Shown here: positions 1 to 24,977 of the stretch, one piece after another
Layout: every line of letters starts with the position of its first letter
How positions within the stretch are numbered: position 1 is the stretch's first letter
Virus record (IMG/VR): IMGVR_UViG_2778261231_000008
Source: a virus
Lineage: Duplodnaviria > Heunggongvirae > Uroviricota > Caudoviricetes
Reading direction: 5' to 3' (one strand)
Length of the DNA stretch: 24,977 nucleotides
Program-made: the position numbers and the translations under genes
Notes under the pieces: model-generated
What the model saw: the letters and a program-made list of their open reading frames with translations, nothing else
Databases searched by the model: none
Told to the model about the DNA's origin: nothing

Positions 1-1053
1 TTACGGGGTAATGCCAACCGCTGCCGCCACTTTGTCGCCACTTGGCAATGTTGCCAGAGGATTGAAACGGAGCGCCGTTTCCAGATGATCCGGTGCCAGA
101 TGTGCGTAACGCATAGTCATTTTTATATCGTGGTGTCCGAGAATTTTTTGTAAGGCCAGGATGTTTCCACCCGACATCATGAAGTGCGCCGCAAAAGTAT
201 GGCGCAGAACGTGTGTCAGTTGACCGCGAGGGAGCACGATAGACGTTTTTTCCATCACGGATAAAAATTGAAAATAGCAGTCTGTGAAGAAATTGAACCC
301 ATCAAGCGCCATGATCTCTTCGTAAAGCTCTTTACTGATAGGGATGCTTCTGTTTTTCTTCCCCTTCGTTCTTACAAAGGTAATTCGGTATTTGGTCACC
401 TGTGAGCGGGTAAGATTTACGGCTTCTCTCCAGCGTGCGCCTGTGCTTAAGCATATCTTGACTACCAGAGCCAGAATTGGGTCCTGACGTTTGCAATCAG
501 CCAGTAATTCAACAATCTGCTCATGGGTAAGCCATGCCATCTCTTTTTCTGCGATGGTGAATTTTCGCATGTTCTCCAGTGGGTTCGGATACGACCATTC
601 GCCCAGACGGGATAGTTCGCTAAAAACACTACTTAGATAGCTTTGCTCCAGGTTAATGGTGACCGGGCTTGCTCCTTTCTTCCATTTCTCGCTGAAGTAG
701 ATCTCGCCTGTCAGGCGTTTATCTCGATAGTGGGCAAACATTTTAGAGGTGAGATCGGTTGCAAGAGGATTGCCTAGAGCGTCAACCATCAGCAGCAATT
801 TGTCATAGACATGCTGTCCAGCAGTCAGAGATTTACCATGTAGTTTGAACCATAGCTCAACCACGTCTTTCAGGGTTCGACGATCCACTGATTCGCCCAG
901 CCAGGGCTTTGATTCGGTTTCTTCCATCGTGTGACGCTCAAAAGCCAGAGCTTCGCCTTTGGTGGCGAATTGTTTACGCACACGACGCCCACTTCGTCCG
1001 GCGGGGTAACATTCGCAAAGCCATTTCCCTGTGGTGAGTTTTCGTACTGCCAT
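1..1053 (-). CDS. int: Tyrosine integrase (P2/186-like site-specific recombinase)
   Basis: 402-aa ORF in the track; the likely true start is the internal ATG at 1051..1053 (MAVRKLTTGKW...), preceded by a GGAGGG Shine-Dalgarno, giving 350 aa. The C-terminal region carries R..HxxR...Y tyrosine-recombinase signatures (LRHTFAAH, MRYAHL). Position at the prophage edge next to att. Confidence 0.88.
   Translation of the reverse strand: MAVRKLTTGKWLCECYPAGRSGRRVRKQFATKGEALAFERHTMEETESKPWLGESVDRRTLKDVVELWFKLHGKSLTAGQHVYDKLLLMVDALGNPLATDLTSKMFAHYRDKRLTGEIYFSEKWKKGASPVTINLEQSYLSSVFSELSRLGEWSYPNPLENMRKFTIAEKEMAWLTHEQIVELLADCKRQDPILALVVKICLSTGARWREAVNLTRSQVTKYRITFVRTKGKKNRSIPISKELYEEIMALDGFNFFTDCYFQFLSVMEKTSIVLPRGQLTHVLRHTFAAHFMMSGGNILALQKILGHHDIKMTMRYAHLAPDHLETALRFNPLATLPSGDKVAAAVGITP
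19..41. repeat. attL core: 23-bp direct repeat cgctgccgccactttgtcgccac, repeated at 22123..22145 with one mismatch
   Basis: Direct comparison of the two ends of the phage-like block; identity stops on both sides of the 23-mer. It overlaps the 3' end of the integrase ORF. Confidence 0.7.
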
Positions 1054-1241
1054 AAAAAATGCCCTCCAGTAGAGAGCATTTTTACTGTATGTATAACCAG
1101 TGTCAATGTATGAAATCCTACGACCATACATCTCACTGAAGCCATAATGAAGTTGGCTATTCTTTTTGCTATGTGAGCATGTAACTTTTGCGGTTAACCT
1201 GCGGCTCATTTTTATTTTAGACGCAGATATAAAAGCAAAAG

Positions 1242-1433
1242 TTATCGTGAGTTTTTAGTACAGATTTTTTTGGATTTACTAATAGTTCCATCATTGCAAA
1301 CGAATTTGCCATCTGAGGTACAGTGAGAAACACCTCCCTTTTTCCCTGAGCAGGGATAATTTCTAGCATAGGTAGTTAGTGGGTTTAATAACAAAGAACA
1401 TGACAAAACCACAAAAAATACCTTACCAAGCAT
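1242..1433 (-). CDS. Small Cys-rich protein with N-terminal hydrophobic signal-like segment (63 aa), function unknown
   Basis: ATG at 1431..1433 preceded by GGGAGGAAA; [16 protein letters not shown] hydrophobic N-terminus then a 6-Cys region; AT-rich by eye; sits between int and the repressor. Confidence 0.45.
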
Positions 1434-1448
1434 AGTTTCCTCCCGGTA

Positions 1449-2018
1449 CTATTTAACATACCTGACTGTTAAACTTATAATTTTACCAATTATTTCAATG
1501 TCTTCTATCTTGCATTCGAAGGCTCTGTTTCCACCCTCGACGAAGATTCTTCCACCGGGTAAACGAGTAATGTCACGGATCGTTATTTCGCCATCAATAC
1601 TTATTACCCATTTACCATCACGTATATCATCAAATTCTTTATCACAAATAAATTCAGAATTGTTATCTGTGATGACAAAAGGTTTTTTAAACGTAGAGGG
1701 TAGAAATCCCTTATCAAAAATATAAAAACCGTCTTTCTGCAATGCTCCATCAGACAATAAATATTTTTCTACTTCTATAGTATTTGTATTTGCTGATGCT
1801 TGCTTTGAACCATGCCCTGTTGTTAGCCAATTAAGCGAGGTGCCCGTTTCAAGGGCGCACTGGATTACCCAATCTGCTGGAAAAATATCACGCATATAGC
1901 GCGTTGCCATGGTGCTCTTAGAAACACCTAAATGATCACAGAGAGCCTGACGGGTACCGAACCCATATGCTTCAACTAAACGTTCTATGGCTTTCTTACC
2001 GCCGCTATTGAAATCCAC
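1449..2018 (-). CDS. cI: Phage 186 CI-like immunity repressor (HTH), no LexA-like S24 autocleavage motif seen
   Basis: The track ORF 1449..2105 begins with GTG; a GTG at 2016..2018 with an upstream GGAGG gives about 189 aa, matching 186 CI length. HTH region ...IERLVEAYGFGTRQALCDHLGVSKSTMATRY...CALETGTSLNWLTTG; no G-D/N-S-M peptidase motif. Start codon is uncertain. Confidence 0.65.
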   Translation of the reverse strand: MDFNSGGKKAIERLVEAYGFGTRQALCDHLGVSKSTMATRYMRDIFPADWVIQCALETGTSLNWLTTGHGSKQASANTNTIEVEKYLLSDGALQKDGFYIFDKGFLPSTFKKPFVITDNNSEFICDKEFDDIRDGKWVISIDGEITIRDITRLPGGRIFVEGGNRAFECKIEDIEIIGKIISLTVRYVK

Positions 2019-2163
2019 AAGTCCTCCAAAGAAATCCAAAATTCGTTGAAAGATTCCAAAAGCGATCTTAAAGTTGAACCAGAAGTGTTCTTTTGGAGCC
2101 TTCACTACTAATCACGACAAACAACGGCTCGCCACAAGCCATATCTAGAAGGAATGTTGCCTT

Positions 2164-2367
2164 ATGACACCTAACATTTCAATTACTCTGAATACACCAC
2201 ATGTCACAATCGAACGTTATAGCGAACTGACTGGCCTTTCTATTGATACGATTAACGACATGTTGGCTGATGGTCGACTACCTCGTCATCGTCTTCGTAA
2301 AGACAAAAAACGTGAAAAGGTAATGATTAACCTGGCTGCTCTGACTGTTGATGCTTTGTCTGCTTAA
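2164..2367 (+). CDS. apl: Apl/Cox-like excisionase / lytic-switch regulator (small HTH protein)
   Basis: 67-aa ORF divergent from the repressor; HTH-like segment [27 protein letters not shown] followed by a basic tail; position between cI and cII as in phage 186. Confidence 0.55.
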
Positions 2368-2431
2368 TAGACGTCTATTTTCGCAATAAGACGCTGAGTT
2401 CGATTTTGCGATAAGTTCGGAGTTGAAAACC

Positions 2432-2941
2432 ATGTTTGATTACCAAGTTTCCAAACATCCACATTTTGATGAAGCCTGTCGTGCATTCGCACTGCGCCAC
2501 AATCTGGTGCAACTGGCAGAACGTGCGGGCATGAATGTGCAGATTCTGCGGAACAAGCTGAACCCAGCTCAACCTCATTTATTAACCGCACCAGAAATCT
2601 GGCTGCTTACCGATCTGACTGAAGATTCAACGTTGGTAGATGGTTTTCTGGCACAGATTCATTGTCTGCCATGTGTACCGATTAATGAGGTAGCAAAAGA
2701 GAAACTGCCGCATTACGTCATGAGCGCAACTGCAGAGATCGGGCGTGTTGCAGCAGGTGCGGTATCTGGTGATGTAAAAACTAGTGCCGGTCGTCGTGAT
2801 GCTATCAGCAGCATTAACTCTGTAACACGACTGATGGCGCTGGCTGCTGTTTCATTGCAGGCCCGTTTACAGGCTAACCCTGCGATGGCGAGTGCAGTTG
2901 ATACTGTGACTGGCCTCGGTGCTTCATTCGGTTTGCTGTGA
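2432..2941 (+). CDS. cII: Phage 186 CII-like lysogeny establishment activator
   Basis: ATG at 2432 with GGAG 9 nt upstream (the track starts at an upstream TTG); 169 aa; sequence [23 protein letters not shown]...[24 protein letters not shown] recalls the 186 CII family; immediately downstream of apl. Confidence 0.7.
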
Positions 2942-2948
2942 GGTGCTT

Positions 2949-3245
2949 ATGCTGACGAAAGAACCATCATTTGCGTCGCTGCTGGTAAAACAAAGTCCGG
3001 CAATGCACTACGGTCACGGCTGGATCACGGGTGAGGATGGAAAACGCTGGCATCCATGTCATTCACAAGATGAATTGCTGTCTGAATTGACCACGAGGAA
3101 ACGGAGAAAGTCCAAATGTATGCGGCAGAAAGTGAAGTGGTTTATCAGTTTCGTTACAGAGGGGAGAGTTATTCAGTACCTGAAGATGATTTGCTCTGTT
3201 GCTATCCGTCATTGTCGGGCGATGGCAGTTACTTTTTCACGTTAA
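2949..3245 (+). CDS. Hypothetical early-region protein
   Basis: ORF from the ATG at 2949 (track ORF 2919..3245); overlaps the next ORF (3116..3340) in another frame by about 130 nt, so one of the two may be spurious or shorter. Confidence 0.3.
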   Translation: MLTKEPSFASLLVKQSPAMHYGHGWITGEDGKRWHPCHSQDELLSELTTRKRRKSKCMRQKVKWFISFVTEGRVIQYLKMICSVAIRHCRAMAVTFSR

Positions 3246-3340
3246 AGGATGGGATGTTTTTACGGGGAGTGCAGGTTAAAGAGACGATACGAAAAAATGT
3301 ATCTCCTCTTGAGCGTTACCGTAAGAACAAAGAACGATAG
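3116..3340 (+). CDS. Hypothetical early-region protein (74 aa)
   Basis: ATG at 3116 preceded by GGAGAAAG; a plausible small early gene, possibly in the fil/dhr position of 186-type phages. Confidence 0.4.
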   Translation: MYAAESEVVYQFRYRGESYSVPEDDLLCCYPSLSGDGSYFFTLKDGMFLRGVQVKETIRKNVSPLERYRKNKER

Positions 3341-3362
3341 CTGCGTTTGGGGGATATGAAGT

Positions 3363-3704
3363 ATGGCAATTAATGGCGCTGCAGCAACTGTTCCATTAAG
3401 CCCCGGTGAACGCCTGAATGGACTTAATCATATCGCGGAGTTAAGGGCGAAAGTTTTTGGCCTGAATATTGAGTCAGAGCTTGAGCGGTTTATTAAAGAT
3501 ATGCGTGATCCACGGGATATTAATAGCGAACAAAATAAACGGGCACTGGCTGCCATATTCTTTATGGCAAAAATTCCAGCTGAACGTCATAGCATCAGTA
3601 TTAATGAGCTGACCACTGACGAAAAGCGGGAGTTGATTAAAGTAATGAATCATTTTCGTGCAGTGGTGAGCTTATTTCCCAGACGGTTAACCATGCCGAA
3701 TTAA
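3363..3704 (+). CDS. Hypothetical phage early protein (113 aa)
   Basis: ATG at 3363 with an upstream G-rich Shine-Dalgarno; same orientation as the early operon. Confidence 0.5.
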   Translation: MAINGAAATVPLSPGERLNGLNHIAELRAKVFGLNIESELERFIKDMRDPRDINSEQNKRALAAIFFMAKIPAERHSISINELTTDEKRELIKVMNHFRAVVSLFPRRLTMPN

Positions 3705-3771
3705 CCAACTAATGAAATTAATGGCGTAAACCCGCCGGGCATCCCTTTATCTAAATTCAGGAGAATTGATT

Positions 3772-4005
3772 ATGCATAATATTGAAACCCTCACGACTAA
3801 AACCGGACCGGATGATGCAGGGCTTAATATTTTACTGACAGAGGCCCGTCTGGAAGAACGCCGGGCAAGGGCTGAAGCAATGGCAGCTCGCCTTGATAGC
3901 CTGGCGTGTCATATCACATCTCGCCAACTAAACCACGTCGAAGCGGCAGAACTGTTGCGTGTAACTGCTGAAGCAATCCAGAACGAAGCGCAGGAGATCC
4001 ACTAA
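3772..4005 (+). CDS. Hypothetical phage early protein (about 78 aa)
   Basis: ATG at 3772 preceded by AGGAG at 3758..3762 (the track starts at TTG 3766); the stop overlaps the next gene's start (ATGG). Confidence 0.5.
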   Translation: MHNIETLTTKTGPDDAGLNILLTEARLEERRARAEAMAARLDSLACHITSRQLNHVEAAELLRVTAEAIQNEAQEIH

Positions 4006-4232
4006 TGGCTGATGCAATGGATCTCGTACAGCAGCGCGTTGAAGAAGAACTCCAGCGCCATATTCGTGTTGCCCGTGCCAAAACACCGGGCGTGTCTCGC
4101 GTGCTTTGTATTGAATGTGAAGCGCCAATTCCGCCAGCACGACGCCGCGCCATTCCGGGAGTGCAGCTTTGCATTACCTGCCAGGAAATCGCAGAGCTGA
4201 AAGGCAAACATTACAACGGAGGTGCTGTATGA
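4005..4232 (+). CDS. TraR/DksA-family C4 zinc-finger protein
   Basis: 75 aa with CIECEAPIP...CITCQE (Cx2C-N17-Cx2C) near the C-terminus, typical of phage TraR/DksA-like proteins in P2-like early operons. Confidence 0.65.
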
Positions 4233-4531
4233 CAAGGGCAGTGCGTATCCATCAATTAAAAATTGCACCTAAGTATTTCAACGCTGTGGTTGCAGGTCAA
4301 AAGACGGCTGAACTTCGTAAAGACGATCGTGGCTATAAAGTTGGTGATGTTCTTTCTCTTTGCGAATGGAAGCATGGCGTATTTACGGGTAGGGAATGGG
4401 CCGCTGTTATCTCTCATGTGCTTCCGGTTAATGACGTCATGGCAGTTTCAGAACAATGGGTGATGCTATCAATTCGCCCATTAACCCCATTAGAAGCTTT
4501 AGGATATGTTATTGCAGGAGGTGCTGTATGA
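4229..4531 (+). CDS. Small ASCH/PUA-like domain protein (about 100 aa), tentative
   Basis: ATG at 4229 ([11 protein letters not shown]...) preceded by GGAGG and overlapping the upstream stop; segment [32 protein letters not shown] resembles ASCH/DUF3850-type proteins as I recall them. Confidence 0.45.
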
Positions 4532-5385
4532 GCACCATCCTGAAATGGGCGGGAAATAAAACCGCCATTATGTCCGAACTGAAAAAACACCTTCCTGCTG
4601 GCCCGCGACTGGTTGAACCTTTCGCGGGTTCCTGTGCTGTGATGATGGAGACCGATTACCCCAGCTATCTGGTTGCGGATATTAATCCTGATTTAATCAA
4701 CCTCTATAAAAAGGTTGCCGCTGATTGTGAATCGTTTATATCTCGCGCCAGAGTTTTATTTGAGATCGCAAACAGGGAGGTGGCTTATTACAACATAAGG
4801 CAGGAGTTTAATTACTCCACTGAAATTACTGATTTCATGAAAGCGGTATATTTCCTGTATCTCAATCGTCATGGTTACCGTGGATTATGTCGCTATAACA
4901 AGAGCGGGCATTTCAACATTCCGTACGGTAATTATAAAAATCCGTATTTCCCTGAAAAAGAAATTCGCGCATTTGCAGAGAAAGCCCAGCGGGCAACGTT
5001 TATCTGCGCAAGCTTTGATGAAACGCTGGCGATGCTGCAGGTGGGGGATGTGGTGTATTGCGATCCGCCGTATGACGGTACGTTTTCCGGCTATCACACT
5101 GATGGTTTCACTGAAGATGACCAGTATCACCTGGCATCCGTTCTTGAACATCGGTCATCAGAAGGACATCCGGTCATTGTTTCTAACAGTGACACATCCC
5201 TGATCCGTTCGCTGTATCGCAATTTTACTCACCACTACATCAAGGCAAAACGCAGCATCGGTGTGGCAGCTGGTGAGAGTAAATCTGCAACAGAAATCAT
5301 CGCTGTTTCCGGGCCGCGCTGCTGGGTGGGATTTGATCCTTCGCGTGGCGTGGATAGTTCTGCCGTGTACGGAGTGCGTGCATGA
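4528..5385 (+). CDS. dam: DNA adenine methyltransferase (Dam-like, GATC N6-adenine)
   Basis: ATG at 4528 ([15 protein letters not shown]...) with AGGAGG upstream; close to E. coli Dam throughout, including the N-terminal AdoMet motif (LVEPFAGS), [16 protein letters not shown] and the catalytic DPPY motif. Confidence 0.9.
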
Positions 5386-7766
5386 GCCATGCTGATATGA
5401 ACAACTGCAGCGGCTTTAACGAGGTCGCCGCAGCATTCTCATGGAACAGCCCGAAAAAGGCCATTAACCCTTATCTGGACCCGGCGGAAGTTGCGCCGGT
5501 TTCTGCGCTTTCAAACCTGATCACTCTGTACGCTGCAGATAACGAGCAGGAACAACTGCGCCGCGAGGCACTGAGTGATCAGGTCTGGGAGCGTTATTTC
5601 TTTAATGAATCCCGTGATCCTGTCCAACGCGAAATGGAGCAGGATAAGCTCATTAGCCGGGCAAAGCTGGCGCATGAGCAGCAGCGTTTTAATCCGGACA
5701 TGGTCATACTGGCGGACGTTAACGCCCAGCCTTCCCATATCAGCAAGCCGCTGATGCAACGTATTGAATACTTCAGCAGCCTGGGCAGGCCAAAGGCTTA
5801 TTCCCGCTATTTGCGTGAGACGATTAAGCCATGTCTGGAACGACTGGAGCATGTACGCGAGAGTCAGCTATCCACTTCTTTTCGCTTTATGGCAATCCAT
5901 GAAGGTCTGGACGGCCTGCTGATATTGCCTGAAATGAGTCAGGATCAGGTGAAACGCTTGTCTACTCTTGTCGCTGCGCATATGAGCATGTGTCTTGATG
6001 CCGCTTGTGGTGATTTGTACGCCACCGATGATGTTAAGCCAGAAGAAATCCGCAAGACATGGGAAAAGGTGGCAGCAGAAACCCTGCGACTGGATGTCAT
6101 ACCGCCTGCGTTTGAGCAACTCCGCCGGAAAAGAAACCGCCGTAAACCCGTGCCCTATGAACTCATTCCGGGTTCGCTGGCGCGTATGTTGTGCGCCGAC
6201 TGGTGGTACCGGAAATTATGGAAGATGCGTTGCGAATGGCGGGAAGAGCAGTTGCGCGCTGTCTGCCTGGTCAGCAAAAAAGCATCTCCTTATGTCAGCT
6301 ATGAAGCCGTGATGCATAAACGTGAGCAGCGCCGTAAGTCGCTGGAGTTTTTCCGTTCTCATGAACTGGTGAACGAAGACGGCGACACGCTGGACATGGA
6401 GGATGTGGTAAACGCCAGCAGCAGCAACCCTGCGCATCGCCGCAATGAGATGATGGCCTGTGTTAAAGGTCTGGAGCTTATCGCGGAAATGCGCGGTGAC
6501 TGCGCCGTTTTCTACACCATCACCTGTCCGTCACGTTTCCATTCCACGCTAAATAACGGCAGGCCCAACCCGACCTGGACAAATGCGACGGTAAGACAAA
6601 GCAGTGATTATCTGGTCGGCATGTTTGCTGCATTTCGTAAGGCGATGCACAAAGCCGGATTGCGCTGGTATGGCGTGCGGGTGGCTGAGCCGCATCATGA
6701 CGGTACAGTTCACTGGCACCTGTTGTGTTTTATGCGCAAAAAAGACCGCCGCGCCATCACTGCATTACTGCGTAAGTTTGCCATCCGTGAAGACCGCGAG
6801 GAGCTGGGCAATAACACGGGGCCGCGCTTTAAGTCTGAGTTGATTAACCCGCGCAAAGGAACGCCGACAAGCTACATCGCGAAATATATCAGTAAGAACA
6901 TTGACGGGCGTGGTCTGGCTGGCGAGATCAGCAAGGAAACGGGTAAATCCCTGCGTGATAACGCTGAATACGTGAATGCCTGGGCGTCTCTGCATCGTGT
7001 TCAGCAATTCCGCTTCTTTGGTATTCCGGGGCGTCAGGCTTATCGTGAACTGCGATTGCTGGCTGGTCAGGCGGCAAGGCAGCAGGGTGACAAAAAAGCA
7101 GGTGCGCCGGTACTGGATAACCCACGCCTTGATGCCATCCTAGCTGCTGCTGATGCTGGTTGTTTTGCCACCTACATCATGAAGCAGGGGGGCGTACTGG
7201 TTCCCCGCAAATATCACCTCATCAGAACCGCTTATGAAATCAACGAAGAGCCGACCGCCTATGGTGATCACGGCATTCGTATTTATGGCATCTGGTCACC
7301 CATTGCAGAGGGCAAGATCTGTACTCATGCAGTGAAGTGGAAAATGGTTCGTAAGGCCGTTGACGTTAAGGAGGCGGCAGCCGACCAAAGCGCTTGCGCC
7401 CCTTGGACTCGTGGCAATAACTGTCCCCCTGTTGAAAAAATGTACCAGACAGGGGGCGAATTATCGGGCAGGCAAGAACCTGCAGCCCTGCCGGACTTCG
7501 AGAATATGAGCAAAAAGGAGCTGCGAGAACTGACAGCGAGGCTGCGACTGGTCAAACCGAAGCGCCGGAAAGGGTACAAACAGGAAATTACGGATCACCA
7601 GCGCCTGCAGCTCGATGCGGAACTGAGGTCCAGAGGCTTTGACGCGAGTGAAACGGAAGTTGATCTGCTTCTACGTGGCGGCAGCTTGCCATCTGGAGCC
7701 GGATTGCGGCTGTTCTACCGGAACCAGCGGCTGCAGGAGGATGACAAATGGCGGCAGTGGTACTGA
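5382..7766 (+). CDS. A: Replication initiation endonuclease A (P2 gpA family, rolling-circle)
   Basis: 794 aa; conserved block [19 protein letters not shown] and ...[12 protein letters not shown]... with the active-site tyrosine region typical of P2 A; start overlaps the dam stop. Confidence 0.85.
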
Positions 7767-7844
7767 AAAGCCAGGATTGAGGTTATCTATTAATCAAAGG
7801 GTTAGCTGAGTAAAAAACTATTTCAGCTTTAAATACATATGTTG

Positions 7845-7864
7845 TACTGTATATATAAACAGTA
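7845..7864. promoter_or_regulatory. LexA (SOS) box, TACTGTATATATAAACAGTA (CTGT-N8-ACAG)
   Basis: Near-perfect match to the LexA operator consensus, 17 nt upstream of the GTG start at 7881 and overlapping a likely -10 (TATAAA). Confidence 0.75.
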
Positions 7865-7880
7865 ATAAGGGGAGGGAGTT

Positions 7881-8066
7881 GTGAACGATTTGTTCATGGA
7901 GTCACTTGCACTGCAGCGGATAGAACTTATGGCCCGGCTGGTCGCCAGTTCAGATTGTAGCGATGACGACAAGGAGGTTGCGATTTCGTGGCTGTCGGAG
8001 CTGACGAGCGATCTGGTTACCAGGCTGAATGAATACGGAGTAGGGCAGGATGAGAGTACGCATTAG
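7881..8066 (+). CDS. SOS-regulated small protein (61 aa); possible Tum-like antirepressor or its remnant
   Basis: GTG start preceded by AAGGGGAGGGAG; lies directly downstream of the LexA box and of gene A, the position of the LexA-controlled tum operon in phage 186. No sequence-level recognition of Tum. Confidence 0.45.
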   Translation: MNDLFMESLALQRIELMARLVASSDCSDDDKEVAISWLSELTSDLVTRLNEYGVGQDESTH

Positions 8067-8248
8067 TGATTTCGCACCATGGGAAACTCCCTCCCATATG
8101 GCATCCTGCAGTTTGAGAAAGCAGTGCATGTCTATGGTGCATGGATTCGCATGATCCGAAAAGGATCGCAACGGGTCGGGGCCGCCAGAACTGGCGCGCT
8201 TTCCGGCCCGTCATGCACCTGCATGAAAACCACTACATAAAGCGGGCA

Positions 8249-8267
8249 GGCGTGGCGGGGATACGAG
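8249..8267. other. Possible cos-site remnant (ggcgtggcggggatacgag)
   Basis: The first 13 nt match the 19-nt cohesive-end sequence of P2/186 as I recall it (GGCG[A/T]GGCGGGGAAAGCA...), then it diverges; lies in a GC-rich non-coding stretch between the SOS gene and the cargo cassette. Confidence 0.25.
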
Positions 8268-8401
8268 CGCGCGCTGATGCAACTTGCAGCTATTGTTTAT
8301 TCATGGGGGGGCATCACACACATAACGGACATTTTTGTTTGAAAAATATAGTGATTGAGGCGATTATTGATGTAACGCTATCAACATAACAAAGGCTTCT
8401 T

Positions 8402-10423
8402 ATGAGCAGTTTTTATTATATCCAGCCGGAATTAAAAAACGATTTTAATGCAAGTTTTTTGAATTCTTTGGAAGAGTATTCCAATCGAAAACAGTTGCAG
8501 GTATATGCTATAAAAAATCCTCTCGGGGAAAATAAGTATAACTATGATAGAGATGACGTTCTGGTGTTATTAAGCCCCGGATGCAAAATGGCATTTATTA
8601 ATTTCGGAGATAATAGTGATGAGTTTGAAAATTTCCAAGAGGATTTTGTCGAGGATTTAGGCTCACTATCTGATAAATACAATTATAAAGATACAATTGG
8701 AAGACCACGTGAATGGCGTCGTAACCTGGTCTCGGATTTTATATTCAATGATATCGATGACGATTTAGATGCGTTTTTTGATGAGATTAAACTCGCGGAT
8801 GGATCGCTTGCAAAAAAGAGCGAGTTAATCATCTCGTTGTTGACTGGTAGTATAAACAATATTGATAAAGTAAAAGGGAATGTTCCTGACAATATCCTTG
8901 ATAAAGTTAAGCAAAAAATAATTTTATTTGATGGAGATCAAACTAGATTTGTATATCAGAAGTTTGATAAGAAAAAAGTAATTATTCAAGGGCTTTCAGG
9001 CACGGGCAAGACAGAACTTTTGCTTCACAAGTTGAAAGAAATATATTTGGATAAGAATAATCATGATAGTAAAATAATGTTTACATGTCATAATAAAATC
9101 TTGGCAGATAGTATGAGAAAGAGGATTCCAGAGTTCTTCAACTTTATGAAAGTTGAACAACAAATTAGCTGGAATGATAGATTGTGGTGTGTAAACGCTT
9201 GGGGATCACAATACGATAATAATTCTGGGGCTTATCGTTATATCTGTGAAGCCTATGGGATAAATTTTCATCGCTTCAGCTATGTCATGACCTTTGATAG
9301 AGTTTGTCGCTTAGCATTGGAAGAAATAAGAAAAATCCCTGAAGGTCAATTCAAACATTGCTTTGATTTTATGTTGGTCGATGAAAGTCAGGATTTTCCA
9401 TCAAGTTTTATCGAGCTTTGTGAGTTAGTAACTCGCGATACACTGTATGTAGCAGGTGATATATTTCAAAGTATATTTGATACCAATATTTCTAATGAAA
9501 TCCAACCTGATTTTTTATTGAGTAAGTGTTACAGAACTGACCCGAGAACTTTAATGTTTGCCCATGGAATTGGCATGGGGTTATTTGAGAGTGAGCCTCT
9601 CACATGGCTCGAAAATGACGAGTGGGAAGCATGTGGCTATATTGTGGACCATTTTGAACGTGCCAAGTTGAGATTGAAACGTGAGCCATTACGTAGATTT
9701 GAAGATGTGACTGATGCCAAAATCCATAGTGTTGAATTAGTTAATTCGACATTTGATACTGAAGAAAAAAACATCTTGGATTTATTGCATAAAATCAAAG
9801 CAGAGAATCCAACTGTTCTAGCTGACGATATCGGTATTATTTTTATCGATAAGGCTAAAAGTATCTTCACTATTGCCGATAAGCTTGAAGTCAGTGTTCC
9901 AAGAATTTTTGGTTGGAAAGTGAATAAGGCTTATGAAACCAAAGAAAAAGTAAAGGATACTTTATTTCTTAGTAATAAAAATCATGTAAAGGGGTTGGAG
10001 TTCCCATTTGTTATTTGTGTTACGCGAGATATTAGTAGAAGCCATTCAGATCGAAATTCTTTATATATGATGCTGACTCGATCCTTTATTCGTTCCTATT
10101 TGCTTTTAGGTGATCGTGATGAAAGTCTTCAGGCTGAAATTCAGCGGGGGTTAGAAAACATTAATGCTCATGGCTATATGGAAATTACCATTCCTCCTCA
10201 AGATGTTATCGAAAGAATAAGGACTACAATTAAGTTTGACGAGAAAAGTATTTCCCATTATGACTTGGTGTCTAAGGTGTTCGATGATCTCAATATTGAG
10301 GCTATATTCAGGCCGTCACTATATGAAATTGTGAAGAATATTCTTCCAGACTCTTTTGATGTTGAAAGGATATCAAAAGTCATTTTGTTTAATTACGAAG
10401 AAATGCTTCAGGAGACAAAATGA
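8402..10423 (+). CDS. SF1 (UvrD/Rep-like) helicase-family ATPase with an unassigned ~190-aa N-terminal domain; candidate anti-phage defence protein
   Basis: 673 aa. Walker A GLSGTGKT (nt 8990..9013), motif II LVDESQDF (9374..9397), motif III GDIFQSIF, motif IV CYRTD, C-terminal motif-VI-like MMLTRSFIRSYLL. Visibly AT-rich codon usage unlike the flanking phage genes. Sits between gene A and the portal gene. Confidence 0.75.
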   Translation: MSSFYYIQPELKNDFNASFLNSLEEYSNRKQLQVYAIKNPLGENKYNYDRDDVLVLLSPGCKMAFINFGDNSDEFENFQEDFVEDLGSLSDKYNYKDTIGRPREWRRNLVSDFIFNDIDDDLDAFFDEIKLADGSLAKKSELIISLLTGSINNIDKVKGNVPDNILDKVKQKIILFDGDQTRFVYQKFDKKKVIIQGLSGTGKTELLLHKLKEIYLDKNNHDSKIMFTCHNKILADSMRKRIPEFFNFMKVEQQISWNDRLWCVNAWGSQYDNNSGAYRYICEAYGINFHRFSYVMTFDRVCRLALEEIRKIPEGQFKHCFDFMLVDESQDFPSSFIELCELVTRDTLYVAGDIFQSIFDTNISNEIQPDFLLSKCYRTDPRTLMFAHGIGMGLFESEPLTWLENDEWEACGYIVDHFERAKLRLKREPLRRFEDVTDAKIHSVELVNSTFDTEEKNILDLLHKIKAENPTVLADDIGIIFIDKAKSIFTIADKLEVSVPRIFGWKVNKAYETKEKVKDTLFLSNKNHVKGLEFPFVICVTRDISRSHSDRNSLYMMLTRSFIRSYLLLGDRDESLQAEIQRGLENINAHGYMEITIPPQDVIERIRTTIKFDEKSISHYDLVSKVFDDLNIEAIFRPSLYEIVKNILPDSFDVERISKVILFNYEEMLQETK

Positions 10424-11055
10424 CAAAAGAATATTATTTTAGCCTTGATCAATCTCAATGCGATTGGGCTTTTAAGGCAATTAGAAATAAAAAAGATGTT
10501 ATTGAAATATTAATGAGGGTTTTAAAGACAATTTCAGTATACACTGAACCATCAGCCGATAAAGTTGCTGGTAAGATGAAGTTACATATATCAAAGATGA
10601 GTCGTGTTTTCTTTTTTAGTGAAGGGAAATACTATTCGTTAGCATTCCCCTTTACGCTGGAAGTTAGTGGAGATAATCTTTGCTTCTGTAGCGGTGAAAT
10701 TGAAGTTATTGACAGTTACATTACTTCTAAAGTGCTTGCGATTATTAATGATTCTTCCTATCTCAACCCATCTCTTTGGGCATTTTTTGAGCCACTAGTA
10801 GAGCTTGAGGATCATCAAACTATTCCAGGATTTTGGCAATTTTTCAAAATGCTGCTTACGCATGAGGATGGATACATCAGATATGATGTTGACCCAGATC
10901 CGAGACGATTAGATCCAAGGAGTCACCCTTTACATCATTTTGATGTTTTCTATTCCAATCAGCCAACGTTCAAAATTGGTCTAAGAGAACATTATACTAA
11001 TGATGATATGATTGACTTATTAAATAGAGAAACTGATTGTCATTTTTTTGAATGA
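10420..11055 (+). CDS. Hypothetical 211-aa protein translationally coupled to the helicase; candidate partner/effector
   Basis: Start ATG overlaps the helicase stop (ATGA at 10420..10423); AT-rich; no motif I recognise. Confidence 0.65.
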   Translation: MTKEYYFSLDQSQCDWAFKAIRNKKDVIEILMRVLKTISVYTEPSADKVAGKMKLHISKMSRVFFFSEGKYYSLAFPFTLEVSGDNLCFCSGEIEVIDSYITSKVLAIINDSSYLNPSLWAFFEPLVELEDHQTIPGFWQFFKMLLTHEDGYIRYDVDPDPRRLDPRSHPLHHFDVFYSNQPTFKIGLREHYTNDDMIDLLNRETDCHFFE

Positions 11056-11065
11056 TGTGAACGTT

Positions 11066-11094
11066 AATTTAGCTGGCAATTAGCCAGCTAAATT
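11066..11094. terminator. Perfect 12-bp-arm palindrome (aatttagctggc / gccagctaaatt); likely bidirectional terminator
   Basis: Hairpin between the convergent 3' ends of the cargo operon (+) and the portal fragment (-); weak U-tract on the + strand. Confidence 0.5.
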
Positions 11095-11097
11095 TCA

Positions 11098-11802
11098 TTA
11101 TAATAAGTAGTCTGTAAATTGGATTATATCTTGGTCCAGATAGGTGTTTAATTCTTCAATTCTTTTTTGCAGTGGTAATAACTCATTTCGAACAAAAACA
11201 TTCGCCGCCTTTTCCACATCCCCAAACCCCCCAACATTACTTGGCATAATCCCCATCATCTGCGGTGGTACACGGTGTGCCGCCATCATGTCATCCCGGC
11301 TCACGTTCTTAATGTTCAAAAACTCATCCTTTGCCGCCACTTCTGACAGTGGAATGATCTGAATGCCATCCTTTTTGCCGTTTGGCGAGTACATAAACAG
11401 GTTGCGGAAATTGCCCGGACCTTTGGCGCTTTTCATGGCCTGGCGGATGTTGTTCACGTCCTCCTGGTTCTGCGCGGCGTCAGTCATATACATAATAAAA
11501 CCCGCGTGACTGCCATTGATGTAATACTTCCGGCGGAACAGCGTGGCTGACTCGTTCAGCAGGGCGGAAGGGATAGCGGACAGATATTCCGGCAGGCCGT
11601 AAATCTCCTGGTTCAAATCTGGCTCCATCAGGTGAAAGATGCTGCCTTTGGTAAACTCATACGGCTGCGTGGTCATGCCGTATTGCACAAACCAGTAGGT
11701 GTCTAAATCGATCCCGCGGCGGGTGTATTTCGCCAGCGATGGCTCCAGTGACAGAATCCCGCCCAGTCGGTTCGTCCGTTTCTCCAGGTAACCTGCAGAA
11801 AG
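11098..11802 (-). pseudogene. Q: Portal protein (P2 gpQ family), C-terminal ~234 aa only
   Basis: Portal-like sequence (...FRRKYYINGSHAGFIMYMTDAAQ...HRVPPQMMGIMPSNVGGFG...) ends at the native stop (11098). The N-terminal ~56 aa of the track ORF is GC-rich low-complexity translation of the antisense of gene S, so the 5' part is deleted. Confidence 0.7.
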
Positions 11803-12230
11803 TTGACGCCTGGCTGGCGGCGCTGCTGGCAAATCTGGAACCAGCGGCGCGAAAGCGAATGATGCTGGAGCTGGCGCAACAGCTGCGCCGGAATCAGCAG
11901 AACAACATCCGCCTGCAGCGCAATCCTGATGGGACTGGCTACGAGCCGCGCCGGGTAACGGCCCGAACAAAGAAGGGTCGCATTAAGCGGCAGATGTTCG
12001 CCAAACTCCGCACCACGAAATACCTTAAAACCGCCGCCAGTGCCGACTCTGCCAGCGTAGAGTTTGCCGGGCAGGTACAGCGCATCGCACGGGTGCATCA
12101 TTACGGCTTACGGGATCGTGTAAGCCGTAAGGGGCCGGAGGTGCGGTATACAGAGCGGCGGTTGCTTGGGATAACTGATAATGATCATGAGATGATTAAA
12201 TCAAGCATACTAGGTTTTTTGATTAAGTAG
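11739..12230 (+). pseudogene. S: Tail completion / virion morphogenesis protein S homologue, nearly full length but without its native start
   Basis: From about nt 11799 the ORF reads like P2 S / Mu G family (RNQQNNIRLQRNPDGTGYEPRR...FAGQVQRIARVHHYGLRD). The first ~18 codons are antisense of portal sequence, so the deletion endpoint is at the S start. Confidence 0.55.
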
Positions 12231-13389
12231 TCTGATCTTTTTCTTTAAAATAACCTTCAATTTTTGCAATTAAAAGACTGATGCTTTCTATAAAGTTTTT
12301 TGTTTCGCTCTCACTTGGTTCATGATGAGTGTGTGCGATTTTATCCCGTAAGTTTTTTCGATTCTCATTGGCTGTTTGCCATTCTAGCTGAGCAATCTCT
12401 GGCACAGATATATTGAACTGTTGTCTAAATAGTTGTTTGCACCTTACCTCAAATTTCCAGTTTTTGTTTAGAATGGCCTTAGTTTCGCATTCATCATGGC
12501 CTTTCTTATTAAGTTCATTGATTAGCAATCTAAGGATGTAGCTTTCAAGTCCAGCTGAAGCTTCGATTACGGCAGATCTTAACGCCCCTTTATGAACAAG
12601 GTTGTTCGCTCTAATTATTAATAATTCAGGGTGTTCATTGAATTCATCTGTCATTAATCGACGTTTAAAATCTTCAATCTGAATTTCATTATGATTGTAC
12701 CAACTATTTCGCATTAGTGGTGTTATTATTCCAACCATAGGTATTGAGCTTACCTTAACTCCATCACAGTAATGTTCTTGCAATACGCCGTTAGTGAAAC
12801 CTAACCCTGCTTGATAAAGAGATATTTCATCAGCGAATTGATCATTGAAGGCTACTCTATACTGCTTTATAAAGTGGTTGATTATACCTATGCATTCTTC
12901 AGATTGTTTGGGCGGAAATATCTCTCTAGCAGTTTTTTTGATACTTTCGAGTTTTGCTACCTTCTCAATATCTAAATTGTCCATCGTAGCTATGTGCTCT
13001 TTGGCCTCATCTTCAGATGGGTAATTGTCACCGCTTCGGATCTGACTTCTAATAGTGTTGATAAATTCCTCTTCTGAAAGTTCAGATAGAACCGCGCATT
13101 CGGCAACACTGGCAAGGGAAATTACAGTGCGGCATTTCATTATTCCTCTGTCGTTTAATATGTGTGGTGTTAATTGTTCCTTGGTTCCGAGCAACAAGGT
13201 TTGTGGGAAAAGATAAGCATCTTTGAATAATGTATAATAATCATTGTGTACAGTTAAACAAAGTTCAGTGTGTTCATAAATAAAATTATATATCCCATCG
13301 GGAATGTTCAGGACATACGGTAATTCAACTAAATAACGAGCCGCGAAAATCATGTGGTCCATCTCCATATGAGAATTGCATTGTGCCAT
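12223..13389 (-). CDS. Hypothetical 388-aa cargo protein with a C-terminal Rx4H (HEPN-like) motif; candidate abortive-infection/defence gene
   Basis: AT-rich reverse-strand ORF between S and V (the orf30 position of P2). Motif RDKIAH at nt 12331..12348. Start uncertain: the ATG at 13351..13353 has the better Shine-Dalgarno (GGAGA). Confidence 0.6.
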   Translation of the reverse strand: MAQCNSHMEMDHMIFAARYLVELPYVLNIPDGIYNFIYEHTELCLTVHNDYYTLFKDAYLFPQTLLLGTKEQLTPHILNDRGIMKCRTVISLASVAECAVLSELSEEEFINTIRSQIRSGDNYPSEDEAKEHIATMDNLDIEKVAKLESIKKTAREIFPPKQSEECIGIINHFIKQYRVAFNDQFADEISLYQAGLGFTNGVLQEHYCDGVKVSSIPMVGIITPLMRNSWYNHNEIQIEDFKRRLMTDEFNEHPELLIIRANNLVHKGALRSAVIEASAGLESYILRLLINELNKKGHDECETKAILNKNWKFEVRCKQLFRQQFNISVPEIAQLEWQTANENRKNLRDKIAHTHHEPSESETKNFIESISLLIAKIEGYFKEKDQTT

Positions 13390-13399
13390 TCGCTACACA
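13382..13399 (+). promoter_or_regulatory. TGT-N12-ACA dyad (tgtgccattcgctacaca), possible Ogr-dependent late promoter element for V
   Basis: Fits the TGT-N12-ACA half-site spacing of P2 late promoters as I recall it, but the centre lies only ~55 nt from the V start codon, closer than expected; a possible -10 (TAAATAT) at 13431..13437. Confidence 0.2.
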
Positions 13400-13444
13400 T
13401 TGCCACAAAGATGAAAAAAAATCCTGCTTTGTAAATATACGAGC

Positions 13445-14023
13445 ATGAACGCACAACTCACAGAAATCATGCGCCTTATCACCAACCTGATCCGCACCGG
13501 AACTGTAACGCAAGTGGACCGGGACAACTGGCTGTGCCGGGTGAAAACGGGCGACCTCGAAACCAACTGGATTAACTGGCTGACGCTGCGTGCGGGCAAT
13601 TCACGCACCTGGTGGAAACCGTCCGTGGGGGAGCAGGTTGTGCTGTTCAGCCTGGGCGGCAATCTGGAAACCGCGTTTGCGCTGCCTGCTGTCTACTCAA
13701 ATCAGTTTCCTCCCCCGTCCGATTCTGAGGACGGCAGCGTGACGGAATACCCGGACGGCGGCTGGTTTGAGTACGAGCCTTCAACCGGGCGCTGGTACGT
13801 CCGGGGCATCAAGTCGATGGTTATCGAGGCGTCGGATAACGTCACCTTTAAAACCGGGGAATTTGTCGTGGAAGCTGACACCACCCGCATTAATAGCGAC
13901 GTGGTGATCAACGGGGCTGTCACCCAGGGCGGCGGCCCGATGAGTTCTAATGGGATCGTGGTGGATGACCATGCGCACAACAAAGTGAAGTCCGGCGGCG
14001 AGACATCAGGAGGCCCGGTATGA
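13445..14023 (+). CDS. V: Baseplate spike/assembly protein V
   Basis: 192 aa; close to P2 gpV (IRTG..., WLTxRAGxSRTWWxPSVGEQV, C-terminal SSNG...H.HxxGG). Confidence 0.88.
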   Translation: MNAQLTEIMRLITNLIRTGTVTQVDRDNWLCRVKTGDLETNWINWLTLRAGNSRTWWKPSVGEQVVLFSLGGNLETAFALPAVYSNQFPPPSDSEDGSVTEYPDGGWFEYEPSTGRWYVRGIKSMVIEASDNVTFKTGEFVVEADTTRINSDVVINGAVTQGGGPMSSNGIVVDDHAHNKVKSGGETSGGPV

Positions 14024-14379
14024 CGATGTATTCCGGCATGAGTAGTGCCACGGGCAAGGCCATCACCGACACCGAACATCTGCGCCAGTCCGTGAAGGAC
14101 ATCCTGGTCACCCCGCAGGGCAGCCGTATTGCGCGCCGGGAATACGGTTCGCTGCTGTCTGCCCTGATTGACCAGCCACAAAACCCGGCACTGCGTCTGC
14201 AGATGATGAGCGCGGTGTACGTGGCGCTGATGCGCTGGGAGCCACGGCTGACGCTGGATGCTATCGCCATCGACAGCAGTTTTGACGGTTCGATGGTGGT
14301 CGAGCTGACCGGGCGGCGTACCGACGGCGCGCCCGTTTCCCTTTCCGTATCAACAGGAGCAGGTAATGGCAGTTATTGA
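14020..14379 (+). CDS. W: Baseplate protein W (GPW/gp25 family)
   Basis: 119 aa; start overlaps the V stop; P2 gpW-like (PxGSRxxRRxYGSLL...DQPQxPAL). Confidence 0.85.
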   Translation: MTMYSGMSSATGKAITDTEHLRQSVKDILVTPQGSRIARREYGSLLSALIDQPQNPALRLQMMSAVYVALMRWEPRLTLDAIAIDSSFDGSMVVELTGRRTDGAPVSLSVSTGAGNGSY

Positions 14380-15274
14380 CCTTTCCCAGCTACCGCCGCC
14401 GCAGATTGTGGATGTGCCGGACTTTGAGACGCTGCTGGCTGAGCGTAAAGCGGCGTTTGTGGCGCTGCACCCGGCTGACCAGCAGGACGCGGTGCGCCGC
14501 ACACTGGCGCTGGAATCTGAACCGATTACCAAACAGCTGCAAGAAAGTGCCTACCGGGAAATCCTTCTGCGCCAGCGTATCAACGAGGCGGCGCTGGCGG
14601 TGATGGTGGCCTATGCCAACAGCAGCGACCTGGAGCAGCTCGGCGCTAATTACAACGTTAAGCGCCTCACGGTCACGCCTGCAGATAATGATGCCGTGCC
14701 GCCCGTGGCGGCGGTGATGGAAACCGACGAAGCGCTACGCCTGCGCATCCCGGCAGCCTTTGAGGGGCTGTCTGTGGCGGGACCCACGGCGGCCTACGAG
14801 TTTCACGCCAAAAGTGCCGACGGGCGCGTGGCAGATGCCAGCGCAACCAGCCCGGCCCCGGCTGAGGTAGTGCTGACCGTATTAAGCCGGGAGGGTGACG
14901 GCACGGCGGATGCAGACCTGCTGGCAGTGGTGGAAAAAGCGCTGAGCAGCGAGAGCGTGCGCCCGGTGGCTGACCGCCTGACGGTGCGCGGGGCTTCCAT
15001 TGTGAATTACAGCGTACGCGCCTTGCTCTATCTCTATCCAGGGCCGGAGTCTGAACCCATTCTGGAAGCGGCAAGGGCAAGCCTGCAGAAGTACATCGCC
15101 AGCCAGACCCGGCTGGGGCGGGATATTCGCCTGAGCGCTATCTATGCGGCCCTGCATGTTGAGGGCGTGCAGCGGGTGGAACTGCTTTCGCCGCTGGCGG
15201 ACGTGGTGCTGGATAAAACCCAGGCCGCCTCCTGCACTGACTGGAGCGTGAGCATTGGGGGCACGGATGAATAG
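14366..15274 (+). CDS. J: Baseplate assembly protein J
   Basis: 302 aa; MAVIDLSQLPPP... and FEGLSVAG...GRSADGRVAD...LYLYPGPESEPI match P2 gpJ. Confidence 0.9.
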   Translation: MAVIDLSQLPPPQIVDVPDFETLLAERKAAFVALHPADQQDAVRRTLALESEPITKQLQESAYREILLRQRINEAALAVMVAYANSSDLEQLGANYNVKRLTVTPADNDAVPPVAAVMETDEALRLRIPAAFEGLSVAGPTAAYEFHAKSADGRVADASATSPAPAEVVLTVLSREGDGTADADLLAVVEKALSSESVRPVADRLTVRGASIVNYSVRALLYLYPGPESEPILEAARASLQKYIASQTRLGRDIRLSAIYAALHVEGVQRVELLSPLADVVLDKTQAASCTDWSVSIGGTDE

Positions 15275-15872
15275 CCTGCTGCCGCCTGGTTCGTCAGCAC
15301 TTGAGCGCCGACTGGCGGAGAGCTGCAGCGGCATTTCCGATCTGCAGGTGCCCCTGCGTGACCTCTGGAGCCCGGCAACGTGTCCGGTTGCCTTTTTGCC
15401 GTATCTGGCATGGGCATTTTCCGTGGACCGCTGGGACGAAAGCTGGGCGGAAAGCGTGAAACGCCGGGTGGTGCAGGATGCCTTTTACATTCATCAGCAC
15501 AAGGGCACAACCAGCGCCGTGCGGCGGGTGGTGGAGCCGTTCGGTTTCCTGATCCGCATTCTGGAGTGGTGGCAGACCAACGAGGCCCCCGGCACGTTCC
15601 GGCTGGACATTGGCGTGCAGGACCAGGGGATTACGGAGGAAACCTATCTGGAGCTGGAGCGCCTGATCGGTGACGCCAAACCCTGCAGCCGCCATCTGAT
15701 TGGCATGTCAATCAACCTGCAGACGAGCGGCCCGTTTTGGGTAGGGGCTGGCACCTACATCGGGGAGGAAATCACCGTCTACCCGTATATCAACGAAACC
15801 ATTACTTCCGGCGGCCCGGCCTTTGCGGGCGGGGCGGTCCATGTTATTGACACAGTGAGAGTGAACCCATGA
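15267..15872 (+). CDS. I: Baseplate/tail protein I
   Basis: Start at the ATG at 15267 (MNSLLPPGSS...), internal to the track ORF; LPxLAWAFSVDRWDE...GTFRLDIGV matches P2 gpI. Confidence 0.85.
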   Translation: MNSLLPPGSSALERRLAESCSGISDLQVPLRDLWSPATCPVAFLPYLAWAFSVDRWDESWAESVKRRVVQDAFYIHQHKGTTSAVRRVVEPFGFLIRILEWWQTNEAPGTFRLDIGVQDQGITEETYLELERLIGDAKPCSRHLIGMSINLQTSGPFWVGAGTYIGEEITVYPYINETITSGGPAFAGGAVHVIDTVRVNP

Positions 15873-16717
15873 GCGCAAAATTTTACACCCTGCTGACGGA
15901 CATTGGCGCGGCAAAACTGGCAAGTGCTGCCGCGCTCGGTGTCCCGCTGAAAATTACCAAAATGGCAGTGGGCGACGGGGGCGGTGTGCTGCCGACACCC
16001 AGCGCGCAGCAGACTGGCCTGATTGCAGAAAAGCGCCGCGCCGACCTGAATATGCTCTACATCGACCCGCAGAACAGCAGCCAGATTATTGCGGAGCAGG
16101 TTATTCCTGAAACGGAAGGCGGTTGGTGGATTCGTGAAGTCGGGCTGTTTGATGAGACAGGCGCGCTGATTGCCGTCGGCAACTGCCCTGAAAGCTACAA
16201 GCCGCAGCTGGCGGAGGGCAGCGGGCGCACACAGACCGTGCGCATGGTGCTGATCACCAGTAGCACCGATAACATCACCCTGAAAATTGACCCGGCGGTG
16301 GTGCTGGCAACTCGCAAGTATGTAGATGACAAGGTGCTTGAGCTAAAGGTGTACGTGGATGACCAGATGGCGAAACATATCGCCGCGGTTGATCCCCATA
16401 CGCAGTATGCGCCAAAGACTAGCCCGACCTTTACCGGAACACCAAAAGCACCCACTGCGGCGTCAGGCAATAACACCACCCAGCTTGCCACCACGGCATT
16501 TGTGCAGGCCGCTATTGCGGCGCTGGTCAATTCCTCCCCTGGCGCACTGGACACGCTGAACGAGCTGGCTGCAGCGCTGGGCAATGATCCGAACTTCGCC
16601 ACCACCATGACCAATGCGCTTGCGGGGAAAATGGGTAAGGCTGCCAATCGGCCTGTAGTAACCCATAACGGTGCGGGCTACCGCGCCAGAACTCACTTTT
16701 TCAGGACAAGAACATGA
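15869..16717 (+). pseudogene. H: Tail fibre protein H, N-terminal ~254 aa only
   Basis: N-terminal and conserved middle block (...SSPGALDTLNELAAALGNDPNFATTMTNALAGK) match P2 gpH; after about nt 16630 the frame runs ~28 unrelated codons to a stop. P2 H is about 670 aa. Confidence 0.8.
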
Positions 16718-17016
16718 GCGACAAAACAAACGAAAAAACTGTGGTACTGGATACGCCAATCCTGCGCGGCAAAAGCGAAATCAAAGAGGTGGTGCTGCGT
16801 AAACCCCAGTCTGGTGCGCTGCGTGGCACCCGCCTGCAGGCCATTATGGATATGGACGTGGGCGCGATGATGACCATCATTCCGCGAATCTCCAGCCCGA
16901 CGCTGACCCCGCAGGAAATGGCGGAGCTGGACCCGGCAGACCTCACCGCAATGTCCGTGGAGGTGGTCACTTTTTTGTTGAAGAAGTCGGTGCTTGCCGA
17001 TTTGCCGACAGCCTGA
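16714..17016 (+). CDS. E: Tail assembly chaperone E
   Basis: 100-aa ORF upstream of the tape-measure gene, carrying the slippery heptamer T_TTT_TTG. Confidence 0.8.
   Translation: MSDKTNEKTVVLDTPILRGKSEIKEVVLRKPQSGALRGTRLQAIMDMDVGAMMTIIPRISSPTLTPQEMAELDPADLTAMSVEVVTFLLKKSVLADLPTA
16971..16977 (+). other. Programmed -1 frameshift site T_TTT_TTG producing the E' (E+E') product that terminates at 17150
   Basis: My manual -1 frame translation from 16977 runs open to a TGA at 17148..17150, overlapping the T start; this mirrors the E/E' arrangement in P2. Confidence 0.7.
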
Positions 17017-17142
17017 CGGTTGATGACCTGGTGGCAGATATTGCCACCATTTTTCACTGGCCGCCGTCCGTCACTGACGTTATGCCGCTGACTGAGGTGC
17101 TGGAGTGGCGGCATAAAGCAATCCTGAGAAGCGGGGCCAGCG

Positions 17143-24977: not shown

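What the first reader, a model, noticed from the sequence alone, without database searches (positions are those of the whole stretch)
1242..1433. Small AT-rich Cys-rich exported-protein gene inserted between int and the repressor
It has a strong Shine-Dalgarno, a hydrophobic signal-like N-terminus and six cysteines in about 40 mature residues. The int-repressor junction is a frequent moron site, and small secreted or membrane peptides there can act in superinfection exclusion or as toxins.
Basis: seen in the sequence. Interest (0 to 1): 0.35.

Follow-up and report, generated by a model that had tools for sequence, protein, structure and literature searches.

The report
Prophage-borne YdcA-family small periplasmic protein
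The small gene is real: it encodes a tiny, disulfide-locked protein exported to the periplasm, from the already catalogued but functionally uncharacterised YdcA family, and a P2/186-like prophage carries it directly behind its repressor gene as accessory cargo.

Summary
The ORF at 1242-1433 (minus strand, 63 aa) is a genuine, strongly conserved gene. RefSeq already annotates the same locus as 'YdcA family protein'. It passes the curated NCBIfam cut-off (NF007463: 115.8 bits against 93).

- the strong Shine-Dalgarno (GGAGG, 5 nt before the ATG);
- the signal-like N-terminus;
- the AT-richness;
- the position between int and cI, which overlap in phage 186.

The cysteine count was wrong. There are five in all and four in the 40-residue mature part, not six.

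The mature core is almost invariant across Proteobacteria and under strong purifying selection, while the signal peptide drifts freely.

The gene sits 15 nt after the cI stop, with no promoter-like or terminator-like site between them. A conserved terminator-like hairpin lies just before int, so the gene probably rides on the repressor transcript.

The same repressor-then-YdcA arrangement recurs in Klebsiella, Yersinia and Haemophilus P2-like prophages. It is unannotated in phages HP2 and S2.

The only solved relative is Legionella Dis2, a disulfide-pinned outer-membrane-proximal component of the Dot/Icm secretion machine. Elsewhere the domain is the N-terminal module of secreted nucleases of three unrelated folds.

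What it does for the lysogen is unknown. No evidence supports a toxin or an exclusion role.

The parts
1242..1433 (-). YdcA-family gene, 63 codons plus TAA stop. Protein: [63 protein letters not shown]
   Evidence: ORF list and translation. NCBIfam NF007463 scores 115.8 bits against a cut-off of 93. phrog_6000, E 1.9e-34. RefSeq annotates the same locus as 'YdcA family protein' WP_000900883.1. Purifying selection.
1365..1433 (-). Codons 1-23: predicted Sec (type I) signal peptide, with cleavage predicted after T-Y-A23
   Evidence: Basic n-region (K4) and a hydrophobic core. Across 95 family members -1 is Ala in 92 and -3 is A/S/T/V in 94. The sequence is otherwise poorly conserved: mean top-residue fraction 0.40, against 0.81 for the mature part. 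Signal-part dN is 0.79-0.95 against L009/L020. SignalP was not available.
1245..1364 (-). Codons 24-63: predicted mature peptide of 40 aa. Computed for residues 25-63: about 4.1 kDa, pI about 9.5. It has four invariant Cys (C28, C38, C46, C58).
   Evidence: Invariant columns are P27, C28, S29, K32, G33, G34, C38, F44, C46, G49, S52 and C58 in 95 sequences. AF2 pLDDT is 91-93 over residues 31-50. Properties.
1439..1443 (-). Shine-Dalgarno GGAGG, 5 nt before the ATG. It lies within the 15-nt gap after the cI stop codon (TAG, 1449-1451).
   Evidence: Read directly from the sequence.
1449..2018 (-). 186-type CI repressor gene, 189 aa with the RefSeq-style start (the longest ORF runs to 2105). It is the upstream gene of the same transcription unit.
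   Evidence: PF07022 (E 3.3e-31) plus PF16452 (E 4.8e-29). RefSeq annotation. No promoter-like or terminator-like site on the minus strand between cI and the small ORF.
1054..1241 (-). 188-nt structured, AT-rich spacer between the small ORF and int
   Evidence: The RNA fold of 1040-1260(-) gives -64.4 kcal/mol, z = -6.06 against 200 shuffles. GC is 36.7%.
1055..1083 (-). Terminator-like hairpin AAAAAUGCUCUCU-ACU-GGAGGGCAUUUUU, immediately before the int AUG. Its 3' arm contains the int Shine-Dalgarno GGAGGG (1062-1067).
   Evidence: Seen in the fold. The siblings L009 and L020 keep a hairpin plus U-run at the same place with different arm sequences: GTCCTCA/TGAGGAC and GCCCTCA/TGAGGGC (read from the alignment). 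The consensus terminator scan did not flag it.
1078..1106 (-). Promoter-like site TTGACA-17-AAAAAT upstream of int, overlapping the 5' arm of the hairpin
   Evidence: Consensus scan, 10 of 12 matches. The count of such sites in the region is not above the shuffle expectation. It is therefore weak evidence.
1..1053 (-). P2/186-type tyrosine integrase, 350 aa
   Evidence: PF24624 plus PF00589. phrog_1. 56% identical to 186 Int and 49% to HP2 Int.
1142..1264 (.). A 123-bp segment (the last 8 codons of the ORF plus the start of the spacer). It stands in place of a 1350-bp segment carrying a KAP NTPase gene in the sibling prophage L025.
   Evidence: blastn breakpoints: window 2110..1265 matches L025 1824..2669, and window 1141..900 matches L025 4020..4261. 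The KAP NTPase matches PADLOC PDC-S20, E 1.3e-171.

Best explanation
The ORF encodes a YdcA-family mini-protein carried as accessory cargo in the lysogeny operon of a degraded 186-like prophage.

Proposed chain of events:
1. The gene is transcribed together with cI from the lysogenic promoter(s). Its ATG lies 15 nt after the cI stop and has its own strong SD. A conserved terminator-like hairpin just before int ends or attenuates the transcript and masks the int ribosome-binding site. The peptide would then be made whenever repressor is made. (Inferred.)
2. A Sec signal peptide is removed after Ala23, releasing a 40-residue, Lys-rich peptide into the periplasm. (Inferred from family-wide signal-peptide features.)
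3. The four invariant cysteines form two disulfides that lock a small beta-hairpin domain. (Inferred from the AF2 model and from homology to the disulfide-pinned lobes of Dis2.)
4. The folded domain acts as a docking module at the periplasmic face of the outer membrane. Each lobe of Legionella Dis2 sits there against the lipoproteins DotC, DotD and DotK. In other bacteria the same domain, placed right after the signal peptide and followed by a flexible linker, carries nuclease domains of three unrelated folds. As a free domain it would occupy its envelope target.
5. The pay-off for the lysogen is most probably an envelope-level lysogenic-conversion effect, that is stress tolerance or interference with something entering through the periplasm. 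It is probably not killing. (Speculative; which effect applies is not resolved.)
For: Gene reality and family:
- NCBIfam NF007463 scores above its cut-off. phrog_6000 matches. The 98%-identical P0001 carries the PF27300 'YdcA' tag. RefSeq annotates the locus.
- The family has 465 clusters at 50% identity.
- In the mature part dN is 0.012 and dS 0.42 against L023. Against L009 there are 21 synonymous and 3 non-synonymous differences, while the signal part has dN 0.79.

Export:
- -1 is Ala in 92 of 95 sequences and -3 is small in 94 of 95. The h-region is hydrophobic and its sequence unconserved.

Operon position:
- The gap after cI is 15 nt, with GGAGG.
- No minus-strand promoter-like or terminator-like site lies between cI and the ORF.
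- In HP2 the homologue's ATG overlaps the cI stop.
- The order cI, YdcA, (KAP NTPase), int holds in E. coli and Klebsiella. The order cI, YdcA, int holds in Yersinia, and HP2-type cI and int flank the gene in Haemophilus/Pasteurellaceae. This persists although cI itself falls to 65% and 32% identity.
- In Thorsellia an unrelated S24-type repressor lies directly upstream.
- The hairpin before int is conserved in position with changed arm sequences.

Fold and relatives:
- The AF2 core has pLDDT of about 90.
- phmmer of the ORF against the PDB finds Dis2 at E 3e-5 with both lobes matched. The family profile gives E 7.8e-5.
- The top Foldseek hit is the same chain: probability 0.96-0.98, 38-39% identity.
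- Dis2 is described as two similar lobes with five disulfides, near the outer membrane, contacting DotK, DotC and DotD (PMC8486379, PMC12716638).

Fusions:
- The domain precedes SNase, Endonuclease_NS and PLD-like nuclease domains.

Not phage-specific:
- Chromosomal copies exist, as do plasmid copies.
- A delta-ydcA mutant of E. coli W is reported to be sensitive to 300 mM 3-hydroxypropionate, and ydcA is reported as acid-induced (PMC7642389).
Against: - Nothing here is experimental. Expression, cleavage, disulfides and localisation are all inferred.
- SignalP could not be run.
- The terminator-like hairpin was not flagged by the consensus scan.
- A promoter-like site upstream of int shows that the transcription map is uncertain.
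- Deleting Dis2 gives only subtle phenotypes, and its own function is unknown (PMC12716638). The homology therefore transfers location and fold rather than function.
- The nuclease fusions fit a nucleic-acid-binding role as well as an anchoring role.
- E. coli K-12 has a chromosomal ydcA (57% identical over the aligned region). If the window's host has one too, a simple 'supplies YdcA function' benefit is not obviously needed.
- Gene neighbourhoods outside prophages are heterogeneous and give no partner.
Confidence: 0.5

Rival explanations
1. Superinfection-exclusion or entry-blocking factor. The periplasmic peptide, made with the repressor, blocks genome entry of incoming phages or other DNA-delivery machines at the envelope.
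For: - It is co-located, and probably co-expressed, with the immunity repressor in several P2-like lineages.
- In siblings it is adjacent to a PADLOC candidate defence gene, PDC-S20.
- It is carried by many unrelated temperate phages at accessory positions: between Q and the lysis genes on the opposite strand in lambdoid prophages, and within the structural/tail gene region of Moraxella and Acinetobacter phages.
- Its solved relative sits on a type IV secretion machine.
Against: - It matches no PADLOC model.
- Many family members are ordinary chromosomal genes with no phage context.
- The mature sequence is far more conserved than the phage repressors beside it. That is not the pattern expected for a factor in an arms race with diverse phages.
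- No exclusion phenotype is reported for any member in the searchable literature.
Confidence: 0.15
2. Host-fitness (envelope or acid-stress) conversion gene. The prophage supplies an extra, constitutively expressed YdcA paralogue that stabilises the envelope under acid or organic-acid stress. The lysogen benefits, with no direct effect on other phages.
For: - A delta-ydcA mutant of E. coli W is reported to be severely inhibited by 300 mM 3-hydroxypropionate. ydcA is reported as induced at pH 5 under YdcI (PMC7642389).
- The chromosomal gene sits beside rydC, whose product activates cfa; the paper links this to acid resistance through membrane lipids (PMC11340327 abstract; gene order).
- The family occurs on chromosomes, plasmids (including a 3.9-kb mobilisable plasmid) and phages alike.
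- The gene is intact here in a prophage that has lost its capsid and lysis genes.
Against: - This rests on a single growth phenotype from one study, with no mechanism.
- That phenotype was suppressed by a yieP deletion.
- It does not explain the nuclease fusions or the Dis2 relationship.
Confidence: 0.2
3. Periplasmic nucleic-acid-binding module. The Lys-rich domain binds DNA or RNA in the periplasm. As a free domain it would sequester or shield incoming DNA.
For: - The domain is fused N-terminally to three unrelated nuclease folds: SNase, Endonuclease_NS and PLD-like (the P0092 tag).
- SNase genes are neighbours in 2 of 69 loci.
- The mature peptide has pI about 9.5, with nearly invariant K31, K32, K43 and K55 and mostly-Lys positions 53 and 56.
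- Members occur in Haemophilus, Moraxella, Acinetobacter and Neisseria, which I know to be naturally transformable.
Against: - In the only solved relative the domain contacts proteins near the outer membrane, not nucleic acid (PMC12716638).
- Other fusion partners are not nucleases (5 of 10 had no nuclease domain).
- The position directly after the signal peptide, followed by a low-complexity linker, is what I would expect of an anchoring module.
Confidence: 0.1
4. Secreted toxin or bacteriocin-like cationic peptide.
For: - It is small, cationic and disulfide-rich, and it has a signal peptide.
- A YdcA-family gene is listed among loci associated with antimicrobial-positive Pseudomonas protegens strains (PMC13541209).
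Against: - No immunity gene or dedicated exporter lies next to it in any context examined.
- By itself, Sec export ends in the periplasm of the producer.
- Members include a chromosomal gene (K-12 ydcA) in a neighbourhood shared by Escherichia and Shigella genomes.
- The Pseudomonas association is only correlative.
Confidence: 0.03

Closest known systems
E. coli K-12 YdcA (b1419; 57 aa; described as a signal-sequence-bearing, predicted periplasmic protein of unknown function)
   Same: - Same family and architecture: a signal peptide plus a mature domain of about 35-40 aa with the same four Cys and the PCSG-KGG-SHC...[14 protein letters not shown] motif.
- 57% identity over 53 residues.
- NCBIfam PRK10040-type models hit both sub-types.
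   Different: - The K-12 gene is chromosomal, between rydC and hokB. The window's gene is prophage cargo behind cI.
- The signal peptides are unrelated in sequence.
- The window protein matches the NF007463 sub-model above its cut-off. It falls below the cut-off of NF007462 (68.5 bits against 118).
Unannotated ORF directly after cI in Haemophilus phages HP2 and S2 (L001 2920-3102, 60 aa)
   Same: - Same family, and the same position in the lysogeny operon: cI, then the YdcA-like ORF, then further genes, then int.
- Same strand as cI and tightly coupled to it: the ATG overlaps the cI stop.
   Different: - HP2 cI is only 32% identical to the window's cI.
- HP2 has an extra 254-aa ORF, orf1(S), before int.
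- The ORF is not annotated in the GenBank or RefSeq records.
Legionella pneumophila Dis2 (Lpg0823), outer-membrane-cap component of the Dot/Icm type IVB secretion system (PDB 7MUC/7MUD chain AN)
   Same: - It is the only solved relative: phmmer E 3e-5, profile E 7.8e-5, top Foldseek hit with probability 0.96-0.98 and 38-39% identity.
- It has a signal peptide and disulfide-stabilised small lobes with the motif C-x-K-x-GG-x-x-x-C...VCN(D/N)G-x-x-S.
- It is periplasmic and lies near the outer membrane (PMC8486379).
   Different: - Dis2 has two lobes and five disulfides; the window protein has one lobe and four Cys.
- Dis2 is a stoichiometric part of a T4SS (13 copies). No T4SS genes are present here.
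- Dis2 has been described as Legionella-specific and without structural relatives (PMC8486379, PMC12716638). The homology found here qualifies that description.
Classical prophage morons encoding envelope proteins (lambda bor and lom, Cor/Llp-type exclusion lipoproteins). This comparison rests on my own knowledge.
   Same: A small exported protein encoded by accessory DNA in a temperate phage, expected to be expressed in the lysogen and to act at the envelope.
   Different: - No sequence relationship.
- It is not a lipoprotein or a beta-barrel.
- It has no evident promoter or terminator of its own.
- No known phenotype.

Membership tests
YdcA family (NCBIfam NF007463 / PRK10040.1-2; Pfam PF27300) | Score at or above the curated whole-protein cut-off of the NCBIfam equivalog model | tested here: met
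   NF007463: 115.8 bits against a cut-off of 93, E 5.3e-34, covering profile positions 1-58 of 58.
YdcA family (NCBIfam NF007463 / PRK10040.1-2; Pfam PF27300) | Match to Pfam PF27300 | tested here: inconclusive
   The Pfam scan returned only a weak, unrelated hit; the local copy may lack this model. The precomputed tag PF27300 ('YdcA', named) is carried by P0001, which is 98% identical, and by nearly all homologues.
YdcA family (NCBIfam NF007463 / PRK10040.1-2; Pfam PF27300) | Conserved mature core: four Cys and the P-C-S-G-x-K-G-G ... F-x-C-x-D-G-x-x-S-x-S-K ... C motif | tested here: met
   Every column that is invariant across the 95 sequences carries the same residue in the window protein: P27, C28, S29, K32, G33, G34, C38, F44, C46, G49, S52 and C58.
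YdcA family (NCBIfam NF007463 / PRK10040.1-2; Pfam PF27300) | N-terminal cleavable Sec signal peptide (periplasmic location) | tested here: met
   The window has K4, a hydrophobic core and T-Y-A at -3 to -1. The family follows the -3/-1 rule in 92-94 of 95 sequences. These are heuristic tests only. No SignalP run and no experiment.
Dis2 (Lpg0823)-type T4BSS outer-membrane-cap subunit | Sequence and fold similarity to a Dis2 lobe | tested here: met
   [not shown]
Dis2 (Lpg0823)-type T4BSS outer-membrane-cap subunit | Two tandem lobes pinned by five disulfides | tested here: not met
   The window protein has a single lobe and four Cys in the mature part. The Dis2 architecture is taken from PMC8486379.
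Dis2 (Lpg0823)-type T4BSS outer-membrane-cap subunit | Encoded in a genome or locus with Dot/Icm-type T4SS partners (DotC, DotD, DotK) | tested here: not met
   The ORFs and families identified in the window are prophage genes plus ybjL and ybjM. No T4SS component was seen.
Bacterial lipoprotein (lipobox / signal peptidase II substrate) | [LVI][ASTVI][GAS]C lipobox at the end of a signal peptide of adequate length, with a conserved Cys+1 | tested here: not met
   - V-L-S-C12 has Leu at -2.
- K4 falls within the six residues that must be uncharged in the PROSITE-type rule (rule recalled from memory).
- Only 11 residues precede the Cys.
- The column is not conserved: Ile is commonest, at a fraction of 0.20.
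Moron in the strict sense (independently transcribed insert between conserved phage genes) | Present in some relatives and absent at the same junction in others | tested here: met
   It is absent from phage 186, where cI and int overlap. Klebsiella phage 4LV2017 has different content at the junction. The gene is present in 648 of 5426 E. coli genomes.
Moron in the strict sense (independently transcribed insert between conserved phage genes) | Own promoter and terminator flanking the insert | tested here: not met
   No minus-strand promoter-like site lies between cI and the ORF. No terminator-like site lies directly after the ORF. The first terminator-like hairpin lies 159 nt downstream, at the int start.
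Known anti-phage defence or exclusion proteins (PADLOC-DB 2.0) | Match to any model of a known or candidate defence protein | tested here: not met
   The ORF matched 0 families at E <= 0.01. The neighbouring KAP NTPase of sibling prophages matched PDC-S20 at E 1.3e-171.

The most novel reading that the evidence does not exclude
The YdcA domain is a general periplasmic 'entry-gate' module. It binds either incoming nucleic acid or the outer-membrane-proximal docking site used by DNA-translocating machines.

This reading would tie together four observations:
- the domain has been recruited by nucleases of three unrelated folds;
- it has been recruited by the Dot/Icm T4SS, as Dis2;
- temperate phages of Haemophilus, Moraxella and Acinetobacter, and chromosomes of Neisseria (all naturally transformable genera, from my own knowledge), as well as enteric prophages, carry it;
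- P2-like phages express it together with their repressor.

On this reading the phages use it to blunt transformation, conjugation or superinfection that would otherwise displace the prophage. That would make it a new, very small class of MGE-encoded DNA-entry inhibitor, and it would give a first function to YdcA and to Dis2.
Probability: 0.1. Interest if true: 0.7.

Novelty: already known. Interest (0 to 1): 0.3.

Why it matters
As a gene this is ordinary. It is annotated, it belongs to a named family, and about 12% of complete E. coli genomes carry it. Its value is as a lead on a family with no known function, and three points came out of this check.

1. A 35-residue core is kept almost unchanged from enterics to Burkholderiales, which argues for a very conserved envelope target.

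2. The gene is repeatedly glued to the repressor gene of P2-like phages. It has been overlooked in the reference records of HP2 and S2.

3. It is homologous to the lobes of Legionella Dis2, which the papers read here call Legionella-specific and without structural relatives. It also serves as the N-terminal module of several nuclease types.

If the envelope partner were identified, it would assign a function to E. coli YdcA, to Dis2 and to a widespread prophage cargo gene at once.

Tried and rejected
- **Megablast of the immunity region against the phage collection.** No match. Whole-window matches to Salmonella RE2010 and Klebsiella 4LV2017 exclude this region or hold other cargo there.
- **The afdb50 fold library.** Unavailable.
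- **Weak PDB sequence hits.** Potato type-II proteinase inhibitors (E 0.24-1.8), lectins and LDL-receptor modules were judged to be Cys/Gly/Lys compositional matches. Foldseek did not support them.
- **Weak family hits.** The NCBIfam lpg1681 hit (E 0.11) and the Pfam GULLO2-like hit (E 0.075) are not significant.
- **Lipoprotein reading.** Rejected.
- **Gene-neighbourhood census.** Among the 69 species-level loci that are not P2-like, no recurrent partner appeared.
- **The UniRef name 'Conjugal transfer protein'.** Plasmid copies are not in recognisable transfer operons. They occur in Acinetobacter and Rhizobium plasmids and in a 3.9-kb mobilisable plasmid.
- **'ydcA' of the Neisseria gonorrhoeae genetic island.** This looks like a coincidence of names. 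Homology was not checked.
- **The IMG/VR scan.** It returned only near-identical E. coli prophage copies among the 80 loci kept, so it added no diversity.
- **The hairpin directly after the ORF stop (1183-1244).** It has no U-run, so I did not interpret it as a terminator.
Full report
**Observation.** Window 1242-1433 holds, on the minus strand, an ATG-to-TAA ORF of 63 codons. GGAGG lies at 1439-1443, 5 nt upstream of the ATG. The ATG is 15 nt downstream of the TAG stop of the preceding gene.

The product is [63 protein letters not shown]. It has five cysteines (positions 12, 28, 38, 46, 58), and four of them lie in the part that follows the hydrophobic N-terminus.

The ORF is AT-rich (GC 35.4%, GC3 29.7%; window 49.9%). 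So are the 188-nt spacer (36.7%) and the neighbouring repressor gene (38.5%). The low-GC tract spans roughly 1100-1800.

**Surroundings.** Downstream on the same strand lies a P2/186-type integrase (1-1053; PF24624 plus PF00589). Upstream lies a 186-type CI repressor (1449-2018/2105; PF07022 plus PF16452). On the opposite strand follow a Cox/Apl-like gene (2164-2367), CII/CP76 (2423-2941), Fil, a Dam methylase and gpA. This is the lysogeny-lysis switch of a 186-like member of the Peduoviridae.

In phage 186 itself cI and int overlap and nothing lies between them. Klebsiella phage 4LV2017 carries an unrelated 349-aa gene at this junction.

**Is it a gene?** Yes.
- The ORF passes the curated cut-off of NCBIfam NF007463 (PRK10040.1-2; 115.8 bits against 93). 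It also matches phrog_6000 at E 1.9e-34.
- RefSeq annotates the same locus in E. coli p10B as 'YdcA family protein' WP_000900883.1.
- 648 of 5426 complete E. coli genomes carry it. 628 of those have at least 80% of the ORF, and it is annotated as a CDS in every listed row. 493 IMG/VR viral contigs encode a relative.
- Three allele groups allow a codon test. In codons 24-58 the window differs from L023 by 7 synonymous and 1 non-synonymous change (dN 0.012, dS 0.42). It differs from L009 by 21 synonymous and 3 non-synonymous changes. In codons 1-23 the comparison with L009 gives dN 0.79.

**Family anatomy.**
- Two searches of the 5.8-billion-protein collection found 64 and then at least 1598 clusters at 90% identity. 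Nearly all of those listed are tagged PF27300 'YdcA'.
- An exhaustive HMM search found 465 clusters at 50% identity.
- In a 95-sequence alignment P27, C28, S29, K32, G33, G34, C38, F44, C46, G49, S52 and C58 are invariant. The mature core has a mean top-residue fraction of 0.81, against 0.40 for the N-terminal 23 residues.
- The N-terminal segment behaves as a type I signal peptide. It has basic residues near the start and a hydrophobic core (median maximal 9-residue hydropathy 2.9). Ala is at -1 in 92 of 95 sequences, and A/S/T/V is at -3 in 94 of 95.
- C12 of the window protein is not conserved, and the V-L-S-C context fails the lipobox rules. A lipoprotein reading is rejected.
- The predicted mature product is a 40-residue peptide. 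Computed for residues 25-63, it is about 4.1 kDa with pI about 9.5.
- E. coli K-12 YdcA is 57% identical over the aligned 53 residues. A 2024 paper still describes it as a 57-aa predicted periplasmic protein of unknown function (PMC11340327).

**Genomic contexts of relatives.**
1. *186-like prophages of E. coli and Klebsiella.* The order is cI, then YdcA, then int, or cI, then YdcA, then a KAP NTPase, then int. The KAP NTPase matches the PADLOC candidate defence family PDC-S20 at E 1.3e-171. Against the KAP-bearing sibling L025, homology stops 23 nt before the window ORF's stop and resumes 88 nt before int. A 1350-bp cassette is therefore present in one and absent from the other, while the YdcA gene stays.
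2. *Haemophilus phages HP2 and S2.* A 60-aa homologue starts on the last base of the cI stop and precedes orf1(S) and int. It is not annotated in the records.
3. *One genome per species.* In 11 of 80 loci, P2-type cI and/or int lie beside the gene: Escherichia, Buttiauxella, three Yersinia species, Atlantibacter, Citrobacter, Pasteurellaceae and H. parainfluenzae. In Thorsellia the upstream neighbour is an unrelated HTH_3 plus Peptidase_S24 repressor.
4. *Other mobile elements.* These include lambdoid prophages, where the gene lies between Q and the lysis genes on the opposite strand. They also include Moraxella and Acinetobacter siphophages, where it lies in the structural/tail gene region, and plasmids, among them a 3.9-kb MOBQ plasmid.
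5. *Plain chromosomal contexts.* K-12 ydcA lies between rydC and hokB, and P0052 next to thrA- and cysS-type genes. The remaining 69 loci show no recurrent partner.

While cI drops to 65% (L009) and 32% (HP2) identity, the adjacent YdcA core stays at 32 of 35 (L009) and 26 of 34 (HP2) identical residues.

**Transcription architecture (inferred).**
- No promoter-like or terminator-like site lies on the minus strand between cI and the ORF. No terminator-like site follows the ORF directly.
- The 221-nt RNA from the ORF end to the int start folds far better than shuffles do (z = -6.06).
- Its last element is the hairpin AAAAAUGCUCUCU-ACU-GGAGGGCAUUUUU (1055-1083), one nucleotide before the int AUG. 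Its 3' arm contains the int Shine-Dalgarno.
- The siblings L009 and L020 have a hairpin plus U-run at the same place with different arm sequences: GTCCTCA/TGAGGAC and GCCCTCA/TGAGGGC.
- I therefore read the small gene as the distal gene of the repressor transcript, with int attenuated. A promoter-like site (1078-1106) overlaps the 5' arm, but such sites are not enriched over shuffles in this region.

**Fold and solved relatives.**
- AlphaFold2 with the 95-sequence alignment gives mean pLDDT 82, and 91-93 over residues 31-50. The model has a short helix (residues 30-32) and a beta-hairpin (35-38 and 44-46).
- Sequence searches of the PDB found one significant relative, chain AN of 7MUC/7MUD: E 3e-5 with the single protein, both lobes aligned, and E 7.8e-5 with the profile.
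- Foldseek ranked the same chain first, with probability 0.96-0.98 and 38-39% identity.
- The window protein is a single-lobe relative and not a Dis2 orthologue.

**Domain fusions.**
- In longer family members the YdcA domain always follows the signal peptide and is followed by a Ser/Pro/Gly-rich linker.
- Of ten long members scanned, two carry SNase, two Endonuclease_NS and one a PLD-like (PLDc_2) domain.
- P0092 is tagged PF01223, and P0125 resembles it in sequence.
- Tandem arrays of two or three YdcA domains also occur.
- An N-terminal module shared by three unrelated nuclease folds suggests a generic targeting or substrate-binding role.

**Most likely mechanism.** The peptide is made with the repressor and exported by Sec. 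It is cleaved after A23 and oxidised to a two-disulfide mini-domain. It then docks on a conserved envelope component near the inner face of the outer membrane. The benefit to the lysogen is unresolved.

The candidates are:
- envelope or acid-stress tolerance, supported only by the 3-HP sensitivity of the E. coli W delta-ydcA mutant and by reported acid induction (PMC7642389);
- interference with entry of foreign DNA or phages;
- nucleic-acid binding.

A toxin role is unlikely. There is no immunity gene or exporter, and the family includes ordinary chromosomal copies.

**Novelty.** The gene and its family are already catalogued and the function is unknown.

The searchable literature did not show three things:
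- the recurrent placement behind P2-type repressor genes, including the missed ORF in HP2 and S2;
- the homology of Dis2 lobes to this widespread family;
- the nuclease fusions.

Searches for YdcA with 'periplasmic', YdcI, Legionella and prophage, and for 'YdcA family', returned nothing on these points.

Overall this is an ordinary, correctly spotted accessory gene of modest interest.

Noticed in passing
window 11098-12230 and 15869-17480: The prophage is degraded.
- The portal ORF (11098-11970, minus strand) lacks about the first 107 profile positions. It overlaps a gpS-like gene (11739-12230, plus strand), so terminase, capsid, lysis and gpR genes appear to be missing.
- The tail-fibre gene is only 282 aa. 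No ORF of 110 aa or more that could encode sheath or tube lies before the tape-measure gene (17143-19884).
- No complete E. coli genome in the collection contains this portal/S junction over at least 80% of its length.
   Followed up: partly
window 22200-22278 (minus strand): A RybB sRNA gene (Rfam RF00110, 105 bits) lies between the last prophage gene (gpD-like, ending at 21460) and ybjL. Between 14 and 24 nt of its 3' end are repeated beyond int in related lysogens (L002 4511-4524, L107 6508-6531). The attachment core seems to overlap the rybB terminator, and the prophage seems to regenerate the sRNA 3' end.
   Followed up: partly
L009 6198-7529, L020 5198-6529, L025 2697-4028: Sibling prophages carry a 443-aa KAP-family NTPase between the YdcA-like gene and int. 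It matches the PADLOC candidate defence family PDC-S20 at E 1.3e-171. The window lacks this cassette and has 123 bp (1142-1264) in its place.
   Followed up: yes
window 8402-11055: The cargo between the replication gene gpA (5382-7766) and the portal remnant is a 673-aa UvrD-like helicase (PADLOC 'Helicase' PDLC03002, E 4.7e-28) and an overlapping 211-aa protein of unknown function (phrog_13184). This may be a two-gene defence-type cargo at what I recall to be a known P2 hotspot.
   Followed up: partly
window 12223-13389 (minus strand): A 388-aa ORF lies between the gpS-like and gpV-like genes. It matches phrog_28299 (E 3.4e-192, function unknown) and has no Pfam hit. Other E. coli prophages have an S, hypothetical, V arrangement at about 75% identity.
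   Followed up: partly
[not shown]
   Followed up: yes
window 1055-1083 (minus strand): A hairpin plus U-run lies immediately before the int start codon and buries the int Shine-Dalgarno. Siblings keep a hairpin at this position with changed arm sequences. It probably attenuates int expression from the lysogenic transcript.
   Followed up: partly
P0176, P0277, P0235, P0293, P0256, P0092, P0125 (family members elsewhere): The YdcA domain occurs as the N-terminal module of secreted SNase, Endonuclease_NS and PLD-like nucleases. It also occurs as tandem arrays of two or three copies (P0162, P0165).
   Followed up: partly
L186 (Acinetobacter pittii plasmid pApiMCR53a, 728-904): A 3.9-kb MOBQ mobilisable plasmid with only five annotated genes carries a YdcA-family gene.
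   Followed up: no

What the first reader, a model, noticed from the sequence alone, without database searches (positions are those of the whole stretch)
7845..8066. Near-consensus LexA box directly upstream of a small gene downstream of A: 186-type SOS induction circuit
TACTGTATATATAAACAGTA lies 17 nt upstream of a GTG-start 61-aa ORF with a strong Shine-Dalgarno. The repressor here has no S24 autocleavage motif. In phage 186, induction works through a LexA-repressed antirepressor (Tum) encoded in this position. The ORF is much shorter than I would expect for Tum and is followed by a GC-rich non-coding stretch, so it may be truncated or a distinct SOS-induced factor.
Basis: partly seen in the sequence, partly recalled or inferred. 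Interest (0 to 1): 0.5.

Follow-up and report, generated by a model that had tools for sequence, protein, structure and literature searches.

The report
SOS-controlled prophage antirepressor gene (tumA)
This is the DNA-damage switch of a phage-186-like prophage: a LexA-repressed promoter driving a 61-residue homologue of the antirepressor half of 186 Tum. It is a known kind of circuit, so the finding is correct but ordinary.

Summary
TACTGTATATATAAACAGTA (7845-7864) differs from the LexA consensus at one base, and no shuffle of the window gave a match. It lies 16 nt before a GTG ORF with a good Shine-Dalgarno (7881-8066, 61 aa), just downstream of replication gene A.

The ORF is not a truncated tum. 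It is a homologue of residues 4-54 of 186 Tum, the antirepressor half. It falls in the same PHROG as Fels-2 STM2728, and profile matches link it to PSP3 tumA. Both of those are natural stand-alone "upstream halves" of tum. The identical 61-aa protein occurs in hundreds of assemblies, in the order A, 61-aa gene, cos, variable cargo, portal.

The LexA box keeps its position in distant homologues. It decays only in remnants.

The window holds no DinI-like sequence, so this lineage carries tumA alone. The "GC-rich non-coding stretch" is the cos packaging site, with the cohesive-end equivalent at 8249-8267.

The repressor is 186-CI type and lacks the S24 Ser motif and the conserved Lys.

Verdict: a new member of a known kind. 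It differs in lacking a dinI partner and in sitting in a defective E. coli prophage. LexA binding and TumA-CI antagonism are inferred, not shown.

The parts
7822..7850 (+). Putative p95-like SOS promoter: -35 TTCAGC (7822-7827), 17-nt spacer, -10 TACTGT (7845-7850), which is the left arm of the LexA box
   Evidence: Assigned by position from the annotated p95 of phage 186 (TTCACA, 18 nt, TACTGT, with the -10 inside the LexA box). The consensus scanner did not call it because the -10 is weak. Inferred, not mapped.
7845..7864 (.). LexA (SOS) box TACTGTATATATAAACAGTA
   Evidence: It has 1 mismatch to the consensus, and 0 of 100 shuffles gave a match. The identical box sits at the same 16-nt distance in 19 of 23 loci with this gene type (18 identical or nearly so; L028 differs at 2 bases and was scored at 19 nt). 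A box is also present in distant homologues from Brenneria and Serratia and in 186, PSP3 and Fels-2.
7871..7878 (+). Shine-Dalgarno (GGAGGGAG)
   Evidence: Read directly from the sequence. It is conserved in related loci.
7881..8066 (+). tumA-type gene, 61 aa: stand-alone homologue of the antirepressor (N-terminal) half of 186 Tum
   Evidence: phrog_698 E 1.5e-21, phrog_8554 E 1.5e-11, phrog_1993 E 2.5e-5, phrog_189 E 7.7e-5 over positions 6-54. BLASTP against 186 Tum gives E 8e-10 over residues 7-54 of both proteins. A family profile against Tum gives hhalign probability 95.4%. It is 50% identical to Fels-2 STM2728. The AlphaFold2 model is a two-helix hairpin with pLDDT 88.
8123..8275 (.). 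cos packaging region; the 19-nt cohesive-end equivalent GGCGTGGCGGGGATACGAG is at 8249-8267
   Evidence: Positions 8183-8274 are 77% identical to the junction of the right and left ends of phage 186, E 5e-17, and the first 13 nt of the 186 cohesive end are identical. The same 150 nt are conserved at about 78-82% in Klebsiella, Salmonella and Escherichia P2-like phages and at 89-100% in most loci that carry this tumA.
1449..2018 (-). cI repressor of 186 type, the presumed target of TumA. The probable GTG start is at 2018 (189 aa); the mechanical ORF extends to 2105.
   Evidence: Pfam Phage_CI_repr E 3e-31 plus Phage_CI_C E 5e-29; Peptidase_S24 scores only 16 bits, below its 23.3 cut-off. PDB 2FJR (186 CI) matches at E 1.5e-31 over the full length. 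There is no Ser motif and no conserved Lys. The start is inferred from homologues.
2164..2367 (+). apl/cox-like excisionase-repressor, first gene of the early operon that CI represses
   Evidence: phrog_575, E 1e-29.
5382..7766 (+). Replication gene A, immediately upstream of the SOS module
   Evidence: Pfam Phage_GPA, E 7e-128.

Best explanation
This is the SOS-induction module of a 186-like (P2-family) prophage. In undamaged cells, host LexA binds the box at 7845-7864. The box overlaps the -10 region of a p95-like promoter and keeps the 61-aa gene silent. DNA damage activates RecA and LexA cleaves itself, so the gene is transcribed. Its product is a two-helix hairpin homologous to the N-terminal half of 186 Tum. 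It binds the 186-type CI repressor non-covalently and stops CI from binding its operators. That derepresses the early lytic promoter (apl, cII, A).

The gene is the natural stand-alone 'TumA' form seen in PSP3 and Fels-2, but here it has no dinI-like partner. The module ends directly at the cos site.

Shown by sequence:
- the box and its conserved position;
- homology to the Tum N-terminal half;
- a 186-type CI without S24 catalytic residues;
- the cos site.

Inferred: LexA occupancy, SOS inducibility and the TumA-CI interaction.
For: - LexA box: 1 mismatch to consensus, 0 of 100 shuffles.
- Layout: the same as phage 186, where the annotated p95 -10 and LexA site lie 18 nt before GTG-tum downstream of A. 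PSP3 (box 20 nt before tumA) and Fels-2 match as well.
- Homology to Tum residues 4-54: BLASTP E 8e-10; hhalign 95.4%, E 1.6e-8.
- Reciprocal PHROG matches link the window ORF, Fels-2 STM2728, PSP3 TumA and 186 Tum.
- The 186 record annotates only full-length Tum as 'inhibits CI DNA binding'. The internal-start products annotated from residues 47 and 71 lack the homologous region.
- Literature: p95 is LexA-regulated and Tum inhibits CI (PMC7708051). Tum is an antirepressor half fused to a DinI half. PSP3 and Fels-2 split the two, and in PSP3 the upstream gene carries the antirepressor activity (PMC3121763, Discussion). The PSP3 record annotates tumA as 'UV induction of prophage'.
- It is a real conserved gene. 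There are 73 clusters at 50% identity, mostly 55-75 aa. The exact protein is listed in 608 index blocks of the assembly collection, in intact prophages ordered A, 61 aa, cos, cargo, portal.
- The box is intact in 19 of 23 loci of this type. It is degraded only where A is truncated or where an insertion separates A from the ORF.
- The repressor is 186 CI type without the S24 Ser motif or Lys.
Against: - No experiment exists for this subfamily (phrog_698). The PSP3 evidence reaches me only as a personal communication cited second-hand and as a GenBank note.
- Similarity to PSP3 TumA itself is weak (hhalign probability 17%).
- The promoter hexamers are weak and were not called by the scanner.
- The identical TumA is paired with CI proteins whose C-terminal domains are only 27-54% identical. 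That fits a conserved N-terminal target but could also mean CI is not the target.
- The prophage in this window is defective, so induction cannot yield virions here.
Confidence: 0.8

Rival explanations
1. The ORF is a truncated or pseudogenised tum. The 330 bp after it would then be the decayed DinI half and orf97.
For: The ORF is 61 aa against 146 aa for 186 Tum. No annotated gene follows for about 330 bp.
Against: tblastn with five DinI/Tum C-terminal queries finds nothing in the whole window or in any of 27 related loci, yet it finds DinI immediately after tumA in 186, PSP3, Fels-2 and a Klebsiella phage. The 61-aa length is fixed across hundreds of assemblies and 73 sequence clusters. The downstream DNA is cos.
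Confidence: 0.03
2. The gene is a genuine LexA-controlled small protein whose function is not CI antagonism. It might modulate the host SOS response or another host regulator, as the database name 'levan regulatory protein RlsC' suggests. Or it might act on other co-resident prophages rather than on its own repressor.
For: No direct test exists for this clade. Identical proteins sit beside CI repressors with divergent C-terminal domains. Some sources name the family 'Levan regulatory protein'. The gene survives in remnants that lack cI and A (L006). Trans-acting antirepressors are known (PMC3121763).
Against: It is homologous to exactly the part of Tum that distinguishes the CI-inhibiting product. 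In every intact locus it co-occurs with a 186-type CI, cII and A. In remnants the LexA box decays, which argues against an independent host-beneficial role. The RlsC name is an unverified annotation transfer.
Confidence: 0.12
3. The LexA-like palindrome is a chance AT-rich sequence or a binding site for another protein, and the ORF is expressed with the early operon by read-through from A.
For: The region is AT-rich (33% GC). No strong + strand terminator is predicted between A and the ORF.
Against: No shuffle of the window gave a match. The box keeps its position in homologues whose proteins are only 30-60% identical and whose flanking DNA is unrelated: Brenneria, Serratia, 186, PSP3, Fels-2.
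Confidence: 0.03

Closest known systems
Coliphage 186 SOS operon (p95, LexA box, tum, orf97) with the CI repressor
   Same: The gene lies directly downstream of A and before cos. The LexA box overlaps the -10 and sits 16-18 nt before a GTG start. The product is homologous to Tum residues 4-54. The CI is of the same family (PDB 2FJR, E 1.5e-31).
   Different: 186 Tum is 146 aa with a fused DinI-like C-terminal half and internal starts that give DinI-like modulators. 186 also has orf97 and two terminators before cos. Here there is no DinI sequence and no orf97, and cos follows within about 60-180 nt.
PSP3 tumA/tumB and Fels-2 STM2728/STM2726.1 (split tum)
   Same: All have a stand-alone upstream gene of about 60 aa behind a LexA box after A. 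Fels-2 STM2728 is 50% identical to the window protein and in the same PHROG (698). PSP3 tumA is annotated as responsible for UV induction.
   Different: Both have a separate dinI-like gene immediately downstream (offset of about 190-200 nt). The window and all 27 related loci examined have none. PSP3 TumA belongs to a different PHROG (1993) and is only weakly similar.
Gifsy GfoA/GftA, Fels-1 FsoA and N15 AntC (LexA-controlled small antirepressors)
   Same: They share the logic: a non-cleavable repressor is inactivated by a small LexA-repressed protein, and trans action between prophages is possible (PMC3121763).
   Different: These are different phage families with a different operon order (dinI first). 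No sequence relationship was tested or detected here. They are analogous, and homology was not shown.
Lambda-type induction (S24 self-cleaving CI/LexA-like repressors)
   Same: The repressor's C-terminal domain gives a sub-threshold S24 match (16 bits, profile positions 56-116), which suggests a distantly related fold.
   Different: The Ser motif region is absent (a gap in the alignment) and the Lys position is Arg or Val. The repressor is not expected to autocleave.

Membership tests
186-type SOS induction module (LexA-repressed Tum antirepressor) | A LexA box overlaps the promoter immediately upstream of the gene | tested here: met
   The box has 1 mismatch to consensus and lies 16 nt before the start. 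The position equals that of annotated 186 p95. LexA binding itself was not tested.
186-type SOS induction module (LexA-repressed Tum antirepressor) | The gene lies between replication gene A and cos | tested here: met
   A is at 5382-7766 and cos at 8183-8275.
186-type SOS induction module (LexA-repressed Tum antirepressor) | The product is homologous to the N-terminal (antirepressor) half of Tum | tested here: met
   BLASTP E 8e-10; hhalign 95.4%; reciprocal PHROG matches.
186-type SOS induction module (LexA-repressed Tum antirepressor) | A DinI-like half is present, fused (186) or as an adjacent tumB (PSP3, Fels-2) | tested here: not met
   There is no DinI-like hit at E<=1e-3 in the window or in related loci, while the positive controls were found. 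So this is a TumA-only variant, not Tum in the strict 186 sense.
186-type SOS induction module (LexA-repressed Tum antirepressor) | The cognate repressor is of 186 CI type and is not self-cleaving | tested here: met
186-type SOS induction module (LexA-repressed Tum antirepressor) | The protein binds CI and prevents operator binding, and the prophage is SOS-inducible | not testable with these tools
   This needs EMSA, pull-down, reporter and induction assays.
DinI family (RecA-filament binding) | A DinI fold or sequence of about 80 aa | tested here: not met
   The ORF matches only positions 6-54 of the 151-position phrog_189 profile, which is the non-DinI part. There is no NCBIfam or Pfam DinI hit.
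Peptidase S24 self-cleaving repressors (for the cI gene) | A catalytic Ser (G-x-S-M motif) and Lys dyad | tested here: not met
   S24 scores 16.1 bits against a 23.3 cut-off and covers only profile positions 56-116. The Ser motif aligns to a gap and the Lys column holds R or V.

The most novel reading that the evidence does not exclude
The DinI-less TumA could be a broad-specificity 'master key' antirepressor that targets the conserved N-terminal DNA-binding domain of 186-type CI proteins. One identical 61-aa protein would then induce, or cross-induce, many prophages whose CI C-terminal domains have diverged. Even the copy in this defective E. coli prophage could trigger co-resident 186-like prophages in trans after DNA damage.
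Probability: 0.25. Interest if true: 0.45.

Novelty: new member of a known kind. Interest (0 to 1): 0.22.

Why it matters
The finding gives a function to a very common small protein that databases currently leave blank or mislabel. Sources call it 'hypothetical', 'levan regulatory protein RlsC' or 'iron-containing alcohol dehydrogenase'. PHROGs 698, 8554 and 1993 are all listed as 'unknown function', and there is no Pfam or NCBIfam model.

It predicts that a large clade of P2/186-like prophages in Escherichia, Klebsiella, Enterobacter, Citrobacter and relatives is SOS-inducible through an antirepressor, unlike P2 itself. This is relevant because these prophages carry the defence-system hotspot next to cos.

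It also shows that the dinI partner of tum is dispensable in nature. It does not reveal a new mechanism.

Tried and rejected
- Rfam scan of 7600-8500 at permissive E-value: only a NiCo riboswitch match at 19 bits against a 64.5 gathering score, taken as chance. No known RNA family explains the stretch.
- Search for a DinI remnant or orf97-like sequence after the ORF: nothing found.
- ORFs 8079-8240 and 8141-8389 in the 'non-coding' stretch: the second matches phrog_28685 (unknown function). It overlaps the conserved cos DNA, so I regard it as a spurious ORF family riding on conserved DNA.
- Pfam hits of the 61-aa ORF (KH_SLS1_2, Unstab_antitox) lie far below their cut-offs and were rejected. 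NCBIfam and PADLOC gave none.
- PDB sequence search with the family profile: none.
- Foldseek against PDB with the pLDDT-88 model: only generic helical hairpins at E>1, which is uninformative.
- The consensus promoter/terminator scan called neither the p95-like promoter nor a + strand terminator after the ORF.
- The search for related loci with the 45-sequence alignment failed because no stretch was conserved enough. A 10-sequence alignment worked.
- Bunny et al. 2002 (PMC151935) is not held, so the PSP3/Fels-2 split-tum statement is cited through PMC3121763 and the GenBank records.
- E. coli complete genomes hold no close copy of this module; the best match is 88.9% identity over the end of A. 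The flanking YbjL protein is nonetheless the exact E. coli sequence.

Full report
**Observation**

The 20-mer TACTGTATATATAAACAGTA lies at 7845-7864. It differs from the LexA consensus TACTG(TA)5CAGTA at one base. It is the only match in the 24,977-bp window at up to 3 mismatches, and none of 100 dinucleotide-preserving shuffles gave a match. The CTGT-N8-ACAG palindrome is perfect.

Sixteen nucleotides further on (not 17), after GGAGGGAG, a GTG opens a 61-codon ORF (7881-8066). Gene A (794 aa, Pfam Phage_GPA, E 7e-128) ends at 7766.

**What the ORF is**

Pfam, NCBIfam and PADLOC hold no model for it. PHROGs does:

| PHROG | E-value | Note |
|---|---|---|
| phrog_698 | 1.5e-21 | also holds Fels-2 STM2728 |
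| phrog_8554 | 1.5e-11 | |
| phrog_1993 | 2.5e-5 | also holds PSP3 TumA |
| phrog_189 | 7.7e-5 | positions 6-54 of the 151-position 'DinI' profile, which is really full-length Tum |

In the reverse direction, 186 Tum matches phrog_189, 1993, 8554 and 698 through its first 60 or so residues. PSP3 TumA is phrog_1993 and Fels-2 STM2728 is phrog_698.

Direct comparisons agree:
- BLASTP against 186 Tum aligns residues 7-54 with 7-54 without gaps (29% identity, 65% positives, E 8e-10).
- A 45-sequence family profile aligns to Tum 4-51 at 95.4% hhalign probability.
- Identity to Fels-2 STM2728 is 50%.
- Similarity to PSP3 TumA is weak on its own.

The 186 GenBank record annotates only full-length Tum as inhibiting CI DNA binding. 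The internal-start products annotated from residues 47 and 71 lack the region homologous to the window ORF and are described as modulators.

Lemire et al. (PMC3121763, Discussion) state three things. Tum is an antirepressor fused to a DinI-like half. Fels-2 and PSP3 have the two halves split by a stop codon. In PSP3 the upstream gene carries the antirepressor activity. The PSP3 record names these genes tumA ('UV induction of prophage') and tumB.

The window ORF is therefore a TumA-type gene.

**Not a truncation**

- tblastn with the Tum C-terminal half, PSP3 TumB, two phage DinI proteins and E. coli DinI finds nothing in the window. It finds nothing in any of 27 related loci either. The same search finds DinI 186-199 nt after the tumA start in 186, PSP3, Fels-2 and a Klebsiella phage.
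- A scan of 1.84 billion representative proteins gives 73 clusters, nearly all 55-75 aa.
- The closest 120 relatives are 93-98% identical and mostly 61 aa. They come from Enterobacter, Klebsiella, Citrobacter, Lelliottia, Cronobacter, Leclercia and E. coli.
- The exact protein is listed in 608 index blocks of the assembly collection. In intact prophages the order is always cI, apl, cII..., A (794 aa), 61-aa gene, cos, variable cargo, portal, terminase.

The AlphaFold2 model is a confident two-helix hairpin (helices 2-23 and 28-55, pLDDT 88). It has no informative structural neighbours.

**The LexA box is conserved where it should be**

| Phage or locus | LexA box | Distance to start |
|---|---|---|
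| 186 (annotated; -10 of p95 is its left arm) | TACTGTATGTTTATACAGTA | 18 nt before GTG-tum |
| PSP3 | TACTGTATAAATATACAGTA | 20 nt before tumA |
| Fels-2 | TACTGTAAATATAAACAGTG | upstream of STM2728 |

Among 23 loci with the window-type gene, 19 keep an intact box, at the same 16-nt distance in all but L028 (scored at 19 nt). The four exceptions are decaying or disrupted:
- L006 and L024 have CTG changed to CTT and a truncated A gene. In L024 the ORF itself is cut to 23 codons.
- L026 has a 1-nt deletion in the spacer and a degraded A gene.
- L021 has about 2 kb inserted between A and the ORF.

Distant homologues from Brenneria and Serratia (57-62% protein identity, unrelated flanks) also carry a box. 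This pattern argues for selection on the box in functional phages.

By position, the window promoter would be TTCAGC (7822-7827), 17 nt, TACTGT (7845-7850). This is inferred. The consensus scanner does not call it.

**The repressor**

ORF 1449-2105 (-) carries Pfam Phage_CI_repr (E 3e-31) and Phage_CI_C (E 5e-29). Peptidase_S24 reaches only 16 bits (cut-off 23.3) and covers profile positions 56-116. The protein matches the 186 CI crystal structure sequence 2FJR over its full length (E 1.5e-31).

The G-x-S-M Ser motif falls in a gap in all 186-type proteins, and the catalytic Lys column holds Arg or Val. The likely true start is the GTG at 2018, giving 189 aa.

**The 'GC-rich non-coding stretch' is cos**

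Positions 8183-8274 align at 77% (E 5e-17) to the junction of the right and left ends of phage 186. Positions 8249-8267 (GGCGTGGCGGGGATACGAG) correspond to the annotated 19-nt cohesive end GGCGTGGCGGGGAAAGCAT. The same 150 nt are the only part of 7700-8420 conserved across Klebsiella, Salmonella, Yersinia and Escherichia P2-like phages.

The locus between gpA and gpQ around cos is the known P2 defence hotspot (PMC9122126). Here the low-GC cargo at 8402-11055 sits between cos and a truncated portal gene.

**Mechanism**

LexA occupies the box and occludes the promoter. SOS-induced LexA self-cleavage allows TumA synthesis. TumA binds CI reversibly and blocks operator binding. The early promoter then fires. 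The p95-Tum-CI logic is established for 186 (PMC7708051). For this window it is inferred by homology and synteny.

One further hint concerns the target. Prophages that carry the identical TumA have CI N-terminal domains 65-85% identical, but C-terminal domains only 27-54% identical. This suggests the DNA-binding domain is the target and allows for cross-induction. It is inference only.

**Context**

The host is E. coli or Shigella. The flanking 561-aa protein is exactly YbjL, although no complete E. coli genome in the collection holds this prophage. L005 (GCA_900604275.1) has the same layout as the window.

The prophage is defective:
- the portal gene is truncated and abuts the tail S gene;
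- terminase, scaffold, capsid, lysis, sheath and tube genes are missing;
- the tail-fibre gene is truncated.

The SOS module is nevertheless identical to that of intact relatives.

**Verdict**

The novelty is small. This is a new member of the known Tum/TumA antirepressor kind. It is a dinI-less variant of the operon, in a protein family that databases leave unannotated or misname.

Noticed in passing
window 8402-11055: A low-GC (about 30%) two-gene cassette sits between cos and the portal remnant, in the known P2 cos-proximal defence hotspot. The first gene encodes a 673-aa UvrD/SF1-like helicase (PADLOC 'Helicase' PDLC03002, E 5e-28; weak GajB matches). The second encodes a 211-aa protein with no family match in Pfam or PADLOC. 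Relatives with the identical tumA carry other cargo here (PIN_12, SEFIR, unknown genes).
   Followed up: partly
window 11098-13389 and 15869-17016: The prophage is defective. The portal gene is truncated and overlaps the tail S gene. Terminase, scaffold, capsid, lysis, sheath and tube genes are absent, and the tail-fibre gene H is cut to 282 aa. A 388-aa low-GC ORF on the minus strand (12223-13389) has no Pfam match and only a marginal PD-T4-2_B hit. It sits between S and V.
   Followed up: partly
L004, L007, L008, L009 (cI genes) versus window 1449-2018: Prophages with a 100% identical TumA have CI repressors whose N-terminal HTH domains are 65-85% identical, while their C-terminal oligomerisation domains are only 27-54% identical. 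This suggests TumA targets the N-terminal domain, or that the C-terminal domains diversify for another reason.
   Followed up: partly
window 7881-8066 (database names of the protein): Sources label this protein family 'hypothetical protein', 'Levan regulatory protein (RlsC)' or 'iron-containing alcohol dehydrogenase'. RlsC is an Erwinia amylovora activator of levansucrase expression (PMC3445560). Whether RlsC is truly a TumA homologue, and hence a prophage antirepressor-like protein, was not checked.
   Followed up: no
L006 (GCA_031216605.1, locus 5167-12186) and L024, L026: These are remnant copies. The tumA gene and cos-side cargo survive next to the host ybjL-type gene and an ars operon, without A or cI. 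Their LexA boxes are mutated (CTG to CTT, or a 1-nt spacer deletion). This shows how the module decays once the phage is lost.
   Followed up: partly
L021 (Klebsiella michiganensis DSM 25444), about 2 kb between A and tumA: A GC-rich insertion of about 2 kb replaces the promoter and LexA box, leaving only the Shine-Dalgarno and the ORF. The inserted element was not identified.
   Followed up: no
window 8141-8389: An 82-codon ORF across the cos site matches phrog_28685 (E 3e-19, unknown function). It is most likely a spurious ORF family created by conserved cos DNA being annotated as protein in many phage records.
   Followed up: partly
window 16145-16160: A second CTGT-N8-ACAG palindrome (CTGTTTGATGAGACAG) lies inside the tail-fibre gene. 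About 0.27 such matches are expected by chance per window, so this one is probably chance.
   Followed up: no

Follow-up and report, generated by a model that had tools for sequence, protein, structure and literature searches.

A divergent Helicase+DUF2290-type operon of the STM2767/STM2766 subfamily in the accessory hotspot of a defective P2-like prophage

Results

A foreign two-gene operon between gene A and the portal gene

The window, that is, the whole stretch of 24,977 nucleotides analysed here, carries a defective, decayed P2-like prophage of E. coli, in which two co-directional open reading frames encode an SF1 helicase-like ATPase and a small partner protein (Table 1). The initial annotation had described these genes as a single operon of foreign composition, inserted as cargo into the accessory slot with replication gene A on its left and the portal gene on its right. 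The two frames were found as annotated, and the start of the partner gene overlaps the stop of the helicase gene within an ATGA preceded by GGAG. The GC fraction is 0.33-0.36 over positions 8501-11000, whereas the DNA on the left has 0.50-0.55 and the tail genes have 0.58-0.62, in agreement with a foreign origin of the AT-rich cassette. The assignment of the neighbours also held, with the refinement that the prophage itself is defective and its portal gene truncated: at least two essential gene blocks are gone from it, head and lysis genes among them, and its own replication gene A is retained.

Table 1. Features of the cassette and its surroundings in the window
Feature	Position	Strand	Remarks
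P2-type replication gene A	5382..7766		left neighbour; 93.7% amino-acid identity to an E. coli P2-like prophage protein named 'replication endonuclease'
cos-like core GGCGTGGCGGGGATACGAGC	8249..8268	+	left boundary of the accessory hotspot
sigma-70-like promoter candidate	8339..8367	+	TTGAAA-17-GATTAT; 35 nt 5' of the helicase start
Helicase gene	8402..10423	+	673 aa; SF1 helicase, STM2767 family
Translational coupling signal	10411..10423	+	GGAG (10411-10414), then partner ATG (10420-10422) overlapping helicase TGA (10421-10423); direct sequence reading
Partner gene	10420..11055	+	211 aa; STM2766-family helicase-associated protein, divergent DUF2290 homologue
Conserved partner core	10870..10983	+	residues 151-188; GYIRYDVD…HPLHHFD…TFKIGL, common to canonical DUF2290
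12-bp perfect hairpin	11066..11094	.	lies where the partner and portal genes converge
Phage_portal gene	11098..11970		right neighbour, convergent with the partner gene; truncated

The sequence at the left boundary of the slot is a putative cohesive-end core, as reportedly described by Ziermann & Calendar 1990. The presumed exact P2 cos 19-mer had no occurrence within three mismatches, and the cos-like region became visible by alignment only. In such an alignment the core pairs with sequence near cos in P4 and in a K. pneumoniae P4-like locus printed in Table S2 of Rousset et al. (2022, PMC9122126), and the identical sequence is present in the P2-like prophage of E. coli N9. The cassette lies between gpA/cos and the portal gene gpQ, the position of the P2 hotspot (tin/old slot). 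This hotspot adjoins cos and is a documented site of defence genes, harbouring tin/old and many validated systems (Rousset et al. 2022).

Upstream of the helicase gene, a sigma-70-like promoter is putative on the strength of its consensus match, which covers 9 of 12 positions in a consensus scan. Downstream of the operon, the arms of the hairpin (11066-11077 and 11083-11094) are 100% complementary around a 5-nt loop and are not followed by a U-tract; from its position and sequence it is possibly a bidirectional terminator. An Rfam scan of the cassette found no RNA element. Both open reading frames are full length, with all helicase motifs and all family-invariant residues intact. Purifying selection acts on both genes: against the closest relative, at a dS of about 0.3, dN/dS is 0.07 (helicase) and 0.13 (partner).

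An SF1 helicase with a possibly nuclease-like N-terminal domain

The motifs quoted in the initial annotation (GLSGTGKT, LVDESQDF, GDIFQSIF, CYRTD and MMLTRSFIRSYLL) are all present in the translation, in support of an SF1 helicase. The more specific label of a UvrD-type enzyme did not stand equally well. Pfam matches were obtained to UvrD-helicase, UvrD_C_2 and AAA_19, but the nearest solved folds are those of SLFN11/14, Dna2, Upf1, Ighmbp2 and RecD, not UvrD. A PDB sequence search with the helicase returned no match, and its AF2 model has a pLDDT of 80.8. The protein consists of an N-terminal domain (residues 1 to about 163), an SF1 ATPase core (about 164-570) and a helical C-terminal region (about 571-673). 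It matches the NCBIfam model NF053713 with an E-value of 4.7e-293 and 973.7 bits, where the cut-off is 550. In a PADLOC scan, as the initial annotation had proposed, the helicase matched the model 'Helicase' PDLC03002 (E 4.7e-28, covering only residues 160-358) and the partner matched no model.

In the predicted structure, the N-terminal domain shows the alpha-beta-beta-beta-alpha-beta order of restriction-endonuclease folds and would be compatible with NERD. It carries the invariant acidic residues D81, E84, D85 and D91. The earlier remark that a canonical E-x-K is lacking was borne out, as the positions that would make a D…(D/E)xK motif are not conserved among STM2767 helicases. Neither a NERD nor an EC042_2821 REase-like assignment could be confirmed: none of 26 helicase members matched Pfam NERD, the EC042_2821 REase-like match was sub-threshold, and hhalign between the N-terminal domains of the window and canonical helicase subfamilies gave a non-significant E-value of 0.07.

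A partner protein with an invariant core

The partner matches the NCBIfam model NF053714 (E 2.2e-63, 213.7 bits; cut-off 70) and gave no match at E <= 10 to Pfam, including PF10053, or to the PADLOC DUF2290 models. Residues R154, D158, H169, P170, D175, K185 and G187 are invariant across 44 diverse members of the family, and D156 and H173 are nearly so. This core aligns to IRFDYD…HPxSHLTL…CRIP of canonical DUF2290, which yields the common motif IR[YF]DxD…HPxxH…[RK]I. A comparison of the partner structure model with the PDB gave no structural match, and a search of PDB sequences with its profile returned noise only (REV1, E 0.2).

Homology to the validated Helicase+DUF2290 system

The initial annotation considered the pair a candidate undescribed anti-phage system that matched none of those known. 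This claim has to be given up. At the level of profiles, both genes match Helicase+DUF2290 ('Rst_HelicaseDUF2290' in DefenseFinder, helicase-DUF2290 in PADLOC), a named system that was validated from a P4-like satellite of K. pneumoniae SB5961 (pFR91), where it inhibited T7 and protected against T7 only (Rousset et al. 2022). The same study lists the orthologous E. coli pair in its Table S5 as P2-hotspot system #119, 'DUF2290 | NERD/AAA_19/UvrD_C', with 26 occurrences; this system is absent from both Table S2A and Table S2B. The protein accession WP_001031670 occurs both among the relatives of the window genes and in Table S5. NCBIfam, furthermore, curates models for both proteins as a pair.

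For the helicase, the relationship is visible with single sequences (BLASTP E 8e-17 against the pFR91 helicase) and extends in hhalign over residues 164-607 of the protein (428 columns, probability 99.5, E 6.2e-23 against the canonical helicase). For the partner, neither BLASTP (E 0.11) nor phmmer (no match in 260 sequences) gave a significant single-sequence link to the validated DUF2290 protein, and profiles were needed. PF10053 was matched by 8 of 44 STM2766-family members (best 1.6e-6) and the PADLOC DUF2290 models by 5 of the 44. An hhalign comparison of the STM2766 family with 11 canonical DUF2290 proteins gave a probability of 90.3 and an E-value of 1.5e-6 over only about 48 columns. 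A canonical DUF2290 HMM matched 66 of 260 family members, the best at 2.7e-9 over HMM positions 19-177, which provides near-full-length bridging sequences. These profile comparisons support homology of the partner to DUF2290 at the family level, and by the same measure the cassette is a divergent branch of the already described Helicase+DUF2290 system and not a new one.

Synteny and distribution

A full-length helicase gene lies directly upstream of the partner gene in 17/17 further STM2766-type loci (L001-L003, L005-L017 and L027; L028 repeats L027), and canonical DUF2290 genes likewise have an ATPase of 705-719 aa immediately upstream in 10 of 10 loci. In the loci examined, the helicase-to-partner synteny is obligatory. 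Across the STM2766-type loci, the identities of the helicase and the partner fall jointly from 95/93% down to 42/27%. The suggested check on whether such pairs recur at this site in further P2-like prophages was positive, as homologous pairs occupy the P2 A-Q slot at L001, L005, L006 and L009. Other carriers are a PM2-like prophage (L003), satellites, islands, and plasmids with toxin-antitoxin modules, and some of the neighbouring genes encode methyltransferases or PglZ.

Compared with the alleles common in E. coli, those of the window are only about 80% (helicase) and 67-69% (partner; 67% by tblastn, 69% by global alignment) identical. Among 5,426 complete genomes of E. coli, none has them at >=85% nucleotide identity, and a collection of phage GenBank records contained nothing resembling the cassette DNA, even when searched in distant mode. 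The STM2766-type partner as a family comprises 783 clusters at 50% identity, and the branch ranges over Enterobacterales, Vibrio, Thiothrix, Halomonas, Pseudomonas, Fusobacterium, Bacteroidales and Eubacteriales.

Discussion

By analogy with its validated relative, we consider it probable that the cassette is a Helicase+DUF2290-type anti-phage operon of the STM2767/STM2766 subfamily, in which the two proteins work as a complex with the partner as the likely effector; the anti-phage function of this branch is putative. In such a complex, an SF1 motor of the Schlafen/Upf1/RecD-like kind, with its degenerate nuclease-like N-terminal domain, would recognise and translocate on phage nucleic acid, and this ATP-dependent engagement would then license an effector activity. 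That activity would most likely reside in the DUF2290-type partner, where the invariant cluster of Arg/Asp/Asp/His/His/Lys has the look of a catalytic or metal-binding site. The outcome would be a block to the replication of certain phages, as the validated relative blocks T7. A bolder version, which we put forward only tentatively, is that STM2766/DUF2290 is an enzyme with a fold unseen in solved structures, built around the Arg-Asp-Asp-His-His-Lys/Arg cluster common to the whole superfamily and activated by an SF1 motor of the Schlafen/Upf1-like kind. The STM2767/STM2766 branch, which escapes the current Pfam and PADLOC DUF2290 models, would then form a functionally separate subtype of defence, with a trigger and a range of phages of its own.

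The roles of the two proteins could also be distributed differently. The helicase could, like Nhi, combine the tasks of sensor and effector, with the DUF2290-type protein acting only as a regulator, inhibitor or adaptor, for instance by keeping the helicase inactive until infection. At the N-terminus of the canonical helicase, HHpred finds a NERD nuclease-like domain (98.1%, Table S3 of Rousset et al. 2022), the corresponding domain in the window has a predicted restriction-endonuclease-like order of elements together with four invariant acidic residues, and Dna2 and SLFN11/14 among the nearest solved folds are nuclease-helicase fusions. We nevertheless regard this arrangement as unlikely: in the subfamily of the window the D…(D/E)xK positions are not conserved and neither nuclease-domain assignment could be confirmed, and a mere adaptor would not need the partner's own cluster of invariant Asp, His, Arg and Lys residues, which is kept into canonical DUF2290.

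A function for the mobile element instead of defence, either as a toxin-antitoxin-like addiction module or as a helicase for replication or recombination of the element, appears more improbable still. It would account for the fact that the pair always resides on mobile elements, in many cases with toxin-antitoxin and plasmid-stability genes as neighbours, and for its retention in heavily decayed prophage remnants, as expected of an addiction module; a lactococcal DUF2290/helicase homologue, moreover, gave no protection against the phages tried. Against this stand the measurable protection from T7 by the homologous system, the defence record of the occupied slot, and the presence of a replication gene A in the same prophage. 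The movement of the pair among unrelated elements (P2, PM2-like, plasmids, islands) likewise speaks for exchangeable cargo and not core machinery. Least probable of all, and in our estimate very much so, is that the cassette is inert and decays together with the defective prophage around it. The loss of essential gene blocks nearby would agree with such a fate, but the intact frames and residues, the low dN/dS values and the full-length NCBIfam scores far above the cut-offs argue against it.

No new class is opened. Because the partner falls outside the Pfam and PADLOC DUF2290 models, the subfamily is probably missed by profile-based detectors, so that a sizeable and taxonomically broad branch has probably been overlooked. 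This gap could be closed by adding the NCBIfam STM2766/STM2767 models or similar family profiles (A3/A2). The compact 2.7-kb operon, which purifying selection has maintained although the prophage is dead, is also a convenient test object for the mechanism of the family, with the conserved residues as direct targets for mutagenesis.

Comparison with known systems

The initial annotation was right in separating the pair from Gabija, Hachiman and Nhi. Gabija (GajA/GajB) and Hachiman (HamA/HamB) share with it the concept of a helicase plus an effector. No GajA-like open reading frame or match, that is, no OLD-type ATPase-TOPRIM, was found in the window, and GajB models matched only weakly (E 1e-4 to 6e-3). 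A DUF1837 HamA is likewise lacking, and HamB is an SF2 helicase; Hachiman and RecD-type assignments were both considered and rejected in the PADLOC scan. Nhi resembles the helicase as a fusion of a nuclease-like N-terminal domain with an SF1 helicase in an anti-phage role; both the nuclease likeness and the role are putative here. It differs in being a single protein, whereas the system of the window has a second gene in every locus and a degenerate nuclease motif, and the PADLOC scan gave no Nhi match.

Both window proteins match the NCBIfam families NF053713 and NF053714 (STM2767 family DEAD/DEAH box helicase and STM2766 family helicase-associated protein) over their full length and above the curated cut-offs. 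These names derive from adjacent genes of S. Typhimurium LT2 in a variable region by fljAB-hin, and they are annotation labels that carry no function.

Helicase+DUF2290 itself differs from the window pair in several respects. The helicases are about 27% identical, that of the window is about 45 aa shorter, and its N-terminal domain is not alignably NERD, even though Table S5 labels the orthologue NERD; the partners lack pairwise-detectable similarity, and that of the window escapes the PF10053 and PADLOC DUF2290 models. The likenesses lie in the architecture, in which a helicase gene (about 670-720 aa) is followed in the same orientation, and with tight coupling, by a partner gene (about 190-240 aa), in the homologous helicase cores and common partner motif, and in the cos-adjacent hotspot of P2/P4-type elements in which both reside. 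The authors who validated the canonical system also filed the pair's E. coli orthologue under DUF2290, as system #119.

Genomic setting of the cassette

Both open reading frames of the cassette were read directly from the sequence, where the partner ATG overlaps the helicase TGA (ATGA), with a GGAG just 5' of it at 10411-10414, as the initial annotation had described their overlapping start and stop. Its claim of a foreign composition also holds, since GC content is 0.33-0.36 in the cassette against 0.50-0.62 in the flanks (0.50-0.55 for the left arm of the prophage, 0.58-0.62 for the tail genes). The slot that it named, between gene A and the portal gene, could be specified further. The cos-like core aligns with P4/P2 cos-proximal sequence and is identical in the P2-like prophage of E. 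coli N9, and the cassette starts ~130 bp beyond it. The cassette therefore lies exactly in the cos-adjacent gpA-gpQ hotspot defined by Rousset et al. 2022 (PMC9122126), which holds tin and old in P2.

Features of the window and its P2-like prophage
Feature	Position	Strand	Remarks
Integrase	1..1209		
Dam methylase	4456..5385		
Replication gene A	5382..7766		
LexA-box-like CTGT-N8-ACAG	7847..7862		perfect, CTGTATATATAAACAG; just 5' of 61-aa ORF
61-aa ORF	7881..8066		phrog_698; weak DinI-like match
cos-like core	8249..8268		GGCGTGGCGGGGATACGAGC
Candidate sigma-70-like site	8339..8367		35 nt 5' of helicase gene
Helicase ORF	8402..10423	+	673 aa
Partner ORF	10420..11055	+	211 aa
12-bp hairpin	11066-11077 / 11083-11094		perfect; between cassette and convergent portal gene
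Truncated portal gene and gpS	11098..12230		portal of 290 aa; Pfam match from model position 68; the two fused head-to-head
Second AT-rich cargo gene	12223..13389	-	388 aa; GC ~0.36-0.40; S-V slot
Baseplate V	at 13445		
Tape measure	at 17143		
D gene	at 20363		
RybB sRNA gene	22200..22278	-	Rfam, 105 bits; between prophage right end and ybjL

The prophage is defective. The window junction 11790|11793 joins what is 15396|23008 in L001, an intact P2-like prophage of E. coli, and ~7.6 kb is therefore gone, comprising the portal N-terminus, terminase, scaffold, capsid and lysis genes and R. The tail fibre H (15869..17016 region) is cut to 282 aa, matches PHROG tail-fibre profiles of ~620 aa only over their initial ~255 positions and directly abuts a tail gene resembling gpE; the genes G, FI (sheath) and FII (tube) thus appear to be deleted too. 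The flanking host genes ybjL-ybjM-grxA match E. coli at 100% identity, and the insertion lies in the rcdA-rybB-ybjL region, which is also used by a related prophage in E. coli N9.

Two further loci deserve mention. The 388-aa cargo protein of the S-V slot matches phrog_28299 (unknown function; E 3e-192), had no match in Pfam and NCBIfam scans, and gave a weak PADLOC PD-T4-2_B match at residues 332-374, spanning RDKIAH (Rx4H, HEPN-like); it may represent another defence or abortive-infection gene. The 61-aa ORF, placed between gene A and cos, has the appearance of a small gene under SOS control.

Helicase and partner families

Every helicase motif quoted in the initial annotation was found in the translation, and Pfam (UvrD-helicase, UvrD_C_2, AAA_19, Viral_helicase1) supports its SF1 assignment. 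The specifically UvrD-like character did not stand, because the structures nearest to the predicted model (pLDDT 80.8) are SLFN11/SLFN14, Dna2, Ighmbp2, Upf1 and RecD. The Schlafen-type folds agree with the DUF2075/Schlafen-type top HHpred match of the canonical helicase (Rousset et al. 2022, PMC9122126) and with weak SLFN-g3_helicase matches in 17/26 family members. The protein belongs over its full length to NCBIfam NF053713 ("STM2767 family DEAD/DEAH box helicase", E 4.7e-293), and the PADLOC "Helicase" model PDLC03002 matches it partially (4.7e-28, residues 160-358). The family has >3,000 matches, with 55-58% identity out to Thiothrix, Vibrio, Marinobacter, Aeromonas and Anaerolineales. 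PHROGs splits the window helicase into two families of unknown function, phrog_16361 (residues 7-313) and phrog_13375 (residues 318-665), which suggests that the gene was called as two ORFs in the source phage genomes.

The N-terminal ~160 residues, with the predicted order alpha-beta-beta-beta-alpha-beta, could adopt a fold like that of restriction endonucleases. Positions that would make up a D…(D/E)xK motif lack conservation across the family alignment, and the invariant N-terminal residues are concentrated in EDFxEDLGSxSDKYxYKxxIGRPRxW. A NERD identity was not confirmed for this domain (hhalign E 0.07; Pfam NERD in 0/26 members).

The partner falls over its full length in NCBIfam NF053714 ("STM2766 family helicase-associated protein", E 2.2e-63) and had no match in PADLOC, or in Pfam even at E ≤ 10. 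Both NCBIfam names derive from two neighbouring genes of S. Typhimurium LT2, located in its variable region beside fljAB-hin. The partner family comprises 783 clusters at 50% identity, all of ~200-230 aa; among 44 diverse members scanned singly, Pfam DUF2290 was found in eight (best 1.6e-6), and five match PADLOC DUF2290 models.

Relationship to Helicase+DUF2290

The initial annotation proposed a candidate undescribed system, which is not supported. System #119 in Table S5 of the P2-hotspot survey, "DUF2290 | NERD/AAA_19/UvrD_C" with 26 occurrences (Rousset et al. 2022, PMC9122126), is printed with sequences from E. coli (MNKEYYFSLEQAQCDWAF… and MSSFFYIQPDLKNDTN…) that are orthologous to the window pair, and its partner WP_001031670 is RefSeq's present "STM2766 family helicase-associated protein". 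System #119 is in neither the validated nor the tested-negative list of that study, in which the Helicase+DUF2290 system of a P4-like satellite in K. pneumoniae was validated as anti-T7 (Rousset et al. 2022, PMC9122126).

BLASTP of the window helicase against that of pFR91, the validated K. pneumoniae SB5961 system, gave 8e-17 over residues 165-340. A 26-member helicase alignment matched the full canonical helicase of locus L004 (718 aa) by hhalign with 99.5% probability (E 6.2e-23, 428 columns), extending from the helicase core some way into the C-terminal region (residues 164-607). Pairwise comparison (BLASTP; phmmer) of the partner with canonical DUF2290 gave no significant match. For profile comparison, 11 canonical DUF2290 sequences were taken from pFR91, P4 system 23 and nine plasmid loci (Nostoc, Acinetobacter, E. 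coli, Ralstonia, Thioflavicoccus, Corynebacterium, Mycobacterium, Exiguobacterium). A 44-member STM2766 alignment matched this set by hhalign with 90.3% probability (E 1.5e-6, residues 151-202), aligning GYIRYDxD…HPLxHxD…TFKIGL with IRFDYD…HPxSHLTL…CRIP. The canonical HMM matched 66/260 STM2766-family proteins; the best, P0374 and P0377 (E 2.7e-9 and 6.1e-9), cover HMM positions 19-177, nearly full length, and also fit the STM2766 profile at ~1e-57. The profile alignment and these bridging proteins place STM2766 in the DUF2290 superfamily, of which, at the sequence level, we conclude it to be a divergent clade.

Distribution and proposed function

Each of the 17 other STM2766-type loci retrieved has a full-length helicase directly 5' of its partner gene; across these loci, identity to the window drops jointly for helicase and partner, from 95/93% to 42/27%; order and tight spacing are likewise kept in 10/10 canonical loci. 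The pair occupies the A-Q slot of four P2-like elements (L001, L005, L006, L009), adjoins a P2 portal in L007, L014 and L027/L028, and resides on a chromosomal island in Thiothrix. In Vibrio coralliirubri (L003 1..11493) it lies close to a tyrosine integrase at the end of a small prophage encoding a PM2-type spike protein (Pfam P2_N/P2_C); judged by sequence, this element is a corticovirus-like carrier of a homologous pair. Only 5 of 5,426 complete E. coli genomes have the pair, all at just 75% nucleotide identity to the window. The closest relatives (95% and 93% aa; L027 10001..12654, L028 2010..4663) lie in a more eroded P2 remnant, flanked only by fragments of an integrase (Int_N, 82 aa) and of a portal gene, with TetR and MFS genes adjoining. 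The cassette seems repeatedly to outlast its prophage.

We found no published mechanism of Helicase+DUF2290 in the literature. As the favoured reading, helicase and partner would form a constitutive complex, in which an SF1 motor with a degenerate nuclease-like domain might sense phage nucleic acid and the invariant R154/D156/D158/H169/H173/K185 cluster of the partner could provide the effector chemistry. It is unlikely that the helicase is instead a Nhi-like effector and the partner its regulator, and an addiction or maintenance module is more doubtful still. That the cassette is inert cargo we regard as highly improbable; both genes are intact despite the defective prophage, and compared with the closest relative they show dN/dS values of 0.07 (helicase) and 0.13 (partner). 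We regard the window pair as a new, divergent allele of a catalogued subfamily of the named system Helicase+DUF2290, with a putative role in defence. It shares with Helicase+DUF2290 a homologous helicase core, a common partner motif and an identical gene order, but differs in that its partner is not picked up by the DUF2290 profiles of Pfam and PADLOC, which probably miss the STM2767/STM2766 subfamily.

Follow-up and report, generated by a model that had tools for sequence, protein, structure and literature searches.

In the window, by which we mean the whole 24,977-nucleotide stretch of DNA analysed (IMG/VR record IMGVR_UViG_2778261231_000008), the 3' part of a phage portal gene lies on the minus strand, back to back with a plus-strand gene S that has no start codon. 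This arrangement raises the question of whether the head, packaging and lysis genes of a P2-like prophage have been lost between the two, as an earlier note on this DNA had proposed, and if so from which parent and by which route. Our analyses indicate that the site is very probably the scar of one spontaneous deletion of 7,638 bp in an integrated P2-like prophage at the rcdA-ybjL locus of Escherichia coli. We met no evidence against the deletion itself.

A P2-like prophage between rcdA and ybjL

The window is a piece of the E. coli chromosome. Its right end, which carries ybjL, ybjM and grxA, shares 99.3% identity with thousands of E. coli genomes, with the aspartate:alanine antiporter YbjL encoded by a 561-aa ORF (22358-24043). 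A P2-like prophage of ~22.1 kb, of the Fels-2/SEN8 (Felsduovirus) type, lies between rcdA and ybjL. It is bounded by a 23-nt direct repeat, of which 22 positions are shared by the attL core at its left boundary (19-41) and the attR core at its right boundary (22123-22145). The latter adjoins ybjL, and host sequence runs from ~22120 on.

Between these repeats, the genes follow P2-type synteny: int, CI, early genes, a Dam-type methylase, the replication gene A, cos and the portal gene (Q), then S, V, W, J, I and H, then E, T, U, D and ogr. This order is colinear with SEN8 and with the intact prophage of E. coli CP8-3_Sichuan, found at the same rcdA-ybjL site, except for two gaps. The remnant does not harbour the complete head, packaging, lysis and tail gene set of a functional Peduoviridae prophage, as P, O, N, M, L, X, Y, K, lysA, lysB, lysC, R, G, FI and FII are absent and only truncated forms of Q, S and H are left. 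Intact ORFs include gene A (5382-7766), int, CI and ogr, as well as the baseplate genes V, W, J and I and the genes E, T, U and D. The cos site (8249-8267, plus strand) has been kept as well: positions 8249-8274 of the window are 100% identical to SEN8 1-26, whose first 19 nt are annotated as putative cos.

The phage-like GC content of the prophage (55-60%) is broken by two low-GC cargo blocks, one between cos and the portal gene (8402-11055) and one between S and V (12223-13353). The first is an intact plus-strand operon coding for a 673-aa STM2767-family helicase and its 211-aa STM2766-family partner (profiles NF053713, 974 bits, and NF053714, 214 bits; PADLOC 'Helicase', E=4.7e-28; GC 0.27-0.43). 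Its 3' end adjoins the 3' end of the portal fragment. The operon occupies the cos-proximal gpA-gpQ region, a defence hotspot of P2-like phages (PMC9122126). The second block is a minus-strand ORF of 376 aa in the S/V intergenic slot, where P2 has orf30. It converges on the S remnant, with an overlap of 8 nt between the two. This ORF matches phrog_28299 (E=1e-191), a family with no function assigned there, and it is found unchanged beside a full-length S in the intact relatives L017 and L019-L022. We found no Pfam family for the 376-aa and 211-aa cargo proteins, and the sole PADLOC match for these two is a weak one to the 376-aa ORF (E=9e-4).

Intact relatives and known phages

We identified relatives by looking up the exact 211-aa cargo protein, which in those genomes is encoded beside a full-length portal gene (343 aa) and a complete late region. 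One of them is an intact prophage on contig k141_2125 of ENA ERZ27257929, represented by our entries L017 and L034. It is inserted at the same ybjL site, with the same host flanks, the identical STM2766-family protein and the 376-aa ORF. Similar intact prophages are present in GCA_012774615.1 and GCA_025283215.1. The k141_2125 prophage is 98.8% identical to the window over positions 4517-11790 and 99.9% identical over both 11789-16651 and 16645-24977. It possesses the two blocks missing from the window (7,638 and 3,051 bp), a portal gene of 343 codons and an S gene of 148 codons with a GTG start. The immunity and early genes at the left end of the window (46-4232) are merely 89-96% identical to it, and thus that part is mosaic.

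In the phage collection, the closest sequenced phages are SEN8 and Fels-2 (Felsduovirus, Peduoviridae), with 89.7% DNA identity to the portal fragment and 79.8% to S. Their gene order is colinear with that of the window, and they also have accessory genes at the cos/portal and S/V positions. Both are complete phages of 33.7-35.2 kb, and SEN8 harbours an invertible tail-fibre segment and an invertase that are missing in the parent of the window. P2 and 186 share the same operon logic, with divergent P-Q and O...S late operons, and P2 has the nonessential orf30 between S and V. Their homology to the window amounts at the protein level to 59-60% for the Q/W portal and 41-53% for S/O, and P2 carries other cargo, namely old and tin. 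The earlier note had suggested mapping the breakpoint by alignment to P2 and 186. This was feasible at the protein level only, as most of the window is too divergent from these two phages for DNA alignment, and its other suggestion, comparison with intact relatives at the same chromosomal site, is the one that located the breakpoint.

The genes on either side of the junction

The portal fragment, a P2 gpQ homologue, comprises codons 114-343 and the stop codon (11098-11790, minus strand); it has lost the PP promoter and the 113 codons for the N-terminus. It is the larger part of a mechanical ORF (11098-11970, minus strand) in which ~60 antisense S codons (11791-11970), starting from a TTG at 11970, run in frame into the portal sequence as a reciprocal chimeric frame. 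Gene callers call only an internal piece of 192 aa of this ORF. The ORF matches Pfam Phage_portal (PF04860) at positions 68-270 of 321, with 46.7 bits for a cut-off of 39.1, and NCBIfam portal_PBSX (TIGR01540) at positions 75-316 of 320, with 278.4 bits for a cut-off of 166.05. Positions 1-74 of TIGR01540 are uncovered, and a full-length portal of ~343 aa is thus not encoded. In BLASTP alignments, residues 60-290 of the ORF correspond to residues 113-343 of the 345-aa portal of E. coli HZ13 (94% identity), and the fragment corresponds to residues 111-339 of the 344 of P2 gpQ (59% identity). From residue 114 on, it matches the 343-aa portal of L017.

On the other side, the S remnant, a homologue of the P2 tail completion/virion morphogenesis protein gpS, comprises residues 3-148 and the stop codon (11791-12230, plus strand). 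Intact S begins with GTG GAT AAC CTG (V-D-N-L-Q-K; VDNLQKVD... in L017), and the window retains this gene from the last base of codon 2 onward, without the GTG start and most of codon 2. The remnant is identical to the S protein of L017 from residue 3. It is also deprived of the PO promoter and of the upstream gene R. Since S and R overlap by 8 nt in intact relatives and R is deleted, the normal translational coupling of S is lost. The window therefore holds no complete S gene that has its own start and follows R, with an overlap, in the O late operon.

The joining of the two genes created a chimeric ORF of 163 aa on the plus strand (11739-12230). Its translation starts with 17 codons read antisense to the portal gene (11739-11789; MAPVTESRPVGSSVSPG) and continues with S residues 3-148, codon 18 (AAC) being codon 3 of S. 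The ORF matches Phage_tail_S (PF05069) with 134.4 bits for a cut-off of 24.3, at positions 2-144 of 148, and tail_comp_S (TIGR01635) with 117.3 bits for a cut-off of 37.65. By BLASTP, its residues 19-162 align to residues 4-147 of the 148-aa S protein of HZ13, and its S part aligns to residues 3-148 of the 150 of P2 gpS. In public assemblies it is annotated as a gene of 163 aa; NCBI records name it 'phage virion morphogenesis protein', some of them calling a version of 145 aa. From the end of the cargo operon at 11055 to ATG 11739, the plus strand shows no promoter-like site. This ATG is not preceded by a Shine-Dalgarno motif, and no terminator-like site was detected in 10900-13500. Because a promoter and a ribosome-binding site are missing, the chimeric ORF is probably not expressed, with read-through from the upstream plus-strand cargo operon being conceivable.

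These analyses bear out most of what had been read from the sequence at first. The portal and S assignments are sound, with Pfam and NCBIfam scores above cut-offs and BLASTP matches to P2, 186, SEN8 and E. coli prophage proteins. The fusion of genes on opposite strands with its in-frame chimeric ORF was retrieved both by mapping against L017 and by translation. Some details needed correction. The surviving portal part is indeed C-terminal, but it is 230 aa long (residues 114-343 of 343) instead of ~234 aa. S has lost its start codon as described, but not just that, the first two bases of codon 2 having gone with it. Finally, the in-frame fusion does start at ATG 11739, but with 17 antisense codons and not 18.

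Mapping of the junction to the nucleotide

The L017 coordinates place the deletion junction at 11789-11790, within a TA dinucleotide that is present in both parental sequences. Megablast aligned positions 4517-11790 of the window with L017 4098-11371 (98.8% identity) and positions 11789-13417 with L017 19008-20636 (99.94% identity). As these two matches overlap by 2 nt, exactly 7,638 bp of L017 are missing from the window. L034, which represents the same contig, extends the comparison to the right: positions 11789-16651 correspond to L034 2025-6886 (99.96% identity) and positions 16645-24977 to L034 9932-18264 (99.93% identity).

With the break marked by a slash, the parental sequences read ...CTCCAGGTA/GGCG on the portal side and ...GCGTGGATA/ACCTG on the S side. 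Over longer stretches, the portal-side parent reads ...TTTCTCCAGGTA/GGCGTT and the S-side parent ...AGCGTGGATA/ACCTGCAG, and the window across the junction reads ...TTTCTCCAGG-TA-ACCTGCAG. Homology to the portal DNA ends at 11790 in all relatives aligned (SEN8, HZ13, CP8-3 and L017), and homology to the S DNA begins at 11789 in L017, at 11793 in SEN8 and HZ13 and at 11794 in CP8-3. SEN8, HZ13 and CP8-3 thus leave an ambiguity of 2-3 nt at the junction, which the near-identical relatives settle. Base-by-base projection onto five intact relatives revealed no filler bases, no IS remnant and no homology beyond TA. The break after codon 113 of the portal gene, on the minus strand, is hence joined cleanly to a break 5-7 nt into S, on the plus strand, and the microhomology that the earlier note had proposed to look for is limited to these two nucleotides.

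Gene content of the lost segment

The deletion took everything from portal codons 1-113 through the GTG start and the first two bases of codon 2 of S. In the intact relatives (L017 and L019-L022), the corresponding block codes for the portal N-terminus, the terminase large subunit (588 aa), the GPO scaffold (277 aa), the capsid protein (360 aa), the terminase small subunit (216 aa), the GPL head completion protein (154 aa), X (67 aa), the holin (71 aa), the lysozyme (169 aa), LysA (125 aa), LysB (141/142 aa), LysC (called in L019) and R (143 aa). All the gene classes listed as missing in the earlier note are therefore found between the breakpoints in these relatives. Its estimate of 9-10 kb was too high, as the actual loss is 7,638 bp, and the equivalent interval spans ~8.0 kb in P2 and ~8.3 kb in 186 by arithmetic from their coordinates. 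According to the P2 annotation, the divergent late promoters PP and PO and an activator-binding site lie between P and O, and S belongs to the O operon. Both late promoters were thus lost with the deletion.

A second deletion in the tail genes

The other gap in colinearity is also a deletion. The window follows L034 up to its position 6883 (window 16647) and again from its position 9932 (window 16645), which leaves a 3-nt microhomology, CAA, at 16645-16647 and 3,051 bp missing relative to L034. At this junction, the first 259 of the 471 codons of H are followed by the final 14 nt of the tube gene FII. Codons 260-471 of H, the tail fibre assembly gene, the PF promoter region, the sheath gene FI and the remainder of FII are lost, with PF being placed in the missing intergenic region as in the P2 annotation. 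The truncated H frame continues for 23 out-of-frame codons and ends at 16717. Among the contigs retrieved, by look-ups that each covered 24 of 100-140 index blocks, none carries one of the two deletions alone. The loss of sheath and tube supports independently that the prophage is cryptic, as had been concluded from the first deletion, and strengthens that conclusion.

Distribution of the junction and other readings of the remnant

We searched for the exact 163-aa fusion protein and found it on at least 17 contigs, which come from independent E. coli assemblies (NCBI and Logan). One contig is 1.26 Mb long, and GCA_900604275.1 is an example of a carrier. Ten of these contigs were fetched. Over the junction, their identity to the window is 99.985-100%, and the longer contigs reach beyond the second junction as well. 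As the carrier contigs are near-identical, they probably have a single origin. No single match covered at least 80% of the junction-spanning query in any of 362 matching phage records or of 520 matching complete E. coli genomes (RefSeq), and the phage records listed show portal and S as matches at two distinct locations. Thus, no intact phage with this arrangement came up in either set, in agreement with what the earlier note had expected. An exact scan for the junction 41-mer gave no hits in IMG/VR, in the GTDB species representatives or in the JGI metagenomes. In one E. coli lineage, the deletion is a genuine and heritable allele, and the junction is neither an artefact nor a natural phage gene order.

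What the remnant does in its host can be read in another way. It might be a mobilisable, satellite-like defence island of ~22 kb derived from P2, dependent on a helper, with two cargo loci and no risk of lysis to its host, a reading that we regard as improbable. On this account, a co-infecting heteroimmune P2-like phage would allow it to be excised, replicated and packaged in trans, for which we see just as little likelihood. The remnant does retain cos, gene A, int, a cox-type gene, CI, ogr and att repeats that match at 22 of 23 positions, and the P2 homologue of gene A contains the replication origin according to the P2 annotation. Moreover, defective prophages of E. coli O157 are reported to undergo excision, packaging and transfer via prophage interactions (PMC2669165). 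Nevertheless, the IMG/VR viral contigs, covered by the 41-mer scan, do not contain the junction, and every copy seen is nearly identical and found at the same chromosomal site, which fits vertical inheritance. We identified no genes for capsid-size redirection or helper derepression, all genes being colinear with those of P2-like phages. The gene and Pfam tables contain neither psu-delta-sid genes nor a P4 primase, which characterize P4-like satellites. Only P2-like-colinear genes or hotspot cargo are found between the att sites, and cos alone is common to P4-like satellites, as expected.

The deletion itself could have been produced by a specific system, namely an IS-mediated adjacent deletion, a Hin/Cin-type invertase or the prophage integrase. 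Many P2-like phages have a tail-fibre invertase, and SEN8 has crossover-like sites at 15244-15269 and 18157-18182. The junction argues against such an origin, which we consider very unlikely: it harbours no IS and no extra bases, the parental breakpoints share TA only, and the att core sequence is not present there. We examined the invertase as a candidate and rejected it. Hix/gix-like sites occur in SEN8 and in the CP8-3 prophage, but neither deletion ends at such a site, the nearest one in SEN8 being 54 bp from the equivalent of the second breakpoint. In addition, the near-identical parent has no invertase gene between the tail fibre assembly and sheath genes.

An assembly artefact or chimera that masks an intact prophage in the real genome, for which there is the general ground that short-read assemblers can collapse related prophages of one genome, is hardly credible given that two pipelines (NCBI and Logan) yielded the same exact fusion and that the joint is clean, its flanks being colinear with one prophage between att repeats. 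Equally far-fetched is a natural, functional head-less machine derived from P2, such as an R-type tailocin, because, although V, W, J, I, E, T, U, D and ogr remain as intact ORFs, the sheath, tube, distal fibre, fibre assembly, holin, lysozyme and spanin genes are deleted, so that a contractile particle can be neither built nor released, and portal and S are visibly truncated but full length in a 99.9%-identical relative. The remnant accordingly does not have the gene complement of an R-type tailocin, which dispenses with head genes but combines sheath, tube, baseplate and fibre with a lysis cassette.

Origin of the deletions and fate of the remnant

We thus favour spontaneous deletion within an integrated prophage. 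Judging from the anatomy of the junction, its most likely mechanism is illegitimate, homology-independent recombination, which could have proceeded by end-joining after a double-strand break or by replication slippage. Both joints are clean, with 2-3 nt shared, and neither is associated with IS sequences or recombinase sites. According to our own estimate, ~15% of random joints should show a microhomology of at least 2 nt by chance. Such an overlap consequently says nothing for or against a microhomology-mediated route and does not discriminate end-joining from slippage. No longer imperfect homology was detected near either junction in the parental projections. Similarly, no direct repeats of at least 18 nt in the whole window are related to the junctions. 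Since the flanks are 99.9% identical to those of an intact prophage at the same site, both deletions are probably recent and would have been inherited within one E. coli lineage.

The remnant would be unable to assemble capsids, to package DNA or to lyse its host. Both gene fragments at the junction, that of the portal gene and that of S, would represent promoterless pseudogenes, and the 163-aa ORF that starts at ATG 11739 is probably an accidental by-product of the in-frame joining of S to the antisense strand of the portal gene. The persistence of the element might be explained by the disappearance of the lysis and head genes, which would abolish the cost of induction, together with the maintenance of the immunity genes and of two cargo loci. 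One may speculate that the deletion conferred a selective advantage and that the remnant is tolerated or even favoured. That the remnant is tolerated while keeping its cargo would fit with the location of the helicase operon in the gpA-gpQ defence hotspot (PMC9122126).

The remnant described here is young and, at ~22 kb, large; apart from its two clean deletions, its ORFs are intact. In 1992, Barreiro and Haggard-Ljungquist reportedly described a P2 remnant in E. coli K-12 that is only a few hundred bases long. Defective P2-like prophages that keep conserved defence genes are a common class, in which core functions are lost and the hotspot cargo is nearly identical to that of intact elements, as is the case here (PMC13586616).

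Significance

The feature is real but ordinary. It is a textbook scar of prophage decay, of a kind that is already known, and its significance is small beyond correct annotation. In public assemblies, the ORF at 11739-12230 and the 192-aa 'portal' call deserve annotation as pseudogene fragments, and the prophage should be scored as defective in prophage-prediction and induction-risk analyses.

We also observed that at least two other, independently wrecked versions of the intact parent exist. The set of wrecked versions might make a small case study of P2-like prophage decay in which the hotspot cargo is kept. The present remnant, with a 99.9%-identical intact parent at the same chromosomal site, provides a clean and datable case in which large deletions, joined with little or no homology, have inactivated a prophage.

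A second deletion in the tail genes

The prophage has lost a further 3,051 bp at 16645-16647 (region 16600-16720). The joint is clean, with 3 nt of microhomology (CAA), and it connects codon 259 of the tail fibre gene H to the final 14 nt of the tube gene FII. The distal fibre, fibre assembly, sheath and tube functions are missing as a result, together with the PF promoter region, and the truncated H ORF that remains (15869-16717) ends with 23 out-of-frame codons.

Mosaicism and the left end

Comparison with the intact relative found at the same rcdA-ybjL site (L017/L034) revealed unequal divergence along the prophage. The immunity/early left end (46-4232) is only 89-96% identical to its counterpart, whereas within 4517-24977 the identity is 98.8% for the replication-to-portal block and 99.9% for the late block and host flank. 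Based on this difference in identity, the sequences suggest that the left part of the prophage was replaced by recombination. The relative is also devoid of window positions 4233-4516, where the called genes include a DUF3850/ASCH-type ORF.

The integrase reading frame (1-1053, minus strand) crosses the attL core (19-41) and has its stop codon at 1-3. The sequence holding this stop is 100% identical to that immediately left of the prophage of E. coli CP8-3_Sichuan, which is inserted at the same site. Thus, judging from the sequence, the coding region for the C terminus of Int seems to extend over the attachment-site core. At its left end, the prophage of CP8-3 instead has an additional gene of 270 nt in this position.

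Accessory genes

A two-gene, low-GC cargo operon (8402-11055, plus strand) occupies the cos-proximal gpA-gpQ defence hotspot. It codes for a 673-residue DEAD/DEAH helicase of the STM2767 family (NF053713, 974 bits), which the PADLOC 'Helicase' profile also recognizes (E=5e-28), and for a 211-residue helicase-associated protein of the STM2766 family (NF053714). The latter has no match in Pfam or PADLOC and so is not recognizable as DUF2290, which accompanies the helicase in the published helicase + DUF2290 system. The STM2767/STM2766 operon may represent an uncharacterized helicase-based defence pair. Between this operon and the convergent 3' end of the portal gene lies a perfect 12-bp inverted repeat with a 5-nt loop (11066-11094; AATTTAGCTGGC / GCCAGCTAAATT). 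It has no T-tract and was not scored by the terminator scan; it may form a bidirectional end of the cargo and portal transcription units.

The S/V slot, corresponding to the position of P2 orf30, harbours a low-GC ORF of 376 codons (12223-13353, minus strand), whose 3' end runs 8 nt into the end of S, across its stop codon. Its product matches phrog_28299, of unknown function, nearly end to end. It belongs to no Pfam family, and its sole PADLOC match, to PD-T4-2_B, is weak (E=9e-4). Intact relatives carry this ORF unchanged.

Other defective copies of the prophage

Two further loci represent other, independent wrecks of the near-identical prophage. The first (GCA_012252145.1), also at the ybjL site, retains the portal, terminase and scaffold genes but lacks the whole stretch that begins with the capsid gene and ends midway through the tube gene. 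In the second (GCA_052028265.1), whose host flank lies outside the sequence seen, an inversion joins the C-terminal part of the portal protein to the N-terminal part of baseplate protein J, a fusion called as a 558-residue protein, and additional head genes are lost. This type of prophage seems to have been repeatedly inactivated by large rearrangements of the late region, with the cargo remaining identical.

Follow-up and report, generated by a model that had tools for sequence, protein, structure and literature searches.

A reverse-strand gene between tail genes S and V of a defective P2-like prophage encodes a putative sensor-plus-HEPN protein of the abortive-infection type

The stretch of 24,977 nucleotides analysed here, hereafter the window, is a defective P2/186-like prophage. 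It opens with the genes for an integrase (1..1209, reverse strand) and a CI-type repressor (1449..2105, reverse strand), followed by a Dam-type methylase and the replication protein gpA (5382..7766) and by an AT-rich two-gene cargo (8402..11055). Next come a portal fragment, the tail gene S, the cargo gene studied here, and V, W, J and I; a truncated H, the genes E, T, U and D, and a host transporter gene complete the order. An intact version of the same phage is present on the Logan contig L013 at 99.9-100% identity. Two deletions, 10.6 kb in total, separate the window from this contig and have taken out head, lysis and tail genes; the cargo ORF is still intact. One deletion (7.6 kb, junction 11789/11790) has removed the N-terminus of the portal, the terminase, capsid and lysis genes and R, and extends 5 nt into the start of S. 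The other (3.0 kb, junction 16645-16651) has removed the C-terminus of H, G, and the sheath and tube genes. At least 15 contigs, obtained from independent samples, have the doubly deleted form, and in the five deleted-copy loci for which gene tables were listed, both the studied gene and the other cargo locus are intact. Since the 99.9% identity to the intact phage marks the deletions as recent, the survival of the ORF in this remnant is weak evidence of selection.

The cargo gene lies on the strand opposite to both of its neighbours, and Pfam confirms that these are S and V, the flanks that a sequence-only reading of the window had assigned to it. The tail-completion gene S, on the left, occupies 11790..12230 on the forward strand (Phage_tail_S, E 3.6e-39, for the ORF 11739..12230), a placement that also follows from the comparison with the intact contig, and its 3' end convergently overlaps the stop codon of the cargo gene. 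The baseplate spike gene V, on the right, occupies 13445..14023 on the forward strand (Phage_base_V, E 1.3e-17) and is separated from the cargo gene by a spacer of only 91 bp. The two flanks are not simply adjacent structural genes here; a deletion lies immediately upstream of S.

A dyad of the form TGT-N12-ACA (13382..13399) is invariant in six loci, in which the cargo proteins are down to 40% identical. This dyad is the consensus of the four Ogr-dependent late promoters of P2, the late operons of which are PQ, ONMLKRS, VWJIHG and FI-FII-E-E'-T-U-D (PMC3931495). By its sequence, the dyad in the window is PV, driving V-W-J-I-H. It thus marks the S-V slot as the boundary between two late operons, and this boundary position explains the tolerance of the slot for insertions. 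Facing the cargo gene, a sigma70-like element (TTGTGG-N17-CACAAT, 13380..13408, reverse strand) was found by eye. It has 7/12 consensus matches, and both of its hexamer cores are unchanged in the six loci. It is a weak candidate for the cargo gene's own promoter, with a predicted start of transcription near 13373, and may perhaps be conserved only through its overlap with the PV dyad; a scanner with a promoter threshold of 9/12 gave no promoter or terminator in 11900-13700.

The content of the slot differs among related prophages, some of which carry other cargo there and some none, in agreement with the placement of the gene in a cargo position. Among intact P2-like prophages, those of E. coli NCTC9966, Enterobacter cloacae, Pantoea and others carry homologues with 40-73% identity in this slot, again encoded on the other strand from S and V. 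Elsewhere among E. coli prophages, the slot is reduced to an empty 68-bp spacer (13C1079T) or contains a 316-aa protein of no recognised function (ECCNB20-2), a DUF6216 protein (HZ13) or a TIR-domain protein (FORC_082); in P2 itself, the occupant is presumably orf30. The homology of the window to other E. coli P2-like prophages starts exactly at the ATG of V (query start 1655-1656, about 1000 genomes). The gene is AT-rich, as had been noted, with a GC content of 0.364 compared with 0.596 in the tail genes to its right. Core-gene flanks, variable content and foreign GC (0.36 vs 0.60) are the features of hotspot cargo, or morons, in P2-like phages, and all three are found at this locus.

The ORF at 12223..13389 on the reverse strand is present exactly as first reported, with 388 codons from the first ATG, but this ATG is not the likely start. 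The most likely coding sequence, based on the conserved start and dN/dS, is 12223..13353 on the reverse strand, encoding 376 aa from Met13 and ending with the stop codon TAA at 12223-12225. The homologues, close and distant, all begin at Met13 (ATG 13353-13351) or a few residues before it, and an E. coli protein of 376 aa (P0134) is identical to the Met13 product. A Shine-Dalgarno-like GGAG read from the sequence (13363..13366, reverse strand) is located 9 nt upstream of this ATG. The 12-codon in-frame extension of the mechanical ORF (13354..13389, reverse strand) is not conserved as protein; its codons overlap the TGT-N12-ACA dyad and the -10-like CACAAT, and the segment is probably non-coding, serving as 5' UTR and promoter. 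Comparison with the homologue from Enterobacter gives a dN of 0.18 and a dS above 2.5; the resulting dN/dS of about 0.065 is equal in both halves of the protein and indicates a real protein under strong constraint.

Two features set the window allele apart. It is 9 residues shorter at the C-terminus than the allele of the intact phage, with TAA in place of TTA at 12224, and at residue 53 it has Thr, against Ala in all the other sequences examined. The short C-terminal end is probably harmless, and the A53T substitution could attenuate the window copy. A private nonsense mutation at 12224 was considered and ruled out, since among the alleles on record the short 376-aa form is the most frequent (P0133, 50 contigs).

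A word-indexed protein search gives 9 clusters at 66-100% identity, all from Enterobacteriaceae and all named 'hypothetical protein', and a second word-indexed search using a profile gives 17 proteins. In PHROGs, the protein corresponds to phrog_28299, annotated as function unknown (E 3.4e-192). An exhaustive profile search of 1.84 billion cluster representatives yields 118 proteins at E <=0.001, of which about 57 are full length (370-390 aa); remoter proteins of 400-460 aa share just the last ~150 residues. A profile search of genome contigs, using a 14-sequence subset of the alignment, gives only 4 loci. The family is small, and its range comprises Enterobacteriaceae prophages, Bacillales islands and one Planctomycetota metagenome bin. 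The alignment contains 42 full-length representatives with 20-66% identity to the window protein, and residues are numbered by the 388-aa ORF throughout. N171, G201, R271, R348 and H353 are invariant in it. A motif in the N-terminal half (ELP[FY]xLNxPxGxY) is nearly invariant, as are two motifs in the C-terminal half (RSAIIEASAALE and R[HNDQ]xIAH[ST]xxEP). In Pfam, NCBIfam and PADLOC alike, the window protein itself fails to pass any curated threshold, and whole-protein searches of PDB sequences give nothing useful. Searches of Pfam, PHROGs and NCBIfam link the protein to no structural or housekeeping family. The sole whole-protein match in Pfam, COMMD1_N (E 0.056), was dismissed as noise.

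The N-terminal alpha/beta domain (residues 13-262; 12604..13353, reverse strand) consists of a beta-rich subdomain followed by helices. Conserved positions in this domain include the stretch ELPFxLNxPxGxY, N171, Y177, D183, F185 and G201. The N-terminal 250 residues have a confidently predicted fold (pLDDT 90.6), and the fold comparison gave no convincing match for them. The domain is as constrained as the C-terminal half and co-occurs with it across phyla; because of this equal constraint and joint travel, it is proposed to be the sensor or regulatory part of the protein.

The C-terminal domain (residues ~254-388; 12226..12630, reverse strand) contains the motif RDKIAH, residues 348-353 at 12331..12348 on the reverse strand, in which the sequence-only reading had recognised the signature of a HEPN RNase. 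In a protein of such composition, 0.65 Rx4H and 1.9 Rx4-6H motifs are expected by chance, so that the Rx4H motif alone is uninformative. In the window protein, Rx4-6H motifs start at three residues, R227, R260 and R348; from R348, the spacing can be read as either x4 or x6, and among these sites only R348/H353 is conserved. Both residues are present in 42/42 sequences, the most divergent of which have 20% identity, and R348 is always followed by a polar residue (H in 25, N in 10, D in 4 and Q in 3), which is D349 in the window protein. Furthermore, in 44 remoter proteins that share just the C-terminal domain, the R and H are nearly invariant in the form RNxxxH. From the invariance of the motif, R348 and H353 are taken to be the catalytic pair, and the domain is predicted to be catalytically competent.

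The full-length AlphaFold2 model, built from a shallow alignment, is only moderate overall, with a pLDDT of 70 and a pTM of 0.45, but residues 270-385 are predicted confidently. The core of this region is predicted to be a four-helix up-and-down bundle, the HEPN-like helical domain that was looked for around the motif. The motif forms the C-terminal end of the penultimate helix (residues 334-353), followed by a loop (residues 354-359) and the last helix (residues 360-387). HEPN domains are recognised by the position of the Rx4-6H motif and by a polar residue, mostly N, D or H, after the R (PMC3710099); the window protein agrees in the position of the motif and in the polar residue after R348. 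A second acidic residue near the active site, typically in Ex3[KR], is present in many HEPN families but not in all (PMC3710099). In the window protein, the first long helix carries the invariant R271 and E276 (40/42), the spacing of which is not that of Ex3[KR].

When the C-terminal domains of 39 members were compared with Pfam, 11 of them matched HEPN_RiboL-PSP (best E 5.9e-7) and 11 Hypoth_Ymh; further matches are to HEPN (5), DUF4145 (4), HEPN_Apea (3) and HepT-like_2 (2), all of which we take to be HEPN families. The only PADLOC match at E up to 1 is PD-T4-2_B (E 9.4e-4), over the 43 residues 332-374. A domain-only profile gave only chance matches against PDB sequences, such as latrocrustotoxin and alanine racemase. 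The predicted structure, the matches of family members and the invariant motif together make the HEPN assignment of the C-terminal half well supported, and the first recognition of the signature stands. Each condition that the sequence-only reading had named as refuting it turned out in its favour.

Outside prophages, only three loci inform on the neighbourhood of the gene, and the homologues there have about 24-31% identity. In Thalassobacillus pellis, the homologue has an MNT/HEPN pair on one side and a CBASS-like SLATT+SMODS pair on the other; the MNT/NTase_sub_bind pair there forms a module of its own, at a distance of about 2.3 kb from the homologue. In Cytobacillus oceanisediminis, it is beside a PifA-like KAP NTPase (PADLOC E 8.5e-85), SieB and an integrase, and on a metagenome contig, its neighbourhood includes a YobI ATPase and a PDC-M15A candidate. 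The Bacillales islands with homologues contain defence genes and lack phage structural genes. Across the P2-slot, Bacillales and metagenome contexts, no partner is conserved; because no neighbour is common to them, the gene is regarded as a single-gene unit, which is how it had been read from the window. An RNA antitoxin of the type III or AbiF-like kind was also looked for at the cargo locus and rejected: there are no tandem repeats, there is no Rfam match, and the spacer has just 91 bp. Beside the window gene, there is neither a sign of nor room for a small-protein antitoxin.

These data bear on the possibility that the protein is a HEPN toxin without an anti-phage role, acting as a prophage addiction or stabilisation module or as one half of a toxin-antitoxin pair with an unrecognised antitoxin. 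We consider it unlikely. Neither an MNT gene nor any other neighbour is conserved in any context, the window gene is closed in by S and V with the short spacer described above, and tandem repeats and Rfam matches are absent. In addition, a constrained N-terminal domain of 250 residues fits a regulator acting in cis better.

An RNase serving the phage's own life cycle or its competition is likewise an improbable reading; such an enzyme would control lysogeny or induction, degrade transcripts of the host or of P4-type satellites, or act in counter-defence, and not work by aborting infection of the host. The cargo gene is present in 20/1030 complete E. coli genomes with the V-W backbone, including EPEC E2348/69, and is absent from about 98% of them; because most P2-like phages lack it, a life-cycle function is not indicated. 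The gene is antisense to the late operons, remote homologues occur in Bacillales chromosomal islands without phage structural genes, and a tblastn search of 50,697 deposited phage records gives no match, all of which argues against the life-cycle reading.

A further alternative is that the HEPN-like domain is non-catalytic, a bundle for binding a ligand or a protein, and that the protein is a regulator or adaptor. The structural matches of the domain do include sacsin, MtlR/YggD and nucleotidyltransferase substrate-binding domains. However, the R, the H and the polar residue after the R are kept in 42/42 diverged sequences, whereas in non-catalytic HEPN lineages the Rx4-6H motif has been lost wholly or partly (PMC3710099), and this reading is therefore judged very unlikely. 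Finally, a chance open frame or a decaying pseudogene, to which the defective state of the prophage, the shorter C-terminus and A53T might point, has a negligible probability and is effectively refuted by the conservation data, namely the dN/dS of about 0.065 and the 118 cluster representatives across phyla with conserved motifs, besides the commonness of the 376-aa form, which leaves no private lesion, and the confident structure prediction.

The explanation that we favour, and hold to be rather probable, is that the cargo gene is a horizontally acquired moron encoding, in one polypeptide, a putative sensor and a HEPN RNase for abortive-infection defence. The hotspot position in the prophage and the defence genes around remote homologues lend indirect support to the anti-phage role. 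The mechanism proposed for it is drawn by analogy with ApeA, HepS, DARNA/PD-T7-3 and PrrC, which are tRNA nucleases and single-protein HEPN defences (bioRxiv 10.64898/2026.02.22.705581). The gene sits where the late operon closed by S meets the PV operon, of which V is the first gene, and is transcribed against both. The protein would be made in the lysogen and kept inactive by auto-inhibition until an infecting phage provides a cue that the N-terminal domain detects. DARNA/PD-T7-3 is activated by ssDNA in combination with SSB, the single-stranded-DNA-binding protein of the phage (bioRxiv 10.64898/2026.02.22.705581). The cue would license the HEPN active site, which is probably dimeric, as characterised HEPN enzymes form the site across a dimer. 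The RNase activity would depend on R348/H353 and would be metal-independent; cleavage of tRNA, at the anticodon loops, or of mRNA would then arrest translation and abort the infection. Convergent transcription of the resident phage's late genes could also shut the cargo gene off during that phage's own lytic cycle. A bolder form of this explanation, in which the N-terminal domain is an undescribed sensor fold that binds to one particular phage component as its cue and gates the HEPN domain, the S-V junction is a third defence hotspot, and the antisense orientation provides silencing by late transcription, is only tentatively put forward and is doubtful in our own estimate.

The known non-essential cargo loci of P2, old/tin by the portal gene and Z/fun, resemble the S-V slot in that a variable gene of foreign composition is located between core genes. 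P2-like phages are known to carry defence genes at hotspots (PMC9122126, PMC9519451), and more hotspots 'within the late genes' have been described (bioRxiv 10.64898/2026.02.27.708500). In this literature, which covers the gpA-portal and Z/fun loci, neither the S-V slot nor the cargo family is named (PMC9122126, PMC9519451, bioRxiv 10.64898/2026.02.27.708500). A hotspot 'downstream of GpL' is also mentioned in the P2 hotspot literature. If the proposed function is confirmed, the S-V junction would be worth mining for defence genes, as TIR, DUF6216 and unknown proteins are located there as well.

Among the HEPN families, RiboL-PSP-HEPN (PF18735) is the nearest by sequence and has the R-polar-x3-H motif in common with the cargo family. 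The PD-T4-2_B model matches the window protein over the motif region and shares the same R-polar-x3-H pattern. The PD-T4-2 defence system itself, which is a validated one, reportedly goes back to Vassallo et al. in 2022. The PADLOC model PD-T4-2_B, taken to be the HEPN component of this system, has 174 positions and aligns with none of the 250-residue N-terminal domain of the cargo protein. PD-T4-2 consists of two genes, a DUF262/ParB-like gene and the HEPN component (PMC10952713, PMC12065111), and its DUF262 and HEPN (PF18735) domains are listed without assignment to the genes (PMC10952713). Compared with this two-gene system, the window cargo has S and V as its neighbours and no DUF262 gene, and it is not a member of PD-T4-2.

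There are also significant differences from the single-protein systems on which the model is based. The window protein matches no PADLOC model of ApeA, DARNA (PD-T7-3), HepS or PD-T4-5 and is not assigned to any of them. In DARNA, the HEPN domain is N-terminal, whereas in the window protein it is C-terminal, so that the order is opposite, and the fold of the N-terminal domain is unrelated to those of ApeA, DARNA and HepS. In HEPN/MNT (HepT-MntA), a small single-domain HEPN protein is encoded beside a minimal nucleotidyltransferase; in contrast, the window cargo protein has 376 aa and two domains, and none of the P2-slot loci has an adjacent MNT gene, which separates it from this class. [quoted passage not shown] The cargo family differs from these in its hosts and in its N-terminal domain, and Pfam gives no match to them except for AbiU2 in 1/39 members (E 0.017).

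By these sequence comparisons, the cargo family falls in no named family tested and appears as a new family among the sensor-plus-HEPN proteins of the Abi type. The general picture would be unchanged by it, since HEPN effectors and prophage-borne defences are already well established. If confirmed, it would provide, in a sensing domain without recognisable relatives, a fresh case of how HEPN nucleases detect infection, and it would add a family to the single-protein HEPN anti-phage nucleases.

Compared with an intact copy of the same phage (contig L013, 99.9% identity), the prophage in the window carries two internal deletions. The first, of 7.6 kb with its junction at 11789-11790, removes the sequence from the N-terminus of the portal up to and including R, together with the initial 5 nt of S. 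The second, of 3.0 kb with its junction at 16645-16651, removes the C-terminus of H, G, the sheath and the tube, and a short microhomology is present at its junction. Independent samples yielded at least 15 contigs with the doubly deleted form (L022-L026), which is therefore a cryptic prophage fixed in an E. coli lineage.

The cargo gene between S and V, which encodes the candidate HEPN RNase, differs between the two forms of the prophage. Its 3′ end (12196-12230) exhibits an allelic length polymorphism, in which the window has the stop codon TAA (with T on the plus strand at 12224) and the intact phage has TTA, which adds LSKNLVCLI to the product and enlarges the convergent overlap with S to approximately 35 bp; the databases contain the short form of the protein more often. 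In addition, codon 53 (13231-13233, 388-aa numbering) specifies Thr in the window, as it does in the identical E. coli protein P0134, the allele of the deleted prophage. Every other close homologue has Ala at this position, and so does the family consensus (YA). In the cryptic-prophage lineage, Thr53 may be an attenuating substitution.

Between the cargo gene and V lies a TGT-N12-ACA dyad (13399-13382) that is invariant and conforms to the consensus of the P2 late promoter PV; its center is only about 55 bp from the ATG of V. A weak sigma70-like element, TTGTGG-N17-CACAAT (13380-13408, reverse strand), is oriented toward the cargo gene and overlaps the dyad. Because both elements are situated inside the same 91 bp, activation of PV may interfere with transcription of the cargo gene, and vice versa.

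Proteins of 400-460 aa (alignment A3, P0058-P0126) have only the C-terminal HEPN domain (RNxxxH) in common with the cargo family. Their N-terminal regions are of other kinds, with an HTH_3 domain in one of the proteins, which is suggestive of shuffling of the HEPN module between different sensor domains.

A second AT-rich cargo (8402-11055, plus strand, 34% GC) occupies the classical gpA-portal hotspot and is intact in the deleted and complete prophages alike. Its first gene encodes a 673-aa UvrD-like helicase (NCBIfam STM2767 family, E 4.7e-293; PADLOC 'Helicase' PDLC03002, E 4.7e-28), overlapped by a partner gene whose 211-aa product belongs to the STM2766 family (E 2.2e-63) and contains no Pfam domain; together, they probably constitute a two-gene candidate defence system. 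A Dam-type N6-adenine methyltransferase gene (4456-5385, plus strand; Pfam MethyltransfD12, E 2.8e-76) is located directly upstream of gpA in the early operon and overlaps the gpA start.

In other E. coli P2-like prophages, the S-V slot holds a TIR-domain protein (FORC_082, L002 6696-7496), a 316-aa unknown protein (ECCNB20-2, L010 1971-2921) or a DUF6216 protein (HZ13, L011 1892-2686), or is empty (13C1079T, L012 4174-4241). The uncharacterised occupants add to the candidate defence genes at this site. Furthermore, the gpA-portal hotspot of the FORC_082 prophage remnant (L002 1664-4913) contains a retron, in which a reverse transcriptase with a retron St85 family annotation accompanies an AAA ATPase and a PtuB HNH effector whose annotation is retron Ec78-type. 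Most head genes are also gone from this remnant, a loss that parallels the pattern of decay of the window prophage.

Follow-up and report, generated by a model that had tools for sequence, protein, structure and literature searches.

A 3-kb deletion joining tail fibre gene H to the end of tail tube gene FII in a defective P2-like prophage of Escherichia coli

Introduction

Phages of the P2/186/Fels-2 group carry their tail genes in the order V-W-J-I-H-G / FI-FII-E-E'-T-U-D-ogr, replicate by means of gpA, possess a 186-type CI/cII switch and combine an Ogr-type zinc-finger activator with TGT-N12-ACA promoter boxes. This motif is the consensus of the four Ogr-dependent late promoters of P2, namely PP, PO, PV and PF (PMC3931495). 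The cos-proximal interval between gpA and gpQ is a hotspot where anti-phage systems are found (Rousset et al. 2022, PMC9122126). The decay of prophages by deletion has been reviewed (PMC6379469), and surveys of gene classes in incomplete prophages indicate that lysis, terminase and portal genes are preferentially lost (PMC7744054).

The stretch of 24,977 nucleotides analyzed here in full (IMGVR_UViG_2778261231_000008; the window) resembles this group in its gene order, from which G, FI and FII are lost, as well as in its activator, its promoter boxes, its gpA and its immunity switch. A preliminary description, made from the sequence alone, had proposed that a deletion truncated the tail fibre gene H and joined it to the region upstream of E. 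By comparing the window with near-identical intact prophages, we found that this deletion is real and inherited.

Results

The window contains a P2-like prophage adjoining ybjL

The right end of the window (21.5-25 kb) is at least 99% identical to E. coli chromosomes and includes ybjL, ybjM and grxA; the window is a piece of E. coli chromosome with a P2/186/Fels-2-like prophage adjoining ybjL. On its left side, Pfam searches revealed a tyrosine integrase (Phage_integrase), a 186-type CI repressor (Phage_CI_repr and Phage_CI_C), cII (CP76), a Dam methylase and gpA (Phage_GPA, E = 7e-128), that is, the integrase, repressor switch and gpA rolling-circle replication expected of P2-like phages (Peduoviridae). 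Membership of this family is also indicated by the syntenic series V, W, J, I, H...E, E', T, U, D and then ogr, recognized by Pfam and alignments, and by an Ogr/Delta activator (Ogr_Delta, E = 7.9e-21) accompanied by a TGT-N12-ACA box upstream of V. All of these tail genes lie on the plus strand. The baseplate genes V (13445-14023), W (14020-14379), J (14366-15274) and I (15255-15872) are intact and match Phage_base_V, GPW_gp25, Baseplate_J and Tail_P2_I, respectively. Equally intact are the tail assembly chaperone gene E (16714-17016; Phage_TAC_7), whose product is 100% identical to that of the intact parent, T (17143-19884; PhageMin_Tail, the tape measure), U (19881-20366; Phage_P2_GpU), D (20363-21460; Phage_GPD) and ogr (21528-21743), and the E' frameshift extension ORF (17031-17150) was located by translation. 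Hence the genes that the preliminary description had listed as retained, comprising V, W, J, I, the tape measure gene, U and D as well as int, the repressor switch (CI/cII), dam, A and the accessory genes, were all found, the tail genes (E, T and ogr included) with Pfam support, and E does start at 16714, as it had claimed.

The nearest deposited phage is Salmonella phage RE-2010 (Felsduovirus), with about 81% DNA identity over the tail region, and among complete RefSeq E. coli genomes (n = 5,426) the tail region had no match above about 86% identity. The intact form of the prophage is listed in 85 blocks of a collection of draft and run assemblies, as against its absence from the 5,426 complete RefSeq genomes.

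Intact siblings define the breakpoints

An exact look-up of the 282-aa ORF that contains the junction led to a 90% cluster with 471-aa tail-fibre proteins of E. coli, and a look-up of one 471-aa member led to intact prophages at the same ybjL-adjacent site in four other assemblies (L009-L012). Further intact copies of the same prophage were found at the ybjL flank (L014 and L016-L019). Examples of these siblings, taken from L009-L012 and L014, are GCA_013065125.1, GCA_011931235.1, GCA_025283215.1 and ENA ERZ27257929. In the intact prophage the genes follow the order S, a 376-aa accessory gene, V, W, J, I, H, G, FI, FII, E, T, U, D and ogr, with H of 471 aa (including a Collar domain), G of 198 aa, FI of 390 aa and FII of 171 aa. 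The intact sibling is 99.9-100% identical to the window over S, the accessory gene between S and V, V-I, H residues 1-260 and E-T-U-D-ogr, and like the window it carries a helicase gene paired with a gene for a 211-aa protein between A and Q; unlike the window, it has a full H, G, the terminator of G, the FI promoter box, FI, FII and the head/lysis region. Aligned with L009, the window falls into two blocks, 11789-16651 (99.96% identity) and 16645-24233 (99.99% identity); the blocks share a few bases at their ends, and about 3 kb of L009 falls between them.

The early/immunity region (window 46-4232) is mosaic: it is only 88-95% identical to L014, L017 and L019, while the late region exceeds 99.9%. 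Judged by this comparison, the fetched siblings appear to be close relatives among which the exact intact parent with the early region of the window is not represented, so that the exact parental genome was not recovered. The window also has an additional 100-aa DUF3850/ASCH gene (about 4229-4531) that is absent from L014, L017 and L019.

Relative to L009, the deletion measures 3,051 bp and is clean, with no inserted bases. Base-by-base extension gave identity on the left up to 16647 (10779 in L009) and on the right from 16645 (13828 in L009), and the junction (16645-16647) is a 3-bp CAA microhomology common to both parental flanks. Around CAA the parental sites are loosely alike (CAAnnGGnCTG, 8 of 11 positions), the perfect match being only 3 bp long. 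Neither inserted bases nor an IS element nor a recombinase gene was found at the junction. The deletion extends from H codon 260 to 14 nt before the FII stop, and the sole remaining piece of the tail tube gene consists of its last 14 nt, CAATCGGCCTGTAG, including the TAG stop (16645-16658, plus strand; the FII end at 13841 in L009 corresponds to 16658).

The near-identical intact relatives confirm that H is cut short and continues directly into the sequence preceding E. They also correct two values of the preliminary description, which had placed the break at about 16630 and had H kept to about residue 254: the break lies at 16645-16647 and H is kept to residue 260. The H-derived coding sequence runs to N260 (...TNALAGKMGKAAN), five to six codons past K254, which marks the end of homology to the 81%-identical RE-2010. 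Mapping onto RE-2010 itself put the breaks at 16629 and 16648, where homology resumes ten bases before the end of the tube gene, with a gap of 4,551 bp; it was rejected because of the 81% identity and of the extra genes that RE-2010 has between G and FI. Two E. coli prophages closer than RE-2010, HZ13 and Z226-5, placed the break at about 16638-16648 and were still too divergent to fix its position.

Genes lost and the fusion ORF

Missing as a result of the deletion are the C-terminal half of H, the gene for the fibre chaperone (G) with the terminator-like hairpin behind it, the putative late promoter of FI, the sheath gene (FI) itself and most of FII. The loss of G, FI and FII stands as described before, save for the last 14 nt of FII. 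The 'Z/fun slot' had been counted among the losses too, but the parental interval between G and FI is a 131-bp spacer without a gene, so no gene was lost there. Homologues of sheath and tube elsewhere in the element, which had been named as evidence against the proposal, were not found in the window: tblastn searches with the G, FI, FII, head, terminase-fragment and lysis proteins of the parent gave no match (best E-values, 0.17-5). Among the proteins of the intact parent used as tblastn queries, only S (residues 3-148), H (1-260) and E matched, and a C-terminal portal fragment remains. The full morphogenetic set (Q, P, O, N, M, L, lysis, R, S, G, FI and FII) is not present in the window, which, to judge from its genes, holds a defective derivative and not a complete phage. 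The loss of particle-forming capacity put forward earlier is borne out by gene content, since capsid, terminase, lysis, sheath and tube functions are not encoded.

What is left of H forms, with the sequence beyond the junction, a truncated tail-fibre ORF of 282 aa (H'; 15869-16717, plus strand), composed of H residues 1-260, which match the intact 471-aa H at 100% in tblastn, and 22 out-of-frame residues, RPVVTHNGAGYRARTHFFRTRT. The stop codon of H', TGA, overlaps the start codon of E (ATGA, 16714-16717). The out-of-frame tail is a translation of the last 14 nt of FII and of the native 55-nt spacer between FII and E (16659-16713, plus strand), a spacer that is whole and identical to that of L009. 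H' keeps the baseplate-proximal Phage_tail_fib domain (Pfam match over residues 1-150 only) and part of the shaft, and the Collar/receptor-binding part is gone; PHROG tail-fibre profiles were matched over only their first 255 or so of about 600 positions. PADLOC and PHROG scans of H' returned tail-fibre N-terminal matches only and no defence assignment. The H' fusion ORF is non-functional.

Between the FII stop and the E start lies a hairpin (16670-16687) with a GC-rich 7-bp stem (GGTGCGG gcta CCGCGCC), whose position is conserved in RE-2010, HZ13 and Z226-5 with sequence changes. The predicted fold of 81 nt around it did not differ significantly from shuffled sequences (z = -1.55), and no T-run follows. 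This hairpin may be an intra-operon attenuator or a processing site.

A further deletion removed the head and lysis genes

A first deletion, of 7,638 bp relative to the intact sibling L014, has its junction at 11789-11790 with a 2-bp TA microhomology, and joins a portal fragment (minus strand, 11098-11790) to S from codon 3. The resulting S' ORF (11739-12230; 163 aa) consists of out-of-frame upstream sequence fused to S from that codon. The portal N-terminus, terminase, O, N, M, L, X, holin, endolysin, LysA/B/C and R were lost. Thus, for both the 3,051-bp and the 7,638-bp event there is a near-identical intact relative from which the window differs by a clean internal deletion. Exact look-ups with both fusion proteins showed the two deletions together wherever a contig was of sufficient length, and no strain with only one of them was found, so that the two may have arisen in either order, and independently or not.

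The junction recurs in one lineage and other strains carry other lesions

The exact 282-aa H' and an identical 56-nt junction were present in eight independent samples, namely two NCBI assemblies (GCA_900604275.1 and GCA_050522925.1) and six Logan run assemblies (SRR5336204, SRR21909477, SRR17233222, ERR11175665, ERR4843704 and SRR31115535). One of the carriers is a 1.26-Mb contig that passes through the whole element into host genes. The copies differ from the window by 0-2 mismatches, so the eight carriers seem to form a single lineage that inherited one event. A 601-bp junction query against the 5,426 complete RefSeq E. coli genomes found no place covering at least 80% of it. A scan for the exact 43-mer of the junction in a collection with one genome per species gave no match either, a result that is uninformative given that composition.

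The contigs of SRR5336204, SRR17233222, ERR4843704 and SRR31115535 all end at 16863, inside E, and two assemblies start at about 8419-8427. Such fixed contig ends suggest that the sequence is repeated elsewhere in those genomes; the repeat is possibly a second P2-like prophage able to supply the missing functions in trans.

Other strains carry different lesions of the same prophage. There is an 11.5-kb deletion from N into FII in GCA_012252145.1 (L013/L030), a 14.2-kb deletion from P into FII in GCA_050616775.1 (L035), which may be nested on the former, and inversions joining the portal gene to J in GCA_052028265.1 (L020). Given these different deletions and inversions, decay of this prophage is recurrent. 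The three deletions, that of the window included, have their right ends within the 516-bp FII and keep E-T-U-D-ogr, which could hint at a constraint or at a selected function that preserves these genes; the pattern is weakened by ascertainment through the look-up of E and by the possible nesting.

Putative late promoters and operon layout

A putative Ogr-dependent late promoter, PV, is retained 46 nt before V as the TGT-N12-ACA box TGTGCCATTCGCTACACA (13382-13399, plus strand). The parental spacer between G and FI contains a box of the same form, TGTGCCATTCTCCACACA, identical at 15 of 18 positions to that upstream of V, and, directly after G, a terminator-like hairpin, CCCCGCctcgtGCGGGG, followed by ATTTTT. 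Since the motif is no commoner in the window than chance would allow (4 found against 5.8 expected), what supports the promoter assignment is the location of the boxes, their resemblance to each other and the published consensus. No sigma-70 promoter was predicted by a scan, in line with late promoters that depend on an activator. Nor was a terminator-like site detected between H' and E, the FII-E hairpin not being scored as a terminator. From this layout, E-E'-T-U-D would have no promoter of their own and would now stand directly downstream of V-W-J-I-H'; their transcription, if any, would come only from PV.

Age of the deletions and the accessory genes

The retained late region differs from the intact L009 by 1 base in 9,958 bp (one mismatch over 11789-16647 and none over 16645-21743), and intact copies differ among themselves by 3-10 bases per 13 kb. 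As the single difference is within the spread of the intact copies, both deletions are very recent and arose later than the variation seen among intact prophages. The tail genes V, W, J, I, E, T, U and D are no more damaged than the cargo, and no inactivating mutation was seen in the remaining phage genes.

Two accessory loci accompany the phage genes. The first comprises a helicase gene (8402-10423, plus strand; 673 aa, SF1, UvrD-like; PADLOC PDLC03002, E = 4.7e-28) and an overlapping gene for a 211-aa protein (10420-11055, plus strand) that has no Pfam or PADLOC match; the pair also occurs in many intact copies and is listed in 140 blocks of the collection. The second is an ORF between S and V (12223-13389, minus strand) of 388 aa (376 aa elsewhere), without a Pfam match, which belongs to phrog_28299 (E = 3e-192, unknown function) and has a marginal PADLOC match, PD-T4-2_B (E = 9e-4). 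The same place is occupied by a DUF6216 gene in HZ13, by one for a 'nucleotide-binding protein' in Z226-5 and by one for a hypothetical protein in RE-2010, so among P2-like prophages it is a variable accessory slot.

Signals related to induction and packaging

A near-consensus LexA box, TACTGTATATATAAACAGTA (7845-7864), lies just upstream of a 61-aa DinI/Tum-like ORF (7881-8066, plus strand), which strongly matches phrog_698 (unknown function) and weakly the DinI-like phrog_189 (E = 7.7e-5). The arrangement resembles the SOS-controlled Tum antirepressor of phage 186, and by analogy the remnant may have kept a response to DNA damage. A putative cos-like string, GGCGTGGCGGGGATACGAG (8249-8267), which would resemble the 186/P2 cohesive-end sequence, is situated between gpA and the accessory genes. 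With up to 3 mismatches allowed, no match was obtained for the P2 cos 19-mer. If the string is cos, the accessory pair would lie between cos and Q.

Discussion

The deletion from H into FII was very probably a spontaneous, RecA-independent, illegitimate event of 3,051 bp in an integrated P2-like prophage, which is now defective and at an early point of its decay. It could have arisen by slippage at replication or by end-joining at the 3-bp microhomology, between H codon 260 and the end of FII. Combined with the 7.6-kb head/terminase/lysis deletion, it would have produced a defective prophage passed on vertically in one E. coli lineage, and the deletion itself would have no function beyond being a step in prophage decay. 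By our own calculation, a microhomology of at least 3 bp is expected in about 5% of random junctions; that of the window is typical of illegitimate deletion, is only slightly above random joining and does not amount to proof, so we infer the mechanism rather than demonstrate it.

Two other accounts of the junction were considered. A collapsed or chimeric join made during assembly would be in keeping with the several short-read contigs that end at one base, 16863, 216 bp to the right of the junction, an observation that suggests repeated sequence nearby in those genomes. Nevertheless, the identical 56-nt junction came from eight samples processed through different pipelines (NCBI submitters and Logan), and both of its flanks align with a single intact prophage that occupies the same position in the chromosome. 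The chance of an artefact is therefore practically negligible, and the misassembly that the preliminary description had named as a possible refutation did not materialize. It is also extremely unlikely that the event was site-specific or transposon-mediated, through a Gin/Cin-type tail-fibre invertase or an IS-adjacent deletion. Some P2/Fels-2-type phages, such as RE-2010, do have extra genes between G and FI, reversed fibre-chaperone fragments among them, but the parent has only 131 bp there, with no invertase and no IS. Its H-FI region contains no serine invertase gene, the junction displays only a 3-bp direct microhomology without inserted sequence, and the endpoints lie inside two unrelated coding sequences, all of which argues against a site-specific event.

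The remaining accounts concern why the remnant looks as it does. It had been proposed that the cargo genes are the functions retained in the remnant. In an extended form of this proposal, costly phage functions were lost and the accessory (defence-like) genes or E-T-U-D-ogr were kept for the benefit of the host. Consistent with it, the first deletion took out lysis, terminase and portal genes, the classes preferentially lost according to PMC7744054, neither deletion touches the two accessory loci, of which one occupies the gpA-gpQ hotspot with a gene matching the PADLOC 'Helicase' model, and three deletions in this prophage family end inside FII. However, the H-FII deletion removed nothing lethal or harmful to a host lysogen, one substitution in 9,958 bp leaves too little time for purifying selection to become visible, the retained structural genes are as intact as the cargo, and no function is established for the cargo genes, two of them (of three) having neither a Pfam nor a PADLOC assignment. 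One of the three FII-ending deletions may moreover be nested, and a look-up of E finds only copies that keep E. Because the deletions are too recent, the retention pattern cannot show selection for cargo; it carries no signal of selection either way, and the earlier proposal is unsupported as it was stated. Although host-level selection for the first deletion is plausible, selection or domestication as an account of the remnant seems rather unlikely to us. More improbable still is that the 21.7-kb remnant is a helper-dependent mobilisable element or an early-stage defence island, induced and packaged together with its accessory loci by a co-resident P2-like phage. Such an element would need parts that are indeed kept (int, the CI/cII switch, the LexA-boxed Tum-like gene, gpA, the cos-like site and ogr), and the fixed contig breaks hint at a second related prophage in some carrier genomes. 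On the other hand, no satellite-type hijacking genes were noted, and of the traits of P4-like or PICI satellites only the putative cos-like string was seen, the element retaining eight tail genes and replicating through a phage gpA where such satellites have a primase-type replication of their own. In addition, the copies are essentially clonal, as expected for vertical inheritance and not for transfer, and their flank, where visible, is always the same site. The H-FII deletion is most simply explained as neutral deletional decay.

Beyond annotation, the significance of the locus is small; what the analysis supplies are base-exact breakpoints and a near-identical intact parent. Prediction tools that call the locus 'intact' or 'questionable' from its tail genes would be wrong. 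The strain pair illustrates neatly how prophage decay begins in nature, with two clean microhomology deletions and no other damage. It also calls for caution, as the survival of cargo beside deletions is no sign of selection if a single SNP separates the remnant from an intact phage.

Among known systems, R-type tailocins share with the window a P2-type baseplate, tape measure, U and D without capsid genes, but the window lacks the sheath, the tube, a complete fibre, the fibre chaperone and the lysis cassette. We ruled out a tailocin on the basis of tblastn, which found no homologue of FI, FII, holin or endolysin in the window; with no genes for sheath, tube or lysis, the element could presumably neither assemble a contractile particle nor release one. 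In comparison with the P2/186/Fels-2 group, two of the four late operons of the window are gutted and the other two would be fused. The extra small genes that RE-2010 has in the slot between G and FI are absent from the true parent. The closest likeness is to defective ('cryptic' or 'grounded') prophages, which have lost lysis, terminase, portal and structural genes, keep integrase and accessory genes and are inherited vertically. A defective P2-like prophage formed by clean internal deletions is a well-known kind of object, and the window differs from other such prophages in being very young, with no sign yet of domestication or further erosion.
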